Virus record (IMG/VR): IMGVR_UViG_3300037485_001485
Location: 8,989-72,988 of that record
Source of the DNA: a virus
Reading direction: 5' to 3' (one strand)
Length of the DNA: 64,000 nucleotides
The notes beneath the pieces are model-generated. The model was given only the letters and a program-made list of their open reading frames with translations. It searched no databases and had not been told where the DNA came from. Shown here one piece after another: positions 1 to 64,000 of the stretch. How positions within the stretch are numbered: position 1 is the stretch's first letter; each line of letters opens with the position of its first letter. The translations under genes and the position numbers were made by a program.

Positions 1-119
1 CCGTCCGCGTAGGTCACGGCGGTCCCAAGCGTATACACCGCGTCCAACGCCGAGTTGATCGAGGATACCGTGTGGTTGAGCGCGCCAACGTACTTCCAAT
101 TGAGCGTGGGGAGAGCCAT
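1..119 (-). CDS. partial hypothetical (probable structural) protein; N-terminus MALPTLNWKYVGALNHTVSS, runs off the window
   Basis: ATG (cat 117-119) overlaps the TAA of the upstream gene (TAATG coupling); open to the window edge. Confidence 0.7.
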   Translation of the reverse strand, partial: MALPTLNWKYVGALNHTVSSINSALDAVYTLGTAVTYAD

Positions 120-580
120 TATGCGATCACTCCGGCTTCAACGACGGCGGTGGTGGCTACGGGGAGCGCGTCTGCGCCATAGTCCAGATACTCGATGAGT
201 TCCACCCCCGCGATGAGGCTCACCGTCGCGGCGAGCGTCACCCATACCAGAGCGCCGGCCACGCGCGAGAGCACCTGCCCGTCCTGGGTCGCTGCGACGG
301 CTTGCGCGGCGCCGGCCCCGTCGAAGGCCGCGACGGAGGTGACGGTCCCGGTGTGACCCGAGGCCGACCAGCCCAGGGAGGTGAGCGCCGTGTGAGCGGA
401 GACGCCCCCGGCGCCCAGCCACGTCGCCGCGCCGAGGGCGTCGGACGTGCAGAGGTAGAGGGCGTCGGGAGTCGCGGAGGTATCTACCCACGCCGACCCG
501 ACGACGAAGCCCCGGCTGGAGTCGTCGTTCACCGTAGGCGCGGCGGCGCGGACAACCTGCGGGGGGAGACGGTAGCTCAT
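119..580 (-). CDS. fibre/spike-associated virion protein
   Basis: Motif APTVNDDSSRGFVVGSAWVDT...LYLC...GAATW resembles a recurrent module of phage fibre proteins; start MSYRL overlaps the upstream stop. Confidence 0.55.
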   Translation of the reverse strand: MSYRLPPQVVRAAAPTVNDDSSRGFVVGSAWVDTSATPDALYLCTSDALGAATWLGAGGVSAHTALTSLGWSASGHTGTVTSVAAFDGAGAAQAVAATQDGQVLSRVAGALVWVTLAATVSLIAGVELIEYLDYGADALPVATTAVVEAGVIA

Positions 581-939
581 GTGATCCACCAGTTCGTACC
601 GTCGCTCTGGACGGTGATCGAGTCGAAGGTTCCGCCTGCGAGGGCGATGCCGGTGCCCGCCGCCACGCCGTCGATGGTCCCGCCTGCCGAGGTGACAGTG
701 ACCACGTTCGCGGACGTGTTGACGCGCTTCACGGTGTAGGGGCGGCCTGCCGTTACACCCGCGTCATTCGCGGCGGGGAGCTGGATGGTCTGTGCGCCGA
801 CGGGCGCTGCGAGCACCGTGGTCGTCGCCGCCGCCATGACGTAGGGGCTCGCCGAGGTCGTGACGAGGCCGTAGCTGGGGCCGCCGCCGCCGCCGCCGAT
901 GACCGTGTAGCCACTGAAGGGGGGGCGAGCCGTGGGCAT
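577..939 (-). CDS. small fibre-head-like virion protein (MPTARPPFSGY...)
   Basis: TIQLPAA...GRPYTVKRVNTSANVVTV...IDG...SITVQSDGTNWWI resembles a common fibre C-terminal beta domain; true start at 939 by TAATG overlap. Confidence 0.6.
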   Translation of the reverse strand: MPTARPPFSGYTVIGGGGGGPSYGLVTTSASPYVMAAATTTVLAAPVGAQTIQLPAANDAGVTAGRPYTVKRVNTSANVVTVTSAGGTIDGVAAGTGIALAGGTFDSITVQSDGTNWWIT

Positions 940-1283
940 TAGGACGGGCCGATGCTGTTGAGGTAGGTCACGATGCAGTCGCCCGCGCCGCCCGTTGCGT
1001 CGAAGATGAGCACGCGCCCAGGGGGGTCGAAGTTGCCGCCCGCCCGGTTCGTGTTCGTGCCGATGGCGAGGGTGATCGCCCCCGATGCGGGGATCTCCGT
1101 TCCGCCGCCGATGGCGATGGCCCCGCCCGCCGTGCCGATGGCGACGGTGAGCACGTTGGCCCCCCGGTTGTAGACGACCAGGGTGTGCGTGTTCTCGTAG
1201 GGCTGCGGATTCGCCGCGACCGATGTGCCGGGCGCCGCGACTTGCACCCGCTGCGAGTCGAGCGTGTTCGTGGAGATAGCCAT
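939..1283 (-). CDS. small beta-rich structural protein
   Basis: 114 aa, T/G/A/V-rich beta-strand pattern; GAGGAAC RBS before ATG. Confidence 0.6.
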   Translation of the reverse strand: MAISTNTLDSQRVQVAAPGTSVAANPQPYENTHTLVVYNRGANVLTVAIGTAGGAIAIGGGTEIPASGAITLAIGTNTNRAGGNFDPPGRVLIFDATGGAGDCIVTYLNSIGPS

Positions 1284-1493
1284 GTTCCTCTTCTACTCGC
1301 GTGGTCCGTACCGCGCAAAACGTCAAGCGGACGCCGATGGCTGTTGACCTCCCGTTCACCCCTGCGTCCCCTCGCGTTCCGATAAGGATACATTATCGTA
1401 AGTATCATAAAGCACGGTTCTACCTACGTTTCTCACTAAGAAGCCCAGGACGCGGGTGTGAACGCGAAGAACGCCCGGTTTACGCCGCGCGCA

Positions 1494-3248
1494 TCAACGT
1501 GCGCGTCGTCGCACAAGGAGCGGGGAGGCGGCAGCACGGCGCGGCGGGGTGCGCTTCAGCGCGCGGTAGGCCGCCGAGCGGGCGCGTTGGGTCGTCGCCG
1601 GCTTCCCGGCGACCATCCCGAAGTCGGCGGCGAGCCGGGCCGTGCGGAGCGTTCCAGGGACGAAGGCGCCCTTCGCCCGGATCTCGATCCGCACGGTGTT
1701 CCCCTGCCGGTCCAGCTTGCGCTGGCGATAGCCCGCCGCCCGAAGCGCACGCTGCACGTCGGGGATGGGCCACCGGGTCGCGTCGAACAGGACCGCGTGA
1801 ACGATGCGCGGGTCGGGCAGCTTGGGCAACGGCAGCGCCGCCGTGGGGTTGCTCGCGACGGTGGGGACGCCGTCCTTCAGCGTCTTCATGCGCTCCCAGG
1901 CGTCCATGACGTTGGGGGCATCAACGTGTTCGATGGTGGCGGTGCCGATGTGCGCTGCGACGATTCCGCGCTTTGCATCTACAATCTCGCCGATGCGCTC
2001 GTCAATGGTGTCGTCGGCGTGGAGATACCAGATCGTCGTCGGGCGCGTCTGCCCGATGCGGCGGATGCGATCTTCCGCCTGCTCCTCAGCCGCCGGGGTG
2101 TACCACCGCTCTAAAAACAGGAGGTGGCGAGCCTTCGTCAGCGTGATGCCTTCCTTCGCGGCCATGCTCCCCAGGAACAGGGGCACCTTGCCCGCTTGGA
2201 AGGCGTCGATGGCGACCTGACGCTGTTGCCGCGAGTGTGTGCCGTCGAGCCGGACGAACGGAATGGACAGGCGGGACAGGGCTTGACCCAGGAGATCGAG
2301 CACGTCGGAGAACATGCCGAAGATCACGACGGGCTCCCCCCGCTTGACCATGTTCGCGGCCCACGCCGCCGCACCGGGGACTTTGCCGCGCCCGAGGATG
2401 CGCCGGAGGTAGGCCACCTTCGCCAGCGGTTCCGCCGCCAAGGCGCGCGTCGCCGCGCTCTCCGCAGCCGCCGCGTCCTCCAGCACGCGAGGGAGGTAGT
2501 CGTCCAGCCACTCGCTGAACTCCTCCTTGGCCTTGTCGTACTCCATGCGAATGTCGTCGGGGATCGTCGTCTTCAGGGTGACCCGGCGCTTCGGCGGGAT
2601 GTCGGGTGCCACGTCCTCCAGCAGTCGCCGCAACATGACCGGGGGCGTCGGCCCGAACATGCTCCGCAGCGTCTCCAGTTCGTCGGCGTGGTTCACCAGC
2701 GGCGTGCCCGAGAGGAGCAGGACGTGCGGCGCCGGGGCACAGATCGCCTGCAAGGCCCGTCCCCGCTGCGTCTCCTCGCCGGCCTTCGCGTAGTGCGCCT
2801 CATCCGCGACGATGCACCGGAAGCCCCGAGAGAGGAGGTCAGGGAGCCGCGCCGCGAGCACGTCCCAGGGACAGATCGTGATGTGCGTCCCCTTCGGGAT
2901 GGCGCCGTGAAAGCCCTCGACAACGTGGACCTTCGCGCCGGGAACCCACCGCGCCGCTTCCCGCCGCCAGTTCCACGCGACCGACGACGGGCACACGACC
3001 AGCATCGGGCAGAGCTTCGCGGCGTTTTCCCGCATGGCAACGAGCACTTGCGGCGTCTTCCCGCAGCCGGGGGCATCGGCGAGGAGCACCCGCCAGCCGT
3101 TCGCCGCGAGGAAGTCCACGCCGTCGCGCTGAAACGGCCGCAGCTCCGGCGGGGGCGCTTTCGGGGCGACGCGAGCACGGAGAGCAGACGATCTGGACTT
3201 CGCGGCGTGAGCGAGACGAAGAGCTGCGGTACGGCGGTCAACGGCCAT
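1494..3248 (-). CDS. SNF2-family helicase with an extra C-terminal (Tlr6F-like) domain
   Basis: LRPFQ Q-motif, LADAPGCGKT Walker A, DEAH, SGTP, EGITLT and QAEDRIRRIGQ motifs; start MAVDRR at 3248. Confidence 0.9.
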   Translation of the reverse strand: MAVDRRTAALRLAHAAKSRSSALRARVAPKAPPPELRPFQRDGVDFLAANGWRVLLADAPGCGKTPQVLVAMRENAAKLCPMLVVCPSSVAWNWRREAARWVPGAKVHVVEGFHGAIPKGTHITICPWDVLAARLPDLLSRGFRCIVADEAHYAKAGEETQRGRALQAICAPAPHVLLLSGTPLVNHADELETLRSMFGPTPPVMLRRLLEDVAPDIPPKRRVTLKTTIPDDIRMEYDKAKEEFSEWLDDYLPRVLEDAAAAESAATRALAAEPLAKVAYLRRILGRGKVPGAAAWAANMVKRGEPVVIFGMFSDVLDLLGQALSRLSIPFVRLDGTHSRQQRQVAIDAFQAGKVPLFLGSMAAKEGITLTKARHLLFLERWYTPAAEEQAEDRIRRIGQTRPTTIWYLHADDTIDERIGEIVDAKRGIVAAHIGTATIEHVDAPNVMDAWERMKTLKDGVPTVASNPTAALPLPKLPDPRIVHAVLFDATRWPIPDVQRALRAAGYRQRKLDRQGNTVRIEIRAKGAFVPGTLRTARLAADFGMVAGKPATTQRARSAAYRALKRTPPRRAAASPLLVRRRAR

Positions 3249-3256
3249 GATCCAGC

Positions 3257-3682
3257 CTAACGTGCGGCGCGAAAGACCTGTTCCAGCAGTTCGCGGACGC
3301 TGGGCACGAACCGCATGTGCGGGAGATCGTCCTGGCTGATCCACGCATACCCGTCGCTCTCCCACGTCACGACGGGCTCGCCCTTCCACTTCGTCGCGAC
3401 GAAGGCGTCCAGCACAAACCCTTCGGGGTCGTTCCACGTCGTGAGGTAGCGGAGGTCGGTCGGCGAAAGGCTGATCTCCTCCTCGCACTCGCGGCGAGCC
3501 GCGTCCTCTGCCGTCTCCCCCGCGTCGATCCCCCCGCCGGGGAGGTTCCAGTAGTTCGGCTTCCACGGGGCCGTGATGCCGCGCTTCAGGACGAGCGCCT
3601 GGAGGCGCGGTACGCCCTTCACGGCGCGCTCTTGGACGAGGATGGTGGCAGCGGTGTCGCTGCCGTTGCGGCGCACTTTCAT
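3257..3682 (-). CDS. Nudix hydrolase
   Basis: Nudix box GGGIDAGETAEDAARRECEEEISL; N-terminal MKVRRNG tag. Confidence 0.9.
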   Translation of the reverse strand: MKVRRNGSDTAATILVQERAVKGVPRLQALVLKRGITAPWKPNYWNLPGGGIDAGETAEDAARRECEEEISLSPTDLRYLTTWNDPEGFVLDAFVATKWKGEPVVTWESDGYAWISQDDLPHMRFVPSVRELLEQVFRAAR

Positions 3683-3691
3683 GGGGATCTC

Positions 3692-6600
3692 CTAAACGGG
3701 GCGGCCGACGAGCGCGAGCACGCCGTCGCCGACGGCGCGAGCGCGGATGCTGCCGGGGTAGAAGCCCGCCGAGCCGTAGACCTCGACGCGCCAGTTCGCG
3801 CCGGCCGCCGTGACTTGCACGCCTTCCATCCCCCGCTGCACAAGCCAGTTCCGCACGGCGCCCGGCCCCCACTTCGCGCGGGGGAAGAGGAAGGCGTGGA
3901 CCTCGCGCATCGTGAGCCGCGTCGCCGGGGCGGGGTTGCGGTGGACCGCGATGCCCGCCGCCGGACCCACGGGCTTCGCCCCGGTGGGGTAGGCGGGCCG
4001 CGCCCGAATCCACGCCCACAACTGCGGTTCCGCGAGGCGGGCGAGGTCGTGGACAAGGATCACTTCGGCTTTCAGGGGCTTTTCGTCCACCGTGACGAAG
4101 ACGACGGCGCCTTCGCTCTGAAAGGTAGCGAGCGCACCCCCGCTGATCGTAGAGCCGGGAAGCAGGACGAAGCGCGGGTCGCGCGTGTTTGCCCGCAGGC
4201 AGAACGTGTGCTGGGTGCCATAGCCCCACAGGGGAGCCGACCACTCCGACGCCGTGAACTTGGAGAACGTCGGGTCGTGGTAGTCCACGCAGAACCCCTC
4301 GACGTTCGCCCACGGCTGCGCGGCCCAATTGGGGTACGGCATCTTTCCGTTCCAGCCGTTGCCGCCCTCGATGCGCTGCTTCGTGTTCCAGCCGCGCACG
4401 GTATCCGTGTCAGAGTAGGAGCCGAGCGAGGTCAACTGGCCCGCGTAGGACGACGGGGGCGTGAGGTCGCTCGACGCCTGCCACGGCTGGCCTACGTCGG
4501 CGCGGAACCATCCGCTGCCCGACTTCTGCTTGTTCAGCCACGCCTTCATCGCCCCCCAAGGGGAGATGGCCCCGCTCCCGATGGTGCCCGCCGCCTGCAT
4601 GGTTTCGATCTGCGAAAGCCCATCGGCGTTGACCCGAAGGGACTGCGACGGATCGTTCGTCTGAAGCTCCGTGAAGGAAAGGCCGCGCACGACGCTCCGC
4701 TCGCCGGGGTCGATGTAGTTCTTCCAGAGGCCCGCCGCGCGAGCCGCGACGAGGTAGCGGAGCCACTGCGCGAGGCTCCCCGAGGTTTCGGGGCGAGGTG
4801 TGCCCCCGGAGCCGTACATGCTGCTCAGTTTGATGTCCATCTGGGAGCCGACCTGGGTTCCGGCGCTGGGCTTCGTTCCACTCCCGAGCGCCGCCTTCAG
4901 GGCTTCCGACACCGCCTTGATGATGCCGACTTCTTCGTTTGTGCCCGGTGCAAAGGAGCCATCCGCCGGGTTGCGCTTCCGGGGGAGGCAGTCGTGAAGG
5001 GGCAAGCCCGCCGCTTCCAGCAGTTCCGCGTCCTGAAGGTCACGGAACGACGGGCGCGGGTTGCGGAGCACGTCGCGAACGACGGCGCGGTAGCGTTCCG
5101 GGTTCGACCGGAACCCGCCGAGGATCGCCGGGTTCTTCTTCAGGAGGGGCGACATAGCCGTCGCAGGGATGGGCGGAACGATCTTGCTTCCCATGTAGGG
5201 AATGCCCGTCTGCGCGAGCATCGCCTGCAACGCCTTCGTCGTGAACAGGGCGGCGACGAGCGGGTCGATGCCGAGGGCTTCGGCGAGCATTTCGACCTGT
5301 GCCGATGCCGTCTGTGCCTTGACCTCCGCGTTGTCGATGCGCTTGCCTTCGATCCACTCCTTGTAGGTGCCGCCGTCCTCGACCTTGCCCTTGCCCAAAA
5401 AGAGCAGGTGGACCGCCAAAAGCGTACCCTTGGAACTCATGCCCTTGGCGTCGAGCACGAGCTTCTCCGGCGTGCGCGGAGTCGAGCCGATGACACCCGT
5501 TCCGGGCTGGATCTTCTCGTAGGATCCGCTCGCCAGCCGCACGGCGTAGACCGAGCCGCCCGAAAAGTCGGTGCGGGTCAGGGTGCCGATGGGCAGTTCC
5601 GAGTAGACCGCCAGCGTCGGCGCGACCTGCACGGCAGGCCAGCCGAGGGACTTCGGCGCCGGGAACACGATGCCCTGCTGGGCCGCCGCTTGCGGGTCGG
5701 ACACGGGCTTGAAGTAGGTGTCCCAGCTTGGATAGGCGTAGTAGCGGACAACGCCGCCGACGATGTGCGAGCCGTTGGGCAGCGCCGCGATCTGCGCGTT
5801 CGTGGTCAGTTCCGCGCCCGTGACGATGGGGACGCCGCCCACCACGGTCGGGTCGGGCAGACCGGGGGGCGGCTGGACGTTTACCTTCCCGCCGCTCTCA
5901 TGCGCGTAGACGAGGAAGTAGACCATCGCCTGTGCAATAGTGCTCGCCACCATGCCCGCCGCGTCCGGAACCGCGATGGTGACGATCTTTTCGCTCTGGA
6001 AGATGGAGTCGGCGAAGAAGCCGAGCGTGACGGTGTTCTTGCCCGCTTCCATGATCCGAACCGAGGCGTCGTAGTTCGGCTCCAGCATCATCGAAGCGAA
6101 GCCCGCCCCCACGTCGGTGACCACGCCCTTCACCTTTGACGCCGCTTCCTTGATCAGCGGGGCGAGGAGGGCGAGGTTGTCCCCAACCGAGACGATCTGC
6201 TTGCTCTTCGGGCCGGCGGTGACCGGCGCCGTGACCTCCGCTGCCGCTGCCGCTGCCGCCGTCTTCGGGGCCTTCGGCGCCTTCGGCGCCTTCCCCACCG
6301 TCGAGGGGTCGGAGTAGCCTTCGCCCCACGCCGTCGCGACGCTCTGGCCCAAGGAAGTCACTTCATACGCTTTCTTGCCCGTCGCGGAAGCGCCCGCGTA
6401 GGTGAACAGGCCGAGGTCGGCGAGCTTCGACAAGTAGGCGCCGCGCTGCGGGATCGTGCCCTGGTAGTCGAACGCGCTGCTGGACCCCGAAGAAGCGGCG
6501 TACATCTGTTGCTTTGCCGCTTTCTCCGCGACGTGGCCGAACAGGGCTTTTGTCATAAGGAGCTTCACGGCGTCGCCCTTGATGTAGGCGTGGAGCGCCT

Positions 6601-7831
6601 GCAAGGCCGCGACGACGCCGGGGCTCATCCCGCCTACGGAGGCGGCGGGCGCCGGGGCGGCGGGCGCCGCAGCCGTCGGGGTGGACGTGGCGCCGACGAG
6701 CGACGCCAGCGGGGGCACCGCGAAAACCGCGATGGGCACCTTCAAGTTGGTTTTGTACCAGTCGAAGCCCCCCGGAAGCTCCACGACGGCGGCGGCCATC
6801 TGCGCGAACTCCGCGAACTCCGACTCGACCTTCTGGTTGGACGAATAGGATCCGTATTCGGGATGCAACTCCGACCAATCGCCCACGGAGTAGTGATACC
6901 AGACGGTCTTCTCGCCGTTCGGAGAGAACACGACGAGGACGGTGCCGCTGTCCATGCCAACGGGAAGCGTCTTCCACGCCGTTTTCTTCGGCAGCACCTT
7001 GCCCCACGGCCCCGAAGAGGCGGCGGGCACCGGGACAGCGGCGGGAGGGCCTACCGGCGCGAGATTCACGACGGGGCCGATGTAGCTGGACCCCAGCGAC
7101 TCGGCCTTTCCCGCGTAGAACACGGCCTTGGCCGACGCGCACATCGCCGCGAACTCTTTTTCGGTGAGGTACGTTTCCTTGTAGGCTCCGGGCTGGGTGT
7201 CGGCCGGACCTCCGACCTTGGACCAATCCCCGGATGCGTAGTGGAACCACGCGGTCAGGTCTTCGGCCGGGTCGGTCGAGTAGACGACGAGGATGGCCCC
7301 ACCGCCCTTCTGCACCCGCGTCGGGAGCGCCTGGATCTGCGCTTCGGTCATCGGGGGCAACCACGCCGGGGGCGCGGGCACCGGGGAACCGGGCGCCGCA
7401 GCGGCGGCGATCATCGACGCAAAGGCCACCGCGTCCCACCCCGAGACGCCGAGGTTCTGCACCGTGCCGCCCCCGGCGAGCGCCGCGTCCACGAAGCTCT
7501 GCATCTTTTCTTCGGTGAATGCGGCGCTGGCGTATTCACCGCTCTCCAGATTGATCTGCGACCAATCACCGAACTTGTAATGGAACCACGCGATCTTTGT
7601 CCCGTCGGACGTCGTGACGAGGAGTAGCACGCCCTTCTTGTTGGGATCCCCCGGCAGACCCGCGTCCGGCAGGCTCGTCACGTCCAGCGCAACGAGTGCG
7701 GCGGCGGGCGCCGAGGCGGCGAGCCCAACGAGGGCGAGCAGGCCCTTCGACGTGAGCAACGCCAGGAGGGCGTCCGCGACGCCGCTATCGTAGGGGTTGC
7801 GGCGAGTGGGGCGTAGCTGAGAGGCGCGCAT
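3692..7831 (-). CDS. 1379-aa multidomain protein: three W(F/Y)HY..GDWS repeats, possible ADP-ribosyltransferase-like domain, C-terminal Tlr6F-like domain
   Basis: Long ORF with strong codon bias; internal repeats and five basic-NP motifs seen directly; the enzymatic call is inference. Confidence 0.75.
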   Translation of the reverse strand: MRASQLRPTRRNPYDSGVADALLALLTSKGLLALVGLAASAPAAALVALDVTSLPDAGLPGDPNKKGVLLLVTTSDGTKIAWFHYKFGDWSQINLESGEYASAAFTEEKMQSFVDAALAGGGTVQNLGVSGWDAVAFASMIAAAAAPGSPVPAPPAWLPPMTEAQIQALPTRVQKGGGAILVVYSTDPAEDLTAWFHYASGDWSKVGGPADTQPGAYKETYLTEKEFAAMCASAKAVFYAGKAESLGSSYIGPVVNLAPVGPPAAVPVPAASSGPWGKVLPKKTAWKTLPVGMDSGTVLVVFSPNGEKTVWYHYSVGDWSELHPEYGSYSSNQKVESEFAEFAQMAAAVVELPGGFDWYKTNLKVPIAVFAVPPLASLVGATSTPTAAAPAAPAPAASVGGMSPGVVAALQALHAYIKGDAVKLLMTKALFGHVAEKAAKQQMYAASSGSSSAFDYQGTIPQRGAYLSKLADLGLFTYAGASATGKKAYEVTSLGQSVATAWGEGYSDPSTVGKAPKAPKAPKTAAAAAAAEVTAPVTAGPKSKQIVSVGDNLALLAPLIKEAASKVKGVVTDVGAGFASMMLEPNYDASVRIMEAGKNTVTLGFFADSIFQSEKIVTIAVPDAAGMVASTIAQAMVYFLVYAHESGGKVNVQPPPGLPDPTVVGGVPIVTGAELTTNAQIAALPNGSHIVGGVVRYYAYPSWDTYFKPVSDPQAAAQQGIVFPAPKSLGWPAVQVAPTLAVYSELPIGTLTRTDFSGGSVYAVRLASGSYEKIQPGTGVIGSTPRTPEKLVLDAKGMSSKGTLLAVHLLFLGKGKVEDGGTYKEWIEGKRIDNAEVKAQTASAQVEMLAEALGIDPLVAALFTTKALQAMLAQTGIPYMGSKIVPPIPATAMSPLLKKNPAILGGFRSNPERYRAVVRDVLRNPRPSFRDLQDAELLEAAGLPLHDCLPRKRNPADGSFAPGTNEEVGIIKAVSEALKAALGSGTKPSAGTQVGSQMDIKLSSMYGSGGTPRPETSGSLAQWLRYLVAARAAGLWKNYIDPGERSVVRGLSFTELQTNDPSQSLRVNADGLSQIETMQAAGTIGSGAISPWGAMKAWLNKQKSGSGWFRADVGQPWQASSDLTPPSSYAGQLTSLGSYSDTDTVRGWNTKQRIEGGNGWNGKMPYPNWAAQPWANVEGFCVDYHDPTFSKFTASEWSAPLWGYGTQHTFCLRANTRDPRFVLLPGSTISGGALATFQSEGAVVFVTVDEKPLKAEVILVHDLARLAEPQLWAWIRARPAYPTGAKPVGPAAGIAVHRNPAPATRLTMREVHAFLFPRAKWGPGAVRNWLVQRGMEGVQVTAAGANWRVEVYGSAGFYPGSIRARAVGDGVLALVGRPV

Positions 7832-7833
7832 GG

Positions 7834-10800
7834 CTATGCTCCGACGGGAAGCATGAAGGTGATTCCGCTGCCCGACTTGCCGAGGGCAGGGGGCAAAGCG
7901 GCAAAGAACGCCGAGAGGTCTGTGCTCTCACCGACCCGGATGACGATGGCGGCCCAGTTTTCCCCTTCGGTCAGGGCCACGGTCGAAATGTCGTCCCCCG
8001 AGGTGACGACCGCGCCCCCGAGACGCACAGTGCGCCAGCCCGAGGGGGTGCGCTGGTAGATCAGCATGGACGCCGCGCTGCCGGAGAGTGTGCGTTCGCC
8101 GAAGACGATGACGCTCCCTGCGGGCAGGGCATCGAGCTGCCCGGTGGTCGTGAGCGACGTACCCGTTGCAATGGGCGCCGTCGGGGGCGCCATCGGGGGC
8201 GCCTTCGTCAGCCCGTAGTTCGCCATCGAGAGCCGGAGGAACGCGAGGATCGCGCCCGCGACCGTCGAGGCGGTGTCGGGCTTGATCTTGACGTAGGTGA
8301 ACTCCGGCCCGTCCTTCAGCGTCACCTTCAGCTTGCCCCCCACCAGGGCGAACGTCGTGACGTAGGCGTGTGACGTCGTCCCTTCATGCAGGAAGAACGT
8401 CAGGGTAGGCGCTACCCCGAACTGAGCCATGCCGGCCGAGACTCCCATGAAGCCCTTCTCTTTCACGCGGCCGAGCACGGCGGCGGCGAGGGCGTGAACT
8501 TCGTCCAGCGTGATCGTCGGGGCGACGGGCGCCGGAGCCGCAGCGGCGGGCACCGCATACTTCGCATATAGCTCAGTAACCGGCGTTTCACCGACAACAT
8601 TCCCCACAAGCAGGATCTCGTAGGTGCCATAGGGAAGATCGCCCGTCTCTCCCACCCACCCGGCGGCGTTGAACCGCTGGAACTTCCCCCCGCTCAGGCC
8701 GCCGATGTAGAAGTCGGTGCCGCCCACGCTCTTCAACAGCGTATAAACGCCTTGCTTGCTGCCTTTCTTCAGGACCGACTCCGTGCCGATCTGACCGACA
8801 AAGGGAGGCGTCGGTTCCGTCGGCTGCGCGGCCGTCGGTTGCGGCGCGGCCGTCGGCGTTTCCGAGGAGAGCATCCCCGCGAGCCAGCCGGCGCGGCCCT
8901 TCAGCGTCGTCGCCAGATCCCCACGCTGGGCATAGTCGAGGGTCGCGGCGAACCCTGGGTCTGCAACGAGGCTCCCGATGCGCTTGATCATCTCCGCGCC
9001 GTTCGTCGGGGTCGCGCCATCGAAGACCTTGAAGAGCGTCGGGTTCTGCCCCGCCGAGAGGAAGTTCCCCCACGTCTGCGCCGCGTTCGTACTCCAATCA
9101 GACGCACTCTTCTTCACGCTGCCGGTCGAGCGGTAGTCGAGCGCGGCGCCTTGATCGACGCGGAGGTAGTGCTTCGGGTTCTGGTCCCCGAAATCGTCGG
9201 TGACGAGCAGGTTGTCGTACTTCGTCGCCGGTCCCTTTCCGACCACGTCGTAGTTCACCATCCACACGTCGGCGGGGAACTCGCGGCGAAGGAACTGGCG
9301 TTCGGCAGGGTCGAAGTTGCCGCTCGTCCGCTGGATGTAGCCGCCCTTCCACGGGGAGAGGAGCGCCAGCGCGTAGCCGCTGCCCTTGCTCCCGAGGAGC
9401 GAGGCGTTGACGACGCGAACGTCGGGCGCGTTGATGCCGAGGAGCCGGTAGAGGTGCGACGCGAGGGCTTCGGTCTGCGCGTGCTCCGTGTTCTTGAAGA
9501 ACTTGACGTAGACCGTCTCCCCGGTGAGCGGGTCGGTCATCTTCCCGCCGGGGAAGCTGCCAAGCTGCGCGCCCTTCGTCGCATTCGCCAGCCGCTTCGC
9601 CACGGCCCCCGCGCCGCCGACGTGCCCCCAGATGGGATCGGGCGCGAGGGAGTAGGGAAGCGCGGATGCGGGCCACGGGTAGGGGTCTACGGACGTCACG
9701 GACTGCGCGTAGGTCGGCGTCGGGGCCGGGGCCGCGACGGGCATCGGGGCCGGCGCCGGGGCCGGCGCCGGGGCCGCGACGGGTGCCGTGGACTTCTTGC
9801 CCCCTGCGAGAACCTGCTGGGCCGCCGTGTAGTAGGCCGAGAGCATGATCGCGTCGTCGGCTTCCGGTCCCGTGCCGCTGCCCTCGTTGACGAGGAGGAC
9901 TTCCATGTCGAGCGTGTCATACACGTCGTCGGCGAAGAGCCCCGGCATGAAGTCGCCGTACTCCGTCAACTCGCGCCAGAGGCCCGAGGCGTCGCGGACG
10001 AAGAACGTCTCACCGGGGGACGCGCCCCCCGTCACGATGGAACCGTCGGGGAGGGCGTCGATCTCCGTCATGCTCGACACGTCCGTCAGGCCCGCCGTCG
10101 AAGTCGCGAAGGTCGTCGGGGCGCTGGGCGCCGACAGCGTGGCCTTCAGCGCGGACACCGCGAGGTAGGGCTTGAAGGCGTTGGCGATGTCGGCAGCGCG
10201 CGACACGACGAACGACGTGAGCGACCCCGAGGGAATGGGGTACTCCAGCTTCGTCTTTGGCTCGCCCCCCGCCATGATCAGAGCGATGAGGACGCCGCCC
10301 TTCGCTTCCACCATCACGCCGTTGCCGGGGGACGCCACCACTGTCCACGGCCCGACCGATGTGCCGCTCGCCGTCGTGCTGGGGAGGAGTGCGGCGATCT
10401 TCTTCGCGATGTTTTCGACCATGCCGACGGACGAGGACGCGGCCGTGAACGTAAACGCTGAGGCGACGGGGGCCGGGGCCGGGGCCGACACGCCCATCTT
10501 CGCTACCACGGCGCTCCGGAGTGACTGCGCGCGTGCCGCGAGGTAGCCCCCGAGGGTCATGCCCACCGGGATGCCCGCCGTCATCGTGTAGCCCGCCCAC
10601 CCGGCCAGCACGTCCACGAAGGGCTTGACTGCCGGGAGCACCAGGGCGTCCGCCACCGGAAGCATGAGGAACGGGCTGGCCTTCGCCTTCGCGAACACGA
10701 CGGGCGTCTTGTCGTTCTTCGGCACGAAGAGCATCGAGTCGAGGTCGGGCGCCGCGTTCGTGCCGGGGAGCGGGAGCTTCAGCGAGCCCGATGCGCGGAA

Positions 10801-12585
10801 CATGAGCGAGGCGCCGGGATCGACGCGGATGACGTGCGGGTCGGGCGGCACCCAGAGCATGTTGTCGTAGGTGAGGCCGACGACATCGTAGTCCGCGAGC
10901 CACACGTCGAGCGGGAACGTCGCGGCCAAGTAGAACTGCTCAGTCTCCGGCACCGCCGCGCTCCAGCCCGAGGCGCTGGACGCGACCTGCTTCAGCCCGT
11001 CGATCCACGGCGAGAGGATCGCCACCTTCCCGTCCACCATAGCGGGGCGCATGTCGGGCGCGGGGGCACCGAAGGCGCGGTAGAGGTGCGCGGCGACGAC
11101 TTCGCTCGCGACCATGTCGGGGTTCGGCGGATACTTCGCGAGGTAGAACTCCCCGGTCTTCGTGTCGCGGAGGACTGCACCCGCCAGCCCGCCCCCCGGC
11201 TTCGGCTTGGAGTAGACGAGGCGCGCGGCGATGGCGTCCACGCCACCCCCGTCGGCCCACACGGGGTTCGGCGAGTACGGCTCCAACGCCGCCCCGAAGG
11301 GCACCGCGATGGATTCGATGGGCGACGGGGGCGGGGGGTTCGGATCCCCCTTGGCGGCGGCGGGCGCCGCCGACGGCTTCGGCGTCGAAGCCCCGGCGAT
11401 GCCGGAAACCTCGACGCTCGCCCCTTCCGCTGCCAGGGCTTGCGCGAGCTTCGTCGCGACGTTCGCAACGGTGTCCTTCTTCCCGGTCCAGCCGACGAGC
11501 GACGCTTCCGAGGTGGCGGCGTCGCTCTGCGTCGCCGCCCACATGAGCGGGGGGTAGCCGTACTTGCCCTCCTTCCCCGTCCACATGAAGCCCGCGTCCT
11601 TGATGATCTCCTTCACGGCGTAGGTGTCGCCCGAGACGAACAGACCCACGCCCGGCTTGAACGCGATGGTGATCTTGCCCGCTTCGGGCTTGGGCGCCTT
11701 CGGCGCGGCGGCCATCGGCTTCGCGCTTTCGTCAGGGAGAAGGCGGAACTCGCTGTCTCCGTAGCTCATAATCAAGCGGTGAGCGGCGGGGTCGATGCCG
11801 ATGTGCGGCAGGTACTCGTTCGCCAGCGCCAACGCCTGCGTCGGCTTGGTCTTCGACCCGTAGAAGTTCGTGACCGTGAAGTCGTTGGCGTCTACGAGGG
11901 CGGTTTTCGGCGCCGCCGCCGAGCCCGAGAACACACGCCCGCCCCCCATCTTCAGCACCTTGCCGAGATTCTTGTGCTTGAAGTCGTAGAAAGACTTGAT
12001 CGCGAACTTGGACGTAACGAGCGAGACGGCCATCTCGCCGCTCGTAACGGAGAACAGGATGTCCCCGACTTCGACCGCGTCGGCGTTGCCGATCAGCTCC
12101 CCATAGGTTTGCTTCCCGCCGGGCAGGGCGGGATTGACCGCGTAGGCGTCGGGCGCGTTGTGCCGCGTGAGCACCGGGGCGAGGCGCGTCGGGGGCGGCG
12201 TGAGGGGCGCGGCGCCGATGCGCCGGGGCGCCTGCGCGAGCGGCGTCCGCGCCGGGGCGGGGTTCGCCAGCGCCTTGGCCTTGCGGCCGGCGGCGAACGC
12301 CGAGCGGCCACGCGCCGCCGGAATGAACAGGTCGAAGGAGGTGGGCTGCGCGTCGGCCGGGACCGCGTGGACCTCGTAGACGGTGCCCTGAAGCGACGGC
12401 CCCGAGACGAGGGCGATGCCCGCGTCGTCCCAGAGGTAGACGCGCGTGACCCCGCTGGCGTCCCGCTGCGAGATCACGCTGGGCTGGCGGCGGTGCCCGT
12501 GCGCCCCGAGGACGCGCGTGACGGCGTTCTTCTCGGCGAGTTCAGAGGACACGGACGCAAGGGCGGCGCGAAGGGCAGCGATCAT
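7834..12585 (-). CDS. 1583-aa multidomain protein with two PI3K/HipA-like kinase domains
   Basis: Two copies of Y-x-K...E-x-x-A-x-HLYR-x-x-G-x-x-APD...SPW...DVW-x-x-(D/N)YDVVG...DN...RVD-x-G-x-x-L-x-(F/Y)R; also a GDTYAVKEIIK-x-AGF-x-W module. Confidence 0.8.
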   Translation of the reverse strand: MIAALRAALASVSSELAEKNAVTRVLGAHGHRRQPSVISQRDASGVTRVYLWDDAGIALVSGPSLQGTVYEVHAVPADAQPTSFDLFIPAARGRSAFAAGRKAKALANPAPARTPLAQAPRRIGAAPLTPPPTRLAPVLTRHNAPDAYAVNPALPGGKQTYGELIGNADAVEVGDILFSVTSGEMAVSLVTSKFAIKSFYDFKHKNLGKVLKMGGGRVFSGSAAAPKTALVDANDFTVTNFYGSKTKPTQALALANEYLPHIGIDPAAHRLIMSYGDSEFRLLPDESAKPMAAAPKAPKPEAGKITIAFKPGVGLFVSGDTYAVKEIIKDAGFMWTGKEGKYGYPPLMWAATQSDAATSEASLVGWTGKKDTVANVATKLAQALAAEGASVEVSGIAGASTPKPSAAPAAAKGDPNPPPPSPIESIAVPFGAALEPYSPNPVWADGGGVDAIAARLVYSKPKPGGGLAGAVLRDTKTGEFYLAKYPPNPDMVASEVVAAHLYRAFGAPAPDMRPAMVDGKVAILSPWIDGLKQVASSASGWSAAVPETEQFYLAATFPLDVWLADYDVVGLTYDNMLWVPPDPHVIRVDPGASLMFRASGSLKLPLPGTNAAPDLDSMLFVPKNDKTPVVFAKAKASPFLMLPVADALVLPAVKPFVDVLAGWAGYTMTAGIPVGMTLGGYLAARAQSLRSAVVAKMGVSAPAPAPVASAFTFTAASSSVGMVENIAKKIAALLPSTTASGTSVGPWTVVASPGNGVMVEAKGGVLIALIMAGGEPKTKLEYPIPSGSLTSFVVSRAADIANAFKPYLAVSALKATLSAPSAPTTFATSTAGLTDVSSMTEIDALPDGSIVTGGASPGETFFVRDASGLWRELTEYGDFMPGLFADDVYDTLDMEVLLVNEGSGTGPEADDAIMLSAYYTAAQQVLAGGKKSTAPVAAPAPAPAPAPMPVAAPAPTPTYAQSVTSVDPYPWPASALPYSLAPDPIWGHVGGAGAVAKRLANATKGAQLGSFPGGKMTDPLTGETVYVKFFKNTEHAQTEALASHLYRLLGINAPDVRVVNASLLGSKGSGYALALLSPWKGGYIQRTSGNFDPAERQFLRREFPADVWMVNYDVVGKGPATKYDNLLVTDDFGDQNPKHYLRVDQGAALDYRSTGSVKKSASDWSTNAAQTWGNFLSAGQNPTLFKVFDGATPTNGAEMIKRIGSLVADPGFAATLDYAQRGDLATTLKGRAGWLAGMLSSETPTAAPQPTAAQPTEPTPPFVGQIGTESVLKKGSKQGVYTLLKSVGGTDFYIGGLSGGKFQRFNAAGWVGETGDLPYGTYEILLVGNVVGETPVTELYAKYAVPAAAAPAPVAPTITLDEVHALAAAVLGRVKEKGFMGVSAGMAQFGVAPTLTFFLHEGTTSHAYVTTFALVGGKLKVTLKDGPEFTYVKIKPDTASTVAGAILAFLRLSMANYGLTKAPPMAPPTAPIATGTSLTTTGQLDALPAGSVIVFGERTLSGSAASMLIYQRTPSGWRTVRLGGAVVTSGDDISTVALTEGENWAAIVIRVGESTDLSAFFAALPPALGKSGSGITFMLPVGA

Positions 12586-12683
12586 CGGCTACCTCCCAAA
12601 ACGGGCACGGGGTTATCCCCTCCACGCTAACGAAAGCGCGGGCGAGGACAACCCCGAAAGGAGCCGTCGAGGGCTACCGCTGT

Positions 12684-12959
12684 TTAGCGGCGGCTGCGGC
12701 GGGAGCGGCGGCGGCGGTTCATCTTCATCTTGCGGCTGCGACGGCGGGGGTTCTTCTTCGCGGCGCCGAGGCCCGCGAGGCTGAGCACCTTCTTGCCCGG
12801 CTTGGTGTAGGCGAGAAGCGCGAGCGCGCCGAGGCCGAGCGCCCACACGGGTACGCCCATCACGTCTTTCTTCAGATAGTCCATGATGCCGTCGAGTTCG
12901 CCCATGTCGTCGCCCTCGTAGTCGCCGAGGTCGTAGCTTGCCCCATAGTACCCGTACAT
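12684..12959 (-). CDS. small membrane protein with acidic YG-rich head and KKNPRRR tail
   Basis: MYGYYGASYDLGDYEG, one TM (VPVWALGLGALALLAY), Arg-rich C-terminus. Confidence 0.75.
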   Translation of the reverse strand: MYGYYGASYDLGDYEGDDMGELDGIMDYLKKDVMGVPVWALGLGALALLAYTKPGKKVLSLAGLGAAKKNPRRRSRKMKMNRRRRSRRSRR

Positions 12960-12986
12960 GTGTCGCTCCAGTTGAGAGGTGGGGGA

Positions 12987-13928
12987 TCACGCCCCGTGAG
13001 AGTCAATCCACTTTTTCGCCGCCACGAAGCCGTTCGGCCCGCTGAACGCGGGGCCGTGCGGCATGACGGTGTAGGTTCCAGCCGCGATGCGGATGGTCGT
13101 GCCCCCGTAGGCGACCGACCCGGCGGGGTTGACCCGCACGGACGGCTTCCACGTCGTCGGCTGAAGATGAACACGAAGCTGATCGTAGGCGCGGCGCTTG
13201 ATCGCGTCGGCGCCCTTGGCGCGGCTCCCGCCCTTCCCACCGTCGGCCACGGGCACGTCGGTGACGAAGGTGCCGTCCTTCGACACGACGCGCGCAAAGC
13301 GGCGCCCCGTGCGGACGTTGTAGTACGAGTCAATCTTGACGGTCTTCTTGAAGTGCCCGAAGTCCAACGAGCCGATGTCGATGGGCGTCGGGTTCTTCCG
13401 AAGTTCGGCGGCGGTGGCGATGGCGAAGCCGCGCGAGACGGCCTCCCGTTTCGCGACGCCCTGCGAGCGCATCCGCCTCGTCACGGCTTCCGCGACGGCG
13501 TCCCGGTGCTTCGTCCCGCGCCCGATGGACGGGTTGCGCCGCCCTCCGTGGGCCGCGAAAGCCTGCATGAAGGCATCGTGCGCCTTGTCCGCGTTCTCGG
13601 TTCGCATCACGACACCCTGAGAGTGGTCGGTCAGCGTCCAAATGGTTCCGCCGGGGTGAAAAGCCCAGTCCAGTCGGATCTGAGTGCCGTCCTTGGCGGT
13701 GCCCTGCTCGTAGCCCACCGCTCCGTTGCGGCGAGGTCCGCGCCCGATGGACGGGTTGCGGCGCGGCTTGCGGTTCGCCACCGGGGTCGCCGGGGCGAGG
13801 AGGGCTTCGATCCCCGACGCCGCGCCCTGCATCTTCGCGGCGTGCGCGACGGCCTCCGACTCCGAGGCGTAGGTGACTTCACCGACCTTGGAGCCGTTGC
13901 GGCGTAGGATGACGCGGGTGCGCGGCAT
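12987..13928 (-). CDS. basic multi-segment protein with six NP/NG motifs (putative core/cargo polyprotein)
   Basis: RRNG, RRNPSIGRG x2, RRNG, RKNP and RVNP separate short domains. Confidence 0.75.
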   Translation of the reverse strand: MPRTRVILRRNGSKVGEVTYASESEAVAHAAKMQGAASGIEALLAPATPVANRKPRRNPSIGRGPRRNGAVGYEQGTAKDGTQIRLDWAFHPGGTIWTLTDHSQGVVMRTENADKAHDAFMQAFAAHGGRRNPSIGRGTKHRDAVAEAVTRRMRSQGVAKREAVSRGFAIATAAELRKNPTPIDIGSLDFGHFKKTVKIDSYYNVRTGRRFARVVSKDGTFVTDVPVADGGKGGSRAKGADAIKRRAYDQLRVHLQPTTWKPSVRVNPAGSVAYGGTTIRIAAGTYTVMPHGPAFSGPNGFVAAKKWIDSHGA

Positions 13929-14719
13929 TAGCCCACCGTGTAGGTGACGCGGCAGGTGCCGGCGACCGTGCCGTTCGTGGTGCGGAGGACGAGCGTGGCG
14001 CCCGCTGCGAACACGGTGTTCGCGAGGACGCCTGCGCGCGTGATGCCGTTGACCGTGGCCGAGGGCGCCATCGCATCGGTGACCGAGGCGACTGTCGTGC
14101 GGACGCGCACGCCGGCACCGCCCGCGCCACCCGAGAGGATGTAGGCGTCCACGATGTTGACCACGCGGCTGTTGGTGAGCACGAACGAGGTGTCCACGTC
14201 GACGCCCGTCGCGTTCGCCGGGAACGAGTAGGTCGCCGTGACGACCGCGCCCATGCCGGTCGCGGCGAGGCTCTGCGACGCGGCGTTCTTCGCCACGTCA
14301 ATCGCGTTGCTGTTCGTCGCCGCGAAGCCCGCGTTCACGCCGGTCAGGCTGATGCCGCCATTGCCGGCGAGGAGAAGCGGGGCTTGATTCGTGTTGATCG
14401 ACACCTGGGCCGCGCCCGTGGTCGTGATGAACTTCAGGAGGTCGAGGAGGACGGCAGGCCCGATCTGGAGCGCGGGGTTGCTGTTCGCAGCGAGGAGCAA
14501 CTGCGTGATGTAGCCGAGATTCGGCAGGAGGAGGGGGGTCCACGTCGTCCCGACGGCCGGAGCCGTGCCCGTCGTCGCGTTCAGGTAGACGAGGGCGTTG
14601 CCGTTATCGACGCGAAGGCAGATCGAGCCACGCGGCGCGGACACTACCCCGGTGGGGTCGATGTCGGAGACGTAGAAGTCCTGACCCTCAACGATGCTGG
14701 TGACGTACTGTGCGGGCAT
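13928..14719 (-). CDS. structural (vertex/spike-like) protein
   Basis: 263 aa, T/A/V/G-rich; DPTGVVSAPRGSICLRVD resembles fibre anchoring modules; beta-rich C-terminus; GGAGG RBS. Confidence 0.6.
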   Translation of the reverse strand: MPAQYVTSIVEGQDFYVSDIDPTGVVSAPRGSICLRVDNGNALVYLNATTGTAPAVGTTWTPLLLPNLGYITQLLLAANSNPALQIGPAVLLDLLKFITTTGAAQVSINTNQAPLLLAGNGGISLTGVNAGFAATNSNAIDVAKNAASQSLAATGMGAVVTATYSFPANATGVDVDTSFVLTNSRVVNIVDAYILSGGAGGAGVRVRTTVASVTDAMAPSATVNGITRAGVLANTVFAAGATLVLRTTNGTVAGTCRVTYTVG

Positions 14720-14731
14720 GAAAGCCTCCTA

Positions 14732-15289
14732 TCAGCGGGTCGTGCGGCGGCGGGTGCGGGGCTTGGCGGGGTTGTACTTCTTCACGAAGGTCTTCTTGCG
14801 CTGGGCTTCGCCGCCCTGCTCGATGACCTGGGCCGTGAGCACGCCCTTGTCGGTCGCCTGCGCGGAGTAGACCGAGGGGTGGAAGTAGACCTTGATCTTG
14901 CCGTCGGAACGCAGAAGGGGCTCGTCCACGCCGATCTCTTCGATCTTGTAGTCGGGGCCGACGTGCATCCGGAGGACGTTCTTCGCATCCGCCGAGGCGG
15001 CGCGGATGGTCGCGTAGGGGCCGAAGATCCCGATCTGCTGCTCATCCAGCATGAGCCGGACCTTGTAGATCGTGAGCTTCTTGGGCGCGGCGCCGGTCCA
15101 ATCGCCAGCGGCGAAGACCTGCTGGGCCTTCTTGGCCTTGGTCTTCTTGGGCTTCGCCTTGGCCTTTGCGATCTTGTTGGCCGCCGACTTCGCAGCCTGG
15201 GTAGCCTTCGCGGCCTTGCTCTTCTCGGCCTTCAGTTGCGCCTTCAGCTTCTCGATAGCCGTGGCTGCTGCCTTGGTGAACTTCGCCAT
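14732..15289 (-). CDS. Lys/Ala-rich (histone H1-like) basic protein
   Basis: N-terminal AK-rich tract, GPYATIRAA module, C-terminal KYNPAKPRTRRRTTR. Confidence 0.7.
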   Translation of the reverse strand: MAKFTKAAATAIEKLKAQLKAEKSKAAKATQAAKSAANKIAKAKAKPKKTKAKKAQQVFAAGDWTGAAPKKLTIYKVRLMLDEQQIGIFGPYATIRAASADAKNVLRMHVGPDYKIEEIGVDEPLLRSDGKIKVYFHPSVYSAQATDKGVLTAQVIEQGGEAQRKKTFVKKYNPAKPRTRRRTTR

Positions 15290-15367
15290 AACGGACCTCT
15301 ACGGTGCGGGGGTATCACACACCCTCGCGACGAAGGGCGCGTTGGCGCACGCCGATAGCCACCGAAG

Positions 15368-15745
15368 CTACTGCGCGACCATGAGGACGACTTCGATGGA
15401 CGTGGCCTGCGCCGCCGGACGGACGAAGCTCACGCGGATGAACTTGGCGGGAAGCTGGACCGGAACGAGCACGGGCACGTTGAGCGGGGTCGGCACCGCC
15501 GTGGTCGCTGGGAACCACGTTTTGATCTTGTTCGTCTGGTCGGACGTGCTGAACTCGACGGTCGCCTGCGCGGGGATCGCGCCGACGGTCTGCTGAAGGT
15601 AAACCGTGACGCGCGGCATCCCCCGGTTGCCCAGCTCGCGCGAGTAGGCTTCGGCATCCGAGGCCAGGACCACGAAGTCGGTTTGATACGAAACCGCAGC
15701 GGCGACGTCAGTGTGCCCGTGGCCCTTGTTGTTGATGAACGACAT
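15368..15745 (-). CDS. small beta-sandwich structural protein (MSFINNKG...)
   Basis: 125 aa with alternating beta strands; lies in the capsid operon. Confidence 0.6.
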   Translation of the reverse strand: MSFINNKGHGHTDVAAAVSYQTDFVVLASDAEAYSRELGNRGMPRVTVYLQQTVGAIPAQATVEFSTSDQTNKIKTWFPATTAVPTPLNVPVLVPVQLPAKFIRVSFVRPAAQATSIEVVLMVAQ

Positions 15746-15758
15746 GCGGGGCTCCGGC

Positions 15759-16352
15759 TCAGTAGTAGGCCGCGCACACCGCGAAGGGCGGCGCGGACGC
15801 ACGGGGGAGGAGGTAGGTGAAGGTCACGCTCACTTGATACCAGCGGATCGGGTAGCCCTCGCCCGGCGGAAGGAACGTCAGGACCGCCGACGGCACGGTG
15901 CCCGTGAACTCCGAGGTGATGTCGGTGTCGGCTGTGATCTGGCGTACCTGCAAGGGGTCGTTGACATGCCCGAACTCGCGGCTGATGACCTCCAAGTTCT
16001 GCACCCAGTTGTTCGTGGCCGGCGCGGGCAAGTCGAGCGTGAGGTTGTCGATCTGTGCCCAGAGCTTGCCGCTTGCGCCCGAGGGCAACCAGATCGGCGT
16101 GCCTCCGGTCAAGCCCGACATCGCGGCGCGAAGCTGCGGCCGAAGGTCGAACAGCGGGGACTGCCACTTCGCCGTCAGCAAGCCTTCGGTGTTGTTCGTC
16201 CATGTGAGGGAACCCCGGCCCCCGTCCCAGAGCGCCGAGGGCGCGTTCTGCGGGTACGGAAACGGGACTGTGCCTGCGGGGTTGTGCCGCAGACCGGACG
16301 GGTCGTAGTTCTGGCCCGGAAAGGCTCCGGGGTTCTCCCACCACTGGCTCAT
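15759..16352 (-). CDS. structural protein, candidate minor capsid/penton (MSQWWENPG...)
   Basis: 197 aa, beta-rich; directly downstream of the capsid candidates. Confidence 0.55.
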   Translation of the reverse strand: MSQWWENPGAFPGQNYDPSGLRHNPAGTVPFPYPQNAPSALWDGGRGSLTWTNNTEGLLTAKWQSPLFDLRPQLRAAMSGLTGGTPIWLPSGASGKLWAQIDNLTLDLPAPATNNWVQNLEVISREFGHVNDPLQVRQITADTDITSEFTGTVPSAVLTFLPPGEGYPIRWYQVSVTFTYLLPRASAPPFAVCAAYY

Positions 16353-16357
16353 GGACC

Positions 16358-16900
16358 TTAGCCCCCGGTGTAGTTGGACGGCCCGCGCATCTCCAGACAG
16401 ACCAGCGTGATGTCGATCCGCAGGTTGGCGAGGAGAGGCGTGATCCCGAGGATCACGGTCGCGCCGGGGTTGATCGTGAAGCCGACGCCGCCCAACTCGC
16501 CGGGGCGCTGGGCGGAACCCACGACCGTGGAACCGAGGCGCGCGGCGACGTGGAGCTTGTCGCCCGTCGTGTATTCGACCCGGAAGAGGAACGTGTCCTG
16601 GGCCGACACGCCGACGGGGAGGGCGTTGCCCTGCCCGGTGCTGAACGACGATCCGTTGATGGCGATGAGCCGACACGGGATGTCGAACTGAACGCGGCGG
16701 ATCGACTCGCCGTTGACGGCGTAGTCCGCATCCGTCGAGAGGAGCGTCCCGCCGTAAAAGCGGGTTTGATAGCCCACGTTCGGGTTGGTGCTGTAGAACG
16801 GCGCGGTCGGGTAGAACGGCGCACGAATGAAGCGTTGGGGGCCGGGACCGCCGAGATCGGCAGTCGTCGGCATCGAGATGACGGCAGAGCGGTCGGACAC
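16358..16900 (-). CDS. candidate small single-jelly-roll capsid protein
   Basis: 180 aa with an eight-strand-like pattern (IRRVQFDI, RLIAIN, FLFRVEY, FTINPGATVILGI, RIDITLVCLE); follows the MCP candidate. Confidence 0.55.
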   Translation of the reverse strand: MSDRSAVISMPTTADLGGPGPQRFIRAPFYPTAPFYSTNPNVGYQTRFYGGTLLSTDADYAVNGESIRRVQFDIPCRLIAINGSSFSTGQGNALPVGVSAQDTFLFRVEYTTGDKLHVAARLGSTVVGSAQRPGELGGVGFTINPGATVILGITPLLANLRIDITLVCLEMRGPSNYTGG

Positions 16901-16942
16901 GGCTCACACTCCAGAAAGGAAAGGAGAAGGGGGGAAACAGAA

Positions 16943-17020
16943 CGGCCCGCCCCGCGACGAGGCGCGAAGCGGGCCGCTTGTGAGGAGGGTAACGCGCGGC
17001 CCGCAAGGGCGGAACGCGAA
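16943..17020 (-). terminator. structured spacer (two GC hairpins) between the two capsid genes
   Basis: CGGCCCGC...GCGGGCCG stem at 16943-16976, followed on the minus strand by a pyrimidine-rich run; second stem near 16993-17018. Confidence 0.45.
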
Positions 17021-17036
17021 ACCCTGCCGTACCAGA

Positions 17037-17735
17037 CTACCCGATCTCGATGGCCGTCTTGTAGAAACCGAACATCGCGACCTTCAGCGCGAGGGGGTTG
17101 GTCGCGCCGACCGCCGCCGTGTTCGCGCCGTAGCGGAGCAGGATCGAAAAGGTCGAGTTCCCAGGCAAAGAAATCGGGTGCTTGCGGTACATCCAGATCG
17201 AGCCCGCGCCGTTGTTCATCGAGCCGATCTGGGTCGCGTTCTGCGTGGTGGACACGGAACCGAAGGCGCCGCCGCCCGCACCGATGAGGTGGAGGGGAGC
17301 GATGTCAACCTGGGTCTGGACGAAATCCCAGGTCAAAGTACCGTTGTTCTGCACGTTGACGAGGTCGGTGATCGTCTCGACCGTGTTGAGGGGCACGGCG
17401 AGGGTGGTCAGCACGTTGGCGACCTGGGAGCCCGCGTAGACGAGGCAGGAGAGGCCGTAGGCGTCGAACGCCACGCCGGCCGGAATACGGCCGCCTTCCT
17501 TCAGGGACGTCTCGGCGATGGTCAGGCCGGACGAGAAGCCCTGGCCGACCTGCCCGAGGGGGGTCGTGAAGAGGCGGAAGGTGCCGTTGGCGAGGGCGGT
17601 GCCGACGTTGTGGAGCTGGGTGCTCCAGAGGGACTGCTCGCCGTACCGGAAGAGGTTCTTGGGCTGCTCGAAGGGAACCTGGGGGATCATGTCGCTGCCG
17701 GGGTTGGCGAAAGCGAAGCCGGGAACACCATACAT
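17037..17735 (-). CDS. candidate major capsid protein (single jelly-roll)
   Basis: 232 aa; very strong codon bias; AGGAG RBS; pattern FRLFTTPLGQ...ETSL...GRIPAGVAFDAYGLS...HPISLPGNSTFSILL...LKVAMFGF is jelly-roll-like. Confidence 0.65.
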   Translation of the reverse strand: MYGVPGFAFANPGSDMIPQVPFEQPKNLFRYGEQSLWSTQLHNVGTALANGTFRLFTTPLGQVGQGFSSGLTIAETSLKEGGRIPAGVAFDAYGLSCLVYAGSQVANVLTTLAVPLNTVETITDLVNVQNNGTLTWDFVQTQVDIAPLHLIGAGGGAFGSVSTTQNATQIGSMNNGAGSIWMYRKHPISLPGNSTFSILLRYGANTAAVGATNPLALKVAMFGFYKTAIEIG

Positions 17736-17804
17736 AGGAGACTCCTGAGAGAGAGAGGATCGAAGCGGAAGTGGAAGGGGGCCGGACTACCCGGCCCCGG
17801 AAGA

Positions 17805-19232
17805 TCAGTAGGCCGAGCCCGCCGACATGAAGCCGAGGTCGCCCATGCCCTCACTGGCGACCTGACCGAAGCCCTGGCCGATGGCGCCGAAGCCCTGGCC
17901 GATGCCCGCGAAGCTCTGCCCGATGGCGCCCATGCCCTGACCGATGGCGCCCATCGAGGAGCTGGTCCCCACGCGGGTGTCAACGGTCGCCATGGCGTTC
18001 TTGCGGAGTTCGGCGATCAGCGCGCAGCGGGCTTCCGGTTCCATGGCCGCAATGCGACCGAAGCGGTCGAAGCCCACGGCCTTGACGAGCCAGCCCCAAC
18101 GGTGCCCGCGACGACCCGCGTGGCGGGACATCGGGGAGGCAGCGCGGCTCGTCACCTTCGGCGGCGGGCCGAAGGTCGCGTGGTAGGCGTGCGCGCCGTG
18201 CATGGCGGCCTGCCCTTCGTAGCTGTCGAGGTCGGGGCCGCTGTAGTAGGCGTCGGCCATCTCGGCGTCGGCGTAGGCGCCGAAGCCCTGACCGATGGCG
18301 CCGAAGCCCTGACCGATAGCGCCCATGCTCTCGCCGATGCCGCCGAGGGGCACCACGTCGTAGGCCCCGCCGTCACCGTAGTCGTCCATGTCGCCGAGGT
18401 CAGAGGACTGACCCTTCAGCGCGCGGAACACGTCGAGGACGCCGCCCGCGATCATCGCCGCGATGCCGAGCTTGCGCTTCTGGTCGTCGGAGAGGAACGG
18501 GATCGGGAGCTTCTGGAGCGCGAAGTTGGCGGCGACGCCCGTGAGGGAGTAGCCGACCGGCGCGAGGTAGCTGCGAGCGAACGCCTGTACCGGCGCGGGA
18601 AGCATCCCGCCGACGTAGCGGATGGCCTTCACGCCGTAGTAGTGCGTCGCGCCAGCGGCAGCGCCGAAAGCGATGTAGCCGAGTGCCTTCGCAACAGGAT
18701 GGCCGAGGAAGGGCACCTTGCTGAGGAGATTCTGCACCGGGCGCAGGATGGGGAGGCTGAAGCCCCCGCCCTCGCTGGGGTTGCGCTTCACGCCGTGGCG
18801 ACGGCGGTTCAACTGGTAGCCCGCGTTCTTGCGGTGGCGACGATTGAGCATGTAGCCCGCGTTCTTGCGACGGCGGCTGCGGTTCTTCTTCGCGAAGAAC
18901 GACACGGCCTTGCCATGCGCGCGGAACGACTTCATCGGGTTGAGCGAACGGCGCCGACGGCGGTTCAGCATGTAGCCGGCGTTCCGCTTCATCTTGAACC
19001 GCTTCAGGAGGCGCGCGAGCACGCCCGTCTTCCCGGCACGGCGCCGGTTGTGCCGCATCTTCATGCCCCCGGAAGACCGCCGGCTCTTGCGGCGGTTCTT
19101 GAAGAGCCCCCCGAACAGACGGAAGGCCGTGCGCCCGCGCCGTGCCTTGCGGGCGGTGCGACGACGGCGGGGATTCTTGACGAACAGTGCGCCGCTCAAC
19201 GGGGCGGGATTGCTTCGCAGTACGAGGGCCAC
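17805..19232 (-). CDS. Arg-rich core/membrane protein with about 13 basic-N motifs, hydrophobic helices and GAIGQG(F/M) repeats
   Basis: N-terminal 150 aa of RSNP/KNPRRRR/KNAGYMLNRRR repeats; central TM-like segments; two Gly-aromatic repeat clusters; immediately upstream of the MCP candidate. Confidence 0.8.
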   Translation of the reverse strand: MALVLRSNPAPLSGALFVKNPRRRRTARKARRGRTAFRLFGGLFKNRRKSRRSSGGMKMRHNRRRAGKTGVLARLLKRFKMKRNAGYMLNRRRRRSLNPMKSFRAHGKAVSFFAKKNRSRRRKNAGYMLNRRHRKNAGYQLNRRRHGVKRNPSEGGGFSLPILRPVQNLLSKVPFLGHPVAKALGYIAFGAAAGATHYYGVKAIRYVGGMLPAPVQAFARSYLAPVGYSLTGVAANFALQKLPIPFLSDDQKRKLGIAAMIAGGVLDVFRALKGQSSDLGDMDDYGDGGAYDVVPLGGIGESMGAIGQGFGAIGQGFGAYADAEMADAYYSGPDLDSYEGQAAMHGAHAYHATFGPPPKVTSRAASPMSRHAGRRGHRWGWLVKAVGFDRFGRIAAMEPEARCALIAELRKNAMATVDTRVGTSSSMGAIGQGMGAIGQSFAGIGQGFGAIGQGFGQVASEGMGDLGFMSAGSAY

Positions 19233-19354
19233 GGTTCCTCCGAACGCTTTATAGGCTTACCCGGTAGCAGTAGCGGGGTGGGGGCCGAACGGGAAGCAGA
19301 AGAACCCCCGTGGAGGGCCATCGGCGTACCGTGCATCATGGTATACCCGCGCCC

Positions 19355-19552
19355 ATGCCGAACATTGACCCCTCTTCCCCTGACTACGTCCTCGTTCGCG
19401 TCAAGCTGCGGCACCACGTCGCGTCGGCGCTAAAAGAGGCAGCGGAAGCGGAAACGAGGCGCACGGGGCGCTACGTCTACGTCTCCAACCTCGTCCGCGA
19501 GGCGCTGCGCGACTATCTGCGCTCGCGCTCCGACGTCGTGATCAGCGGGTGA
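19355..19552 (+). CDS. ribbon-helix-helix DNA-binding protein
   Basis: VLVRVKL strand, helix, VSNLVREALRDYL helix; the only plus-strand gene inside the structural block. Confidence 0.65.
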   Translation: MPNIDPSSPDYVLVRVKLRHHVASALKEAAEAETRRTGRYVYVSNLVREALRDYLRSRSDVVISG

Positions 19553-20165
19553 TGCCCGGCGACGGACAGGTGTAGGTTCCGCCGGCCAGCCAGAACCGCC
19601 CGTCGCTCGACACGCAGAGCACGGGGGGAACGCCGCCTTCTTCGCCCATTTCGTGGATGTAGCCGCTGGGGCCGTCACCCTTTTTGTGGGTGAAGTAGGT
19701 CAGGTGCCGAAGCTCGCCCAGCGGCTTCACGTTGACCCTGACGTAGCCGCTGCGCGGGTTCGCGTGGTGGCCTTCGCCCAACTCCTCCGCAGCGTGCGCG
19801 AGTCCCATCGGCTTCGCTTCCGCCATGCGGTAGAGGTCGCGCCCGCTCTCTCGCAGGGCGGGGGAGCACTGGAAGTAGATGCGCTGGTGCTTGTGGTCCG
19901 CGTCGAACCCGACGTGCGAGTTCGGGATGTCGTCTTCGCGCACGGCGAACACGGTGTCCTTGGCGGCGCCGAAGGGACGAAGATGCAGTTCCATCAGCAG
20001 ACCGATCTCGACCAAGTGCGGAGGGAAGTCCGGATCGCAGTCGATGACGTGCGTGGGCATCTCGCCCCAATGCCACCGCTTGTAGACCTGTTCCAGCCGC
20101 TTCTGAGCGGCGGGGCCGATCCGCTGGGTCGCACGGCGGGCCGGCGTGCGGCGGGTGCGGGGCAT
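19542..20165 (-). CDS. hypothetical virion protein (MPRTRRT...)
   Basis: Basic N-terminus, YKRWHWG, HANPR junction, YIHEMGEEGG...GGTY...PGI; coupled to the upstream stop. Confidence 0.7.
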   Translation of the reverse strand: MPRTRRTPARRATQRIGPAAQKRLEQVYKRWHWGEMPTHVIDCDPDFPPHLVEIGLLMELHLRPFGAAKDTVFAVREDDIPNSHVGFDADHKHQRIYFQCSPALRESGRDLYRMAEAKPMGLAHAAEELGEGHHANPRSGYVRVNVKPLGELRHLTYFTHKKGDGPSGYIHEMGEEGGVPPVLCVSSDGRFWLAGGTYTCPSPGITR

Positions 20166-20953
20166 CAACGGCTCCGAAGGCGACGACGGCGGCGCGGGTT
20201 GCGGGCGACGGTCCCGATGCGGGCGACGGCCTTGTCGGCGGCGCGGCGAGACGCCGCCGCAGCGGCATCGCGGACGCCGAGGATCGGGGCGAGCACCGGA
20301 CCCAGGACGAACCATGCCGCGACGCCCGCGACGCCGAGGCCGGCTACAAGCCATGCGTTGCGCTGGATCCACCAGAGCCAGTCAGGCGTACCCGGCGGCT
20401 TCTTGTTCGTGATGACGCGCCCGACCTTCTCCAGCCCCTTGCCTACATCCGCCGCCGACGCCGCCGCCGTGTCCACGAGGATGCGGAGGCTCGACTGCTC
20501 ATCGGCGCGGCCCTGTGCGCGCTCGATGGCGTCGGCGCGGCTGTTCAGCCCGAAGTTCCGATAGAGCGGCGCCATGCGCCGGTCTTTGTAGGCGTTCGCC
20601 GCGTCCAGGGCGCGCACACCCTCGTCAATGACGGAGGCGATGCCCGAGGCGCTTCCGCTGCTCGCCCACTTGTAGCGGCCCGCCGCGCGCGTGTAGAACG
20701 CACGCGCTGCCGTCGCCAACGCCGGGTAGCCGACGCGCGCACCGACCGCGAGCCAGTAGGCGACGTAGGCTTCGGCGCTCGCCGCGTCCGTGGGCGCCGT
20801 GTAGAACCAGTTCGACGTCACAAGGCCGCCGCCCACCGCCGAGGACAGCACACGGCCCGCCGTCGCCGCGCTGATCTGCTTGCGTACCTCTGCAAGCACC
20901 TTGTCCCAGGAGAGCGTGTCTACGGGTCCGTGGTAGGCCGCGAGGGCGTGCAT
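20165..20953 (-). CDS. membrane protein with ARNPRRRRR tail
   Basis: TM NAWLVAGLGVAGVAAWFVLG; TGATG coupling. Confidence 0.75.
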   Translation of the reverse strand: MHALAAYHGPVDTLSWDKVLAEVRKQISAATAGRVLSSAVGGGLVTSNWFYTAPTDAASAEAYVAYWLAVGARVGYPALATAARAFYTRAAGRYKWASSGSASGIASVIDEGVRALDAANAYKDRRMAPLYRNFGLNSRADAIERAQGRADEQSSLRILVDTAAASAADVGKGLEKVGRVITNKKPPGTPDWLWWIQRNAWLVAGLGVAGVAAWFVLGPVLAPILGVRDAAAAASRRAADKAVARIGTVARNPRRRRRLRSR

Positions 20954-21765
20954 CAGCGGCTCCTCTGTTCCCGGCCGCCGCGTCGAAGCGCGAGCGTCAC
21001 AAGCACCAGGGCGACGCCGCCGCCGACAGCCCAGCCCCACGTCGGAATGGCCGCCAGCGGCGAACCCCCGGTGAAAAGCGAAGTGCCCTGCTCGTCGGCC
21101 GTGCGATCAGCGGCAGCTTCGGCCTGCGCTTCGGCGGCGTCTTCCTGCTCCAGATCCATCGCGGGGCTGTTGATCTCGTTGACCGCTTCCGACGGGGGCA
21201 CCGACGGCGCTTTGCCGACGACGCGCAACGCCTTGCGGTCTTTGGCCGTCAGCTTCTTCGGATTCTCGATCCGCGCCAGTGCGGCGAGGATGGACAACTT
21301 CCACTTCAGGGTCGCGATCCGCTTGGCCCGCGCCTTGGCGAAGATCGGGCTCTTCTGCGCGCTCAGTCGCGCAATGCGCTCTTTGTACCGCGCATAAATC
21401 TTCACGCGCGTCGCGCGCTTCAGCTTCAGCGCACGGACGATGTAGCCCGGCGCCTTCTCCGGGTTCGGCAGCTTCAGCTTCTTCGCGAGCGCGACGGCGT
21501 CCTTGCGACGCGCCTTGCCGGACTTGATCGCGACGACCAACGCCGCGATGCCCGCCGCAGTGCCGAGCACCGCGCCAGCAACCCAGCCCGCGACGGGCAC
21601 CGTCGCCACGCCCGCAGCGGTGATCGCCAGCGTAGACGCGACGGCGGCACCGCCGGCAACAGACGCCGCAGCCCCGGTCTTGAAGGCGTCGATGGCGATC
21701 TGTTCACCGTCCCCGTAGTGACCCGAGGGGCGAAACGCTCTGCGATAGGGGTAGCCGTGCATCAC
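20953..21765 (-). CDS. membrane protein (two hydrophobic segments)
   Basis: N-terminal FRPSGHYGD; C-terminal TM IPTWGWAVGGGVALVLV. Confidence 0.75.
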   Translation of the reverse strand: MMHGYPYRRAFRPSGHYGDGEQIAIDAFKTGAAASVAGGAAVASTLAITAAGVATVPVAGWVAGAVLGTAAGIAALVVAIKSGKARRKDAVALAKKLKLPNPEKAPGYIVRALKLKRATRVKIYARYKERIARLSAQKSPIFAKARAKRIATLKWKLSILAALARIENPKKLTAKDRKALRVVGKAPSVPPSEAVNEINSPAMDLEQEDAAEAQAEAAADRTADEQGTSLFTGGSPLAAIPTWGWAVGGGVALVLVTLALRRGGREQRSR

Positions 21766-22211
21766 TTGCTCCGCGCCGTCACGACGTTCTTGTAGATCAT
21801 AGAGCCGAGGAGGACGACGAACAAGCCACCCGCTGCCCAGCCGAGGTAGCGGAAGGTCTGGGTAGACTCCTCGCCCTTCTTCTTCTTCGTGATCTGCGCG
21901 CCGCTGGCCGACAGCTTCGCGCGCATCTTCCGGATCTCGTTGTCGTAGAACACGGCGGCGATGGGAAAGCGACGCTTCATCCCCTGAAAGTTCTTGATCT
22001 TGGCCTTTAGGATCTGCGCCCGCTCTTCCGGGTCGGAAGGCAGGACCAGTTCGCGGGCCACCGAGACATATTGCAGGTAGTCGGCCACGTCCGGAGGACT
22101 ACCCCCCGCCGCCCCCGGCGCCCCGCCCGTCGCGAGTTCAGTAGCCGAGGTCAGGGCGGCGGCGGTGGGGCTCGTACCGCTGTAAACGGAGGCGTGAAAG
22201 CGGCGCATCAT
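21762..22211 (-). CDS. tail-anchored membrane protein
   Basis: N-terminal FHASVYSG; KKKK patch, then TM YLGWAAGGLFVVLLG. Confidence 0.75.
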   Translation of the reverse strand: MMRRFHASVYSGTSPTAAALTSATELATGGAPGAAGGSPPDVADYLQYVSVARELVLPSDPEERAQILKAKIKNFQGMKRRFPIAAVFYDNEIRKMRAKLSASGAQITKKKKGEESTQTFRYLGWAAGGLFVVLLGSMIYKNVVTARSK

Positions 22212-22783
22212 TCGTCCTCTTCCTCGGCGACGTCTTCGCCTTCGCCGTAGCCCTCGTCTTCGTCGCGGCCCTCGTCTTCATCGTGGCCCTTGTAGGGGGC
22301 GAGTTCCGTCGCCGCCGGACGCACAGAGGGGGCGCGGCGCGAAGGCTTGGCCTTGACGTGGATCCGCTTCGGATTGTGCCGCGCCTTCGGCTCGGCTTTC
22401 TCGCGGGTGATCATGTAGATGGCGAAGCCGACGATGCCGACGCCGCCCGCAATGAGGCCCCACTTCAGCAACGGACTCAGGGCCGTCGTCGGCAGCGGAG
22501 CGGGGAGCGAAGCGCCCGGCATCGTTGTCATAGCCACGGCAGCGGCGCGCTTCGCTTCCGCATCCGCCCTTGCCTTCTTTGCCTTCTTCGCCTTCTTTGC
22601 GGCGGCCCGGCTCCACTTATCGGACTTGGCATCGGCAGCGCGCTGCCATGCGTCGAGGCCCAAACTGATCGCCTGACCCCCCGCCTGGATGGCGGCAGAG
22701 GTCAGGTCGGAGGACGCGCCGGTCGCCCCCGTAGGAGGCGCCACCGCTGCCACGTCAGAGTAGGCGGAAGGCTGAAAGCGCAC
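22208..22783 (-). CDS. membrane protein with RHNP motif and acidic tail
   Basis: N-terminal FQPSAYSD; TM WGLIAGGVGIVGFAIY; ARHNPKR. Confidence 0.75.
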   Translation of the reverse strand: MRFQPSAYSDVAAVAPPTGATGASSDLTSAAIQAGGQAISLGLDAWQRAADAKSDKWSRAAAKKAKKAKKARADAEAKRAAAVAMTTMPGASLPAPLPTTALSPLLKWGLIAGGVGIVGFAIYMITREKAEPKARHNPKRIHVKAKPSRRAPSVRPAATELAPYKGHDEDEGRDEDEGYGEGEDVAEEEDE

Positions 22784-22792
22784 GGGGTACTC

Positions 22793-23686
22793 CTACTTCT
22801 TGCTCGCGCCCGAACGGGAGGCGAGGAGCACGATGCCCAGCACCAGCACGGATCCGCCGATGACCCACGGCAGCGGGCCGTCCATGAAGCCCTTCTCCTC
22901 TTCGACCACAAGGGGCGCACCGGGGACCATCGAAGCCGGCGCAGCGGACGCGGCGCTCCGCTTCTTCTTCTTCTTCCGGCCGAAGGGCGTCGCCGCGACC
23001 TTCAGGGCGGTGTCGGTGACGGTGGTGAGGATGTTGGCGCTCCGCGCGTTGACGAAGTCCTTCCACGCGCCGATCTTGGTCGTGATCGCGACCCAACTCT
23101 GGTAGCCCGGATCCGAGGCGTTCAGCCCCGTGAGGATCGTGCTCGGCGCGAGTAGGTCAGGGCGCGGCGAGACGAGGACCATGATGGCCCCGTCGCGGAA
23201 CTGACGGTAACGGTAGGCCCCATCCTGCACTTCGCGGCTCGCGCCGATCCCCGGTCGGGTGTAGTCCACGCCGCCGTAGTCCTGGCCGATGCCGGCGAAC
23301 GCCGAGAACTGCGGACGCGCGGCGCTCAACTGAGCGCCGTCGATGGGCTGAGGGAAGGTCGCCCAATCACTCCCCGGCATCCGGGGAAGCGCGGGCGAAT
23401 AGGACGGCATGTTCACGCCCCGGATGTTCCACTCGCCCTTGTTCATGGGCATCGTGAACGTCGGGGTATGCCCGACTCTCGGGTAGTTGGGCGTCGGGTG
23501 ACCGACGAGAGGCGCGGGCTGCGCGATCTGCATCCGCGTCGGCCCCACGGCCGCGACGGCGGCGGCGCTGGCCTGCGCGGGCGTCTGCTGCCCCAGGTAG
23601 GCGGGAGCGAAGTAGTCGCCGTTCGTGTAGTCGTAGGCCATCACCGTCGGGGACGCCGACAGGTACTCGGGCTGCTGGTCGTTCAT
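22793..23686 (-). CDS. tail-anchored membrane protein (MNDQQPEY...)
   Basis: Pro-rich N-terminus, GIGQDYGG, KKKKK patch, TM PLPWVIGGSVLVLGIVLL. Confidence 0.7.
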   Translation of the reverse strand: MNDQQPEYLSASPTVMAYDYTNGDYFAPAYLGQQTPAQASAAAVAAVGPTRMQIAQPAPLVGHPTPNYPRVGHTPTFTMPMNKGEWNIRGVNMPSYSPALPRMPGSDWATFPQPIDGAQLSAARPQFSAFAGIGQDYGGVDYTRPGIGASREVQDGAYRYRQFRDGAIMVLVSPRPDLLAPSTILTGLNASDPGYQSWVAITTKIGAWKDFVNARSANILTTVTDTALKVAATPFGRKKKKKRSAASAAPASMVPGAPLVVEEEKGFMDGPLPWVIGGSVLVLGIVLLASRSGASKK

Positions 23687-23952
23687 GCCGCCTTCTCCTT
23701 CTTGCCCACTACCACGTTGACGGCGATGCCCGCGAGGAACCGAGCCCCCGCATGGCGCGTCTCCGCGTCGAGGACTTCGCGCCCGCTGATGGTCGGGTTC
23801 CACCCGGCCATCTCACGGACAAGCACCAAGGCTATGGCGTCGGGCGCAACGCTCGCGCCCGATGCAGCCGCGCGCTTAGCCTGCTCGCCCGCGCTGCGTA
23901 GGTACTCACCCAGCTTTGCGACGAGCGGAAGTAGAGCCGCCGTCGAGAACAT
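23683..23952 (-). CDS. small hypothetical protein
   Basis: 89 aa; GGAG RBS; ATGA overlap with the next gene. Confidence 0.65.
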   Translation of the reverse strand: MFSTAALLPLVAKLGEYLRSAGEQAKRAAASGASVAPDAIALVLVREMAGWNPTISGREVLDAETRHAGARFLAGIAVNVVVGKKEKAA

Positions 23953-23961
23953 GGGAGGCTC

Positions 23962-24924
23962 CTATCGACGGCTGCGACGGGAGCGACGGTTCGCCTTCGC
24001 CTTGCGGTTGCGGCGGGGGTTCTTCTTCTTCGCCCCGCCCTTCAGCGAGCGGAGGAGCTTCGGGCCGTAGAGCACGGCGCCGAGGAGCGCGAGGCCCATG
24101 ACCCACGGCTTCGCGGCATACGCCTTGACGGTGTCCACGATGCCGTCGAAGCCCTCTTCCATCTCCTCCATCTCTTCTTCGTCCGCGACGTTGCCGGGAG
24201 CGAAGGTGAAGGAGCCCGCCTGGGGACCGAGGCCCGGCAGGAGCGGCATGTTGTTGCCGATGGGGTCGAGGCCGCGCACGCGCGGATCGGGGTCGATGGA
24301 GCGCGTGAAGATGCGGGGGTCGATGTCGCGGGTGAGGATGCGGGGGTCGAGGCTGCGCGTCGGCCCCGGAAGCTCGCCGGGCATCGGGGAGTAGGCCGGG
24401 GGCGAGAACTGCGGCAGCGAGGGCTGGGCCGGGGGCGCGGGCCGGGGGCCGGCACGGCGCACGCCACGGAAGAACCCACGGGGGACCATGCGGAGGAGGC
24501 TCGGGGGGAGGATGCGGCGCTTGGCCTCTTCCTCAGCGGCGTCGGCATCGACACCCACTCCGGTCAACTGCTGGATCATCGCCTGGATAGCGGCGGTCTG
24601 GGCAGCGGTGAGGGCGCCGGACGCGGCGGGGGCAGCGGGTGCCTTGGTCTTGGCCTTCTTCGCCGCATCGCGCTTGGCCTTGGCCTCGTCGCGCTTGGCC
24701 TTACGGTACTTGGACTCCAGCGAGCGGAGTTCGGTGACCGCCTTCGTCACGTTCAGCTCGGCCTGCTTGCGCCCGTAGGTGAAGAGCTTCTCCTTCCAGA
24801 CCTTGTTGCGGAGGCCAACGATCTTCTTCTTCAGCGACTCGATCTTGGCCTTGTAATCGTCAGACGCGGCGCCGAAGGCGCCGAAGGCACCGAAGTCGCC
24901 GTAAAAACCGTATGCGCCGAACAT
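23962..24924 (-). CDS. membrane protein with FG/YG head, coiled coil, DPR repeats and KKNPRRN tail
   Basis: MFGAYGFYGDFGAFGAFG; TRSLDPRILTRDIDPRIFTRSIDP; TM PWVMGLALLGAVLY. Confidence 0.75.
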   Translation of the reverse strand: MFGAYGFYGDFGAFGAFGAASDDYKAKIESLKKKIVGLRNKVWKEKLFTYGRKQAELNVTKAVTELRSLESKYRKAKRDEAKAKRDAAKKAKTKAPAAPAASGALTAAQTAAIQAMIQQLTGVGVDADAAEEEAKRRILPPSLLRMVPRGFFRGVRRAGPRPAPPAQPSLPQFSPPAYSPMPGELPGPTRSLDPRILTRDIDPRIFTRSIDPDPRVRGLDPIGNNMPLLPGLGPQAGSFTFAPGNVADEEEMEEMEEGFDGIVDTVKAYAAKPWVMGLALLGAVLYGPKLLRSLKGGAKKKNPRRNRKAKANRRSRRSRR

Positions 24925-25006
24925 CGCTACCTCTCGCTTCTGGCTAACCCTACCGGGGCGCCGGGTGCGGGGCAACGGCTACCCCCCACCCCGGAGGGCC
25001 ATCGGC

Positions 25007-25375
25007 CTACGCGACGAACCCGGCGAGCAACGCGGCGGCTCCGTAGATCCACTCCAGTTGAGCCAGCGGCTCGCCCTTGTCGCAGAACTCGTAAGCCTTG
25101 CGCCAGAGCGCCACTTCAGTCAGTTCGACGGTGTCGGCGTAGTTGGACGAGGTGCGACGGGTGCGGCCGACCTGTTGCTCCTCCATGCGGACGAGCACTT
25201 CGGTCGCTTTCTCCAACGCGAGGAGGAGCTTCGGATCTCGCACGCGAGCCGCGCGCATCCCGGCGTTCGCGATGGACTGCTGGCGCAGACGTTGGGCCTC
25301 GGAAGCGCGACGATAGGCCCACTCCACGCTGGTCGCGTTGACCCACTCGCTTACTTCAATGCCCGCTGCGCCCAT
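25007..25375 (-). CDS. hypothetical protein with its own early-type promoter
   Basis: 122 aa; preceded by a TTGACGGCTGGCAG box at 25409-25422. Confidence 0.55.
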   Translation of the reverse strand: MGAAGIEVSEWVNATSVEWAYRRASEAQRLRQQSIANAGMRAARVRDPKLLLALEKATEVLVRMEEQQVGRTRRTSSNYADTVELTEVALWRKAYEFCDKGEPLAQLEWIYGAAALLAGFVA

Positions 25376-25497
25376 GCTGCCCTCTGCGCCGTACCTCTAA
25401 GGCTGGCGCTGCCAGCCGTCAAAGGGAAACGCCCCGGCGCCTTGCGGCACCGGAGCGTAGCGCACAGGCTACGCGCCCGTGCGAAGTAGCGGCGGTG

Positions 25498-25863
25498 CTA
25501 CTGGATGATCGAGTGTTCCAGAATGAGGGTCACGTTGAAGACCCCGGCCGCCGCCGCGTTGACGAGCTGGACGCTCGGCTTGGCGTTGGTGGCGACCCAG
25601 ATCCACGCGAGGCCCGCGACGCCCGTGCCTGAAACGCCCTGGAGCGAGATCACGCCCGCGTTGGTCGTGGAGAACGCGGTCGTGACGACCGGCTCGTTCG
25701 CATAGGTCGCGTTCAGGAAGTCGAACAGCGCGCCCGAGGTGGGCGCGACGGCGAGGAGCTGCGCGTTGGAGATGGTGTCGTTCGCGGCGCCGCTGAGGGT
25801 CGCGACGGCGGTCAGCGAGCGCGTGCCCTTGAAGAGCGACGTGAACAGAGCGACGTTTGCCAT
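25498..25863 (-). CDS. small structural protein, paralog A
   Basis: 121 aa, A/T-rich, ends LEHSIIQ. Confidence 0.7.
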   Translation of the reverse strand: MANVALFTSLFKGTRSLTAVATLSGAANDTISNAQLLAVAPTSGALFDFLNATYANEPVVTTAFSTTNAGVISLQGVSGTGVAGLAWIWVATNAKPSVQLVNAAAAGVFNVTLILEHSIIQ

Positions 25864-25873
25864 GACGAACCTC

Positions 25874-26281
25874 TTACTGCACGATGGTGTGAGCGTGCGT
25901 GATGTAGAGGAAGCCGGAGGAGTTGGCTTCGGCGGTGAGGGTCAGCTTGGGGTTGTTCGTCCCGCCGTCGTCAATCGCGTTGATGAAGCCGGGGTACTTC
26001 GCGGAGGTCGAGAGCGTGTAGACCAGCGTGGACTGGATGCTCGTCGCGATGGTGCCGCTCAGCGTGCCCGTGAAGCTCGCGCCGGTCTGGAGCGCGGCGG
26101 CGGCCTTCGCGTCGGTGCCGCACTGGCCGGCGAGGCTGGCGATGATCCGGCCGATGGTGGAGGTGGTCCCCACGTCGGCGGCGAGGGTCGCGTAGGCGAG
26201 GTCGCCGGGCGCGTCGCCGGTCCACGAGTAGACGATCTGGTTGTCGGTAGAGACGACCTTGGTGAAAGCAACAGCGGCCAT
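25874..26281 (-). CDS. small structural protein, paralog B
   Basis: 135 aa from MAAVAF, ends HAHTIVQ. Confidence 0.7.
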   Translation of the reverse strand: MAAVAFTKVVSTDNQIVYSWTGDAPGDLAYATLAADVGTTSTIGRIIASLAGQCGTDAKAAAALQTGASFTGTLSGTIATSIQSTLVYTLSTSAKYPGFINAIDDGGTNNPKLTLTAEANSSGFLYITHAHTIVQ

Positions 26282-26367
26282 GAGGGCTCCCAGGAAAGAA
26301 AAAGGGTGTCGGGGGAAGGCTATGCGGAGCACCCGCCTTCGGCACGGAAGGAAGGCCACGCGGAGGG

Positions 26368-27171
26368 CTATCGGCGGCGACGCGCCAGGACGAGGTTGAC
26401 CAGCGGCCGAGAGAGGAGGCCGGTGATGAACCCGACGATCATGCCGACGGCGATGCGCCGGGGCGTGAGGCTCTTCCGCACGTCCGACGCGATGCCGCGC
26501 ACGGTGAAGGCTTCACGCTCGGCGATGGCTTCGGGGGCCTGCTCCACGCCCGCAAAGCCGTCGGGGCCTGCAAGCTCCGGCAGCGGAACGCTTCCGCCCT
26601 TGCTCGCGCTCACCACGTCCCAGCCGAGATCGACGGTGCGAAGCGTCGGCTCGGCGAAGTGCCACTTCGTCGGCCCGAACGGCTTGTTCCCGATGGTCAG
26701 GTAGATATGTGCCCAGCGTGCCGGGGTGTAGGCGTCGCCCTCGACCCAGCGGACGACGCGATCCCCACGGCGCCCGCTGATGACGAACTTCCACGGCAGA
26801 CGGATGCTCTCGCACAGGGCGGCGAGAAGCAGGGCCATGTCGTCGCAATCGCCGTAGCCCACGCGCAGGGTGTACGCCGGGTCTTGTAGGCGTTCGCCGG
26901 GCTCATTCGCGTAGTAGATGCGGTGCTGGACGAACTTCAGCAGGGCGCGGGCTTGATTGTGATAGTCGCGGGGCTTCACGCCGTTGTCGCGGAGGATGCC
27001 GATGGCGACCGTCGCGACGCGCGGATCACGACCGCCCTCCAACGCGATGCGCCGGAGGATGGCGATGCGCTTCGGGTCGCTCGTCTCCCCCCACGCGGGG
27101 AGGTGGTAGGTCTTCGCACTGTCGAGGTCTACGCGACGCGCTTTGACCCCGCCGACGTTCAGCGTTTCCAT
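26368..27171 (-). CDS. transglutaminase-like cysteine protease with C-terminal membrane anchor (candidate maturation protease)
   Basis: ERLQDPAYTL...GDCDDMALLLAALCESI (catalytic Cys), WAHIY (His), FAEPT (acidic residue); C-terminal TM IAVGMIVGFITGLL. Confidence 0.85.
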   Translation of the reverse strand: METLNVGGVKARRVDLDSAKTYHLPAWGETSDPKRIAILRRIALEGGRDPRVATVAIGILRDNGVKPRDYHNQARALLKFVQHRIYYANEPGERLQDPAYTLRVGYGDCDDMALLLAALCESIRLPWKFVISGRRGDRVVRWVEGDAYTPARWAHIYLTIGNKPFGPTKWHFAEPTLRTVDLGWDVVSASKGGSVPLPELAGPDGFAGVEQAPEAIAEREAFTVRGIASDVRKSLTPRRIAVGMIVGFITGLLSRPLVNLVLARRRR

Positions 27172-27173
27172 GT

Positions 27174-27847
27174 TCAGGCTCCGATCTGCTTGCGGCGAGC
27201 CAGGAACGCGCCGCCTACGAGGAGGAGAAGGGCACCGCCCCCAACGGCCCACGCCCACGCCGGGATGCGCGGCTTCGGCTTCGGCTTCGGCTTCTTCTTC
27301 GGCTTCTTCTTCGGCTTCTTCGTAGCGGCATCCACAAGGGCCTTCGCGGCGGCGTCTTTCTCGGCGTAGATATTGATTAGTTCGCTGCCGCTTTGCACGT
27401 CATACTTCGGGGCAACGACGCCCGGCGCGGCGGCGAGAAGAGCGGCGTCCCCGGCGGCCAGGATCTCCCGCGCGCGAAGCTCGGCCGCCGCGTAGGTGCC
27501 GCGACTGTCCACGACGGCGGCATCGAGTTCCTGCTTCCGGGCTTCGTCCGACACGTCCCGCATCGACGGCGACGACGTCCAGTTGACGTACCCGCCGGGA
27601 TCGCCCGCGATGATCTTCGTCCGCGATGGCCCGTCGAAGGCGATGAGGTAAGCGTAGAGACTGACCGCCCCGCCCTTGAAGAACACCGTGCCGTCGCTGG
27701 TGATCTTGAAGTAGCGCCCCGTGTCCGCTGCCCCGTAGAACCCGCCGTAATCGCCGGTCGCGCGGCTCGGCTGGAACGCGACACGGTGACCCAGCATCCG
27801 GCCCCCCGACAAGGTCGCCCACGAATCGACGTAGTCGGAGCGCCCGT

Positions 27848-27851
<4 letters not shown>
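27174..27851 (-). CDS. tail-anchored membrane protein
   Basis: FQPSRATGDYGGFYG; KKPKKKPKKKPKPKP patch; TM IPAWAWAVGGGALLLLVGG. Confidence 0.7.
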
Positions 27852-28360
<509 letters not shown>

Positions 28361-28418
28361 GGGCGTCTACCTACCACGCCCGCCCCCACCATCTACTGCC
28401 CCGATGGCCCTCGGCTAA

Positions 28419-28898
28419 CTACGCGACCTTCTCCGCGTCGGTCCCTTCGGGCGCGGCTGCGCTGTCGGCTTCGGCTTCCTCGGCTTCGGCTTCCTCGGCT
28501 TCGGCGCCGTCGCCCAGCCCCAGCAACGCCTTCAACTGGTCGAGGCCCGCCGTACCCTCCTCCCCGGAGGCGATGTGCGCGATCTCGGTTTCGATGAGGT
28601 AGGGCGCGGTCGCTGCCTTCAGCGCGGCCAACTGCGCGGCGACTTGCACGCGCACGCCTACGACGGCGGCCTTGCGCTGGGCCTTCGGAAGCCCCTGGAC
28701 GACCTGGGCGATCATTGCCTCTTCGACGGCGACGATCTCCTGCCACGCGGGGTTCGCCGCACGGGTCTGAAGGGTGACGCGGGTCCAGCCCACCGGAAGG
28801 TCGGCCAGATCGTCGTCCTCCAGCGGGTGATCAGCGGGAAGGTCGGCGTCGTCGGGAAGCGCGCCCGTGAGGGCACAGAACACGTCGGTGGAAGTCAT
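28419..28898 (-). CDS. acidic hypothetical protein
   Basis: 159 aa, good codon bias, EAEEAE tail. Confidence 0.7.
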   Translation of the reverse strand: MTSTDVFCALTGALPDDADLPADHPLEDDDLADLPVGWTRVTLQTRAANPAWQEIVAVEEAMIAQVVQGLPKAQRKAAVVGVRVQVAAQLAALKAATAPYLIETEIAHIASGEEGTAGLDQLKALLGLGDGAEAEEAEAEEAEADSAAAPEGTDAEKVA

Positions 28899-28901
28899 CG
28901 G

Positions 28902-29573
28902 TCAGTCCTCGGTGGGATGGATAGCGGGAAGGGTGCGGTACTTGTGGGCGTACTCCAACTGCTCCGCGATCTCGGGGGCATGGAAGGACGCGACCTGGGC
29001 GATGTTCTCGGCGACGAGCCGGGATTCCCGCACCTGTTGAGCATTGAGCGTCCACGTCGCGGCTTCGGGGTCACCCCCGTCGAGGAGGTAGATCGCCTCG
29101 CGGGTCGCGTGCGTCAGTCCGTCGCGCTGCGAGAGGTAGACGGACACGAACGGGTTGAGCGCGACGCTCAGGTTCGCGACGCGATCCGGCTGCGGAGCGT
29201 CCGCGATCCCGAAGTTCTTGCGCCACACTTCGACCAGGGCGATCCACTGGTCCTTGCCGTGAAGCGCCTTGACGCGCTTCTCTTCGGCGATGCGCGTGTC
29301 GGGCGTCTCTACCGGCGTGACGACGCGGAACGGTGTCACGCTGGCGGTCGGCGCGGCTTCCGCGCCGCCCTCTTCCGCGTCGTCGCCGTCTTCCTCGTCA
29401 TCGGCTTCCACGCCGTCAAGGTGCTCGCGCACGGCGTCGGTCACCATCTCCCGCACACGGTGGCGCGAGACTGTGCCCTTCTTGGGCTTTACGAGCTTCG
29501 CAAGGGACTTCGTGAGGGACTTCACGGTGTCGAGGAGGGCGATGAACTCGCCTTCGGTCAGTTCGTATTTCAT
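28902..29573 (-). CDS. hypothetical protein
   Basis: 223 aa ORF in operon, good codon bias. Confidence 0.7.
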   Translation of the reverse strand: MKYELTEGEFIALLDTVKSLTKSLAKLVKPKKGTVSRHRVREMVTDAVREHLDGVEADDEEDGDDAEEGGAEAAPTASVTPFRVVTPVETPDTRIAEEKRVKALHGKDQWIALVEVWRKNFGIADAPQPDRVANLSVALNPFVSVYLSQRDGLTHATREAIYLLDGGDPEAATWTLNAQQVRESRLVAENIAQVASFHAPEIAEQLEYAHKYRTLPAIHPTED

Positions 29574-29580
29574 GGGAAGC

Positions 29581-31608
<2,028 letters not shown>

Positions 31609-31703
31609 GTGTGTCCGTGGGCCTCTTGCGCCGACCTAATAAGCGCGCGTTAGACATCCAGCAATAGGGGTACGATGCGTTTGCCCCTGCTCCGGAGATC
31701 CCG

Positions 31704-32153
31704 ATGTCCTTGCTGAAGCGAACCATCCCCATCCCCACGTTCCGTCGCCCGGACGCGAAGCCCCCCACTGTACCCGTACCCGCTTTCCGCGCGCCGTTCG
31801 CGCGGCCCGAACTTGTGGCGCCGGAGGCGCCTGTGCTGCCGCCCCCGGCACCCCCGACGCCCGCCGACCCGCTCCCCTCGCACATCGCGAAGAAGGCGGT
31901 CCCGAAGGTCCGGACGGGCGTGAAGCCGCTCCCCGACCCTCGCAAGGGGGGACGCCCCCGGCACAACGTGGGGACGACGCGCGACGTGAAGGCGACGATC
32001 AGCTTGTCGCAGGACGAGGCCGATGTCATGTCGGCGGCGGCGGCGAGGGAGGGGCTGGCCTTCAGCGCGTGGGTGCGCCGCATCATCTTCGACGTGGCGC
32101 GCGTCGTCCAGCGGCCTCACGCGGAGCGGGGCGGTCTGGAGGGCAGCGTCTAA
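31704..32153 (+). CDS. Pro-rich protein with C-terminal ribbon-helix-helix domain
   Basis: GGRPR, then ATISLSQDEADVMSAAAAREGLAFSAWVRRII (RHH pattern). Confidence 0.65.
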   Translation: MSLLKRTIPIPTFRRPDAKPPTVPVPAFRAPFARPELVAPEAPVLPPPAPPTPADPLPSHIAKKAVPKVRTGVKPLPDPRKGGRPRHNVGTTRDVKATISLSQDEADVMSAAAAREGLAFSAWVRRIIFDVARVVQRPHAERGGLEGSV

Positions 32154-32250
32154 AACGAGAGCGGGGCCGGATCCGTCAGGATCCGACCCCGCAGGGCGCA
32201 AGGAGGCAACAGCGCACAGGCAGCATAGCCGCTATGCCGCTATGCCGCCA

Positions 32251-32364
32251 CTACAGGGCCATGAGCATCGCCACGACGGCATAGAGCATCAGCCACCCGA
32301 AGCAGAGGCCCACAACGTGCGCGGGGCCATATTTCGGCAGATCGATGGGATTCGGGCGGGACAT
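32251..32364 (-). CDS. 37-aa membrane peptide (MSRPNPIDLPKY...)
   Basis: GAGG RBS, promoter box at 32429-32442, one TM helix. Confidence 0.45.
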   Translation of the reverse strand: MSRPNPIDLPKYGPAHVVGLCFGWLMLYAVVAMLMAL

Positions 32365-32526
32365 GGGAACCTCGGGGAAGTCGAGCCGGGGCGAGATTGC
32401 CGCCGACGCCCCTCCTCTATGTCCACCTCTGCCAGCCGTCAAGCCGACGGCTATGAAGATAGTTTCGTCTCGTTCCTTGCCATCCGACAACGGCGTGCTA
32501 TTAGGATTGGGCAACGGAGAACAAAG

Positions 32527-33021
32527 ATGGCGACCAAGCAGATCGGCAGCAAGCAATGGCAAAAGACGAACAGCACGACCTCGGCGGCGTTCAGCCCCTA
32601 CAAGCCCTTCAAGGAGCAGATCACGTCTGCCGTCAAGTCCGACGGTCGCGCCATGGTCACTACCTCCTGGCTCGCGCTCCGGAGCATCGTGCGCGCCACG
32701 GTGGGGGAAGACGCCCCGAAGTGGTCGGGAATGGACGATTCGGCGCTGGAAAAGAGGATCGGCATGAAGAACCTCGCGTGGGCGCATGTCGCCGATGCGT
32801 GGGGCGCGAACCTCGGCGGCGTGGCCTTTATGATCGACGCGAGCGATCCTCACTACGTCGCCGTTCGCGCTGCCGCCCTTGCTTTCAGGGCGGCGGTCAC
32901 CGGCAAAATGCCCGGCGCGCTTCACTCCACGGTCCAGGCTCCGACCCTTTGTGCGAAGGCGCACCTCACGGAGTCGATCATCAAGTCTGCGCTGGTGCTC
33001 GCGCTCAGCGGGGGGAACTAA
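32527..33021 (+). CDS. hypothetical early protein (MATKQIGSK...)
   Basis: GGAG RBS; promoter box at 32477-32490. Confidence 0.7.
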   Translation: MATKQIGSKQWQKTNSTTSAAFSPYKPFKEQITSAVKSDGRAMVTTSWLALRSIVRATVGEDAPKWSGMDDSALEKRIGMKNLAWAHVADAWGANLGGVAFMIDASDPHYVAVRAAALAFRAAVTGKMPGALHSTVQAPTLCAKAHLTESIIKSALVLALSGGN

Positions 33022-33022
33022 A

Positions 33023-33313
33023 ATGGGAACGACCTATGCCAAGCTCAACACCGGGGATTGGGGCGTCCGCGTCGAAGGGCCGAAGCCCGCCGAAGGCGCC
33101 GCGCTCACCGTCACGAAGAAGGACGGAACGCAGAAGAAGGAAGTGATCGAGCGGGTGCTGTGGTCGGGGCAGGGGGTCTACCTCTGCGCCATCGCGCCGA
33201 AGGGGGCGCCCCCGGCGCCCCTGGCTCCGAGCGGCGGGGCACGGCGGCGCCCCTGGAGCCCGTGCGGCTATCCCGGCTGCAACCCCCGGCACTGTGACGA
33301 GTGTGACGGGTGA
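33023..33313 (+). CDS. SH3-like beta protein with C-terminal Cys4 Zn ribbon
   Basis: GDWGVRV...VTKKDG; CGYPGC...CDEC. Confidence 0.65.
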   Translation: MGTTYAKLNTGDWGVRVEGPKPAEGAALTVTKKDGTQKKEVIERVLWSGQGVYLCAIAPKGAPPAPLAPSGGARRRPWSPCGYPGCNPRHCDECDG

Positions 33314-33648
33314 CCGGCGAGGCGTTCAGCGAGAAGATCAGCAAGGCGTGGGTCGCGGCGTTCGGGCGCCGGCCCGACGCGGTCTTCGTTTACGGCGAGG
33401 AGATCCGAGTCGAGGGGCTTGCGATCTACCCCCTCGACGGCGAGCGGTGGGGCGTCGGGATGGTCGTGTCGATCCCGCCCGAAGCCCCCGGCGAGCCCGC
33501 CGAAGACACCGTCATCCCCCAAGCGGAGCTAAACACGCGCGAGGAGGCGTTCTTCCACCTCCTGACGGTCGCGAGCGTCGCCGACGAAGCGCGGCGCCAA
33601 CTGGAAGGGCGTCGCTCCCGCTGGGATGAGCTACTGCGCCCGTTTTAG
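33310..33648 (+). CDS. hypothetical protein
   Basis: GTGA overlap; 112 aa. Confidence 0.6.
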   Translation: MTGEAFSEKISKAWVAAFGRRPDAVFVYGEEIRVEGLAIYPLDGERWGVGMVVSIPPEAPGEPAEDTVIPQAELNTREEAFFHLLTVASVADEARRQLEGRRSRWDELLRPF

Positions 33649-33741
33649 CCCGCTCCCCCGAAGTCCGATAGCCCCCGGTGCGGTCACCTGACCCGCCGGG
33701 GGTTTCGCGTTGCGATAACGGGGACGCTGGAGATCCCGCGC

Positions 33742-33969
33742 ATGGCCGTCCGCATCCCCATCGTCGCCATCATCGCCGCCATCCCCCGAGCCGTGCGCGC
33801 CGCCAAGCTCGTCGCCGCCGACGACAAGGCCCCCGCGAGCCCCGGCGGAACCAAGGTCACGGCCGCCGAGGTAGCCGAAGCCGTGGCCGTGTTCGTTGCG
33901 GCTCTGACCGAAGAGGTACTGCCCGCCATCCTCGCGTCCAACGGCTGCACGGCGAAGGTCACGGTATGA
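33742..33969 (+). CDS. small hydrophobic protein
   Basis: 75 aa; GGAG RBS; ATGA overlap downstream. Confidence 0.6.
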   Translation: MAVRIPIVAIIAAIPRAVRAAKLVAADDKAPASPGGTKVTAAEVAEAVAVFVAALTEEVLPAILASNGCTAKVTV

Positions 33970-34403
33970 ACCAGCGTCGCGCCACCCCCGACGCCCTCAC
34001 CGCCATGCTCCTCCAGCTTTGGGCCGCGCTGCGCTCCGCGCACCGTGTCTATTGGACGCTGCACTGGCAGGCGCCGAACTACGGGGACCACCTCCTCTAC
34101 CAGCGGCTCTACGAGGCGCGGGTGAAAGAGATCGACCGCGTGGCCGAAGCCATCGCCGGGCTCTACGGCCGCGAAGCCCTTGGGGCCGTCGCGGGCATCG
34201 AGAAGGAAGCCCAGGTGCTCCGCGCTACGATGGCCTCTCCGGAGCCCTCTGTGCGCGCTGCGGAGTTCATCCACGAAGCGACGCGCGCCGCGAACGCCGC
34301 CATCGGCTCGCATCCCTACGGCATCGCCGTCAACAACATCGTCGCCGGGATCGCGGATAACGCCCTGGAGACGGTCTACCTCCTCCAACAGCGCACCCGG
34401 TAG
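33966..34403 (+). CDS. ferritin/Dps-like four-helix protein
   Basis: HRVYWTLHWQ...YGDHLLYQRLYE...IDRVAE matches Dps-type ferroxidase helices. Confidence 0.75.
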   Translation: MNQRRATPDALTAMLLQLWAALRSAHRVYWTLHWQAPNYGDHLLYQRLYEARVKEIDRVAEAIAGLYGREALGAVAGIEKEAQVLRATMASPEPSVRAAEFIHEATRAANAAIGSHPYGIAVNNIVAGIADNALETVYLLQQRTR

Positions 34404-34406
34404 GCC

Positions 34407-35264
34407 GTGAGTCGCAGCCCCGCCGCTCGCGTCAACGCCCTGCTTCCGAAGTCGGAGCAGCGTCGGCTACTCGCCGCGATGGAGAACACACCATCGGGCT
34501 CAGCCTACGGCCCGACGTGGGACGGGGAGCGCCGTACCACGTTCCGGGGCATCTCCTTCACGCCTCCGGCCATCGTGCGGCAGCGCGCCGCCGAGGGTCT
34601 GGAGCTTGTCGCCGCCGGGCACCGGGGCGGCACCGACATCGGCTACGGTCGCGCCGTCCAGTTGGCGACGAAGGCCACCGTCTACCCGCGCGACGTGCTG
34701 CGGATGCGGGACTACTTCAGCCGCCACGCCGTTGACCTCCGTTCCGCGTCGGCCCGCCGGGGCGACATCACCCCCGGCGTCGTCGCGTGGCTCCTCTGGG
34801 GCGGAAACGAAGGCAGGACGTGGGCGAACCGTACCGCTGCCGCGATGGCCGACGCGCACCGCCGCACGAACCCGGCCTCGACACGCCGCACCCACCCGGC
34901 GCTCTGGGCCGCCGTCGTTCGCGAGGTCACCGCTGGCGCCAAGGGCGGCAAGCCCGGCCAGTGGTCGGCCCGCAAGGCACAGATCGCCGTCACGCTCTAC
35001 ACGGCGGCGGGCGGCGGCTACGTCGGCCCGAAGTCCCCGTCGAACTCGCTGGCCCGCTGGACCGCCGAGCGGTGGCGCACGAAGTCCGGAGCGCCGTCGT
35101 TGGCTACCGGCGAACGCTACCTCCCCGCTGCCGCTATCGCCGCGCTCTCTGACGCGGAGTACGAAGCAACGACTCGCGCGAAGCGCGCGGGCCTCGCCCG
35201 TGGCGAACAGTTCACCCCGCAACCCCCATCCATCGCGGCGAAGACCCGCCGCTTCCGGAGATGA
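34407..35264 (+). CDS. two-domain phage protein: head-associated-type domain + DUF5872-like domain joined by RRTNP
   Basis: GGTDIGYGRA...RMRDYFSRH...VAWLLWGG; then GGKPGQWSARKAQ...GGGY...SLARWT.E.W...ERYLP. Confidence 0.7.
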   Translation: MSRSPAARVNALLPKSEQRRLLAAMENTPSGSAYGPTWDGERRTTFRGISFTPPAIVRQRAAEGLELVAAGHRGGTDIGYGRAVQLATKATVYPRDVLRMRDYFSRHAVDLRSASARRGDITPGVVAWLLWGGNEGRTWANRTAAAMADAHRRTNPASTRRTHPALWAAVVREVTAGAKGGKPGQWSARKAQIAVTLYTAAGGGYVGPKSPSNSLARWTAERWRTKSGAPSLATGERYLPAAAIAALSDAEYEATTRAKRAGLARGEQFTPQPPSIAAKTRRFRR

Positions 35265-35455
35265 GCATGAACAAGAACCTCGCCGCTGAACTCGCCCTCG
35301 TCACTGCCGTCGGCTTCGGCCTCGCGAAGTTGACCGGGGCCGTCCCCTTGCTCAACGACCGCAAGATGCTCACCCGCACCCTGCTCTACACGCTGGGGTA
35401 CTACGTCGCGACCCGTCGCCCCGCAGGCGGCTACAAGCTGTTGGAATCGAAGTAG
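35261..35455 (+). CDS. small membrane protein
   Basis: 64 aa, two hydrophobic segments, ATGA overlap. Confidence 0.6.
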   Translation: MSMNKNLAAELALVTAVGFGLAKLTGAVPLLNDRKMLTRTLLYTLGYYVATRRPAGGYKLLESK

Positions 35456-35464
35456 GAGCCTCCC

Positions 35465-37273
35465 ATGCCCATCGTCCGTCGCCGCAACGGCATCGTCCGC
35501 GTCCCGAAGCTCTGGGTAGATGCCGCCACCGAGGCGTTCTTCGACCTCCAGGCAAAGGGCGGCGGCTCCCTGACGATCCCGCTCCCCCTGAAGGTGTTCC
35601 CCTACCCGAAGATCCGCGAAGCCCTGCTGGCGATCTACCCGGCGAAGTTCGTCCCCCTGTTCTTCAAGGTCGGGACGATCAACGCGGGCGGCAGCACCGG
35701 AACGAAGGGCAGCGGGGGCTACCCCGTCGCGATCAACATCAGCGAGACGGGCGCGTCGGCGGTCAGCACGATCTACCATGAGCTGCGGCACGTCGTGCAG
35801 TACCTTGGGGACGAGGTCGTGAAGACGAAGAGCGGCACCTTTGGCCGTCCGACCCCGGCAGCGGTGAAGTCGCTTCGCGCCCGCAAGAAGGGGATCAAGT
35901 CGGGCGCCATCAAGGCGACCCCTTTCCAGGCGTACCTCTCGGGGGCGTCGGAGTGGCAACCTTGGATCGGCTCGACGTCGGACAAGATCGTCGGGAAGAT
36001 CCTCGCCGGAGGTCTGACGAAGACCGCCGACGTGAACGCCGCGATCCGCAAGGGCATCGTGAGCAGCACTTTCTACGGGGGCACCGACCCGGCGACCCGG
36101 CGCGAACTCATGCGTCAGGTCTACACCGAAGTCGTGCGCCAGTTGAAGGGCTACACCGACGTCATCCCCGCGAAGCACCCGAAGGCCGGGCCGCTTCCGA
36201 AGGCGCCGGCTCCCAGCGCCCCATCGGCGCCGAAGCCCGGCGCCTACACCGTCAACGTGAAGGTCGAGGGCGCCGGCCCGCAGATCGCCAACGAAGCGAC
36301 CTACGCCGGCAAGGACAGCAAGGGCCGCGACAAGCTGGCCGTCCCGGCAGCGGACAAGGACGCCGCGCTCCTGGCCGCTGAGCAGTTCGTCATGCTCGCG
36401 AAGGCGGGCTCTACGCTCTACGGCGGCGTGATCTACGTCGTCCGCATCGCCCACGGGGGCAAGGAAAGCGAGGTCTACGTCGCCGGGGCGAAGGGCGCGG
36501 CGGCGTCCGCACCGCCTCCCTCTACCCCGAAGCCGAAGGCGGCTCCAAAGCAGGACAGTGGCGTCTACTATGCGGACTTGGGCCTATCGGAGAACGAAGC
36601 GAAGACGCTGAAGAAGTACCGGATGCCCTACGGGTACTCGGAGTTCAGCGTGATCTTCGCGAACGGGAAGTTCTACGTCCAGATCACCCCTGACTTGCTC
36701 CTCGGGTTATCGGGCGCGAAGGCTAAGCAGGCCGTAGGAGCCCTGGGTAGCGTCGGCTGGCACCTTGTGTCGGGCGGGGACAAAGTTGCCGCGAAAACGA
36801 TGCCGGAACTCCCGATGTTCTCCCTCGCGAAGCCGAAAGCCGCAGCCGCCCCGAAGGCCCCGAAGGCCCCGAAGGCCCCGAAGGCTTCCGGGGATGCCGC
36901 CTCAGTCCTCGCGAAGTGGGCGTACAAGGGTGGCAAGAAGGCGGTCTACTGGAGCAACGGGCAGCAGACGGTCATGCTTCGCCCGATGCCCCGCGTCAAG
37001 GACACGGACGAGCCCGACGACTCTGGGCATCCGATCTACTACCCGCATCCCGACCTGTTCGTGCTTCACTACGCGGGCTGGACAATCGTGAAGCCCCCGT
37101 CCGTCTTCACGACGTCCCCGTTGGCCGCGTCGTCGGTGTTTGTAGACAAGGATGTATGGAAGGCCGCGAAAGCGCAGGCAAAGGCGCACGAAGCCGCGAA
37201 GAAGAAGGCAAAGGCCGCGACGAAGAGCAACCCGCGCCGTCCCCGCCGCGCCCCCCGACGCCGCACGCGCTGA
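35465..37273 (+). CDS. multidomain protein with zincin (HExxH) metallopeptidase-like domain, NG/NP tags at both ends
   Basis: TIYHELRHVVQ...YLSGASE; MPIVRRRNG start; KSNPRRPRRAPRRRTR end. Confidence 0.75.
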   Translation: MPIVRRRNGIVRVPKLWVDAATEAFFDLQAKGGGSLTIPLPLKVFPYPKIREALLAIYPAKFVPLFFKVGTINAGGSTGTKGSGGYPVAINISETGASAVSTIYHELRHVVQYLGDEVVKTKSGTFGRPTPAAVKSLRARKKGIKSGAIKATPFQAYLSGASEWQPWIGSTSDKIVGKILAGGLTKTADVNAAIRKGIVSSTFYGGTDPATRRELMRQVYTEVVRQLKGYTDVIPAKHPKAGPLPKAPAPSAPSAPKPGAYTVNVKVEGAGPQIANEATYAGKDSKGRDKLAVPAADKDAALLAAEQFVMLAKAGSTLYGGVIYVVRIAHGGKESEVYVAGAKGAAASAPPPSTPKPKAAPKQDSGVYYADLGLSENEAKTLKKYRMPYGYSEFSVIFANGKFYVQITPDLLLGLSGAKAKQAVGALGSVGWHLVSGGDKVAAKTMPELPMFSLAKPKAAAAPKAPKAPKAPKASGDAASVLAKWAYKGGKKAVYWSNGQQTVMLRPMPRVKDTDEPDDSGHPIYYPHPDLFVLHYAGWTIVKPPSVFTTSPLAASSVFVDKDVWKAAKAQAKAHEAAKKKAKAATKSNPRRPRRAPRRRTR

Positions 37274-37280
37274 AAGCAGA

Positions 37281-37313
37281 AAGCCCCCGCCGCCTATCGG
37301 CGGCTGGGGGCTT
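37281..37313. terminator. hairpin between convergent genes
   Basis: AAGCCCCC-GCCG...CGGC-GGGGGCTT stem. Confidence 0.65.
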
Positions 37314-37331
37314 GGTTGACCCGGAGAGGGG

Positions 37332-37808
37332 CTAACGAGGGCGGTGACGGGGACGATGGCGCCGGGGCTTGCGCGTCGCCGGCAGCGCGGGGAACAGGTC
37401 CAGCGGCTCCCCATAGGGCGGCCCGAAGACGTAGTCGGGCGGCGGCCCGTCGTTGCGCCGCCAGCCCCCGAACCGCTGGGGCGGGGAGATCCGAAGCATC
37501 GCCCCCCACACGCTCATGCAAGCGTCATGGTAGTCGCGGCCGTGCTGGCGCGTCGTTTGGTCCTTGAAGTTCCCGAAGTCGATGCTCGCCGTGTAGTCGG
37601 CCATGAAGGCGCCGAAGTCGGTGGCATTGACATAGGCACGGAAAGGGTAGTCCGTCCCGCCCCCGGAGAGGGTCGGCCCCAACGTCGGGCAGCGTGCGCG
37701 GACGTTGTCGAGGGAGAGGGCGTCGCGAGCGCGAACGCACAGGACACCGGGCTCGTCCCCCGGCTTGTGGACGACGGAAACGAAACCGAAGGGAAAGAAA
37801 AGCCACAT
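37332..37808 (-). CDS. conserved-type phage hypothetical protein (MWLFFPFGFVSVV...)
   Basis: MW.F...GF.SVV...VRAR...DYPFRA...IDFGNFK pattern recalled from phage proteins. Confidence 0.65.
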   Translation of the reverse strand: MWLFFPFGFVSVVHKPGDEPGVLCVRARDALSLDNVRARCPTLGPTLSGGGTDYPFRAYVNATDFGAFMADYTASIDFGNFKDQTTRQHGRDYHDACMSVWGAMLRISPPQRFGGWRRNDGPPPDYVFGPPYGEPLDLFPALPATRKPRRHRPRHRPR

Positions 37809-37809
37809 G

Positions 37810-38355
37810 CTAAGCCTCGTAGTTCGTGGGGACGGGGTTGGGTCCGTGGAGCGGACAATCCGCGTTGTCGCACTCTTCTTCTTCTTCCTTCGCGTGCTGA
37901 GCTTCGGCGTCGGCCTCCTGAAGCTCATAGAAGACGTTCCCGACGTCGATCTGAAGCGCGCGAGGCACGTCCGTCGGCGCGTCATCGAGGATGAGGCCGA
38001 CGCGAAACAGGTCACGCGCGACCAGCAGCGCCTCTCGCAAACCCACATCGTCCTCTTCCTTGTTGCGTGAGACGCCGTCCACGCCGTGCATCACGGCACG
38101 GATGAGCAGTTCCCTCTGCGCGACGACGGTGTCGAAGAGCATGGCGACAAGCTCTTCGTGCGCGGACAGGTCGCCCCCGCGCCGCTTGGCCCGATCCACG
38201 ATCTGAAGCGCCATTTGCATCCCGGCGAGCGTGGGAAGCTGAAGCATCGCAAGGTGCGGCTCGTCTTCCATTCCCGGCGTGTCATCTACCAGAATCCGGG
38301 CATCGCAGCCCTCGCAGTCGTCTACGTCGCAGAAGAAGGTCGGGTGAGTGGTCAT
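37810..38355 (-). CDS. acidic hypothetical protein with Cys pairs
   Basis: CDVDDCEGC and CDNADCPLH; promoter box at 38394-38407; alternative start at 38376. Confidence 0.65.
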   Translation of the reverse strand: MTTHPTFFCDVDDCEGCDARILVDDTPGMEDEPHLAMLQLPTLAGMQMALQIVDRAKRRGGDLSAHEELVAMLFDTVVAQRELLIRAVMHGVDGVSRNKEEDDVGLREALLVARDLFRVGLILDDAPTDVPRALQIDVGNVFYELQEADAEAQHAKEEEEECDNADCPLHGPNPVPTNYEA

Positions 38356-38403
38356 TGAGGCTCCGAGGTTGCCCATTCCTTATAGCCCCGCCCTTGCCAT
38401 GCG

Positions 38404-38817
38404 TCAAGCGTGCAGGAGGTAGCCCGCAGCCGCCACAAGGTCGTCGGGGCCGTGAAGCGTCGATGCCCCGTCGCGGCGTACCAACAGCAGCAACCGAGTC
38501 CGCGCCAGCCGCTCCAGCATCTTCTTCGCGCCCTCCGATGCGGCGTCTCCGGCCTGGATCTCCCGCAGCACCATCGGCACAGAGGCCACGGGCGCCGGGA
38601 TGTCGGGGATGATCCCGGTGAGGTCGGGCCGTTCGGCGTCGGGGAACGTCCCCGGCGCGTCAAGCCAGCCGCAGCGATAGGCGCGGCAAGGGTGCGGACG
38701 CTCGGCGTAGATGGCGCAGCCCCCGCTGGCGTGCGCGCACGCCGTGAACGCGGGCTTCGCGAGGGCGTCGATGCTGAACGCCGTGCAGCACGCCGTGCAG
38801 TCTCCGCAGCCCCTCAT
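38404..38817 (-). CDS. YkgJ-like CxxCxxCC (Fe-S/Zn cluster) protein
   Basis: CGDCTACC...C.H...GCAIYAERP..CRAYRCGWL. Confidence 0.8.
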   Translation of the reverse strand: MRGCGDCTACCTAFSIDALAKPAFTACAHASGGCAIYAERPHPCRAYRCGWLDAPGTFPDAERPDLTGIIPDIPAPVASVPMVLREIQAGDAASEGAKKMLERLARTRLLLLVRRDGASTLHGPDDLVAAAGYLLHA

Positions 38818-40604
38818 GCGTTGAGCTTCGCGAGGATCGAGTCGAACACGGCGTCGGGATCGTCCAGCCCGGCGAGGGCTTCGCTCGCCCCGTCCAAGCT
38901 CCCCCCGTCGGCGACCCGCTCGACACGGGCGATCTTGTCGAGGAGGATCGACGCGACGTGCTCGTCCACCGTGCCCTCCGCGATGCAGTAGTAGATGCAG
39001 ACGGGGCGGTCCTGCCCAAGCCGGGTGAAGCGGCCCTCCCATTGGGTCAGTTGGCCCGGCGTGTACGGCAGCATCACGAAGAAGGCGGCGTCGGTGCATT
39101 GGAGCCCGTCGATGGCCGTGCCCCACGCCTCACCCGTCCCGACGAGCACACACCCGCCGTCATGCGCGATGTAGGCCCGCTTGATGTCGTCGCGCTCGTT
39201 CTGGCTATGCCCGCCGTGCCCACACCAGACGGTCGCCTTCCGACACGCGCCCCGGATGCTCGCGGCGAGGTCGTCGGAGTCCCGACGGCGCCCGGTGAAC
39301 ACGACGATCTTATGCCCGCTCTCGACATGGTCGGCGATGCGCCCCAGCACCGCTTTGCGCTTCTTCGACGCCGCCTCCGCGAGCTTCAGTTCCAGCAAGG
39401 CCGCCGGCCCGTTGCCCGCCGCTGCCTTCTGTTCGCGGCTGAACCCAGGGGCCGCGTCGCACTGTTCGGCGCCGCTGATATACATGCTCTCCCGACGCTT
39501 CGCGGGGAGTTGGGCGTGGGTCGTCGCGTGATCGACCCGGTGTAGCAGGTAGCCCAGCCGTGCCACAAGTTCGTCGGGGTTGCTAATCCCTGACGTGTCG
39601 AGCCCGCCGTAGGTGCCCGGCCGCGCGTCACAATAGCGACGCGCCCAAACGCTGAAGCTGCCCCAAGCCCCCGGCTCTAACAAGTCGAGTTGGCCCCAAA
39701 GGTCGCGGATACGGTCGGACACCGGGGTCGCCGTCGTCGCCAGCCGCCGCGTCGCCGCCTTCGACAACGTCGCCACCGCCGTCACGGTGTTGTCCCTGGG
39801 CATGATGCCGACGATCCCGCCGTCCTGCGAGGGCTTGACGAAGCCGCCTCGCGCCTTGACGCTGGCGATGGCTGCGGCGTCGTCCTCCGCAAGCGGCAGA
39901 ACCTCCCAGCGTTTGCCGCTCTTTCCCTTGTGGCTCTCGTCCAGAACGAGCGAGGTTACACCCGTCGCGAGCAGCGCGTTGACATGGTCGGCTACGCTCT
40001 CCCAGCCGACGACGATCCACGGGGGTTGACCCTCCTGCCGGCACCACGCGACGTAGTCGGCGAGGCCCTGCCAGCGGTCACGCTTCCGCACTTCGGCGGC
40101 GGGCTTCAGGGCGTAAGCCTCGTAGCGGGTGAAGCGTGACACCTCGCGCGCGAACTGCGCCCGCGTCGTTGCCCGCGTCACGATGACGGTGGCCCCGTGG
40201 GGACGGCTCGCCGCCCACAGGATCGCCGACACCGTTTTGCCGCTGCCCGTCGGATGATGGAGCATGGCCCCCGCCCGGTTGACAGTAAAAGCCAACGCCT
40301 CTCGTTGGTACGTTGTCAGAAACCCGTCGAGGACAAACGGCTTCGCCACGCCGTCGAGCGAGGCGCGCACCTCCTCCCAGGACGCATCGCCTTGCGGGGG
40401 CTGAAGCCATGCCACGTCGCCCGCCGTCACGCCGACGCCGCGCAGCAGCCCGTCGAGGATCGGGACGGCGTGCCACGACGCCGTGACGCGAGGCCCCTTC
40501 ACCCGCACGCCGGGGATGGCTTCCATCGCTTCCGCCAGCCCGTTCGGCATCGGGGGCATCGTCGCCGTAAGGTGCGGATAAGAAGGCGGGGCAAAGCGGC
40601 TCAT
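38814..40604 (-). CDS. second SNF2-like superfamily-2 helicase
   Basis: LTTYQ, HPTGSGKT, DESH, TATP, QWEGRFTRLGQ. Confidence 0.85.
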   Translation of the reverse strand: MSRFAPPSYPHLTATMPPMPNGLAEAMEAIPGVRVKGPRVTASWHAVPILDGLLRGVGVTAGDVAWLQPPQGDASWEEVRASLDGVAKPFVLDGFLTTYQREALAFTVNRAGAMLHHPTGSGKTVSAILWAASRPHGATVIVTRATTRAQFAREVSRFTRYEAYALKPAAEVRKRDRWQGLADYVAWCRQEGQPPWIVVGWESVADHVNALLATGVTSLVLDESHKGKSGKRWEVLPLAEDDAAAIASVKARGGFVKPSQDGGIVGIMPRDNTVTAVATLSKAATRRLATTATPVSDRIRDLWGQLDLLEPGAWGSFSVWARRYCDARPGTYGGLDTSGISNPDELVARLGYLLHRVDHATTHAQLPAKRRESMYISGAEQCDAAPGFSREQKAAAGNGPAALLELKLAEAASKKRKAVLGRIADHVESGHKIVVFTGRRRDSDDLAASIRGACRKATVWCGHGGHSQNERDDIKRAYIAHDGGCVLVGTGEAWGTAIDGLQCTDAAFFVMLPYTPGQLTQWEGRFTRLGQDRPVCIYYCIAEGTVDEHVASILLDKIARVERVADGGSLDGASEALAGLDDPDAVFDSILAKLNA

Positions 40605-40647
40605 AGCTGTTCTCCGTTGTTCCGCATAGCCCCGCCCTTGCCAGCCG

Positions 40648-41058
40648 TCAAGGCTTCGGGGCTCCAGGGGTCAGGTGGGCGTCGAGGACGAGGGCGGCGG
40701 CGCGACGGCGCTCCACCGCGAGGATGCGATCCAGGGCCACGGCGCGGTCGTCCGTCCACTCGATGCACGGATCCACGATGGGGCAGTCGGGCACCGGCCG
40801 CCCCTGCTGCCACGACGCCGTAGCGCACCCGTCGGTGAGCGTCCAGTAGTGCTCCGTCCAACGCTGCCCGAAGCCCACAGCGCGCGTCGGGTCGAGGTGG
40901 TAGGGGCTCCCCTCGGGGAGCCGGGCGTTGACCAGCCAAACAAGCGAGCGCAGCGGGCACGTCTCGGTCGGGTCCACGTCCATCCACTCCTCGCAGCAAT
41001 ACGCGCAGACATCGGGCTCTCCGGCGGGCTCGCGGACGTGGGGCAGCAGGGCGCTCAT
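40648..41058 (-). CDS. small early protein (MSALLPHV...)
   Basis: ATGA overlap with the upstream gene; Cys/Trp-rich. Confidence 0.55.
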   Translation of the reverse strand: MSALLPHVREPAGEPDVCAYCCEEWMDVDPTETCPLRSLVWLVNARLPEGSPYHLDPTRAVGFGQRWTEHYWTLTDGCATASWQQGRPVPDCPIVDPCIEWTDDRAVALDRILAVERRRAAALVLDAHLTPGAPKP

Positions 41059-41432
41059 GGCGCACTCTCCAGCGCGGCGACGAGGGCCTCGGCCTCGGTG
41101 CGGCAACATGCGAGTGCTTTCTTGTGGAGCCACCCCGCGTAGACCACCGCCCACACCGTCGCGCCTCGCGGCACAACGGTGATCTTCGGATCCCCCCACG
41201 CCTCCCGCACCAACGCGAGCAGACACCCCCGCGTTGCGGCGTCGGTGAGGTCGGGGATGACAGGCCACGCCGCATAGTCCCAGGTGTCGCCACCGTCGAG
41301 GACGCGACCCTCGCGCAAGAGGTAGTCGCGCATACCGGGCGGGGTAGCGCGCAGGCGCATCATCCCCGGAAGCCAACACCAGCCCTTGCAGGCGACGAGG
41401 CGACGGGAGAGGGCAATCTGTTCGTCGGTCAT
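41055..41432 (-). CDS. small early protein (MTDEQIAL...)
   Basis: W.WLPGM...PDLTDAATRGCLLALVREAW...TEAEALVAALE pattern recalled from phage proteins. Confidence 0.7.
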   Translation of the reverse strand: MTDEQIALSRRLVACKGWCWLPGMMRLRATPPGMRDYLLREGRVLDGGDTWDYAAWPVIPDLTDAATRGCLLALVREAWGDPKITVVPRGATVWAVVYAGWLHKKALACCRTEAEALVAALESAP

Positions 41433-41755
41433 TTCGTCTCCTGGGCGGGCGACCACGGCGCGAGGTGCGGACACGCGGGGTCAGCCATGAGGTAGCGGTA
41501 GCCAGCGGCATCGAGGGAGAGCGGCACGACCACTACCCCCGACAGGAACGACCCGCGTTCGTTCGCGCACACCACAGACCGCCCTACGTCGTCGGCCCAC
41601 ACCTGACCGGCGCGGTAGCCGGGGTGCGGGAGCGGGTACGCCGCGTCATGGGCGGCTGCTTTCGCCAGGGTCATGTCCGTGTGCCACGGGCGTTCGGGCA
41701 GACGGTCAGGAGCGCACGGGAAGGCACGCCGGACGGCTTCGGGTAAGGGCTTCAT
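41429..41755 (-). CDS. small early protein
   Basis: 108 aa; ATGA-coupled on both sides. Confidence 0.6.
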   Translation of the reverse strand: MKPLPEAVRRAFPCAPDRLPERPWHTDMTLAKAAAHDAAYPLPHPGYRAGQVWADDVGRSVVCANERGSFLSGVVVVPLSLDAAGYRYLMADPACPHLAPWSPAQETK

Positions 41756-42240
41756 TTCTCCTCCTCGCGGCGGTGCTCACCGCGCTCGATTGCAAGTGCC
41801 AGGGCGGTGTAGCCACCTCGCTTGATGTGCCATCCGGCGATGATCGCTGCGTTCCGCTTCCGCTCCTCCCGCCGCGCCTCGTCCAGCAGGGCGGCGAGGG
41901 CGGCCCCGATCGCGCTCCGGATGTCCGCGCGATACTCCCCACCGTCGGCAATGGGACGCCCGATCGCCTCCTCGACGCAGGGGATGATACGCGCGCGCTC
42001 CTCCCGAAGCCCGGCCCGTCGCCCGTGTTCGCGCTCCCGCTCGGCCGTGGCGGCTCGGGTGAGGGCAGCGGCCCGCTCGGCGGCGCGCTCGGCGGCGCGC
42101 TCCAACCGCAGCCGCTCGACCTCTGCGCGGATCTCGGCCAGCGCAGAGAAGGCGTCGTCGCGTGCGGTATTGCTCATCCGGTCGTCGCCGTAAATGCCGT
42201 CGTTGATGCGGCTCTCGATGTCGTCAAGGTCGATAGTCAT
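41752..42240 (-). CDS. small early protein with shared IERGEHRREE tail
   Basis: MTIDLDDIE...EVERLR (Ead/Ea22-like start); shared C-terminal module. Confidence 0.7.
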   Translation of the reverse strand: MTIDLDDIESRINDGIYGDDRMSNTARDDAFSALAEIRAEVERLRLERAAERAAERAAALTRAATAEREREHGRRAGLREERARIIPCVEEAIGRPIADGGEYRADIRSAIGAALAALLDEARREERKRNAAIIAGWHIKRGGYTALALAIERGEHRREEEK

Positions 42241-42521
42241 TTCTCCTCCGCGCGGCGGTGCCCGCCGCGCTCGATTGCAAGTGCCAGGATGGGGTACTCC
42301 TCGTCGCGCAACCACGTCACCACGGCGGCGCGCTCGCGCTCTGCCTCCGGGTGCAGGGGCATCGGCGTGTCGCCCGTGGTCGTGCCGTCCTCGCAGTCGG
42401 GGCAGTTGTGCCGGTAGCTCGTCGCAAAGCTGAACGCACCCCCTCCATCGTGGTGGATCTTGAGGTTGCCTCCCGTGACGCAGCAGCGCCCCGTGCAGGT
42501 CGGGCAGGGTTCGTCGGTCAT
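42237..42521 (-). CDS. Zn-finger protein with shared tail
   Basis: CPTCTG...CPDCEDG; ends LAIERGGHRRAEEK. Confidence 0.7.
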   Translation of the reverse strand: MTDEPCPTCTGRCCVTGGNLKIHHDGGGAFSFATSYRHNCPDCEDGTTTGDTPMPLHPEAERERAAVVTWLRDEEYPILALAIERGGHRRAEEK

Positions 42522-42976
42522 TTCGACTCCTCGCGGCGGTGCTCGCCGTTCTCGATGATGTAAATGGCGTAGTCGATGTCGTCAGATGCGTGGGCAGTTT
42601 CAGACGTGGCGAGTGTTTCCCGCAGGAACGCCACCACGACGGCCCGTTCGCGCTTCGCGTCCTCGGCGTTCTCGTTCTCCGCTTTCGCGGCTTCCTCGGC
42701 CCACGTCCGCATGGTCGCGGCCTCGGTGCGAGCGGCTTCCACCTCCGCGATCAACGCGGCGATGTCGCCGGGGGCGGCGGTGATAAAGTCGGCGTCGGCG
42801 TTGGCCTGCGTCCACCCACGGGCGCTACCCTGCTCCGTCGCGTGACACCGCAGCGGGCCGTGCGCCGACCACGCCTTCGGCCCGAACTCGCCGGCTCCGG
42901 GGGCGATTGCGCCCTTCGTCGGCCACTTTCCCACGACGCGGGCCAGCCGGGCTTTGATCGCGTTGAGGTCGATCAT
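42518..42976 (-). CDS. Ead/Ea22-like protein with shared tail
   Basis: MIDLNAIKAR...ADADFITAAPGDIAALIAEVE; ends IENGEHRREESK. Confidence 0.7.
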   Translation of the reverse strand: MIDLNAIKARLARVVGKWPTKGAIAPGAGEFGPKAWSAHGPLRCHATEQGSARGWTQANADADFITAAPGDIAALIAEVEAARTEAATMRTWAEEAAKAENENAEDAKRERAVVVAFLRETLATSETAHASDDIDYAIYIIENGEHRREESK

Positions 42977-43230
42977 TCCGTCTCCTCGTTGTAGGGCACG
43001 GGCAGACAGACGATGACTTGGCCGGCTCCGGTGTGCCAGCACTCCACGTCGGGACGCGGGGCCTCGCAGGGCGTCCAAGACACCGGGGCAAGCGCGGAGC
43101 GTGCCGGGGCGGCCTCGGTGGCGCCAGCCTGTACCAAGATCGCGCCGATGCCGGCGCAGGCGGCGGCGCTCGCGACGGCGAGGAGGGTGGCGAGGATGAC
43201 TCCGAAGATATGATCGTTTGAACTGCTCAT
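42973..43230 (-). CDS. small membrane protein
   Basis: N-terminal TM; three-Cys C-terminal part; ATGA coupling. Confidence 0.6.
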   Translation of the reverse strand: MSSSNDHIFGVILATLLAVASAAACAGIGAILVQAGATEAAPARSALAPVSWTPCEAPRPDVECWHTGAGQVIVCLPVPYNEETE

Positions 43231-43709
43231 TCCTTCTCCTCGCGGCGGTGCTCGCCGCGTTCGATGGCGGACGCGAAATCGTCGAGTCGTGCCCCACGCA
43301 CGAACGCCACCACGGCGGCGCGCTCGGCGGCGACCTCGGCCCGCGCCTCATCACGCTCCCGCTCGGCACGCTCGATGTCGCTGTGGTCGTTGTAGTCGGC
43401 CCGAAGCTGGCTCACGTCGTCCACCGCGCGCCGCCACAGGTGGACCCACCCGCTCTCCAGGGTGTTGCCGTCGGTGTCGGTGCCGGTGAGAATAGCGCAC
43501 TCGGCCAGCATCCGGCGGGCGTCGTCGCGCGCGGCTCGCTCGGCGGCGACCTCGGAGCGCAGGGCGCACACGGCCGCCCAAGCGGCGCGGTGGGCCTCGG
43601 ACCCGCCTTCGCGCGCCTCGGCGGGCATCTCGCCCCGGCAGACGGCGGCGATGTCGGAGAGGAGATCGTCGGCGGCGTGAGCGCGGTGGCGCCACTCGTC
43701 ATGGATCAT
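43227..43709 (-). CDS. small early protein with shared tail
   Basis: Ends SAIERGEHRREEKE; promoter boxes at 43759-43772 and 43801-43814. Confidence 0.65.
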   Translation of the reverse strand: MIHDEWRHRAHAADDLLSDIAAVCRGEMPAEAREGGSEAHRAAWAAVCALRSEVAAERAARDDARRMLAECAILTGTDTDGNTLESGWVHLWRRAVDDVSQLRADYNDHSDIERAERERDEARAEVAAERAAVVAFVRGARLDDFASAIERGEHRREEKE

Positions 43710-43855
43710 TTCGGGCTCCGGGGTGACGGACGTTGCGCGAAAGAGCATAGCGCGAGCCTTGCCAGCCGGCAACGTGCGGAGTGTTCTCATATAGCGATTA
43801 TTGCCACTCGGCAAAAGCGGCGGGGTCGGTTACCCGTCCCGGCGAGGCAACACAC

Positions 43856-45031
43856 ATGATCAGTGAGAAGGAAGCGGCCTGGGCCATCCCGCCGCAGGGT
43901 TGGGTACGCGACTACATCGAGCACGCCGTGCTCCAGACGACGAGCCCGCTGGGCTACCATCTCGCGACGGCGCTCGCCGTCCTCGCGACGACGTGCCCCA
44001 CCGACTACGGGATGCGCTACGCGGGGACGATGCGCCCCAACTTCTACGCCCTGCTCGTCGGGCGTTCGGGCGAAGACCAGAAGAGCACGGCGCTGGGCAT
44101 CGGGCGCGACATCCTCTTCGCGGCGGCGCCGACGCTCATCGGCGAACATCCGGGGAGCTGGGAAGGGCTCGTTGACTCGCTCTCGCGTCAGCCGTCCCAG
44201 GTGCTCGTCTACTCCGAGTTCGGCAAGTTCCTTTCGCAGGCGCAGAAGGGGTACTTTGAGCCGCTGAAGGCGTTGATGACCGACCTCTGGGACGCGACGC
44301 CGCAGCAGCGGGCGAAGGCGAACGGTCAGTCGATCCGCGTGGACAACCCCCGCCTCTCGATCATGGCGGCGTGCTCGCTGCCCTATCTGGAGCGTCACAC
44401 CGAAGCCCACGATTGGAGCGGCGGCTTCATGGGGCGGTGGGCCGTCATCTACGCTCGGCGCGAGCGCACCGACCCCGACCCCGTCGGCGATCCGTCGCGC
44501 ATCCCGGAACTGGCCGCCGGCCTCGTCGCTCGCGCGACGATTCCCCAGGCGGCGGTTTGCTTGGGCCTCGACGCGCAGGCCAAGGCGATGTGGGATGAGT
44601 GGTACTACGAAGTCGAGCGTCGGCCCTTCCCCGACATGATCTCCGGCGCGAAGACCCGCGCCCCGACCATCGCGCGCAAGGTCGCCATGCTCTACGCCTG
44701 GGACTTCGGGGCGGCGACGGGCGGCGCTCCGTTTCACGTCGGCCTCGACGTGCTGGAGCCGGCGCTGCGCTTCGCGGAACTTCACCTTCGGAGCATCGCG
44801 GGCCTCGCCGACAAGCTCGCCGAGCATCCGGAAGCCGTGACCCGCCGCACGGTGCTGGAGTCGATCCCCGACACCGGGGCGACGCTGGGCCAAGTGCTGC
44901 GTACCACGAAGATGAAGCGTCGCGGCGTCTCTGAGATCCTCGACGCTCTGGTCCTCGACGGGTCGATCACCCGCGCCTCGCTCGCGGGCGGCGACGCCTT
45001 CTTTGAGCGGATGGTCGCCAAGGCCCTGTAG
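43856..45031 (+). CDS. DUF3987/YfjI-like P-loop protein (replicative helicase-type) with C-terminal wHTH
   Basis: NFYALLVGRSGEDQKST, SWEGL, SEFG, LMTDLWD, GGFMGRW. Confidence 0.8.
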   Translation: MISEKEAAWAIPPQGWVRDYIEHAVLQTTSPLGYHLATALAVLATTCPTDYGMRYAGTMRPNFYALLVGRSGEDQKSTALGIGRDILFAAAPTLIGEHPGSWEGLVDSLSRQPSQVLVYSEFGKFLSQAQKGYFEPLKALMTDLWDATPQQRAKANGQSIRVDNPRLSIMAACSLPYLERHTEAHDWSGGFMGRWAVIYARRERTDPDPVGDPSRIPELAAGLVARATIPQAAVCLGLDAQAKAMWDEWYYEVERRPFPDMISGAKTRAPTIARKVAMLYAWDFGAATGGAPFHVGLDVLEPALRFAELHLRSIAGLADKLAEHPEAVTRRTVLESIPDTGATLGQVLRTTKMKRRGVSEILDALVLDGSITRASLAGGDAFFERMVAKAL

Positions 45032-45052
45032 ACGGCCGCCAGCGGCAACGCA

Positions 45053-45086
45053 AAAGGGGCATCGGGTTTCGGCCCGGTGCCCCTTT
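45053..45086. terminator. bidirectional terminator-like hairpin
   Basis: AAAGGGGCATCGGG...CCCGGTGCCCCTTT between convergent genes. Confidence 0.7.
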
Positions 45087-45105
45087 CGCTTTGTGTGGCG
45101 ACCCT

Positions 45106-45720
45106 CTACGCGGCGGTGCGACGGTGCTCGCGGAGGAGACGCTGCATCGTGGTCGGAGCCATCGGCACGGCCTCACCCGGCGCACGGGGGAGCAGGGGCG
45201 CCGACGCCGACGGTGCATCGTCCCCGTAGGCCCAACGGGTGACCACGTCGAGCGGTGCGCGGGGAAGCAGCGCGTAGTCGGCCGTCACACCCGCCGGGGC
45301 GGCGAAGAAGGCGCGATCCGGGAAGGCGCGTTCCTTGGCTTCGGAGTGAACGCGCATCCCCCACGTCATCCCGGCGAGGTCACGGGGTTTCAGATGGCCG
45401 GCGATCACCAGCAACGCGATAGCCGCCACCACGTCCTCCGGCACGTCCACCGCAAGCTCCGACACGATGAGGTCCGGCACCTCCTCTCCCACGCTCGCCG
45501 ACCACGCGACGTAGCAGCGCCACGCGGTTCGATGCGGTGAGCGATGGTGCGCCGGCAGGGTGGCTACCCATCCCGCCAGCCCTTCGCTCGTCAGCGGCGC
45601 GTGCGCGAGCATCCGCCGCACCTGGGTCAGGTAGGTAGAGACGGACGCCGAGGTCAGCCCCCGTTGCGCGACGAGCCACGCGGCGAAGGTCTTCCAGGGT
45701 TCGGATCGAGTGCGGGCCAT
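45106..45720 (-). CDS. truncated tyrosine-recombinase-like protein (N-terminal SAM-like domain, no catalytic C-terminus)
   Basis: FAAWLVAQRGLTSASVSTYLTQVRRML resembles the XerC/D N-terminus; ends before any H-x-x-R or catalytic Tyr. Confidence 0.55.
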   Translation of the reverse strand: MARTRSEPWKTFAAWLVAQRGLTSASVSTYLTQVRRMLAHAPLTSEGLAGWVATLPAHHRSPHRTAWRCYVAWSASVGEEVPDLIVSELAVDVPEDVVAAIALLVIAGHLKPRDLAGMTWGMRVHSEAKERAFPDRAFFAAPAGVTADYALLPRAPLDVVTRWAYGDDAPSASAPLLPRAPGEAVPMAPTTMQRLLREHRRTAA

Positions 45721-45809
45721 GATGCTCCTGACAGGTGGGAGCTATGGCATAGCCCGCCTGGACACGGGCGGCAAGCGTTGACGGTGCTCTCCCCGGTGCT
45801 GAAGGCGTG

Positions 45810-45889
45810 GAAACGAAACTCCGGAGTTTGGGGAGCGCCGAAACGAAACTCCGGAGTTGGAGGGGGTCCGAAACGAAACTCCGGAGTTT
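45810..45889. repeat. three 19-20 bp direct repeats at exactly 30-bp period with palindromic core (iteron-like)
   Basis: GAAACGAAACTCCGGAGTT at 45810, 45840 and 45870; core AAACTCCGGAGTTT is self-complementary. Confidence 0.9.
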
Positions 45890-46310
45890 GGTGAGCCATA
45901 CCTAATAGGGATAGGGGCATAGCTATCACTTTTTATCTCTCTCTCTATACTCACTTTCCTAATAGGGCATAGCGGCTATGACTTTGGCATCCTGAGTAGG
46001 GGTTCTCGGGGCTTCTCCAGGGGTGTAGAAGCACAGTAAAAAAACACGAGCTATGCCCTATCGCTATTAGGAATAGGGCCTCTTTCCTAATAGCGATAGG
46101 GGGCTATGCCCCAGAAAGTGCCTATGTTGGATAGGCGTATGCCCGCTATGTGTTTGAGCCGATAGGGGGCTATCGGGCTATGAAGTGAGCCGAAACAGTC
46201 AGGCATAGGGGGCTATCGGGCTATGACGCATCGCCGTTCTTTCCACAAAGCGCCCTATGACCATGAACCGCCGTCGGGCATAGGGGGCTATCGAACTATC
46301 GGCATAGTGG
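45890..46310. other. lower-GC non-coding region, candidate replication origin or genome end, with four ATAGGGGGCTAT sites
   Basis: Largest intergenic gap; sharp GC drop; ATAGGGGGCTAT at 46096, 46162, 46205 and 46280; many additional ATAG/CTAT. Confidence 0.6.
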
Positions 46311-46366
46311 ACCCTTGACGCGCGGCAGGGACGAGCTATTAGAGGTGGGCAAGCAAGGAGCACCCG

Positions 46367-47758
46367 ATGCCGACCCCCCTCGACCCGACCCCCCCGACCT
46401 CCAACGGAGCCCCCATGACCCCCCCGAGTCACCTCGTCTACATCCCCCTCGACGGCAAGGCCGTCATCCTCCCGTTCCACGATGCCATGCTCGCCTATGC
46501 GGAGGCCGGCTTCACGGGTCGGATCGTCAAGCCCGACGCCCCGCCCGTCGCCCCCGTTGTCCAGACCGATGCCGGGGCCGTCGCCGCTCAGACCCGCAAC
46601 GTCCGGCACATCGCCGCGCTCGATTCGCTCGGCTTCGCGTTCCCTGAGCCCTTCTTCGCCGTCGGCACCCCGCTGGTCGCGAGCGGGAAGAGCAAGTTCC
46701 GCGCGCTCGCGACCGACCACGCGAGCAAGCCGCCCATCGAAGAGGCGGCGCGCGAGGCTGCGGCGGTCATCGCCGCCGAAAAGCGGGCCAACTTCACCGT
46801 CGCGCTCCGCGATCTGCGGATCACCCCCGAGGGTCAGATCACGCGCGGCAAGGGCGCGATCCCGCTGGAGCCGCTGGCCTGGGAAGCGTTGGTCGGCATG
46901 GCGGCGCCCGTGCTTCCGTCGGCGAAGGCGCTCCTCCGCGTCCTCGATCCCGACCTCCGCGCCGACCTCTGGAACCGGCAGGCGGCGAAGCTGCCCGACA
47001 CCGTCCGCACCCAGGTCGGCGTCCGGAGCGTCGGCGGATCGTGGCAGGCGTTCCGCGCCGTGTCCGGCACCTACCCGACGACGGCACAGGCGGATCGTGT
47101 CCTGCTGGGAGTCGCCGAAGCCCTCGCCGGGGAGGGGATGCGCGGGTCCGTCGTCTACGACCCCGCCAGCACCCGCGTCCGCTGGGAAGCGGCGTGGATG
47201 GCGCCCCAGGAGATCGACCCCCGCGTCGGTGACATCCTCCGCGTCGGCGTCGCCGGCTCGACGGCCGATGCCGCCAACGGCGGGTTCCGGGTGAGCATGG
47301 CCGCGACGCGCATCCTCTGCGTCAATCTCACCATCGCGGACGCCTACCTCGCGGCCTACCGTCGCGCCCACCGTGGCAACCTCGACGGCGTTGTCGGGGA
47401 GATCGCCGCGACGATCAAGGCGGTGCCCGAAGCGTTCGCGGCGTTCGCCGCCGATTGGAAGATCACCCGCGCGACGGCCGTGTCGAAGGTCGCCCTGTTC
47501 GGCACGACCTACAAGGACGTCCCCTCCGCGCTCGCCGCCTTGGTCGAGAAGGGCGAGATCGACGCGGGTGTCGGCCGCGACGCGACCGTCGAAGCCCTGC
47601 TGAACGCCTACAAGGCCGAAGAGGGCGACACGCTGGCCGACCTCCTGAACGCCGTCACCCGCGCCGCGCACGAAGCCGAGTGGTCCGAGTTTAGCCGCGC
47701 CGCACTGGAGCACCGGGCCGGCGAGTTGATGCCGGTGTTCGCCCGCGCCGCCGCGTAG
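46367..47758 (+). CDS. DUF932-like protein
   Basis: RAVSGTY, ATRILCVNL (R-x-x-C-x-N), H-R-G, LLNAVTRAAH; AAGGAG RBS; promoter at 46315. Confidence 0.7.
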   Translation: MPTPLDPTPPTSNGAPMTPPSHLVYIPLDGKAVILPFHDAMLAYAEAGFTGRIVKPDAPPVAPVVQTDAGAVAAQTRNVRHIAALDSLGFAFPEPFFAVGTPLVASGKSKFRALATDHASKPPIEEAAREAAAVIAAEKRANFTVALRDLRITPEGQITRGKGAIPLEPLAWEALVGMAAPVLPSAKALLRVLDPDLRADLWNRQAAKLPDTVRTQVGVRSVGGSWQAFRAVSGTYPTTAQADRVLLGVAEALAGEGMRGSVVYDPASTRVRWEAAWMAPQEIDPRVGDILRVGVAGSTADAANGGFRVSMAATRILCVNLTIADAYLAAYRRAHRGNLDGVVGEIAATIKAVPEAFAAFAADWKITRATAVSKVALFGTTYKDVPSALAALVEKGEIDAGVGRDATVEALLNAYKAEEGDTLADLLNAVTRAAHEAEWSEFSRAALEHRAGELMPVFARAAA

Positions 47759-47790
47759 GTTAGGCGGGTCGGGACAGGCTGGCCGTCAGA

Positions 47791-47831
47791 GGGCCACCGG
47801 GGCATCGTCCCCGGTGGCCTTCGCTCTTTTT
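47791..47831 (+). terminator. rho-independent terminator
   Basis: GGCCACCGGGG...CCCCGGTGGCC followed by a T-rich run. Confidence 0.7.
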
Positions 47832-47861
47832 CCCGTTAGGGTTCCGGGGACTGGAGCCCTC

Positions 47862-48416
47862 ATGCCCACCGCTCGCCGCCGCAACCCCGCAAAGCGCCTC
47901 ACCCCCGCCGGTTTCCGGACCTACTTCGCCTACGACCCCGAAGAAGGCCCGAAAAGCGCAGCGCGTACTGCGGCTGAGCGCGCCGTGAGTCACTGGTGGG
48001 CTGCGCGGGATGCCTCGGCCCTCGGGCGAGGAGAATACCTGTTTCGGGGCATCGACGCCGAGAACGCCATCCTGGCCGGCGGGTCGGCGCCGTGGGTCAA
48101 GCAGATGGGGAATATCCTGAGCGACATTCGCGAGGCCCGAAAGGGCGTTGTCCGCGAGGCTCACGATGAACTTTCGTGGACCGTGGGGAAGGTAGAAAAG
48201 CTGTTCGCGCAGCCGAAGCAGGTGTTTGAGTCCGCGAAGAGCGAGATTGGGAGCGTCTTGGACAACTACCTTGCGTTGGCTCCGTTCGGGGCCAAGGAGA
48301 GCGATCCGACCGTGGCGCGCTCCGCGCAGCTACTCACGATGCTTGAAGCCGCCCTCGCTTCGGCTGCGAAGTCGAACCCCCGTCGCCGTCGCGCCCTCGC
48401 TCGCCGTCGTCGCTAA
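47862..48416 (+). CDS. helical protein tagged at both ends (RRRNP / KSNPRRRR)
   Basis: MPTARRRNPAK...AKSNPRRRRALARRRR; GGAGCCCTC leader. Confidence 0.75.
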   Translation: MPTARRRNPAKRLTPAGFRTYFAYDPEEGPKSAARTAAERAVSHWWAARDASALGRGEYLFRGIDAENAILAGGSAPWVKQMGNILSDIREARKGVVREAHDELSWTVGKVEKLFAQPKQVFESAKSEIGSVLDNYLALAPFGAKESDPTVARSAQLLTMLEAALASAAKSNPRRRRALARRRR

Positions 48417-48438
48417 CCGCTCACCCATCGGAGCCCTC

Positions 48439-48996
48439 ATGCCCCCGAAGAAGTTTTGGTACGTCGGCGCGATGCCCGCCGCGAACGGTCGCGTCCACCC
48501 CGACGTCTTTCAGTCGGTCCAGCACCTCGCCGAAGGGAAGCCCTACGGGGGCTACGTCGCGGTCTTCGGGCCGTACTCCTCCAAGGCCGAAGCCAACGTC
48601 GCCGCCGCCGCTTCGGCCGCGAAGTCGAACCCCCGCCGCCGCCGCAACCCCATTGATCTGGGCGGGATCAACTTGGATAGCGATACCTACGTTGACGACT
48701 TCTCGGGAGAGGAAGTCGAGACGGTGGACGCGCTTTTTGACCGCATTCAGGACGCCCTCCGGGCTGTTCGCGGCTTGAAGATCGTTTCGGGCAGCGGCTC
48801 CCTCTCCGACGCATACAATGAGGTGGATGTCACTTTCGAGGTACGCTATTCGGGTGCGCTTGCCTTCGACGCTCTGGAAGCCGCCATCGTTGCCGCGTTG
48901 GCCTTGCCGAAGGGGGACACGGTTGCTGTCGAGGAAGATCCGCTGGGCGACGGGTTCGTAGTCACTCTCCGTCTGAGCAAGCGCACCTACCGCTAA
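48439..48996 (+). CDS. two-domain protein joined by KSNPRRRRNP
   Basis: GPYSSKAEA module, linker, acidic ferredoxin-like-pattern domain; same GGAGCCCTC leader. Confidence 0.7.
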   Translation: MPPKKFWYVGAMPAANGRVHPDVFQSVQHLAEGKPYGGYVAVFGPYSSKAEANVAAAASAAKSNPRRRRNPIDLGGINLDSDTYVDDFSGEEVETVDALFDRIQDALRAVRGLKIVSGSGSLSDAYNEVDVTFEVRYSGALAFDALEAAIVAALALPKGDTVAVEEDPLGDGFVVTLRLSKRTYR

Positions 48997-49685
48997 CGGC
49001 GGCGACGGCGTCGAGGGTTCGCCTTCGGCGTGACGACGGCCAGCGTCCTCTTCCCGCCGCCGAGCGCGAACAGGAGGACGGCGCCGACGCCCACCGTGGC
49101 GAGGGCGGCGATCCACCAGTTCCGCCGGAGCGTCGCAGCCCCGCGCTTCGCCGCTCGCTTGCCCGCCGACACGGCGCGACCTCCGACGGCGACGACTTCG
49201 CCCGCCGCCGCGCGAGCGATGTCGGCGAGTTCGACGGTGAGCAACGGTTCGGGGTCAACGGGCGACGACCCCTTCGCGTAGGGCTTCCCTTTCCAGATTT
49301 CAAGGTGAAGGTGCGGTCCCGTCGTGCGACCAGCGCCGGGGATGCCGACGCCGCCACCCGAAACGCCGACCTTCCCGCCGACGGGGAGCACCGTGCCGGG
49401 GGTCACGTCGATCCGCGAGAGGTGCAGGTAGCGCGACCAGTAGCCGGTGCCGTGATCGACCTCGACGTAGTGCCCGGCGACCGGATGGTCGCGGACGACG
49501 GTGCCTACCTGCCCGGCGGCGATGAGCGTGACCGGCGTACCCACTTCCGTCGGCATGTCGAGGCCGCCGTGGTTCTGCGCCTTGCCGGTCACGGGGTTCG
49601 TTCTCGGCCCGAACCGCGACGAGAGGTAGCGGGCGCGGAGCGCGCCGTGGATCATCGTCATCGGGGGCAGGGGCCAAGCGAACAT
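48993..49685 (-). CDS. M23-family peptidoglycan endopeptidase with TM anchor and KANPRRRRR tail
   Basis: SSRFGPR...HGGLD (HxxxD), YLHLS, TGPHLHLE (HxH), VDPEPLL. Confidence 0.9.
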   Translation of the reverse strand: MFAWPLPPMTMIHGALRARYLSSRFGPRTNPVTGKAQNHGGLDMPTEVGTPVTLIAAGQVGTVVRDHPVAGHYVEVDHGTGYWSRYLHLSRIDVTPGTVLPVGGKVGVSGGGVGIPGAGRTTGPHLHLEIWKGKPYAKGSSPVDPEPLLTVELADIARAAAGEVVAVGGRAVSAGKRAAKRGAATLRRNWWIAALATVGVGAVLLFALGGGKRTLAVVTPKANPRRRRRR

Positions 49686-50437
49686 TAGCGACTCCGTCGG
49701 GGATTCGACTTCGGGGGAGAGTAGACGACGAACCCTGCCGAGGGGAAGGTCTGCGCGAGGCGTGCCCACACGGCGAGCGCGTCGTTGCTGGTGATCGGGG
49801 TGCCGGTGCCGTAGAACTCCGGGGCCAGCGCAAACCCATCCTTCGCGATCCGGTCAATCATGGCGTAGTAGAGGGCCGATCCCAGCCCCTTGCCCTTCAT
49901 CTTCGGAAGGACGGCGGCGTTGCCGATGACCATCGCCCCCTTCAACGAAGGGTAGTACGCCATCATCGCCTCTAAGTTGGCCGCGCCCGTAGCATCGCGC
50001 ATCCGGTAGCCCCCGTCTACCCAGCCCCCCGCGCCGACGCGACCGAGCAGCGCGGACTTCTCCCCAACGTGCCCCGGCTTGTAGGCTGCGGCATCGTAGG
50101 AGACAAAGTAGCGAGGCACGACTGCGGTTTTGCTTCCGGGGACGGGCTCCCACATCCGCGACTGATTCCGATTGACGACAATCTCCGTGTCCACCTTCGG
50201 GGTGACGCGCAAAAGCGTCGGGTGAGGGTGGACCTTCGGCCCCACGTCAAGGTCGTCCAGTTCGTCCACGATGGCCGTAGCGATAGCCTGTGCGACGGGG
50301 CCAAAGCCCTCCCTTTTCGACCCCTGCAACGCCGCGTTCAGCGTCAGGACGCTGGACTGCGAACCCTTCGCGCGCACGACGGCACGCGCGGCCTGCGTGA
50401 CGGCCGAGATCACTTCGTTGCGGGTCATGGTGGCCAT
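49685..50437 (-). CDS. protein with C-terminal GNAT-like acetyltransferase domain and KSNPRR tail
   Basis: VLPKMKGKGLGSALY (acetyl-CoA motif A)...SNDALAVWARL. Confidence 0.65.
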   Translation of the reverse strand: MATMTRNEVISAVTQAARAVVRAKGSQSSVLTLNAALQGSKREGFGPVAQAIATAIVDELDDLDVGPKVHPHPTLLRVTPKVDTEIVVNRNQSRMWEPVPGSKTAVVPRYFVSYDAAAYKPGHVGEKSALLGRVGAGGWVDGGYRMRDATGAANLEAMMAYYPSLKGAMVIGNAAVLPKMKGKGLGSALYYAMIDRIAKDGFALAPEFYGTGTPITSNDALAVWARLAQTFPSAGFVVYSPPKSNPRRSR

Positions 50438-51084
50438 CAGCGACTCCGACGAGAGCGACGGTAGCGGGGATTCGACTTCGGGGGAGCGGGGAGCGTCGGG
50501 ACGCGCTTCGTCGCGAGCAACGGAAGCAGGACGACGCCGAGGGCGACGGCGACGACGCCGCCGACGATCAGCCACCAGTTCTTCGACTTCTGCTTCACGA
50601 CGGGGCGCTTCGTCTTCGGCGCTTCCGGCGGCGCCGGGGTCAGAGACGAGATCGACGGGCCGCCGGGGAGGGTAGAGATGGGGTTGACGACGACGCGCCC
50701 GCGCTCGTACATCGCCAGCACTCGGACGATCAGATCGCCCGTGCCCCACGACGACGCAAGGATCGTAGCCGCGACTTCACGCGGAGGCGTGTCGGCCTGG
50801 AGGAGCGCCACGATGGGCGCGTAGCGCGACATCGTCAGCGTTTGCACCGTCGCGTCCACGCCGTCCTGCGGGGTCAGGTAGTTCTGGACCCCAGCGGTGT
50901 TCTTCCCGTAAAGGGTACTGCCCGGCTTCTTCCACGTCGTGTTGAACGGGTTGTAGGTCGCCTTCCCGCCCTCCGTCTGCCGCCATGCGTAGATGAGGGC
51001 GAGCGTGTTCCCGGTGACGGGCGCCCGAACGCCGCGAAGCACGGCTTCGTAGAACGGGGTGTCGGGCAAGCGGGGCAGTTCCAC
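50437..51084 (-). CDS. lysozyme-like (muramidase-type) protein with TM anchor and KSNPR tail
   Basis: AWRQTEGG...YNPFNTT...GVQNY...DGVDATVQTL...Y..I...L...SSWG; TM NWWLIVGGVVAVALGVVLL. Confidence 0.7.
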   Translation of the reverse strand: MELPRLPDTPFYEAVLRGVRAPVTGNTLALIYAWRQTEGGKATYNPFNTTWKKPGSTLYGKNTAGVQNYLTPQDGVDATVQTLTMSRYAPIVALLQADTPPREVAATILASSWGTGDLIVRVLAMYERGRVVVNPISTLPGGPSISSLTPAPPEAPKTKRPVVKQKSKNWWLIVGGVVAVALGVVLLPLLATKRVPTLPAPPKSNPRYRRSRRSR

Positions 51085-51091
51085 GGGATCC

Positions 51092-51310
51092 TCAGAGGGC
51101 GAAGTGAACGGGGCGGCGCGAGCGGCGGGTCGTCTGCGGAGAGACAGCGGACGCCTGTGCGAGCGCCGCCACGATGGCGTTCGCGCCGAGGAGGGCAGCG
51201 ATCAGCGTCGTGCCCGCAAGGGCGATCTTCCAAGCCGGGGGTCGGCTTACGTCGTCGGGTGCGCCGAAGCGCCCGTGCGTCGGCATCGGATAATCGAGGT
51301 TGCGCGGCAT
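51092..51310 (-). CDS. small membrane protein
   Basis: 72 aa, one TM, basic tail. Confidence 0.55.
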   Translation of the reverse strand: MPRNLDYPMPTHGRFGAPDDVSRPPAWKIALAGTTLIAALLGANAIVAALAQASAVSPQTTRRSRRPVHFAL

Positions 51311-51319
51311 CGTAGATCC

Positions 51320-52645
51320 TTAGTAGAGGTCAAGCTGGACGGCGATGTCGGCGGCGCCGGCTGCACTCCGGTCGGCACGAAGCGCGATGTACTCGCCCGC
51401 GTTGATTGTCACGGCGGAGGTGAGGTTGATCCCCGTCGTCGCGAGGTCGCTCACGGTGATCGTCATGGGGGTGGCTACGCCCGACCCCCCTAAGCCCGTC
51501 GCAGATCGGTAGACTGTGAACACGACGTTGCGCCCAGCGCCGGGAGCCACGCGCATGTTGACCGACATGCCTTGGATCAAAACAATACGGTCAAACCGGA
51601 AGAAAACCTCCGTGCTGTCACCCCCTGTCGCCAACACTCCCGGCCACAAGTAGCGAGGGGCTGCTTGCAAGGTCGCGTTGATAGCGTAGGCAAGGATGGC
51701 GGGTGTCGTTGTCAAAGCAAACGGGGTGCCCCCCGTCGTCCGGTGAATGAGGTCGGTGCCGGGGCCAATGGAGATACCGTAGGTGTCTCGTGCTACGGGG
51801 AGCGTCTGTAGAACGTCGCTGCCCGTGTACCCGCCCGCCGTCGAGGGGCCGCTGATTGAGCAGGAACGGAAGGCCGCCTGTGCCAGATTGTCGTTCGTCT
51901 CCGCGCTGACGTAGCTACCCGTGGAGAGCGGGTCGGTCGGGGCCGCGACGTAGAAGTTGGTGTCCCGGAGGCTCAGCGTGTTCGCGCCGTTGACGAGGAT
52001 CGCCCGTTTGTTTCCGCCCCCGTTGCTGGAGACGTTGACCGTGCAGCCCCGCGTGAAGTTGAGCGCGAAGTCGGTGGGGTTGAGCGCGGACGCGCCGGGG
52101 GAGAGGATGCCGTAGACGTTGGTAGTCGAGCCCGTCGCGACGCCCGCGTTGTTGACATTGAGCACCATCGTCCGCAGCTTCGCGGTGTCGCTTGTCGCCA
52201 CCGGAAGCGTCACGCCGACGAGGTTCGTCGTCGCGTTCGTGCTCGACAACGTGAGCGTGAGGTCTTCCAGCCGCGTGTTGTCGTTCATCGTGAGCAACGT
52301 GGCCGTCCCACCGGGGACGCTCGCCGCCCAGGTGATCCGTGTCGTCTGCGTGTTCAGGCCGCGCATCGCGCACGTCGCGGGGATCGTGATCCCGGCGGTC
52401 AGGTTGTACGTCCCCGGCAAGATCCAGCACGTCACCCCGCCCGCCGGGAGGACGAGCCCCGCCATGTAGGTCATCGCCGCGTTGACCGTCGCGAACGGCA
52501 GACCGTTGACAGCCCCGGTCGAGTCGTTGCCGTTGATCTGATCGACCACGATGGTGTTGCCCATGCGCGGCGAGGCCGCCGTGCCCGGAGGGAGCACACC
52601 CGACGTGTCGAAGGAGTAGCCGCTGAACGGGGGCCGGGTGCTCAT
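51320..52645 (-). CDS. beta-helix spike/receptor-binding protein
   Basis: VDQINGNDSTG...PFATVNAA...ILPGTY beta-helix cap; N/T/G-rich coils; C-terminal beta-sandwich. Confidence 0.75.
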   Translation of the reverse strand: MSTRPPFSGYSFDTSGVLPPGTAASPRMGNTIVVDQINGNDSTGAVNGLPFATVNAAMTYMAGLVLPAGGVTCWILPGTYNLTAGITIPATCAMRGLNTQTTRITWAASVPGGTATLLTMNDNTRLEDLTLTLSSTNATTNLVGVTLPVATSDTAKLRTMVLNVNNAGVATGSTTNVYGILSPGASALNPTDFALNFTRGCTVNVSSNGGGNKRAILVNGANTLSLRDTNFYVAAPTDPLSTGSYVSAETNDNLAQAAFRSCSISGPSTAGGYTGSDVLQTLPVARDTYGISIGPGTDLIHRTTGGTPFALTTTPAILAYAINATLQAAPRYLWPGVLATGGDSTEVFFRFDRIVLIQGMSVNMRVAPGAGRNVVFTVYRSATGLGGSGVATPMTITVSDLATTGINLTSAVTINAGEYIALRADRSAAGAADIAVQLDLY

Positions 52646-52651
52646 GGGCTC

Positions 52652-53338
52652 CTACGCGAAGCGGTGGCGGGGGTTCGACTTCGCGGCATGTTTCAGCTTC
52701 AGCCAGAGCCCATAGCCGGCGTCGAGGACGGCAAGGTCACGCTCGCGGCCTCGCTTGTTCGTGCTCAGGCTCAGCAGTTCCTTCGCCTCGTCGTAGGTGA
52801 CGAAGGCGATCTGCGCCGTCTCGTTGTCGAGTACGCCCGTGTTCTCGATGACGCGCATGAGGAAGTAGCGGTTGAGCGCCGACGTAGACTTCCACTCGCC
52901 GGGGATGCGCTCTACGATCTCCGCGCGAACGCCCGTCTCCTCTTCGACTTCGCGCAGCGCGCCTTGCTCCAACGTCTCGCCTTTGTCCACGCCGCCCTTC
53001 GGGAGCGACCAGACGTAGCCGTCGAAGTGGTTGAGGGGTTCGCGGACAAGGATCAACCCGTCGTCGTTGATGACGACGCCGCCAGCGGCGATGCGCGGCG
53101 GCGGGGCGACGTAGGGCAGCTTTCCGGGGGGCGGGCTGAACGAGGACGCCGAGGGCTTCGCCCCTTCGGGGCGATAGCGCACGCCGCCGATCTCGACGCG
53201 CTGAACGACGACGTCGGCGTCTTCGCTCAGACGGATCTTGATCGTGCGGGCGTCGGACTGCGCCGCCTGCTGCGACGAGTACGGCCCCATCTCGCCGTGA
53301 GACTTCCCGTTCTTCCGGATGACGATCTTGTAGGCCAC
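52652..53338 (-). CDS. Nudix hydrolase with N-terminal RKNG/GPY module and KSNPRHR tail
   Basis: WSLPKGGVDKGETLEQGALREVEEETGV; GTG start with AGGAG RBS. Confidence 0.9.
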   Translation of the reverse strand: MAYKIVIRKNGKSHGEMGPYSSQQAAQSDARTIKIRLSEDADVVVQRVEIGGVRYRPEGAKPSASSFSPPPGKLPYVAPPPRIAAGGVVINDDGLILVREPLNHFDGYVWSLPKGGVDKGETLEQGALREVEEETGVRAEIVERIPGEWKSTSALNRYFLMRVIENTGVLDNETAQIAFVTYDEAKELLSLSTNKRGRERDLAVLDAGYGLWLKLKHAAKSNPRHRFA

Positions 53339-53346
53339 GCCGTCTC

Positions 53347-54852
53347 CTACTTGTCGAAGTTCTTGATGAACCACGGCACGAAGACGCCGGGAGGCACGGT
53401 GCGGATGTCGAGGCTGTAGGACACCGTGTGCCCGTCGCCCGCATCGTGACGCTGGCCCTTGCCGACGGTCGTGTAGTAGACGGCCTGGGGCTTGAACCAC
53501 GCGCGAGTCCGACCGTCGGGCGAGGTCGCGTGAAGTACGAGCAACGTGGGGCTGCTCAGCTTCCAGCCGGCGGCGCCGAACTCATTGAAGATCCGCTTCC
53601 GCGCCACGGCGAACGTCTCGGTCTTCGCCGCGCCGTTGCGGCGGTTGCGCGTGAACGAGCGCCCATAGAGCCGCTTCACGTCGTCTTCGTACTGCATCAC
53701 GTCCTTCGCCGGGGTCGTGGCAATCGCACGGCCGCCTTCGGTTTCGCGGAGGCCGTCCACCACGGCCTGCGCGCCTTTGAGCGTCGGGGCGTTGAAGGCA
53801 ACGGAGAGGCCCGATTCGTGGAGCACCGTCCACCGCCCCCCTGCCTTCGGGACGAGCGGGCCGCCCTCATCGAAGGACTTGAACGTGTATTCTTGGACGA
53901 GGTAGTAGCCTCGGTAGGCGTACCCTGGCTGCTCGCGAAACCCGTCGTGCATCTTTCGCTTGACGATGACGCGCTTCGGGGTCGTGGAGTAGAAGGCGAT
54001 CTGGCCGAACTGCACGGTGTCGTCCATGCCGACGAGCTTGGCCTTGCCGTTGCGCCGGGGGTTCGCCTTCGCGAGAATGTCAGCGAGGGCGCCGTGACGA
54101 GGGCCGCGTCCCTTCCCGTGGCGAATGTTCGCCGATTGGAAAATCATCCCGCGAGTCACCGGGGACGGCAGACCGGGGGCAGCGCGAATGACGAGCGCAC
54201 GGCGGCGCACGCCGTTGTCGCTCATCGTCACTACCGTCCCTTCCGCAAGGCCCGAAGTGGAGAGAAGCCACGTCGAGTGCGTCGCACGCTCCTCAAGGTA
54301 GGGCTTCCACGCATGGGCCGCCGTCATGCTGCCGGCGTTGCGCCGGGGGTTCGCCTTCGCCTTCGTGAGCACGCCTTCGGAGTCGGCGGTCCAGCCGTAG
54401 CCGCCCTCTTCCTCCGACCATCCGGGGAGGTAGTAGTCCCAGCCATTCTGACCGTACTTCCGCTTGCGGCTGAACGCCGTGCCCTTGGGGAAACGCTGCC
54501 CCTCGATGGTGATGTCGTGCGTAGCGACGATCTGCTTCGACCCGTTCCGCACGAGGCCGGAGCGGTGGACGAGCGAGCGGGACGCCGCGATGTTCGCCGC
54601 CGTCGTGCCGTTGCGGCGGGGGTTGCGCTGGCTATGCCCCTCGCGCTCCCAGACCGGCGGTTCCTTGGGCTTGCTCTTCGGGTTCGCCTTCACGCCGTCG
54701 CAGCCGCAGCCGGTGCCGTTGCACCGGGCCACCGACACGTCGGCCCCGGCGTCCCGCATCTTCGCGACCATGCCGGCAGCGACGGCTTCCGACGTGTAGT
54801 GCGACTCGCCGTGCGTTGCGCCGTTCTTGCGTACTGTGACCTTGAAGCCCAT
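53347..54852 (-). CDS. polyprotein-like string of small domains separated by (KA)NPRRN(G/A) linkers
   Basis: Eight NP/NG motif clusters; identical 24-nt linker DNA at 54049-54072 and 54337-54360. Confidence 0.75.
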   Translation of the reverse strand: MGFKVTVRKNGATHGESHYTSEAVAAGMVAKMRDAGADVSVARCNGTGCGCDGVKANPKSKPKEPPVWEREGHSQRNPRRNGTTAANIAASRSLVHRSGLVRNGSKQIVATHDITIEGQRFPKGTAFSRKRKYGQNGWDYYLPGWSEEEGGYGWTADSEGVLTKAKANPRRNAGSMTAAHAWKPYLEERATHSTWLLSTSGLAEGTVVTMSDNGVRRRALVIRAAPGLPSPVTRGMIFQSANIRHGKGRGPRHGALADILAKANPRRNGKAKLVGMDDTVQFGQIAFYSTTPKRVIVKRKMHDGFREQPGYAYRGYYLVQEYTFKSFDEGGPLVPKAGGRWTVLHESGLSVAFNAPTLKGAQAVVDGLRETEGGRAIATTPAKDVMQYEDDVKRLYGRSFTRNRRNGAAKTETFAVARKRIFNEFGAAGWKLSSPTLLVLHATSPDGRTRAWFKPQAVYYTTVGKGQRHDAGDGHTVSYSLDIRTVPPGVFVPWFIKNFDK

Positions 54853-54935
54853 GACGTGCCCTCGCGCGGGAGAGCGTAGCGGGCCGGAGGGCCATCGGGG
54901 AGAGAGGGGACATTGCGCGAAGGCCATCGAATCCC

Positions 54936-54963
54936 TTGACGGCTGGCAATAGGGGGCTATGAT
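54936..54963 (+). promoter_or_regulatory. sigma70-like promoter with palindromic operator on the -35 box
   Basis: TTGACGGCTGGCAA...TATGAT; representative of at least 12 copies. Confidence 0.75.
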
Positions 54964-54985
54964 GTAGGGGCACCAAGGAGATCCG

Positions 54986-55348
54986 ATGCTGACCGACGCA
55001 ATCCGCCCCCTGACCCCCGCCAACTACAACGTCGTCACCGCCGCCCGCGTGACCCTGCTGATCAACGGCGTCCTTCTGCGCCCCACCGCCGAGCACCGGG
55101 GACATCCGGCGTGGCGCGACTCCTCCGACGGGCGCATCCTCACGACCAGCGCGCTGGACGAGCTTATGGACGGCGAGGTTCAGGTGTCCTACCTCGCGCC
55201 CCTGACGGGCGATCTCTTCGACGTCGCGACCGATGCGTGGATCCGCCCGGCGACGGTGGAAGAGCTGGCTGAATCCCTGGAGGCCAGCGCCTTCGACGGC
55301 GGCGTCGGGGTGATCTCCGTCGATGGGGTGGACTGCTACGCGATGTGA
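54986..55348 (+). CDS. hypothetical early protein
   Basis: AAGGAG RBS, own promoter and terminator. Confidence 0.7.
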   Translation: MLTDAIRPLTPANYNVVTAARVTLLINGVLLRPTAEHRGHPAWRDSSDGRILTTSALDELMDGEVQVSYLAPLTGDLFDVATDAWIRPATVEELAESLEASAFDGGVGVISVDGVDCYAM

Positions 55349-55369
55349 CGCGCCCGGCGCGAACAACGG

Positions 55370-55400
55370 CGGGGGCTGGCGCGAGCCGGCCCCCGTTTTT
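55370..55400 (+). terminator. rho-independent terminator
   Basis: CGGGGGCTGGC-GCGA-GCCGGCCCCCG-TTTTT. Confidence 0.8.
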
Positions 55401-55426
55401 GCGTGGAGAGCCCCCGTGGCGCAGAC

Positions 55427-55455
55427 TTGACGGCTGGCAAACAGGGTACTATGCT
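55427..55455 (+). promoter_or_regulatory. sigma70-like promoter/operator
   Basis: TTGACG-17 bp-TATGCT, containing TTGACGGCTGGCAA. Confidence 0.75.
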
Positions 55456-55476
55456 AACGCCGCACTCGGAGCCGGA

Positions 55477-55842
55477 ATGACCCCCGAAGAACTGGCCGCC
55501 GCGATCACGTCGAACCTGCGAGCCGACCTTCACCTCGCGACGCTGGAAGACGCGGACGCCGTCGAAGTCGTTCTGTCTTACGACGGCGTCGTGTTCTGCC
55601 GCGCCAAGGCGTCGCTCCCCGAGCCCGTCGCCGCCGTGCCCCCGGCATCGTGCCCGCACCCGCATTCCACCGTGGACGCCGTCCGCATGGCCCTGCTGAG
55701 CGTCGTCGCCGAGTTCCGTCGCGCGGCGAAGGCGGCCGACGCACGGGGCTATGCCCGCCGAGCCGACGCCTTCTACGACGCCGCCGCCTACATCGAGGAC
55801 GGCAAGTGGCCGATCTCACGCAACGCTAAGGAAACACTATGA
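55477..55842 (+). CDS. hypothetical early protein
   Basis: MTPEELAA start downstream of the promoter; GGAG RBS. Confidence 0.65.
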   Translation: MTPEELAAAITSNLRADLHLATLEDADAVEVVLSYDGVVFCRAKASLPEPVAAVPPASCPHPHSTVDAVRMALLSVVAEFRRAAKAADARGYARRADAFYDAAAYIEDGKWPISRNAKETL

Positions 55843-56195
55843 CCTCCGACACTGACGATCTCACGCCCGCCGAACGCCTGCGCGGCGTCGCCGCCCTCGT
55901 TCGCGATCAACTGACGAACCTCCAGGCTCAGAGCGGGCTGATCGGGGCGGAAGCCCCTCCGTTCCAGTTCCTCATCGCCGTGCAGACGGACCAAGGGATG
56001 GGCGTACTGCTCGCGCTTCCCGGTGCCGACTTCCTCGCGGACATCGAAGCCGTCTCGGCCCTCACGGTGCCGGTGGTGAGCGGGATCAACGCGGCGTTGC
56101 TGGACGGCTGGGGCTGGGAGCCCGCCGTGAGTGTGGAGCGGGGGGCGTGGCCCGCGCTCGCCGAGCATGAAACTGAAGCCGGCGGCGACGAGTGA
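55839..56195 (+). CDS. hypothetical protein
   Basis: ATGA overlap. Confidence 0.65.
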   Translation: MTSDTDDLTPAERLRGVAALVRDQLTNLQAQSGLIGAEAPPFQFLIAVQTDQGMGVLLALPGADFLADIEAVSALTVPVVSGINAALLDGWGWEPAVSVERGAWPALAEHETEAGGDE

Positions 56196-56617
56196 TGTCG
56201 CGGAAGAGCAAGGGCGGGAAACAGGTGCGCGCGGTCGCCGCCGCGCTCACCACGATCATCCGGGGCCTGCACGACGACATGGAAGTGCTCGCCGCCGACA
56301 ACGCGCGGCTCCGCTGCCGCGTGTCCGCTCGCGCGGAGGCGCTGGCGCGGATCGAGGACGCCGCCCGGCGAGCCGGTTGGGCGGGGGAGAGCGACGACGA
56401 TCTGCCGCGCTTCCTGGCCGTCCTGGGCGCGGAGCGTCAGACCTACGCCGACGTGCGCGCCCTGTGCGCGGCTCAGGCAGCGGAGCTGGTAGCCATCGAC
56501 GCGGAGCTGCACCTCTCCGGCGCGGGATGCACGCGCTTTGAGGGGGACCGCGTCGTGGGGATCCGCGTCGCCGCCGTGAAGGCAGCGACCCCGCGAATCA
56601 ACTCCGATAGGGGCTGA
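56192..56617 (+). CDS. coiled-coil hypothetical protein
   Basis: Coupled to the upstream gene. Confidence 0.6.
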   Translation: MMSRKSKGGKQVRAVAAALTTIIRGLHDDMEVLAADNARLRCRVSARAEALARIEDAARRAGWAGESDDDLPRFLAVLGAERQTYADVRALCAAQAAELVAIDAELHLSGAGCTRFEGDRVVGIRVAAVKAATPRINSDRG

Positions 56618-57059
56618 AGGTCGCGCCGTCGCGGGTGACGAGCGCCTGCTGGCACGACGCCGCCGCCCGATAGGGGGCGCCGAGGCTCAGGTGGATCCAC
56701 GTCGGGGGGCCGTTGCGCCCCTCCAAGATGATCTGCCCGTACTTCAGGCCGCTCTCCTTCACGACCCACGCCATCACGTCTTCCAGCGTCGCGCCGGGGA
56801 CGTGGAAGTCGGCGGCTTCCCCGCGTAGGTGCTGGCTCGTCTTGCTCGCGCCGAACGTCGCGGCGTTCAGGCTGGGGCCACGGAACCCGGAGTGGACGAA
56901 CACGGGGCCGAACTTCATGCGGATCGGCTCCAACAGCGTGGCGCACAACGCCGTCAAGGCTCCCAGGTACGGCTTCACCTCCTCTCGGTTCTGCGCGAGG
57001 AGGGAGGTGCGGTTCGTGGTGGTCAGTTCGGCGAGGGTGAAGTGGGGGGACAAGGTCAC
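56598..57059 (-). CDS. peptidase M15A (Zn D-Ala-D-Ala carboxypeptidase-like) endolysin
   Basis: LSPHFTLAEL...LLEPIR...SGFR...N...GASKTSQHLRGEAADF...WIHLS. Confidence 0.9.
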   Translation of the reverse strand: MTLSPHFTLAELTTTNRTSLLAQNREEVKPYLGALTALCATLLEPIRMKFGPVFVHSGFRGPSLNAATFGASKTSQHLRGEAADFHVPGATLEDVMAWVVKESGLKYGQIILEGRNGPPTWIHLSLGAPYRAAASCQQALVTRDGATFSPYRS

Positions 57060-57177
57060 GGTGCTCCGGGGGAAGCCGCACCGATAGCGCAAGGCCCGCG
57101 CGCTGCCCACCGCCGAGGGCCACGCGCGTCGGCTCCGAGGCTCCCGCGACGATAGAGCCCCAAGGAACGAGGTCAGT

Positions 57178-57441
57178 ATGCCAACAGCCCGCACGTTCCC
57201 GCCGAGCGACGATCCCCGCGAAGACCAGATCAAGACGAAGGCGGGCTATGTTGAGTACGACATCTTCGCCGGCCAGCACGGCGGCTACTTCTGCGGCACT
57301 TGCGCGGCGTTTCAGGACTGCGGCGGGCAGGACGGCTTCTGCCGAGGGCTGAAGGTGCCCGTCGTGAGCTTCGGATGTTGCAACAACTGGAGGATCGCGC
57401 CTCGCGCCCGGTGGATCGGCGCCAACGGCGGGCGGCTCTGA
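57178..57441 (+). CDS. HiPIP-like small Cys-cluster protein
   Basis: AGY...CGTCAAF...GFC...VVSFGCCNNW resembles HiPIP Cys spacing. Confidence 0.5.
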   Translation: MPTARTFPPSDDPREDQIKTKAGYVEYDIFAGQHGGYFCGTCAAFQDCGGQDGFCRGLKVPVVSFGCCNNWRIAPRARWIGANGGRL

Positions 57442-57746
57442 TGCCCTACGGCTACCCCGGCGTCGTCGGCCAGCGGCTTCCGAGCGTCGGAGCCGTGTCG
57501 AAGACGCGCGTGAACGGGGAGCCCTACCTGTGCGTGAGCTACGCCGTCGAGCGGACGCAGGTCCAACCCCTGCGCCTCGCCGCCGTGCTCGTCGCCGCCC
57601 CCGTCGTCTTCTACGCCGGGCATCGGCTCCGAAAGAAGAACGACAAGGTGCTGGGGTATGCCACGCAAGCGGCGGCGCTCGCCATCGCGGCCTGGAGCGG
57701 CTGGGTGTGGAGCAAGGCCGCGTGGGAGATGAGGGAGGAGCCATGA
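57441..57746 (+). CDS. two-TM membrane protein
   Basis: Two hydrophobic helices separated by RLRKKNDK. Confidence 0.6.
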   Translation: MPYGYPGVVGQRLPSVGAVSKTRVNGEPYLCVSYAVERTQVQPLRLAAVLVAAPVVFYAGHRLRKKNDKVLGYATQAAALAIAAWSGWVWSKAAWEMREEP

Positions 57747-58282
57747 GCAGGTTGAACCTCTGGGACTTTGACGACACCCTTGCGGCGTCGGACGAGGTGA
57801 TCGAACGCTTGTCGAAGGCGCATCCGGAGATTGCGTACCGCGATTGGTGGCAGGATCCGAAGCTCTCCACCGTGGCGATCTTGGAGACGAAGCCCTTCCT
57901 TTCCATGTGGCGCACCCTCGCGAAGACCCCTGGGAAGCACGTCCTCTTTAGTGGACGTGTGCCCGACGCCGTCGAGGCGTGGGTCGAAGCCTACCGGGAC
58001 GATCCCGACATCGGGGACGCCGTGGCGCGGCTGGAAGGGGCGATCCCGGTGCCCCGGTTCCGGCGGCCGGGGGAGCGCATCCCCGACGTCAAGCTGCGGC
58101 TGATCCGCGATCTGGCCCGCGACGGCGAGACAGACATCCACCTCTACGACGATCACGCCGATCTGCCGGCGATGGTCGCGGAAGCACGGATTCCGGGCCT
58201 CACGATGCACCGCGCAGCGCACGGCTACCTGCTGAACGGGCGCCGTACCTGTAGCTGCGGGGACCACGGAGCCGACACCTGA
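57743..58282 (+). CDS. HAD-superfamily phosphatase
   Basis: WDFDDTL (motif I), FSGR (II), K (III), YDDH (IV). Confidence 0.85.
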   Translation: MSRLNLWDFDDTLAASDEVIERLSKAHPEIAYRDWWQDPKLSTVAILETKPFLSMWRTLAKTPGKHVLFSGRVPDAVEAWVEAYRDDPDIGDAVARLEGAIPVPRFRRPGERIPDVKLRLIRDLARDGETDIHLYDDHADLPAMVAEARIPGLTMHRAAHGYLLNGRRTCSCGDHGADT

Positions 58283-58349
58283 CGGCATAGCCGCCCGGTT
58301 GCCAGCCGGCAACGGTGGGGATAAGCTGCACGGGCCACAGGAGGCACCG

Positions 58350-58592
58350 ATGGCAGCGGCTCTACAGATCCCCCTTCTCCCTGACTTTCCCGACGTCCCC
58401 GACGTCCCCGACCTTGTCCCCGGCACCCTGAAGGCGTGGCGAACGAAGGCGGGGGTGCCCATCGGGGTCACGGGTCGGCTCTCGTCGGGCGAGTGGGCGG
58501 CGATGACCCCCGACGACGACATCACGATCCATGAGTCGGCCGACGATGCGAGCCTGCACTTGACGCTGGCCTACATGCGAGGGCCGCGCTAA
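58350..58592 (+). CDS. small hypothetical protein
   Basis: GGAGG RBS; promoter box at 58299-58312. Confidence 0.6.
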   Translation: MAAALQIPLLPDFPDVPDVPDLVPGTLKAWRTKAGVPIGVTGRLSSGEWAAMTPDDDITIHESADDASLHLTLAYMRGPR

Positions 58593-58641
58593 CCTCTTCG
58601 GGTCGGGTTGGGCCGACGGGTCACGGGTCACGGGAAGGGGG

Positions 58642-58678
58642 AAGGGGAGGGGCGCAAGCCCCTCCCTTTCTGACTTTT
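58642..58678 (+). terminator. rho-independent terminator
   Basis: GGGGAGGGGC-GCAA-GCCCCTCCCT followed by a T-rich run. Confidence 0.7.
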
Positions 58679-58751
58679 GGAGTAGATCGAAGCGCGCCCC
58701 TTGACGTGTGGCAATAAGCGGCTATGATGAACGGGACCAAAGGAGGTCACC

Positions 58752-58955
58752 GTGTTTCAGCCCCGCTTCACCCGGCTGTCCCAAGCCCAGATCACCCTCT
58801 GCTACGTTGAACAAGGCGTGTCCTTGTCGGCGATCATCCCCGGCTATGCCGGCTACGTCATTGTCAGGGCCACCGTAGCCGAGGCTTTCAGGGCGTTGGC
58901 CGATGCCTTTGACGAAGCCGACGCGCGCCGCGCGCCGCCCGTGGGCGTCGCATGA
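58752..58955 (+). CDS. small protein, HicB-like pattern
   Basis: AAGGAGG RBS; SAIIPGYAGYVIVRATVAEAFRALADA resembles the HicB N-terminal fold. Confidence 0.5.
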   Translation: MFQPRFTRLSQAQITLCYVEQGVSLSAIIPGYAGYVIVRATVAEAFRALADAFDEADARRAPPVGVA

Positions 58956-59962
58956 AGCGCGCCCTTCTCGTCGGGTCGAACGCCGCGTGGCGCGACCAGA
59001 TCGACGCCATCCTCTACGCGCACGGCATCGACGTCGAGTGGTGGTGGCCGACGAACGCGAAGCTGGGGGCCATTCCCAGCGCGTGCGAGGTCGTGATCGT
59101 CACGACGGACAACTGCTCGCACAAACTGAGCAAGCCCGCAATGGAACGCGCCCGCAAAGCGGGCGTGCCGCTGGTGTGCGGGTCGCACCGTCGCGCCACG
59201 ATGAGCCTGCTGCTCGCGAGGAGCGGGTTCCCGCTGGTCGCGGCCCCGCCGCTCTGGTGCGAGCCCACGCTGGGCACCGTCGCCGCCCTCTCGACCCTCA
59301 CCGCCCCTGAGTTGACGGCGCTTCACGCTGCCGCCGTCGCGCCCCTTCGTCCCCCACCCCCCGAGTTTATCGAGGCTTTCGCCATGTCTTTCCCCGCCTT
59401 CGCCCCCGCTGTCGCCCCCGCTTCGCTCGTTCCCGCCGCATCGGCGGAACTGCTCCCGTCGCCCACCGTCTACGACCGGGCGTTGCCGCTCGTCGCCGCG
59501 AACCCGTGGATCACGAGCGGGGAAGCGGCGGCGCTGCTCAACATCCCCGTCAGTAGCCTGTTCGGGCCGCTGAAAGCGGCGCGCGACACCCTGGGGGTCA
59601 GGGCTCGGCAGGGGGCGGGGGCGGCGCGGATCGAGCACCGGGACCGCTACGAGGAAGGATGCCGGGCGCTGGGCATCGCGCCCATCGCCGAGGACAAGAG
59701 CGAGACGCGCCCGCCGGGGTCGGTGAACGCCCGGTGCGTGACGACGGCGCCCGAAGCCCCGGCTCCGATGCCGATGCCGGCTCCGATGCCGATGCCGATG
59801 CCGGCCCCGATGCCCGCGCCCGCGCCCGCCGACACGAAGGAGGCGCTGCTGCTCCTGCTGGAGGCCATGCGCGCCGAGGGCGTGGAGCACGTTGCCATCG
59901 GCGACGACGGCGTCGTGTCCATGCGGCGTCGCGTCGTAGTCACGTCGGCCTTCACGCTCTGA
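58952..59962 (+). CDS. DUF2325-like domain + HTH protein
   Basis: LLVG...IP..CEVVIVTTDNCSHKL...ARKAGVP; NPWITSGEAAALLNIPVSSL HTH; PM repeat linker. Confidence 0.65.
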   Translation: MKRALLVGSNAAWRDQIDAILYAHGIDVEWWWPTNAKLGAIPSACEVVIVTTDNCSHKLSKPAMERARKAGVPLVCGSHRRATMSLLLARSGFPLVAAPPLWCEPTLGTVAALSTLTAPELTALHAAAVAPLRPPPPEFIEAFAMSFPAFAPAVAPASLVPAASAELLPSPTVYDRALPLVAANPWITSGEAAALLNIPVSSLFGPLKAARDTLGVRARQGAGAARIEHRDRYEEGCRALGIAPIAEDKSETRPPGSVNARCVTTAPEAPAPMPMPAPMPMPMPAPMPAPAPADTKEALLLLLEAMRAEGVEHVAIGDDGVVSMRRRVVVTSAFTL

Positions 59963-60085
59963 CGGCGCGGCGCTAACGCTCTCCAGGCTCGTTGTCGCGG
60001 TCATATTCTGACCGGGACAACGGGCCTGTTTCGGTGGCGGCGCCCCGTGTCGGCGCATAGGTGCTCTCTCCGCGAGGCAACGCGC

Positions 60086-60922
60086 ATGACTCCTCCTCTC
60101 CTGCTCGACACGGGGCCGTCCCCTTTCGGCTGGCACCGCTACGAGACGTTTCTTCGGTGTCCCCAGCTCTATGCGTACTCCCACAAGGGGCCGCCGCAGA
60201 ACGACGCGGAGAGTGGGCGTGCGCTCGCTCTCGGCAGCATGATCCACGTCGGGCTGGCGCACTACTACGCGCGGATGCGCGAGGACCAGCACGGCCGCGA
60301 CGTGGGCGTGCTCTACGAGCCCATCGAAGCGATCCGGGCCTTGGCGGCTAAGAAGGACGGGCCGGCGTGGCATGAGTTCGCCGGGCTCGCGGTGGACATC
60401 GTGCGGGGCTACACCGCCCGCTACGCCGCCGAGCGTCCGGAGATCCTGCACGTCGAAGAGGTGTTCGCCCTCGACTTCGACGGCGCCCCCCTGACGATGC
60501 GCGTCGATCTGGTGTGGCGCGGCAAAGACGGTCGCGTCTACTTCGTGGATCACAAGTCCACGGGGCGCATCACCACGTCGCATCCGCGTTGGTACGCAAT
60601 GAGCGGGCAGTTCCTCGCCTACCGCTGGGCGGGGCGCTTGGCCTTCGGGGAGCAGTTCGGCGGCGTCGTCTGCAATCTGATCCAGACCGACGCGCGGGAT
60701 CTGGCCTTCGCGCGTCCGCAACTCGCTCCGGTGCCTGGGCAGCTTCGGAAGTTCCCGGCGGCCATCGCCGAGGCGTGGCGCCGCATTCAGGAGATCGAGG
60801 CGCGGGGCCTCGCCGTGACCGAGTGGCCGGCGCACCCGTCGGAGCATACCTGCTGGACCCGCTACGGCGCGTGTCCGGCCTATGCCCGCTGCGAGTGGGC
60901 GACGCCCCCGGAGCAGGACTGA
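60086..60922 (+). CDS. PD-(D/E)XK (RecB/Cas4-like) exonuclease
   Basis: CPQLY, GSMIH, VEE, RVDLV, FVDHKST, Q..AY, C-terminal C....C.....C. Confidence 0.85.
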   Translation: MTPPLLLDTGPSPFGWHRYETFLRCPQLYAYSHKGPPQNDAESGRALALGSMIHVGLAHYYARMREDQHGRDVGVLYEPIEAIRALAAKKDGPAWHEFAGLAVDIVRGYTARYAAERPEILHVEEVFALDFDGAPLTMRVDLVWRGKDGRVYFVDHKSTGRITTSHPRWYAMSGQFLAYRWAGRLAFGEQFGGVVCNLIQTDARDLAFARPQLAPVPGQLRKFPAAIAEAWRRIQEIEARGLAVTEWPAHPSEHTCWTRYGACPAYARCEWATPPEQD

Positions 60923-60992
60923 AGGAAAGATCGCCCGCTTTCGTTGACAAGTGGCAAAGCGGGTACTACATAGAAAGCATCACGGAGGCAAC

Positions 60993-61886
60993 GTGAGCAC
61001 CCCCACAAAGAACCCCGCCGATCCCGGCGGGCCGGCATTCGTCGTCACTTACGGCCGCTCTGGTGTCGGAAAGACGACCGATCAAGGTTACAGTTTCCCG
61101 AACGCGCTCTTCCTCGCCGCCCCCGGCGCGCTGAAGCCGCTTCCCGCACTTTGCGGCTATCAACCCAAGGTTTTCGACTGCAACACCATCGACGGCGCGA
61201 CCAAGGCCATCGAAGCGGCGGCGAAGGCGAAGACGGTGGACGCCGTCGTGGTGGACGACTTCTCGTTCATGGCCGAACACACGTTCAACCTGCTGGAGAA
61301 CAAGTTCAGCGGCTACAAGCTCTGGGGCAAGCTCCGGGAGTACGTCATCGACTTCCGGCAAGCGGCCCGCTACGCCGGGATCCACGTCGTGATCAACTGC
61401 TGGGAGCAGGTGCCGGTGACGAAGCCGGATGGGACGCGGATTCGCGGCGGGCCGAAGCTCTCCGGTGACCTCCCCGAGCAACTGCCCGCGATGGCCGACC
61501 TCGTCCTCCGGGCCATGTTCGACCCCGTGCGGAAGCCGTGGGGCGCGATCTATCGCTGCGACGGCGGGCTCGACTGGACGGGCAAGGATCGCGACGCGGG
61601 GACGCCGTCCCCGGCGCCGCTCAACCTCGGTGAGATCCTGCGGGTCAACGGCTACAACATCAGCCGCTTGCCCTCTCTGCCGTGGCAGGAGGAAGTAGTC
61701 GAGGGCGTCGCGACGAAGCTGCTGGAGGGGACGCCGGAGCAGGACAGCCCCATTCTGGAGGCGTTCTACGCCGAGCTTGTCGGCAAGGGGATCAACCCTC
61801 GGCACGCGCGGTGGACGATCCGCGACGCATGGGACCGGGCCACGTTGCGGCGCGCGAAAGCGACCCGCTGGGCCACGTTCTTCTAA
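60993..61886 (+). CDS. AAA_24/Sak4-like ATPase (recombinase)
   Basis: TYGRSGVGKTT, VVVDDFS, WGKL, MADLVLR, GKDR; sits between the nuclease and the SSB. Confidence 0.8.
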   Translation: MSTPTKNPADPGGPAFVVTYGRSGVGKTTDQGYSFPNALFLAAPGALKPLPALCGYQPKVFDCNTIDGATKAIEAAAKAKTVDAVVVDDFSFMAEHTFNLLENKFSGYKLWGKLREYVIDFRQAARYAGIHVVINCWEQVPVTKPDGTRIRGGPKLSGDLPEQLPAMADLVLRAMFDPVRKPWGAIYRCDGGLDWTGKDRDAGTPSPAPLNLGEILRVNGYNISRLPSLPWQEEVVEGVATKLLEGTPEQDSPILEAFYAELVGKGINPRHARWTIRDAWDRATLRRAKATRWATFF

Positions 61887-61973
61887 TCTCCGAGAGGGCG
61901 CGGTTCGCCCTCACGCTTTCCCCCGGTGGGCGTAAGCACCGGGATGTTCATCAATCGCAAGGAGCACAATCGC

Positions 61974-62618
61974 ATGTCTGACTGGAACTTCAACGTGAAT
62001 CTCGCTGGTGTCGCCCCCGCTGGCGCCGGCCTCCGCAACCTCCCCACCGGGTACTACAAGGGCAAGATCACGGACGCCGACGGCACCGTCGCGTCCACGG
62101 GTCGCCCCCAGGTCGCATTCAAGATCGAGATCACCGACCCCGAGTTCGGGGGTATCTCGCGGATGACGTGGCTGGGCATCCCCCAGGCGGCCGACGACAA
62201 CGTGCGCTATTACTGGCGCGCGGCGTTTGAGTCCGCCGGCTACACCCCGGCGCAGATCGAGGCCGGCGCGATCAACGCTTCGCCGTCCCTGTTCGTGGGC
62301 CGCGAGGTCACGATCCACTACACCCAGGGCGACAAGGACGCGGGCACCCGAGACAACCTCCGCTTCCTCTCCCCGGCGGCGTGGGACCAGGGCAAGAAGT
62401 CGGAGACGGCGGTCGCGGCCGGCGCCAACGGTTCCGCCCTCGGCGGCACGGGCGCCAAGGTCACCGTCCCGAGCGGCGGCGGCATGGGCGCCCCGGCGGG
62501 TGGCGGCCTCGGTGGCATGGGCGGCGGCATGGGCGGCTTCGGCGGCGGCGCGGCGCTCAACGGCGCCGGGGGTGCGAAGCCCGCCGCGACCGACCTGCTG
62601 AAGGCGCTGGGCGCGTAG
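61974..62618 (+). CDS. DUF669-like single-stranded DNA-binding protein
   Basis: LPTGYYKGKITDA...STGRPQVAFKIEI; Gly-rich tail; AAGGAG RBS. Confidence 0.7.
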   Translation: MSDWNFNVNLAGVAPAGAGLRNLPTGYYKGKITDADGTVASTGRPQVAFKIEITDPEFGGISRMTWLGIPQAADDNVRYYWRAAFESAGYTPAQIEAGAINASPSLFVGREVTIHYTQGDKDAGTRDNLRFLSPAAWDQGKKSETAVAAGANGSALGGTGAKVTVPSGGGMGAPAGGGLGGMGGGMGGFGGGAALNGAGGAKPAATDLLKALGA

Positions 62619-62704
62619 CCCTTCGCCGACGGCGACACGGGGGCGGGTAGTCGTAGACTGCCCGCCCCTTTGTGTATCTTCCCCTTCCTTCCTCTGGATA
62701 GCTC

Positions 62705-62962
62705 ATGCGCTCTCGCTCAACCCGGCCCCCTCCCCCTCCTCTCCCTGCCCCGGTGCTCGCCCTGGAAGACCTTCGGGACGCCGTGCGGAACTTCCTCGCC
62801 TTCGCAGACCTCCCGCGCCTCTCGCCCGACGTGGCGCGCGACGTCATGTCGCGCTGCAAGGCCGACGTGAACGCTGCGCTGGACATCGCCGATGCCGTGC
62901 TGGACAAGGCCGTCGCCGACGCGGAAGCTGCCGCCGACGAAGCCGCAGAAACCAAGGAGTGA
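62705..62962 (+). CDS. small helical protein
   Basis: 85 aa, operon context. Confidence 0.55.
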   Translation: MRSRSTRPPPPPLPAPVLALEDLRDAVRNFLAFADLPRLSPDVARDVMSRCKADVNAALDIADAVLDKAVADAEAAADEAAETKE

Positions 62963-62965
62963 CCT

Positions 62966-63316
62966 ATGTACCGCGCCGCCTATGAAGCTCACGCCAACAT
63001 CGTCCGTCGGGCCTTCGTGGTAGCCGCCCGTCGGCTGGACGAGCACCGCGAACCGATCCACCGCGCGCTCATCAGCGCGGTGCGGTACTACTCTCCCGAC
63101 GCCGCGCACATCACGCTGGTCCTCACGCGGGAAAGCGGGGCCGAAGTCCGCTACGGCATCATGGTCCGCGCGTCGGACCTCGACGCCGTGACCGAAGAGG
63201 AGATCACGGACTACGAGGGCTATCTGGCGGCCCGTCGCTACGAGGACGACGTGCGCGCCTACACGCGCATGATCGCGACGGGCGACGACTGCGACTACCT
63301 CCGGACGCTCCTTTGA
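62966..63316 (+). CDS. hypothetical protein
   Basis: AAGGAG RBS; TTGA overlap with the next gene. Confidence 0.65.
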   Translation: MYRAAYEAHANIVRRAFVVAARRLDEHREPIHRALISAVRYYSPDAAHITLVLTRESGAEVRYGIMVRASDLDAVTEEEITDYEGYLAARRYEDDVRAYTRMIATGDDCDYLRTLL

Positions 63317-64000
63317 CGGAGTCGTTTCGCGGTGCCCGCTGCGACGTGTGCCCGCTGGCGACGTGTCGGCAGGGCGGCCCCGTGCCGCCCGAGGCCAACG
63401 AGGGGGCGCGCATTGCCGTCGTCGGGGACAGCCCCGGCGACGTGGAGGTGCGCGAGGGGCGCCCGTTCGTCGGGCCGTCGAACCAAGAGGCGATGCGCGC
63501 CCTCTCGGCGCAGGGCGTTCGGCGCGGCGACGTCTACTGGACCACTACGGTGGCGTGCCAGCCGCCGGGCAACGACCTGAAGCGGCTCCTGGCGCAGATC
63601 CAAAGCCGCAACTCCGAGAGGCGTCAGGAGAACGCCCGCCGCGCAAAGGACGGCTACCCCGCCCTCCCGCTGGAGCCGTCGCCCATCGACTGCTGCCGCC
63701 CCCGGCTGGCTGCGGAGTTGGCGCGCTTCGACCAGATCATCCTCATGGGGAGTACCGCGACGAAGGCGGTGACGGGCGCCGGGGCGTCCATCCTCGACCT
63801 CCGGGGCGGCATGATCGAGGGCCGGCTGCACTACGACCCCGCGCCGAACACCCTCCGGGTCGTGGGCTCCGAGGCAAGCGAAGCGAACACGGGGGGTCGC
63901 GTCAAGGTAATGCCGACGCTTTCCCCTGGGTTTGTCGTCCACCTTCCGAAGTGGACGGTGCCGTTTCGCTCCGACGTCGGCCGTGCAATGCGCTGGTTTC
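63313..64000 (+). CDS. family-4 uracil-DNA glycosylase-like domain (partial; may be the N-terminus of a DNA polymerase)
   Basis: Not in the ORF track; translated by hand: RCDVCPL...IAVVGDSPGDVEVREGRPFVGPS...VACQPPGN...CCRPRLAAEL...IILMGSTA; open to the window end. Confidence 0.8.
   Translation, partial: MTESFRGARCDVCPLATCRQGGPVPPEANEGARIAVVGDSPGDVEVREGRPFVGPSNQEAMRALSAQGVRRGDVYWTTTVACQPPGNDLKRLLAQIQSRNSERRQENARRAKDGYPALPLEPSPIDCCRPRLAAELARFDQIILMGSTATKAVTGAGASILDLRGGMIEGRLHYDPAPNTLRVVGSEASEANTGGRVKVMPTLSPGFVVHLPKWTVPFRSDVGRAMRWF

Follow-up and report, generated by a model that had tools for sequence, protein, structure and literature searches.

In an uncultured bacterial virus, a SNF2-family helicase and an otherwise unrelated 1379-aa protein carry the same small domain at their C-termini, raising the question of what this domain does for its carriers. 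Both genes lie in the window, the whole stretch of DNA analyzed here, which comprises 64,000 nucleotides (positions 8,989 to 72,988 of IMG/VR record IMGVR_UViG_3300037485_001485). In window coordinates, the features discussed below are:

1494..3248 (-), SNF2-family helicase gene, 584 aa, carrier 1, with its ATG at 3248
1497..1589 (-), Arg-rich C-terminal extension after copy 1, residues 554-584, from the translation
1590..1829 (-), tail domain copy 1, SNF2 residues 474-553, from the HMM envelope and BLASTP to copy 2
1845..1850 (-), Asn-Pro of the ASNP linker before the SNF2 tail, NP residues 467-468 (ASNP 465-468)
3257..3682 (-), NUDIX hydrolase gene, 141 aa, between both carriers (Pfam NUDIX, E 2.9e-18)
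3692..7831 (-), gene for the 1379-aa protein, carrier 2, without a Pfam or PHROG family
3695..3928 (-), tail domain copy 2, residues 1302-1379 of the 1379-aa protein, from BLASTP and the AlphaFold2 model
3932..3937 (-), Asn-Pro of the HRNP linker before copy 2, NP residues 1299-1300 (HRNP 1297-1300)
4967..5134 (-), cluster of four basic-x-NP motifs in the 1379-aa protein, residues 900-955
7793..7798 (-), RRNP motif, residues 10-13 of the 1379-aa protein
7834..12585 (-), gene for a 1583-aa protein, same operon as the carriers, without the tail domain

Carrier 1 contains both lobes of a SNF2 helicase, an N-terminal SNF2-related lobe (Pfam SNF2-rel_dom, PF00176, E 1.8e-15, aa 40-196) and a Helicase_C lobe (PF00271, E 1.4e-13, aa 301-399), and matches PHROG 62, 'DNA helicase' (E 1.6e-80). 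The 944-aa ORF of the ORF list was rejected as the SNF2 gene, being an upstream over-extension of the real 584-aa gene. This tagged gene is the end of a ~33-kb same-strand block and lies near the genes for the 1379- and 1583-aa proteins, neither of known family; two HipA-like kinase signals were detected for the 1583-aa protein and, at E 0.034 and 0.083, are weak and under the curated cut-offs. A second SNF2-like helicase, located among replication genes, is without the tail domain. Relatives of the 1379-aa protein were found in three contigs, with full-length identities of 58-59% and, for one 5'-truncated relative, 74% over residues 732-1379.

Comparison of the two carriers revealed that their C-terminal ~75 residues are homologous (BLASTP, single comparison: 20/62 identities, 32.7 bits, E 9e-8), and the significance of this pairwise alignment bears out a sequence-only reading of this DNA in which one small domain was said to be appended to both proteins. 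The proposal that this domain is modular is also upheld. The 1379-aa tail, searched against all six frames of the complete 72,988-bp genome, matched its own sequence and that of the SNF2 tail (E 1.4e-5), without a third match, and a family HMM found exactly two copies in the genome, its E-values for both tails being circular because both were used to build it. The C-terminus of a 313-aa protein (window 12987-13928) that resembles the helix motif of the domain was rejected at -0.6 bits. Both proteins retain the tail domain in all three related IMG/VR contigs, with identities of 83-85% for the SNF2 tail and 66-86% for the 1379-aa tail, and the nearest relatives of copy 1 are the tails of other SNF2 helicases. 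The Arg-rich extension after copy 1 is also present in relatives, where its sequence is variable.

At E≤10, Pfam gave no family for the SNF2 tail alone and only DUF2299 (E 0.12) for the 1379-aa tail alone; PHROGs gave nothing usable for either tail, and protein-atlas comparisons and cluster look-ups yielded no named family or informative name. A profile made from the tails only (A2) recovered 140 cluster representatives, counted at 50% clustering, at E≤1e-3 out of 1.84 billion, and the consensus of the domain is VQxLLF ... AxxW..HG ... RxRQxDPxxF ... FRTI ... GVxAVVG. The domain is C-terminal in 54 representatives, free-standing in 36, internal in 29 and N-terminal in 21, and the small free proteins that bear only the domain often have polybasic ends. 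Judged by these sequence searches, the tail domain is an undescribed ~70-residue alpha/beta domain family outside Pfam coverage, which is widespread among uncultured viruses of bacteria. Ankyrin, WSC and TSP3 proteins among the low-scoring profile hits were false, having matched in several short stretches. DUF5894 (PF19246) was rejected as unrelated to the family: it matched three of 37 members weakly (best E 0.013), had no match in the window's genome and, in another record carrying the domain (G003), matched a different ORF, Cys-rich and basic.

The sequence-only reading had likened the tails to Tlr6F, and a distant Tlr6F member would share the role of that protein in polinton-like viruses, virophages, giant viruses and some phages. 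We consider such membership improbable. The resemblance, for which a putative Tlr6F motif was quoted, was not borne out by PF19058/DUF5754, the Pfam model that one paper equates with Tlr6F (PMC12220804). With a cut-off of 27.4 bits and 49 model positions, compared with ~70 in the tail-domain family, PF19058 matched none of 16 records carrying the domain (the window's genome and 15 others) at E≤10, none of 37 family members at E≤1 and neither tail at E≤10, and it was absent from all 36 database matches listed with precomputed Pfam annotation. None of the 28 loci retrieved was shown to be a polinton-like virus, virophage or giant virus. On the other side, Tlr6F is, like the tail domain, small and uncharacterised, and it is reported across very different DNA viruses, phages included. 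Two sources describe a small Tlr6F protein that phages have as well and that gave a few sub-threshold peptides in PgVV particles (PMC4642659; bioRxiv 10.1101/2022.07.28.501842). Two weak leads point towards viruses of eukaryotes: one of the three nearest protein-atlas clusters is a 104-aa viral one labelled Preplasmiviricota (score 0.91, 213/256 features), and Foldseek against viral models matched a 97-aa protein of Armadillidium iridescent virus (E 4e-3, TMq 0.64), with a pandoravirus protein also among the matches.

The predicted fold was compared with solved structures using an AlphaFold2 model of residues 1295-1379 of the 1379-aa protein (pLDDT 83, pTM 0.71), in which the elements are ordered strand-helix-strand-strand-strand-strand. 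Foldseek against the PDB gave no safe fold match (best E 0.23), VIA-align against 48,161 chains reached at best a Z of 3.9 (rmsd 2.8 over 57 residues) with no chain at Z≥5, and the profile of a 37-sequence alignment (A3) found nothing under E 1.3 among PDB sequences. Because the model is without a match among solved structures, the fold gives no functional anchor. For the most part, its weak neighbours are ferredoxin-like or RRM domains, all below the level of safe fold assignment. Among them, the RRM-like RNA-binding domain of the DEAD-box helicases Hera and DbpA (PDB 3i31, 3i32, 7pmq) is likewise a small alpha/beta domain at the C-terminus of a superfamily-2 helicase and has a similar strand/helix order; however, the tail domain lacks the second RRM helix, the two have no sequence similarity, and the scores are marginal (Z 3.0-3.5; Foldseek E 1.2-1.5).

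Each tail is preceded by an Asn-Pro motif, an earlier observation confirmed at SNF2 465-468 (ASNP) and at residues 1297-1300 of the 1379-aa protein (HRNP). ASNP is kept in related loci L003, L004 and L005, and HRNP in the same loci and in homologue P0007, which likewise starts with an RRRNP stretch; the positions of the basic-x-NP cluster at residues 900-955 are retained in homologues P0006 and P0007. Across the family, NP occurs in the 30 residues upstream of 51 of the 108 domains having at least 30 upstream residues, compared with 2587 of 35,940 background windows (7.2%) from the same proteins, indicating a companion motif beyond chance. NP is the commonest dipeptide in this upstream stretch, and in the 51 cases R stands at -2 in 23 and is the commonest residue at +1 (16) and +2 (14). 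The motif is not specific to the two carriers, because it pervades the proteome of the virus: basic-NP-basic was observed 13 times where ~0.5 were expected, and NP with a polybasic tail forms the C-terminus of 7 of the 67 predicted proteins, in three of them after a hydrophobic, membrane-anchor-like segment. Among the papers listed by literature searches, none gave an Asn-Pro prohead-protease site for phages. HrcU/FlhB-type proteins, which self-cleave at Asn-Pro, serve as precedent only, as does a paper on RsgI whose abstract describes autoproteolysis and in which 'Asn-Pro' occurs 10 times (PMC10328401).

Fusion partners were surveyed with Pfam on 101 non-free representatives, the four longest being omitted for size. 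This census gave Helicase_C (18), SNF2-rel_dom (17) and Peptidase_S78_2, the XkdF prohead protease (12), as well as single cases of Mu-like_Pro, Phage_Mu_F, Phage_portal_3 and SLT_3. At the residue level, the domain precedes the XkdF protease N-terminally in six proteins, directly follows an HK97-type Peptidase_S78 in three and a ClpP-type protease in one, stands ahead of Mu protease I in one, and is inserted between portal and MuF in one. Like scaffolds, the protease fusions have an acidic, coiled-coil-like stretch, which comes after the domain, and in one record (G002) the domain-protease gene lies ~1.8 kb ahead of a Phage_cap_E capsid gene. The cultured Aeromonas phage HJ05 also has a match (tblastn, E 0.04, 88% of query), located in a 454-aa CDS directly after the XkdF protease CDS, the position of a scaffold gene; two HJ05 proteins found nothing among PDB sequences. 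A central family member (P0075) had no tblastn match at E≤1e-3 in 50,697 phage records, and cultured-phage matches to a T5-like protease-domain fusion (L013) cover the protease part alone (residues 50-230).

Because other phages build the domain into head-assembly proteins, it is probably a mark of proteins carried within the virus particle. Our best reading, which we infer at a probability of about 0.42, is that the domain is a portable module of the capsid interior and turns both the helicase and the 1379-aa protein into virion cargo; this reading is supported by prohead proteases of four kinds and one portal-MuF fusion. The module would hold its carrier in the capsid interior, either via an interior capsid component or via packaged DNA bound through the basic flanks, and the two carriers would be packed into particles and enter the cell together with the genome, as P1 DarB does. 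The basic-x-Asn-Pro linker could then be a processing site freeing the cargo from its tag, or a DNA-contacting turn. Encapsidation, any binding partner and any cleavage are steps that we infer. Of the virion-core or DNA-targeting role suggested at the outset, the virion-interior part fits the fusion partners and the scaffold-position gene of HJ05, and the DNA-binding part is kept as a rival.

Comparison with known systems showed partial likenesses. In T4, internal proteins bear the capsid targeting sequence, and in HK97 the gp4 protease has a C-terminal targeting segment. Like the tail domain, these capsid-targeting signals are portable elements on unrelated proteins, prohead proteases included, often lie by a possible processing site, and direct placement in the procapsid, as proposed here. 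In contrast, they are short peptides, whereas the tail domain is a folded unit of ~70 residues that also occurs free and can be an N-terminal, internal or C-terminal part of its carriers, and for which binding and cleavage are proposals. A T4-type signal is a short N-terminal leader ending in a cognate prohead-protease site; here we found a folded C-terminal domain and, in the Pfam scan and XkdF search of the genome described below, no prohead protease. As described in PMC5512222, P1 DarB, a methylase with a SNF2-type ATPase, is a component of the virion head, and SNF2-containing polyvalent proteins are head-carried and act on injected DNA. Carrier 1 shares with them the SNF2-type ATPase of a bacterial virus, and large multi-domain proteins without known family lie nearby in both settings. 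Unlike them, the helicase here has no methylase or metallopeptidase domain and would be packaged only by our reading, and no Pfam 'large polyvalent protein-associated domain' (LPD) model matched either tail.

A cleavage step has no assigned enzyme here because a capsid protease, XkdF included, was not found in the genome: Pfam on all ORFs of at least 400 aa (E≤0.01) identified no capsid protease, portal, terminase or HK97-type capsid protein, and a direct search did not find XkdF. With a jelly-roll protein, many membrane-anchored polybasic-tailed proteins and no terminase or portal detected, the 73-kb virus is apparently non-canonical. The jelly-roll protein is 232 aa long, and a complex prediction of it with the tail domain scored 0.00, which is no verdict either way. 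PDB sequence searches with the 675-, 337- and 602-aa proteins of this virus found nothing.

The main rival to a place in the capsid interior, which we regard as rather unlikely, is a nucleic-acid-binding accessory module whose ferredoxin/RRM-like sheet, with invariant arginines and basic arms, anchors its carrier on DNA, which would be the substrate in the case of the helicase and the packaged genome in the case of free copies and head proteins. On this view, the N-P-R-R stretch would be a minor-groove turn, presumably SPKK-like. Two Arg columns, in strands 3 and 4 (R54 and R69 of A2), are invariant in a six-sequence tail alignment, and in A3 the R69 column is nearly invariant and R54 is conserved in the consensus only. 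Arg/Lys-rich ends on many free members and on the SNF2 tail, the arginines that follow NP, the NP-polybasic C-termini in this proteome and the weak structural likeness to the Hera domain all suit this view, although every structural match is under the safe level and the core of the domain is not notably basic. SNF2 partners and frequent polybasic flanks suit plain nucleic-acid binding as well as they suit a capsid-interior role, and further observations speak against the latter, namely the lack of an assigned enzyme for a cleavage step, the false matches among the low-scoring profile hits, the fold without functional anchor, and the missing NP motif ahead of the domain in those protease fusions that were inspected. 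DNA binding, however, leaves at least 12 protease fusions unexplained, because prohead proteases work in DNA-free procapsids.

A protein-protein module unrelated to encapsidation, for example one that serves oligomerisation, or a pro-domain-like unit that regulates proteases and was borrowed by helicases for another purpose, is in our view very improbable. Protease domains of four kinds directly adjoin the domain and subtilisin pro-domains are among its weak structural neighbours (Z 2.8-3.0), but these scores are at noise level, and a pro-domain role leaves the 36 free-standing copies of 140, the portal-MuF insertion and the SNF2 tails unexplained.

Phages are known to pack enzymes into the head and to inject these together with the DNA, and the address tags known to us are short, lineage-specific peptides. 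A universal capsid-interior address, with the Asn-Pro linker as its release site, common to tailed phages, this virus and, through remote Tlr6F kinship, polinton-like viruses, virophages and giant viruses, is a long shot; if true, it would give Tlr6F its first function and reveal that the two great realms of double-stranded DNA viruses share one cargo-loading device. A large family outside Pfam is now delineated, and the Asn-Pro and polybasic signature in the proteome of this virus is a second, testable oddity. If the domain does hold its carriers in the capsid interior, it would be a sequence-searchable marker predicting virion cargo in uncultured viruses and a means of bringing foreign proteins into capsids.

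The 72,988-bp IMG/VR virus record, of which the window covers bases 8989-72988, has a terminal repeat of 127 bp and a G+C content of 68%, and four consecutive minus-strand genes include both proteins that carry the tail domain:

7834-12585, minus, 1583-aa protein
3692-7831, minus, 1379-aa protein
3257-3682, minus, NUDIX hydrolase
start ATG at 3248, minus, SNF2 helicase of 584 aa with SNF2-rel_dom and Helicase_C domains

A 944-aa ORF listed at this locus over-extends the helicase gene, the true start being this ATG. Over their C-terminal ~75 residues, the helicase and the 1379-aa protein can be aligned at 20/62 identities (E 9e-8), bearing out the sequence-only reading that one small domain is appended to both. 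Used as a query against all six frames of the complete genome, one tail recovered only itself and the other tail (E 1.4e-5), and both tails are retained on both proteins in three related contigs; on these sequence comparisons, a chance origin of the similarity is excluded. An AlphaFold2 model from six tails was confident (pLDDT 83, pTM 0.71), with the element order strand-helix-strand-strand-strand-strand and a disordered stretch formed by the first eight residues, which bear the Asn-Pro (NP) motif. Elsewhere in these proteins, the 1583-aa product showed two weak HipA-like kinase signals, both below cut-off (residues ~477-531, E 0.083; residues ~992-1061, E 0.034), and residues ~60-340 of the 1379-aa protein comprise three N-terminal repeats of a module with W-(F/Y)-H-Y-x-x-G-D-W-S, which matched no family and is retained in relatives (homologue P0007).

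The proposed identity of the tail domain with Tlr6F was not upheld. Published accounts present Tlr6F as a small protein, still uncharacterised, which is shared by polinton-like viruses, virophages, giant viruses and some phages (e.g. PMC4642659; bioRxiv 10.1101/2022.07.28.501842), and it has been equated with Pfam PF19058/DUF5754 (PMC12220804). At a threshold of E<=10, the 49-position PF19058 model matched neither the genome of this virus nor any of 15 other records with clear family members, and at E<=1 it matched none of 37 family members. Two weak leads would fit a more remote relationship: one protein-atlas neighbour cluster labelled Preplasmiviricota, and Foldseek matches to small iridovirus and pandoravirus proteins.

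Searching 1.84 billion representatives with the six-tail profile gave 140 matches at E<=1e-3, 8 of them at E<=1e-10, a few of the low-scoring ones being spurious, with ankyrin, WSC and TSP3 repeats aligning as several short pieces. The domain was C-terminal in 54 of these representatives, free-standing (150 aa or less) in 36, internal in 29 and N-terminal in 21, and many free-standing members have Lys/Arg-rich ends. Thirty-five free proteins and the two tails aligned cleanly, with the consensus VQxLLF..AxxW..HG..RxRQxxPxxF..FRTI..GVxAVVG; no Pfam family covered these 37 sequences, and database matches lacked a precomputed Pfam domain across the tail-domain region. When 175 copies of the domain were placed in a distance tree, which has long branches, the helicase tail grouped with tails of other SNF2 helicases, and the nearest neighbour of the 1379-aa tail, its own orthologues aside, was the window's helicase tail. 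This placement is a suggestion only that helicase-plus-tail is an old architecture, from whose lineage the 1379-aa protein probably took its copy. Separately, three IMG/VR loci (L025:7353-7739, L026:9863-11755 and L027:1275-1571) matched the profile in swapped order, the C-terminal half (positions 46-78) first and then directly the N-terminal half (5-37), which suggests circularly permuted forms starting with a conserved NEHAARQ-like stretch.

The earlier observation that an NP motif precedes each tail extended to the family. NP occurred in the 30 residues preceding the domain in 51 (47%) of the 108 copies whose upstream stretch is at least that long, compared with 7.2% for background windows of the same proteins, and it was the commonest dipeptide there. 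Arg occupied position -2 in 23/51 and was also dominant at +1 and +2, and the first strand began 4-17 residues after NP in 48/51. Just downstream of the domain, NP occurred in 17/63 domains with at least 30 residues on that side. Neither the free proteins whose sequence begins with the domain nor the protease fusions examined have the motif.

In this virus the NP motif extends far beyond the two tails. Its proteome contains 60 NP in 19,003 residues (30 +/- 5 in shuffles) and 13 basic-NP-basic sites, as against ~0.5 expected and a maximum of 4 in 1000 shuffles. A (K/R)-x-N-P motif plus an Arg-rich tail forms the C-terminus of seven of the 67 predicted proteins, in three cases immediately following a hydrophobic segment that resembles a membrane anchor, and other proteins have internal sites:

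12684-12959, terminal
14732-15289, terminal
20165-21040, terminal
23962-24975, terminal
35465-37273, terminal
48993-49769, terminal
50437-51084, terminal
53347-55023, internal
12987-13928, minus, internal (313-aa protein)
17805-19232, internal

The NP-polybasic tails are kept in orthologues despite different lengths and codons, indicating that selection acts on the protein, and they resemble a tag used across the proteome or a tail that binds DNA. In the 313-aa protein, two RRNPSIGRG copies flank a ~70-residue insert that is absent from the orthologues in related contigs L003 and L004, which would fit NP sites serving as module joints.

The genome is apparently complete and encodes PolA, an SbcC-like ATPase, a DUF3987 primase-helicase, a PD-(D/E)XK nuclease and AAA_24. 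Neither Pfam nor PHROGs revealed a recognisable portal, terminase, HK97-type capsid protein or prohead protease in it, so that the label 'late operon' rests solely on gene order, strand and content. Several late proteins end in hydrophobic, membrane-anchor-like segments, which, together with the lack of recognisable head and packaging genes, raises the question of whether this virus is a tailed phage at all. Two further proteins were noted:

17037-17735, minus, 232-aa protein
26368-27258, minus, transglutaminase-core (papain-fold) protein within the 33-kb same-strand block (Pfam E 4.8e-8)

Database homologues of the 232-aa protein number 569 (54-99% identity), and it matches no Pfam family. 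It was modelled as a jelly-roll (pLDDT 63) whose best, weak matches were jelly-roll capsid proteins of viruses and cement proteins of phages (Foldseek E 6e-3; VIA Z 7.0), making it a candidate for the capsid or cement protein in a widespread group of uncultured viruses. The transglutaminase-core protein, which carries a hydrophobic segment at its C-terminus and ends in RRRR, may serve as a processing enzyme or cross-linker.

A Pfam scan of 101 non-free representatives, with the 4 longest left out for size, found Helicase_C in 18, SNF2-rel_dom in 17, Peptidase_S78_2 (XkdF prohead protease) in 12, DUF6582 in 4, and Mu-like_Pro, Phage_Mu_F, Phage_portal_3 and SLT_3 in one each. In six proteins the residue-level architecture placed the domain N-terminal of the XkdF protease, and in three directly C-terminal of an HK97-type S78 protease; in one protein each, it lay C-terminal of a ClpP-type protease, between portal and MuF domain, and N-terminal of Mu protease I. 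When fused to a protease, the domain is followed by an acidic stretch of coiled-coil-like character, as scaffolds typically have. Cultured Aeromonas phage HJ05 carries the domain within a 454-aa CDS (H10PHJ05_32) immediately downstream of its XkdF protease CDS, and in G002, another virus record, a Phage_cap_E capsid gene begins ~1.8 kb downstream of the domain-protease gene. A further cultured phage, Pseudomonas phage SM1, has a 460-aa protein that was matched in the Foldseek search. What these partners share, from four kinds of prohead protease and portal-MuF to a scaffold-position gene and giant proteins without an assigned family, is a location in the interior of the assembling capsid.

The Asn-Pro linker may be a cut site for some protease, one candidate being the transglutaminase-like protein. 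Self-cleavage at Asn-Pro sites occurs in FlhB/HrcU-type and RsgI proteins, and by analogy the linker might instead cleave itself; alternatively, it may be a DNA-contacting turn. A nucleic-acid-binding module with basic arms, the main rival for the domain itself, would account for the helicase tails and polybasic flanks but leaves the protease fusions unexplained, and we regard it as less likely. The partners' shared location, together with the precedent of P1 DarB, described as a packaged SNF2-type enzyme (PMC5512222), leads us to favour, tentatively and with a probability of roughly 0.4, a portable capsid-interior module. Whereas DarB is itself packaged, here it is domain architecture that points to packaging, and the SNF2 helicase and the 1379-aa protein would accordingly be virion cargo.
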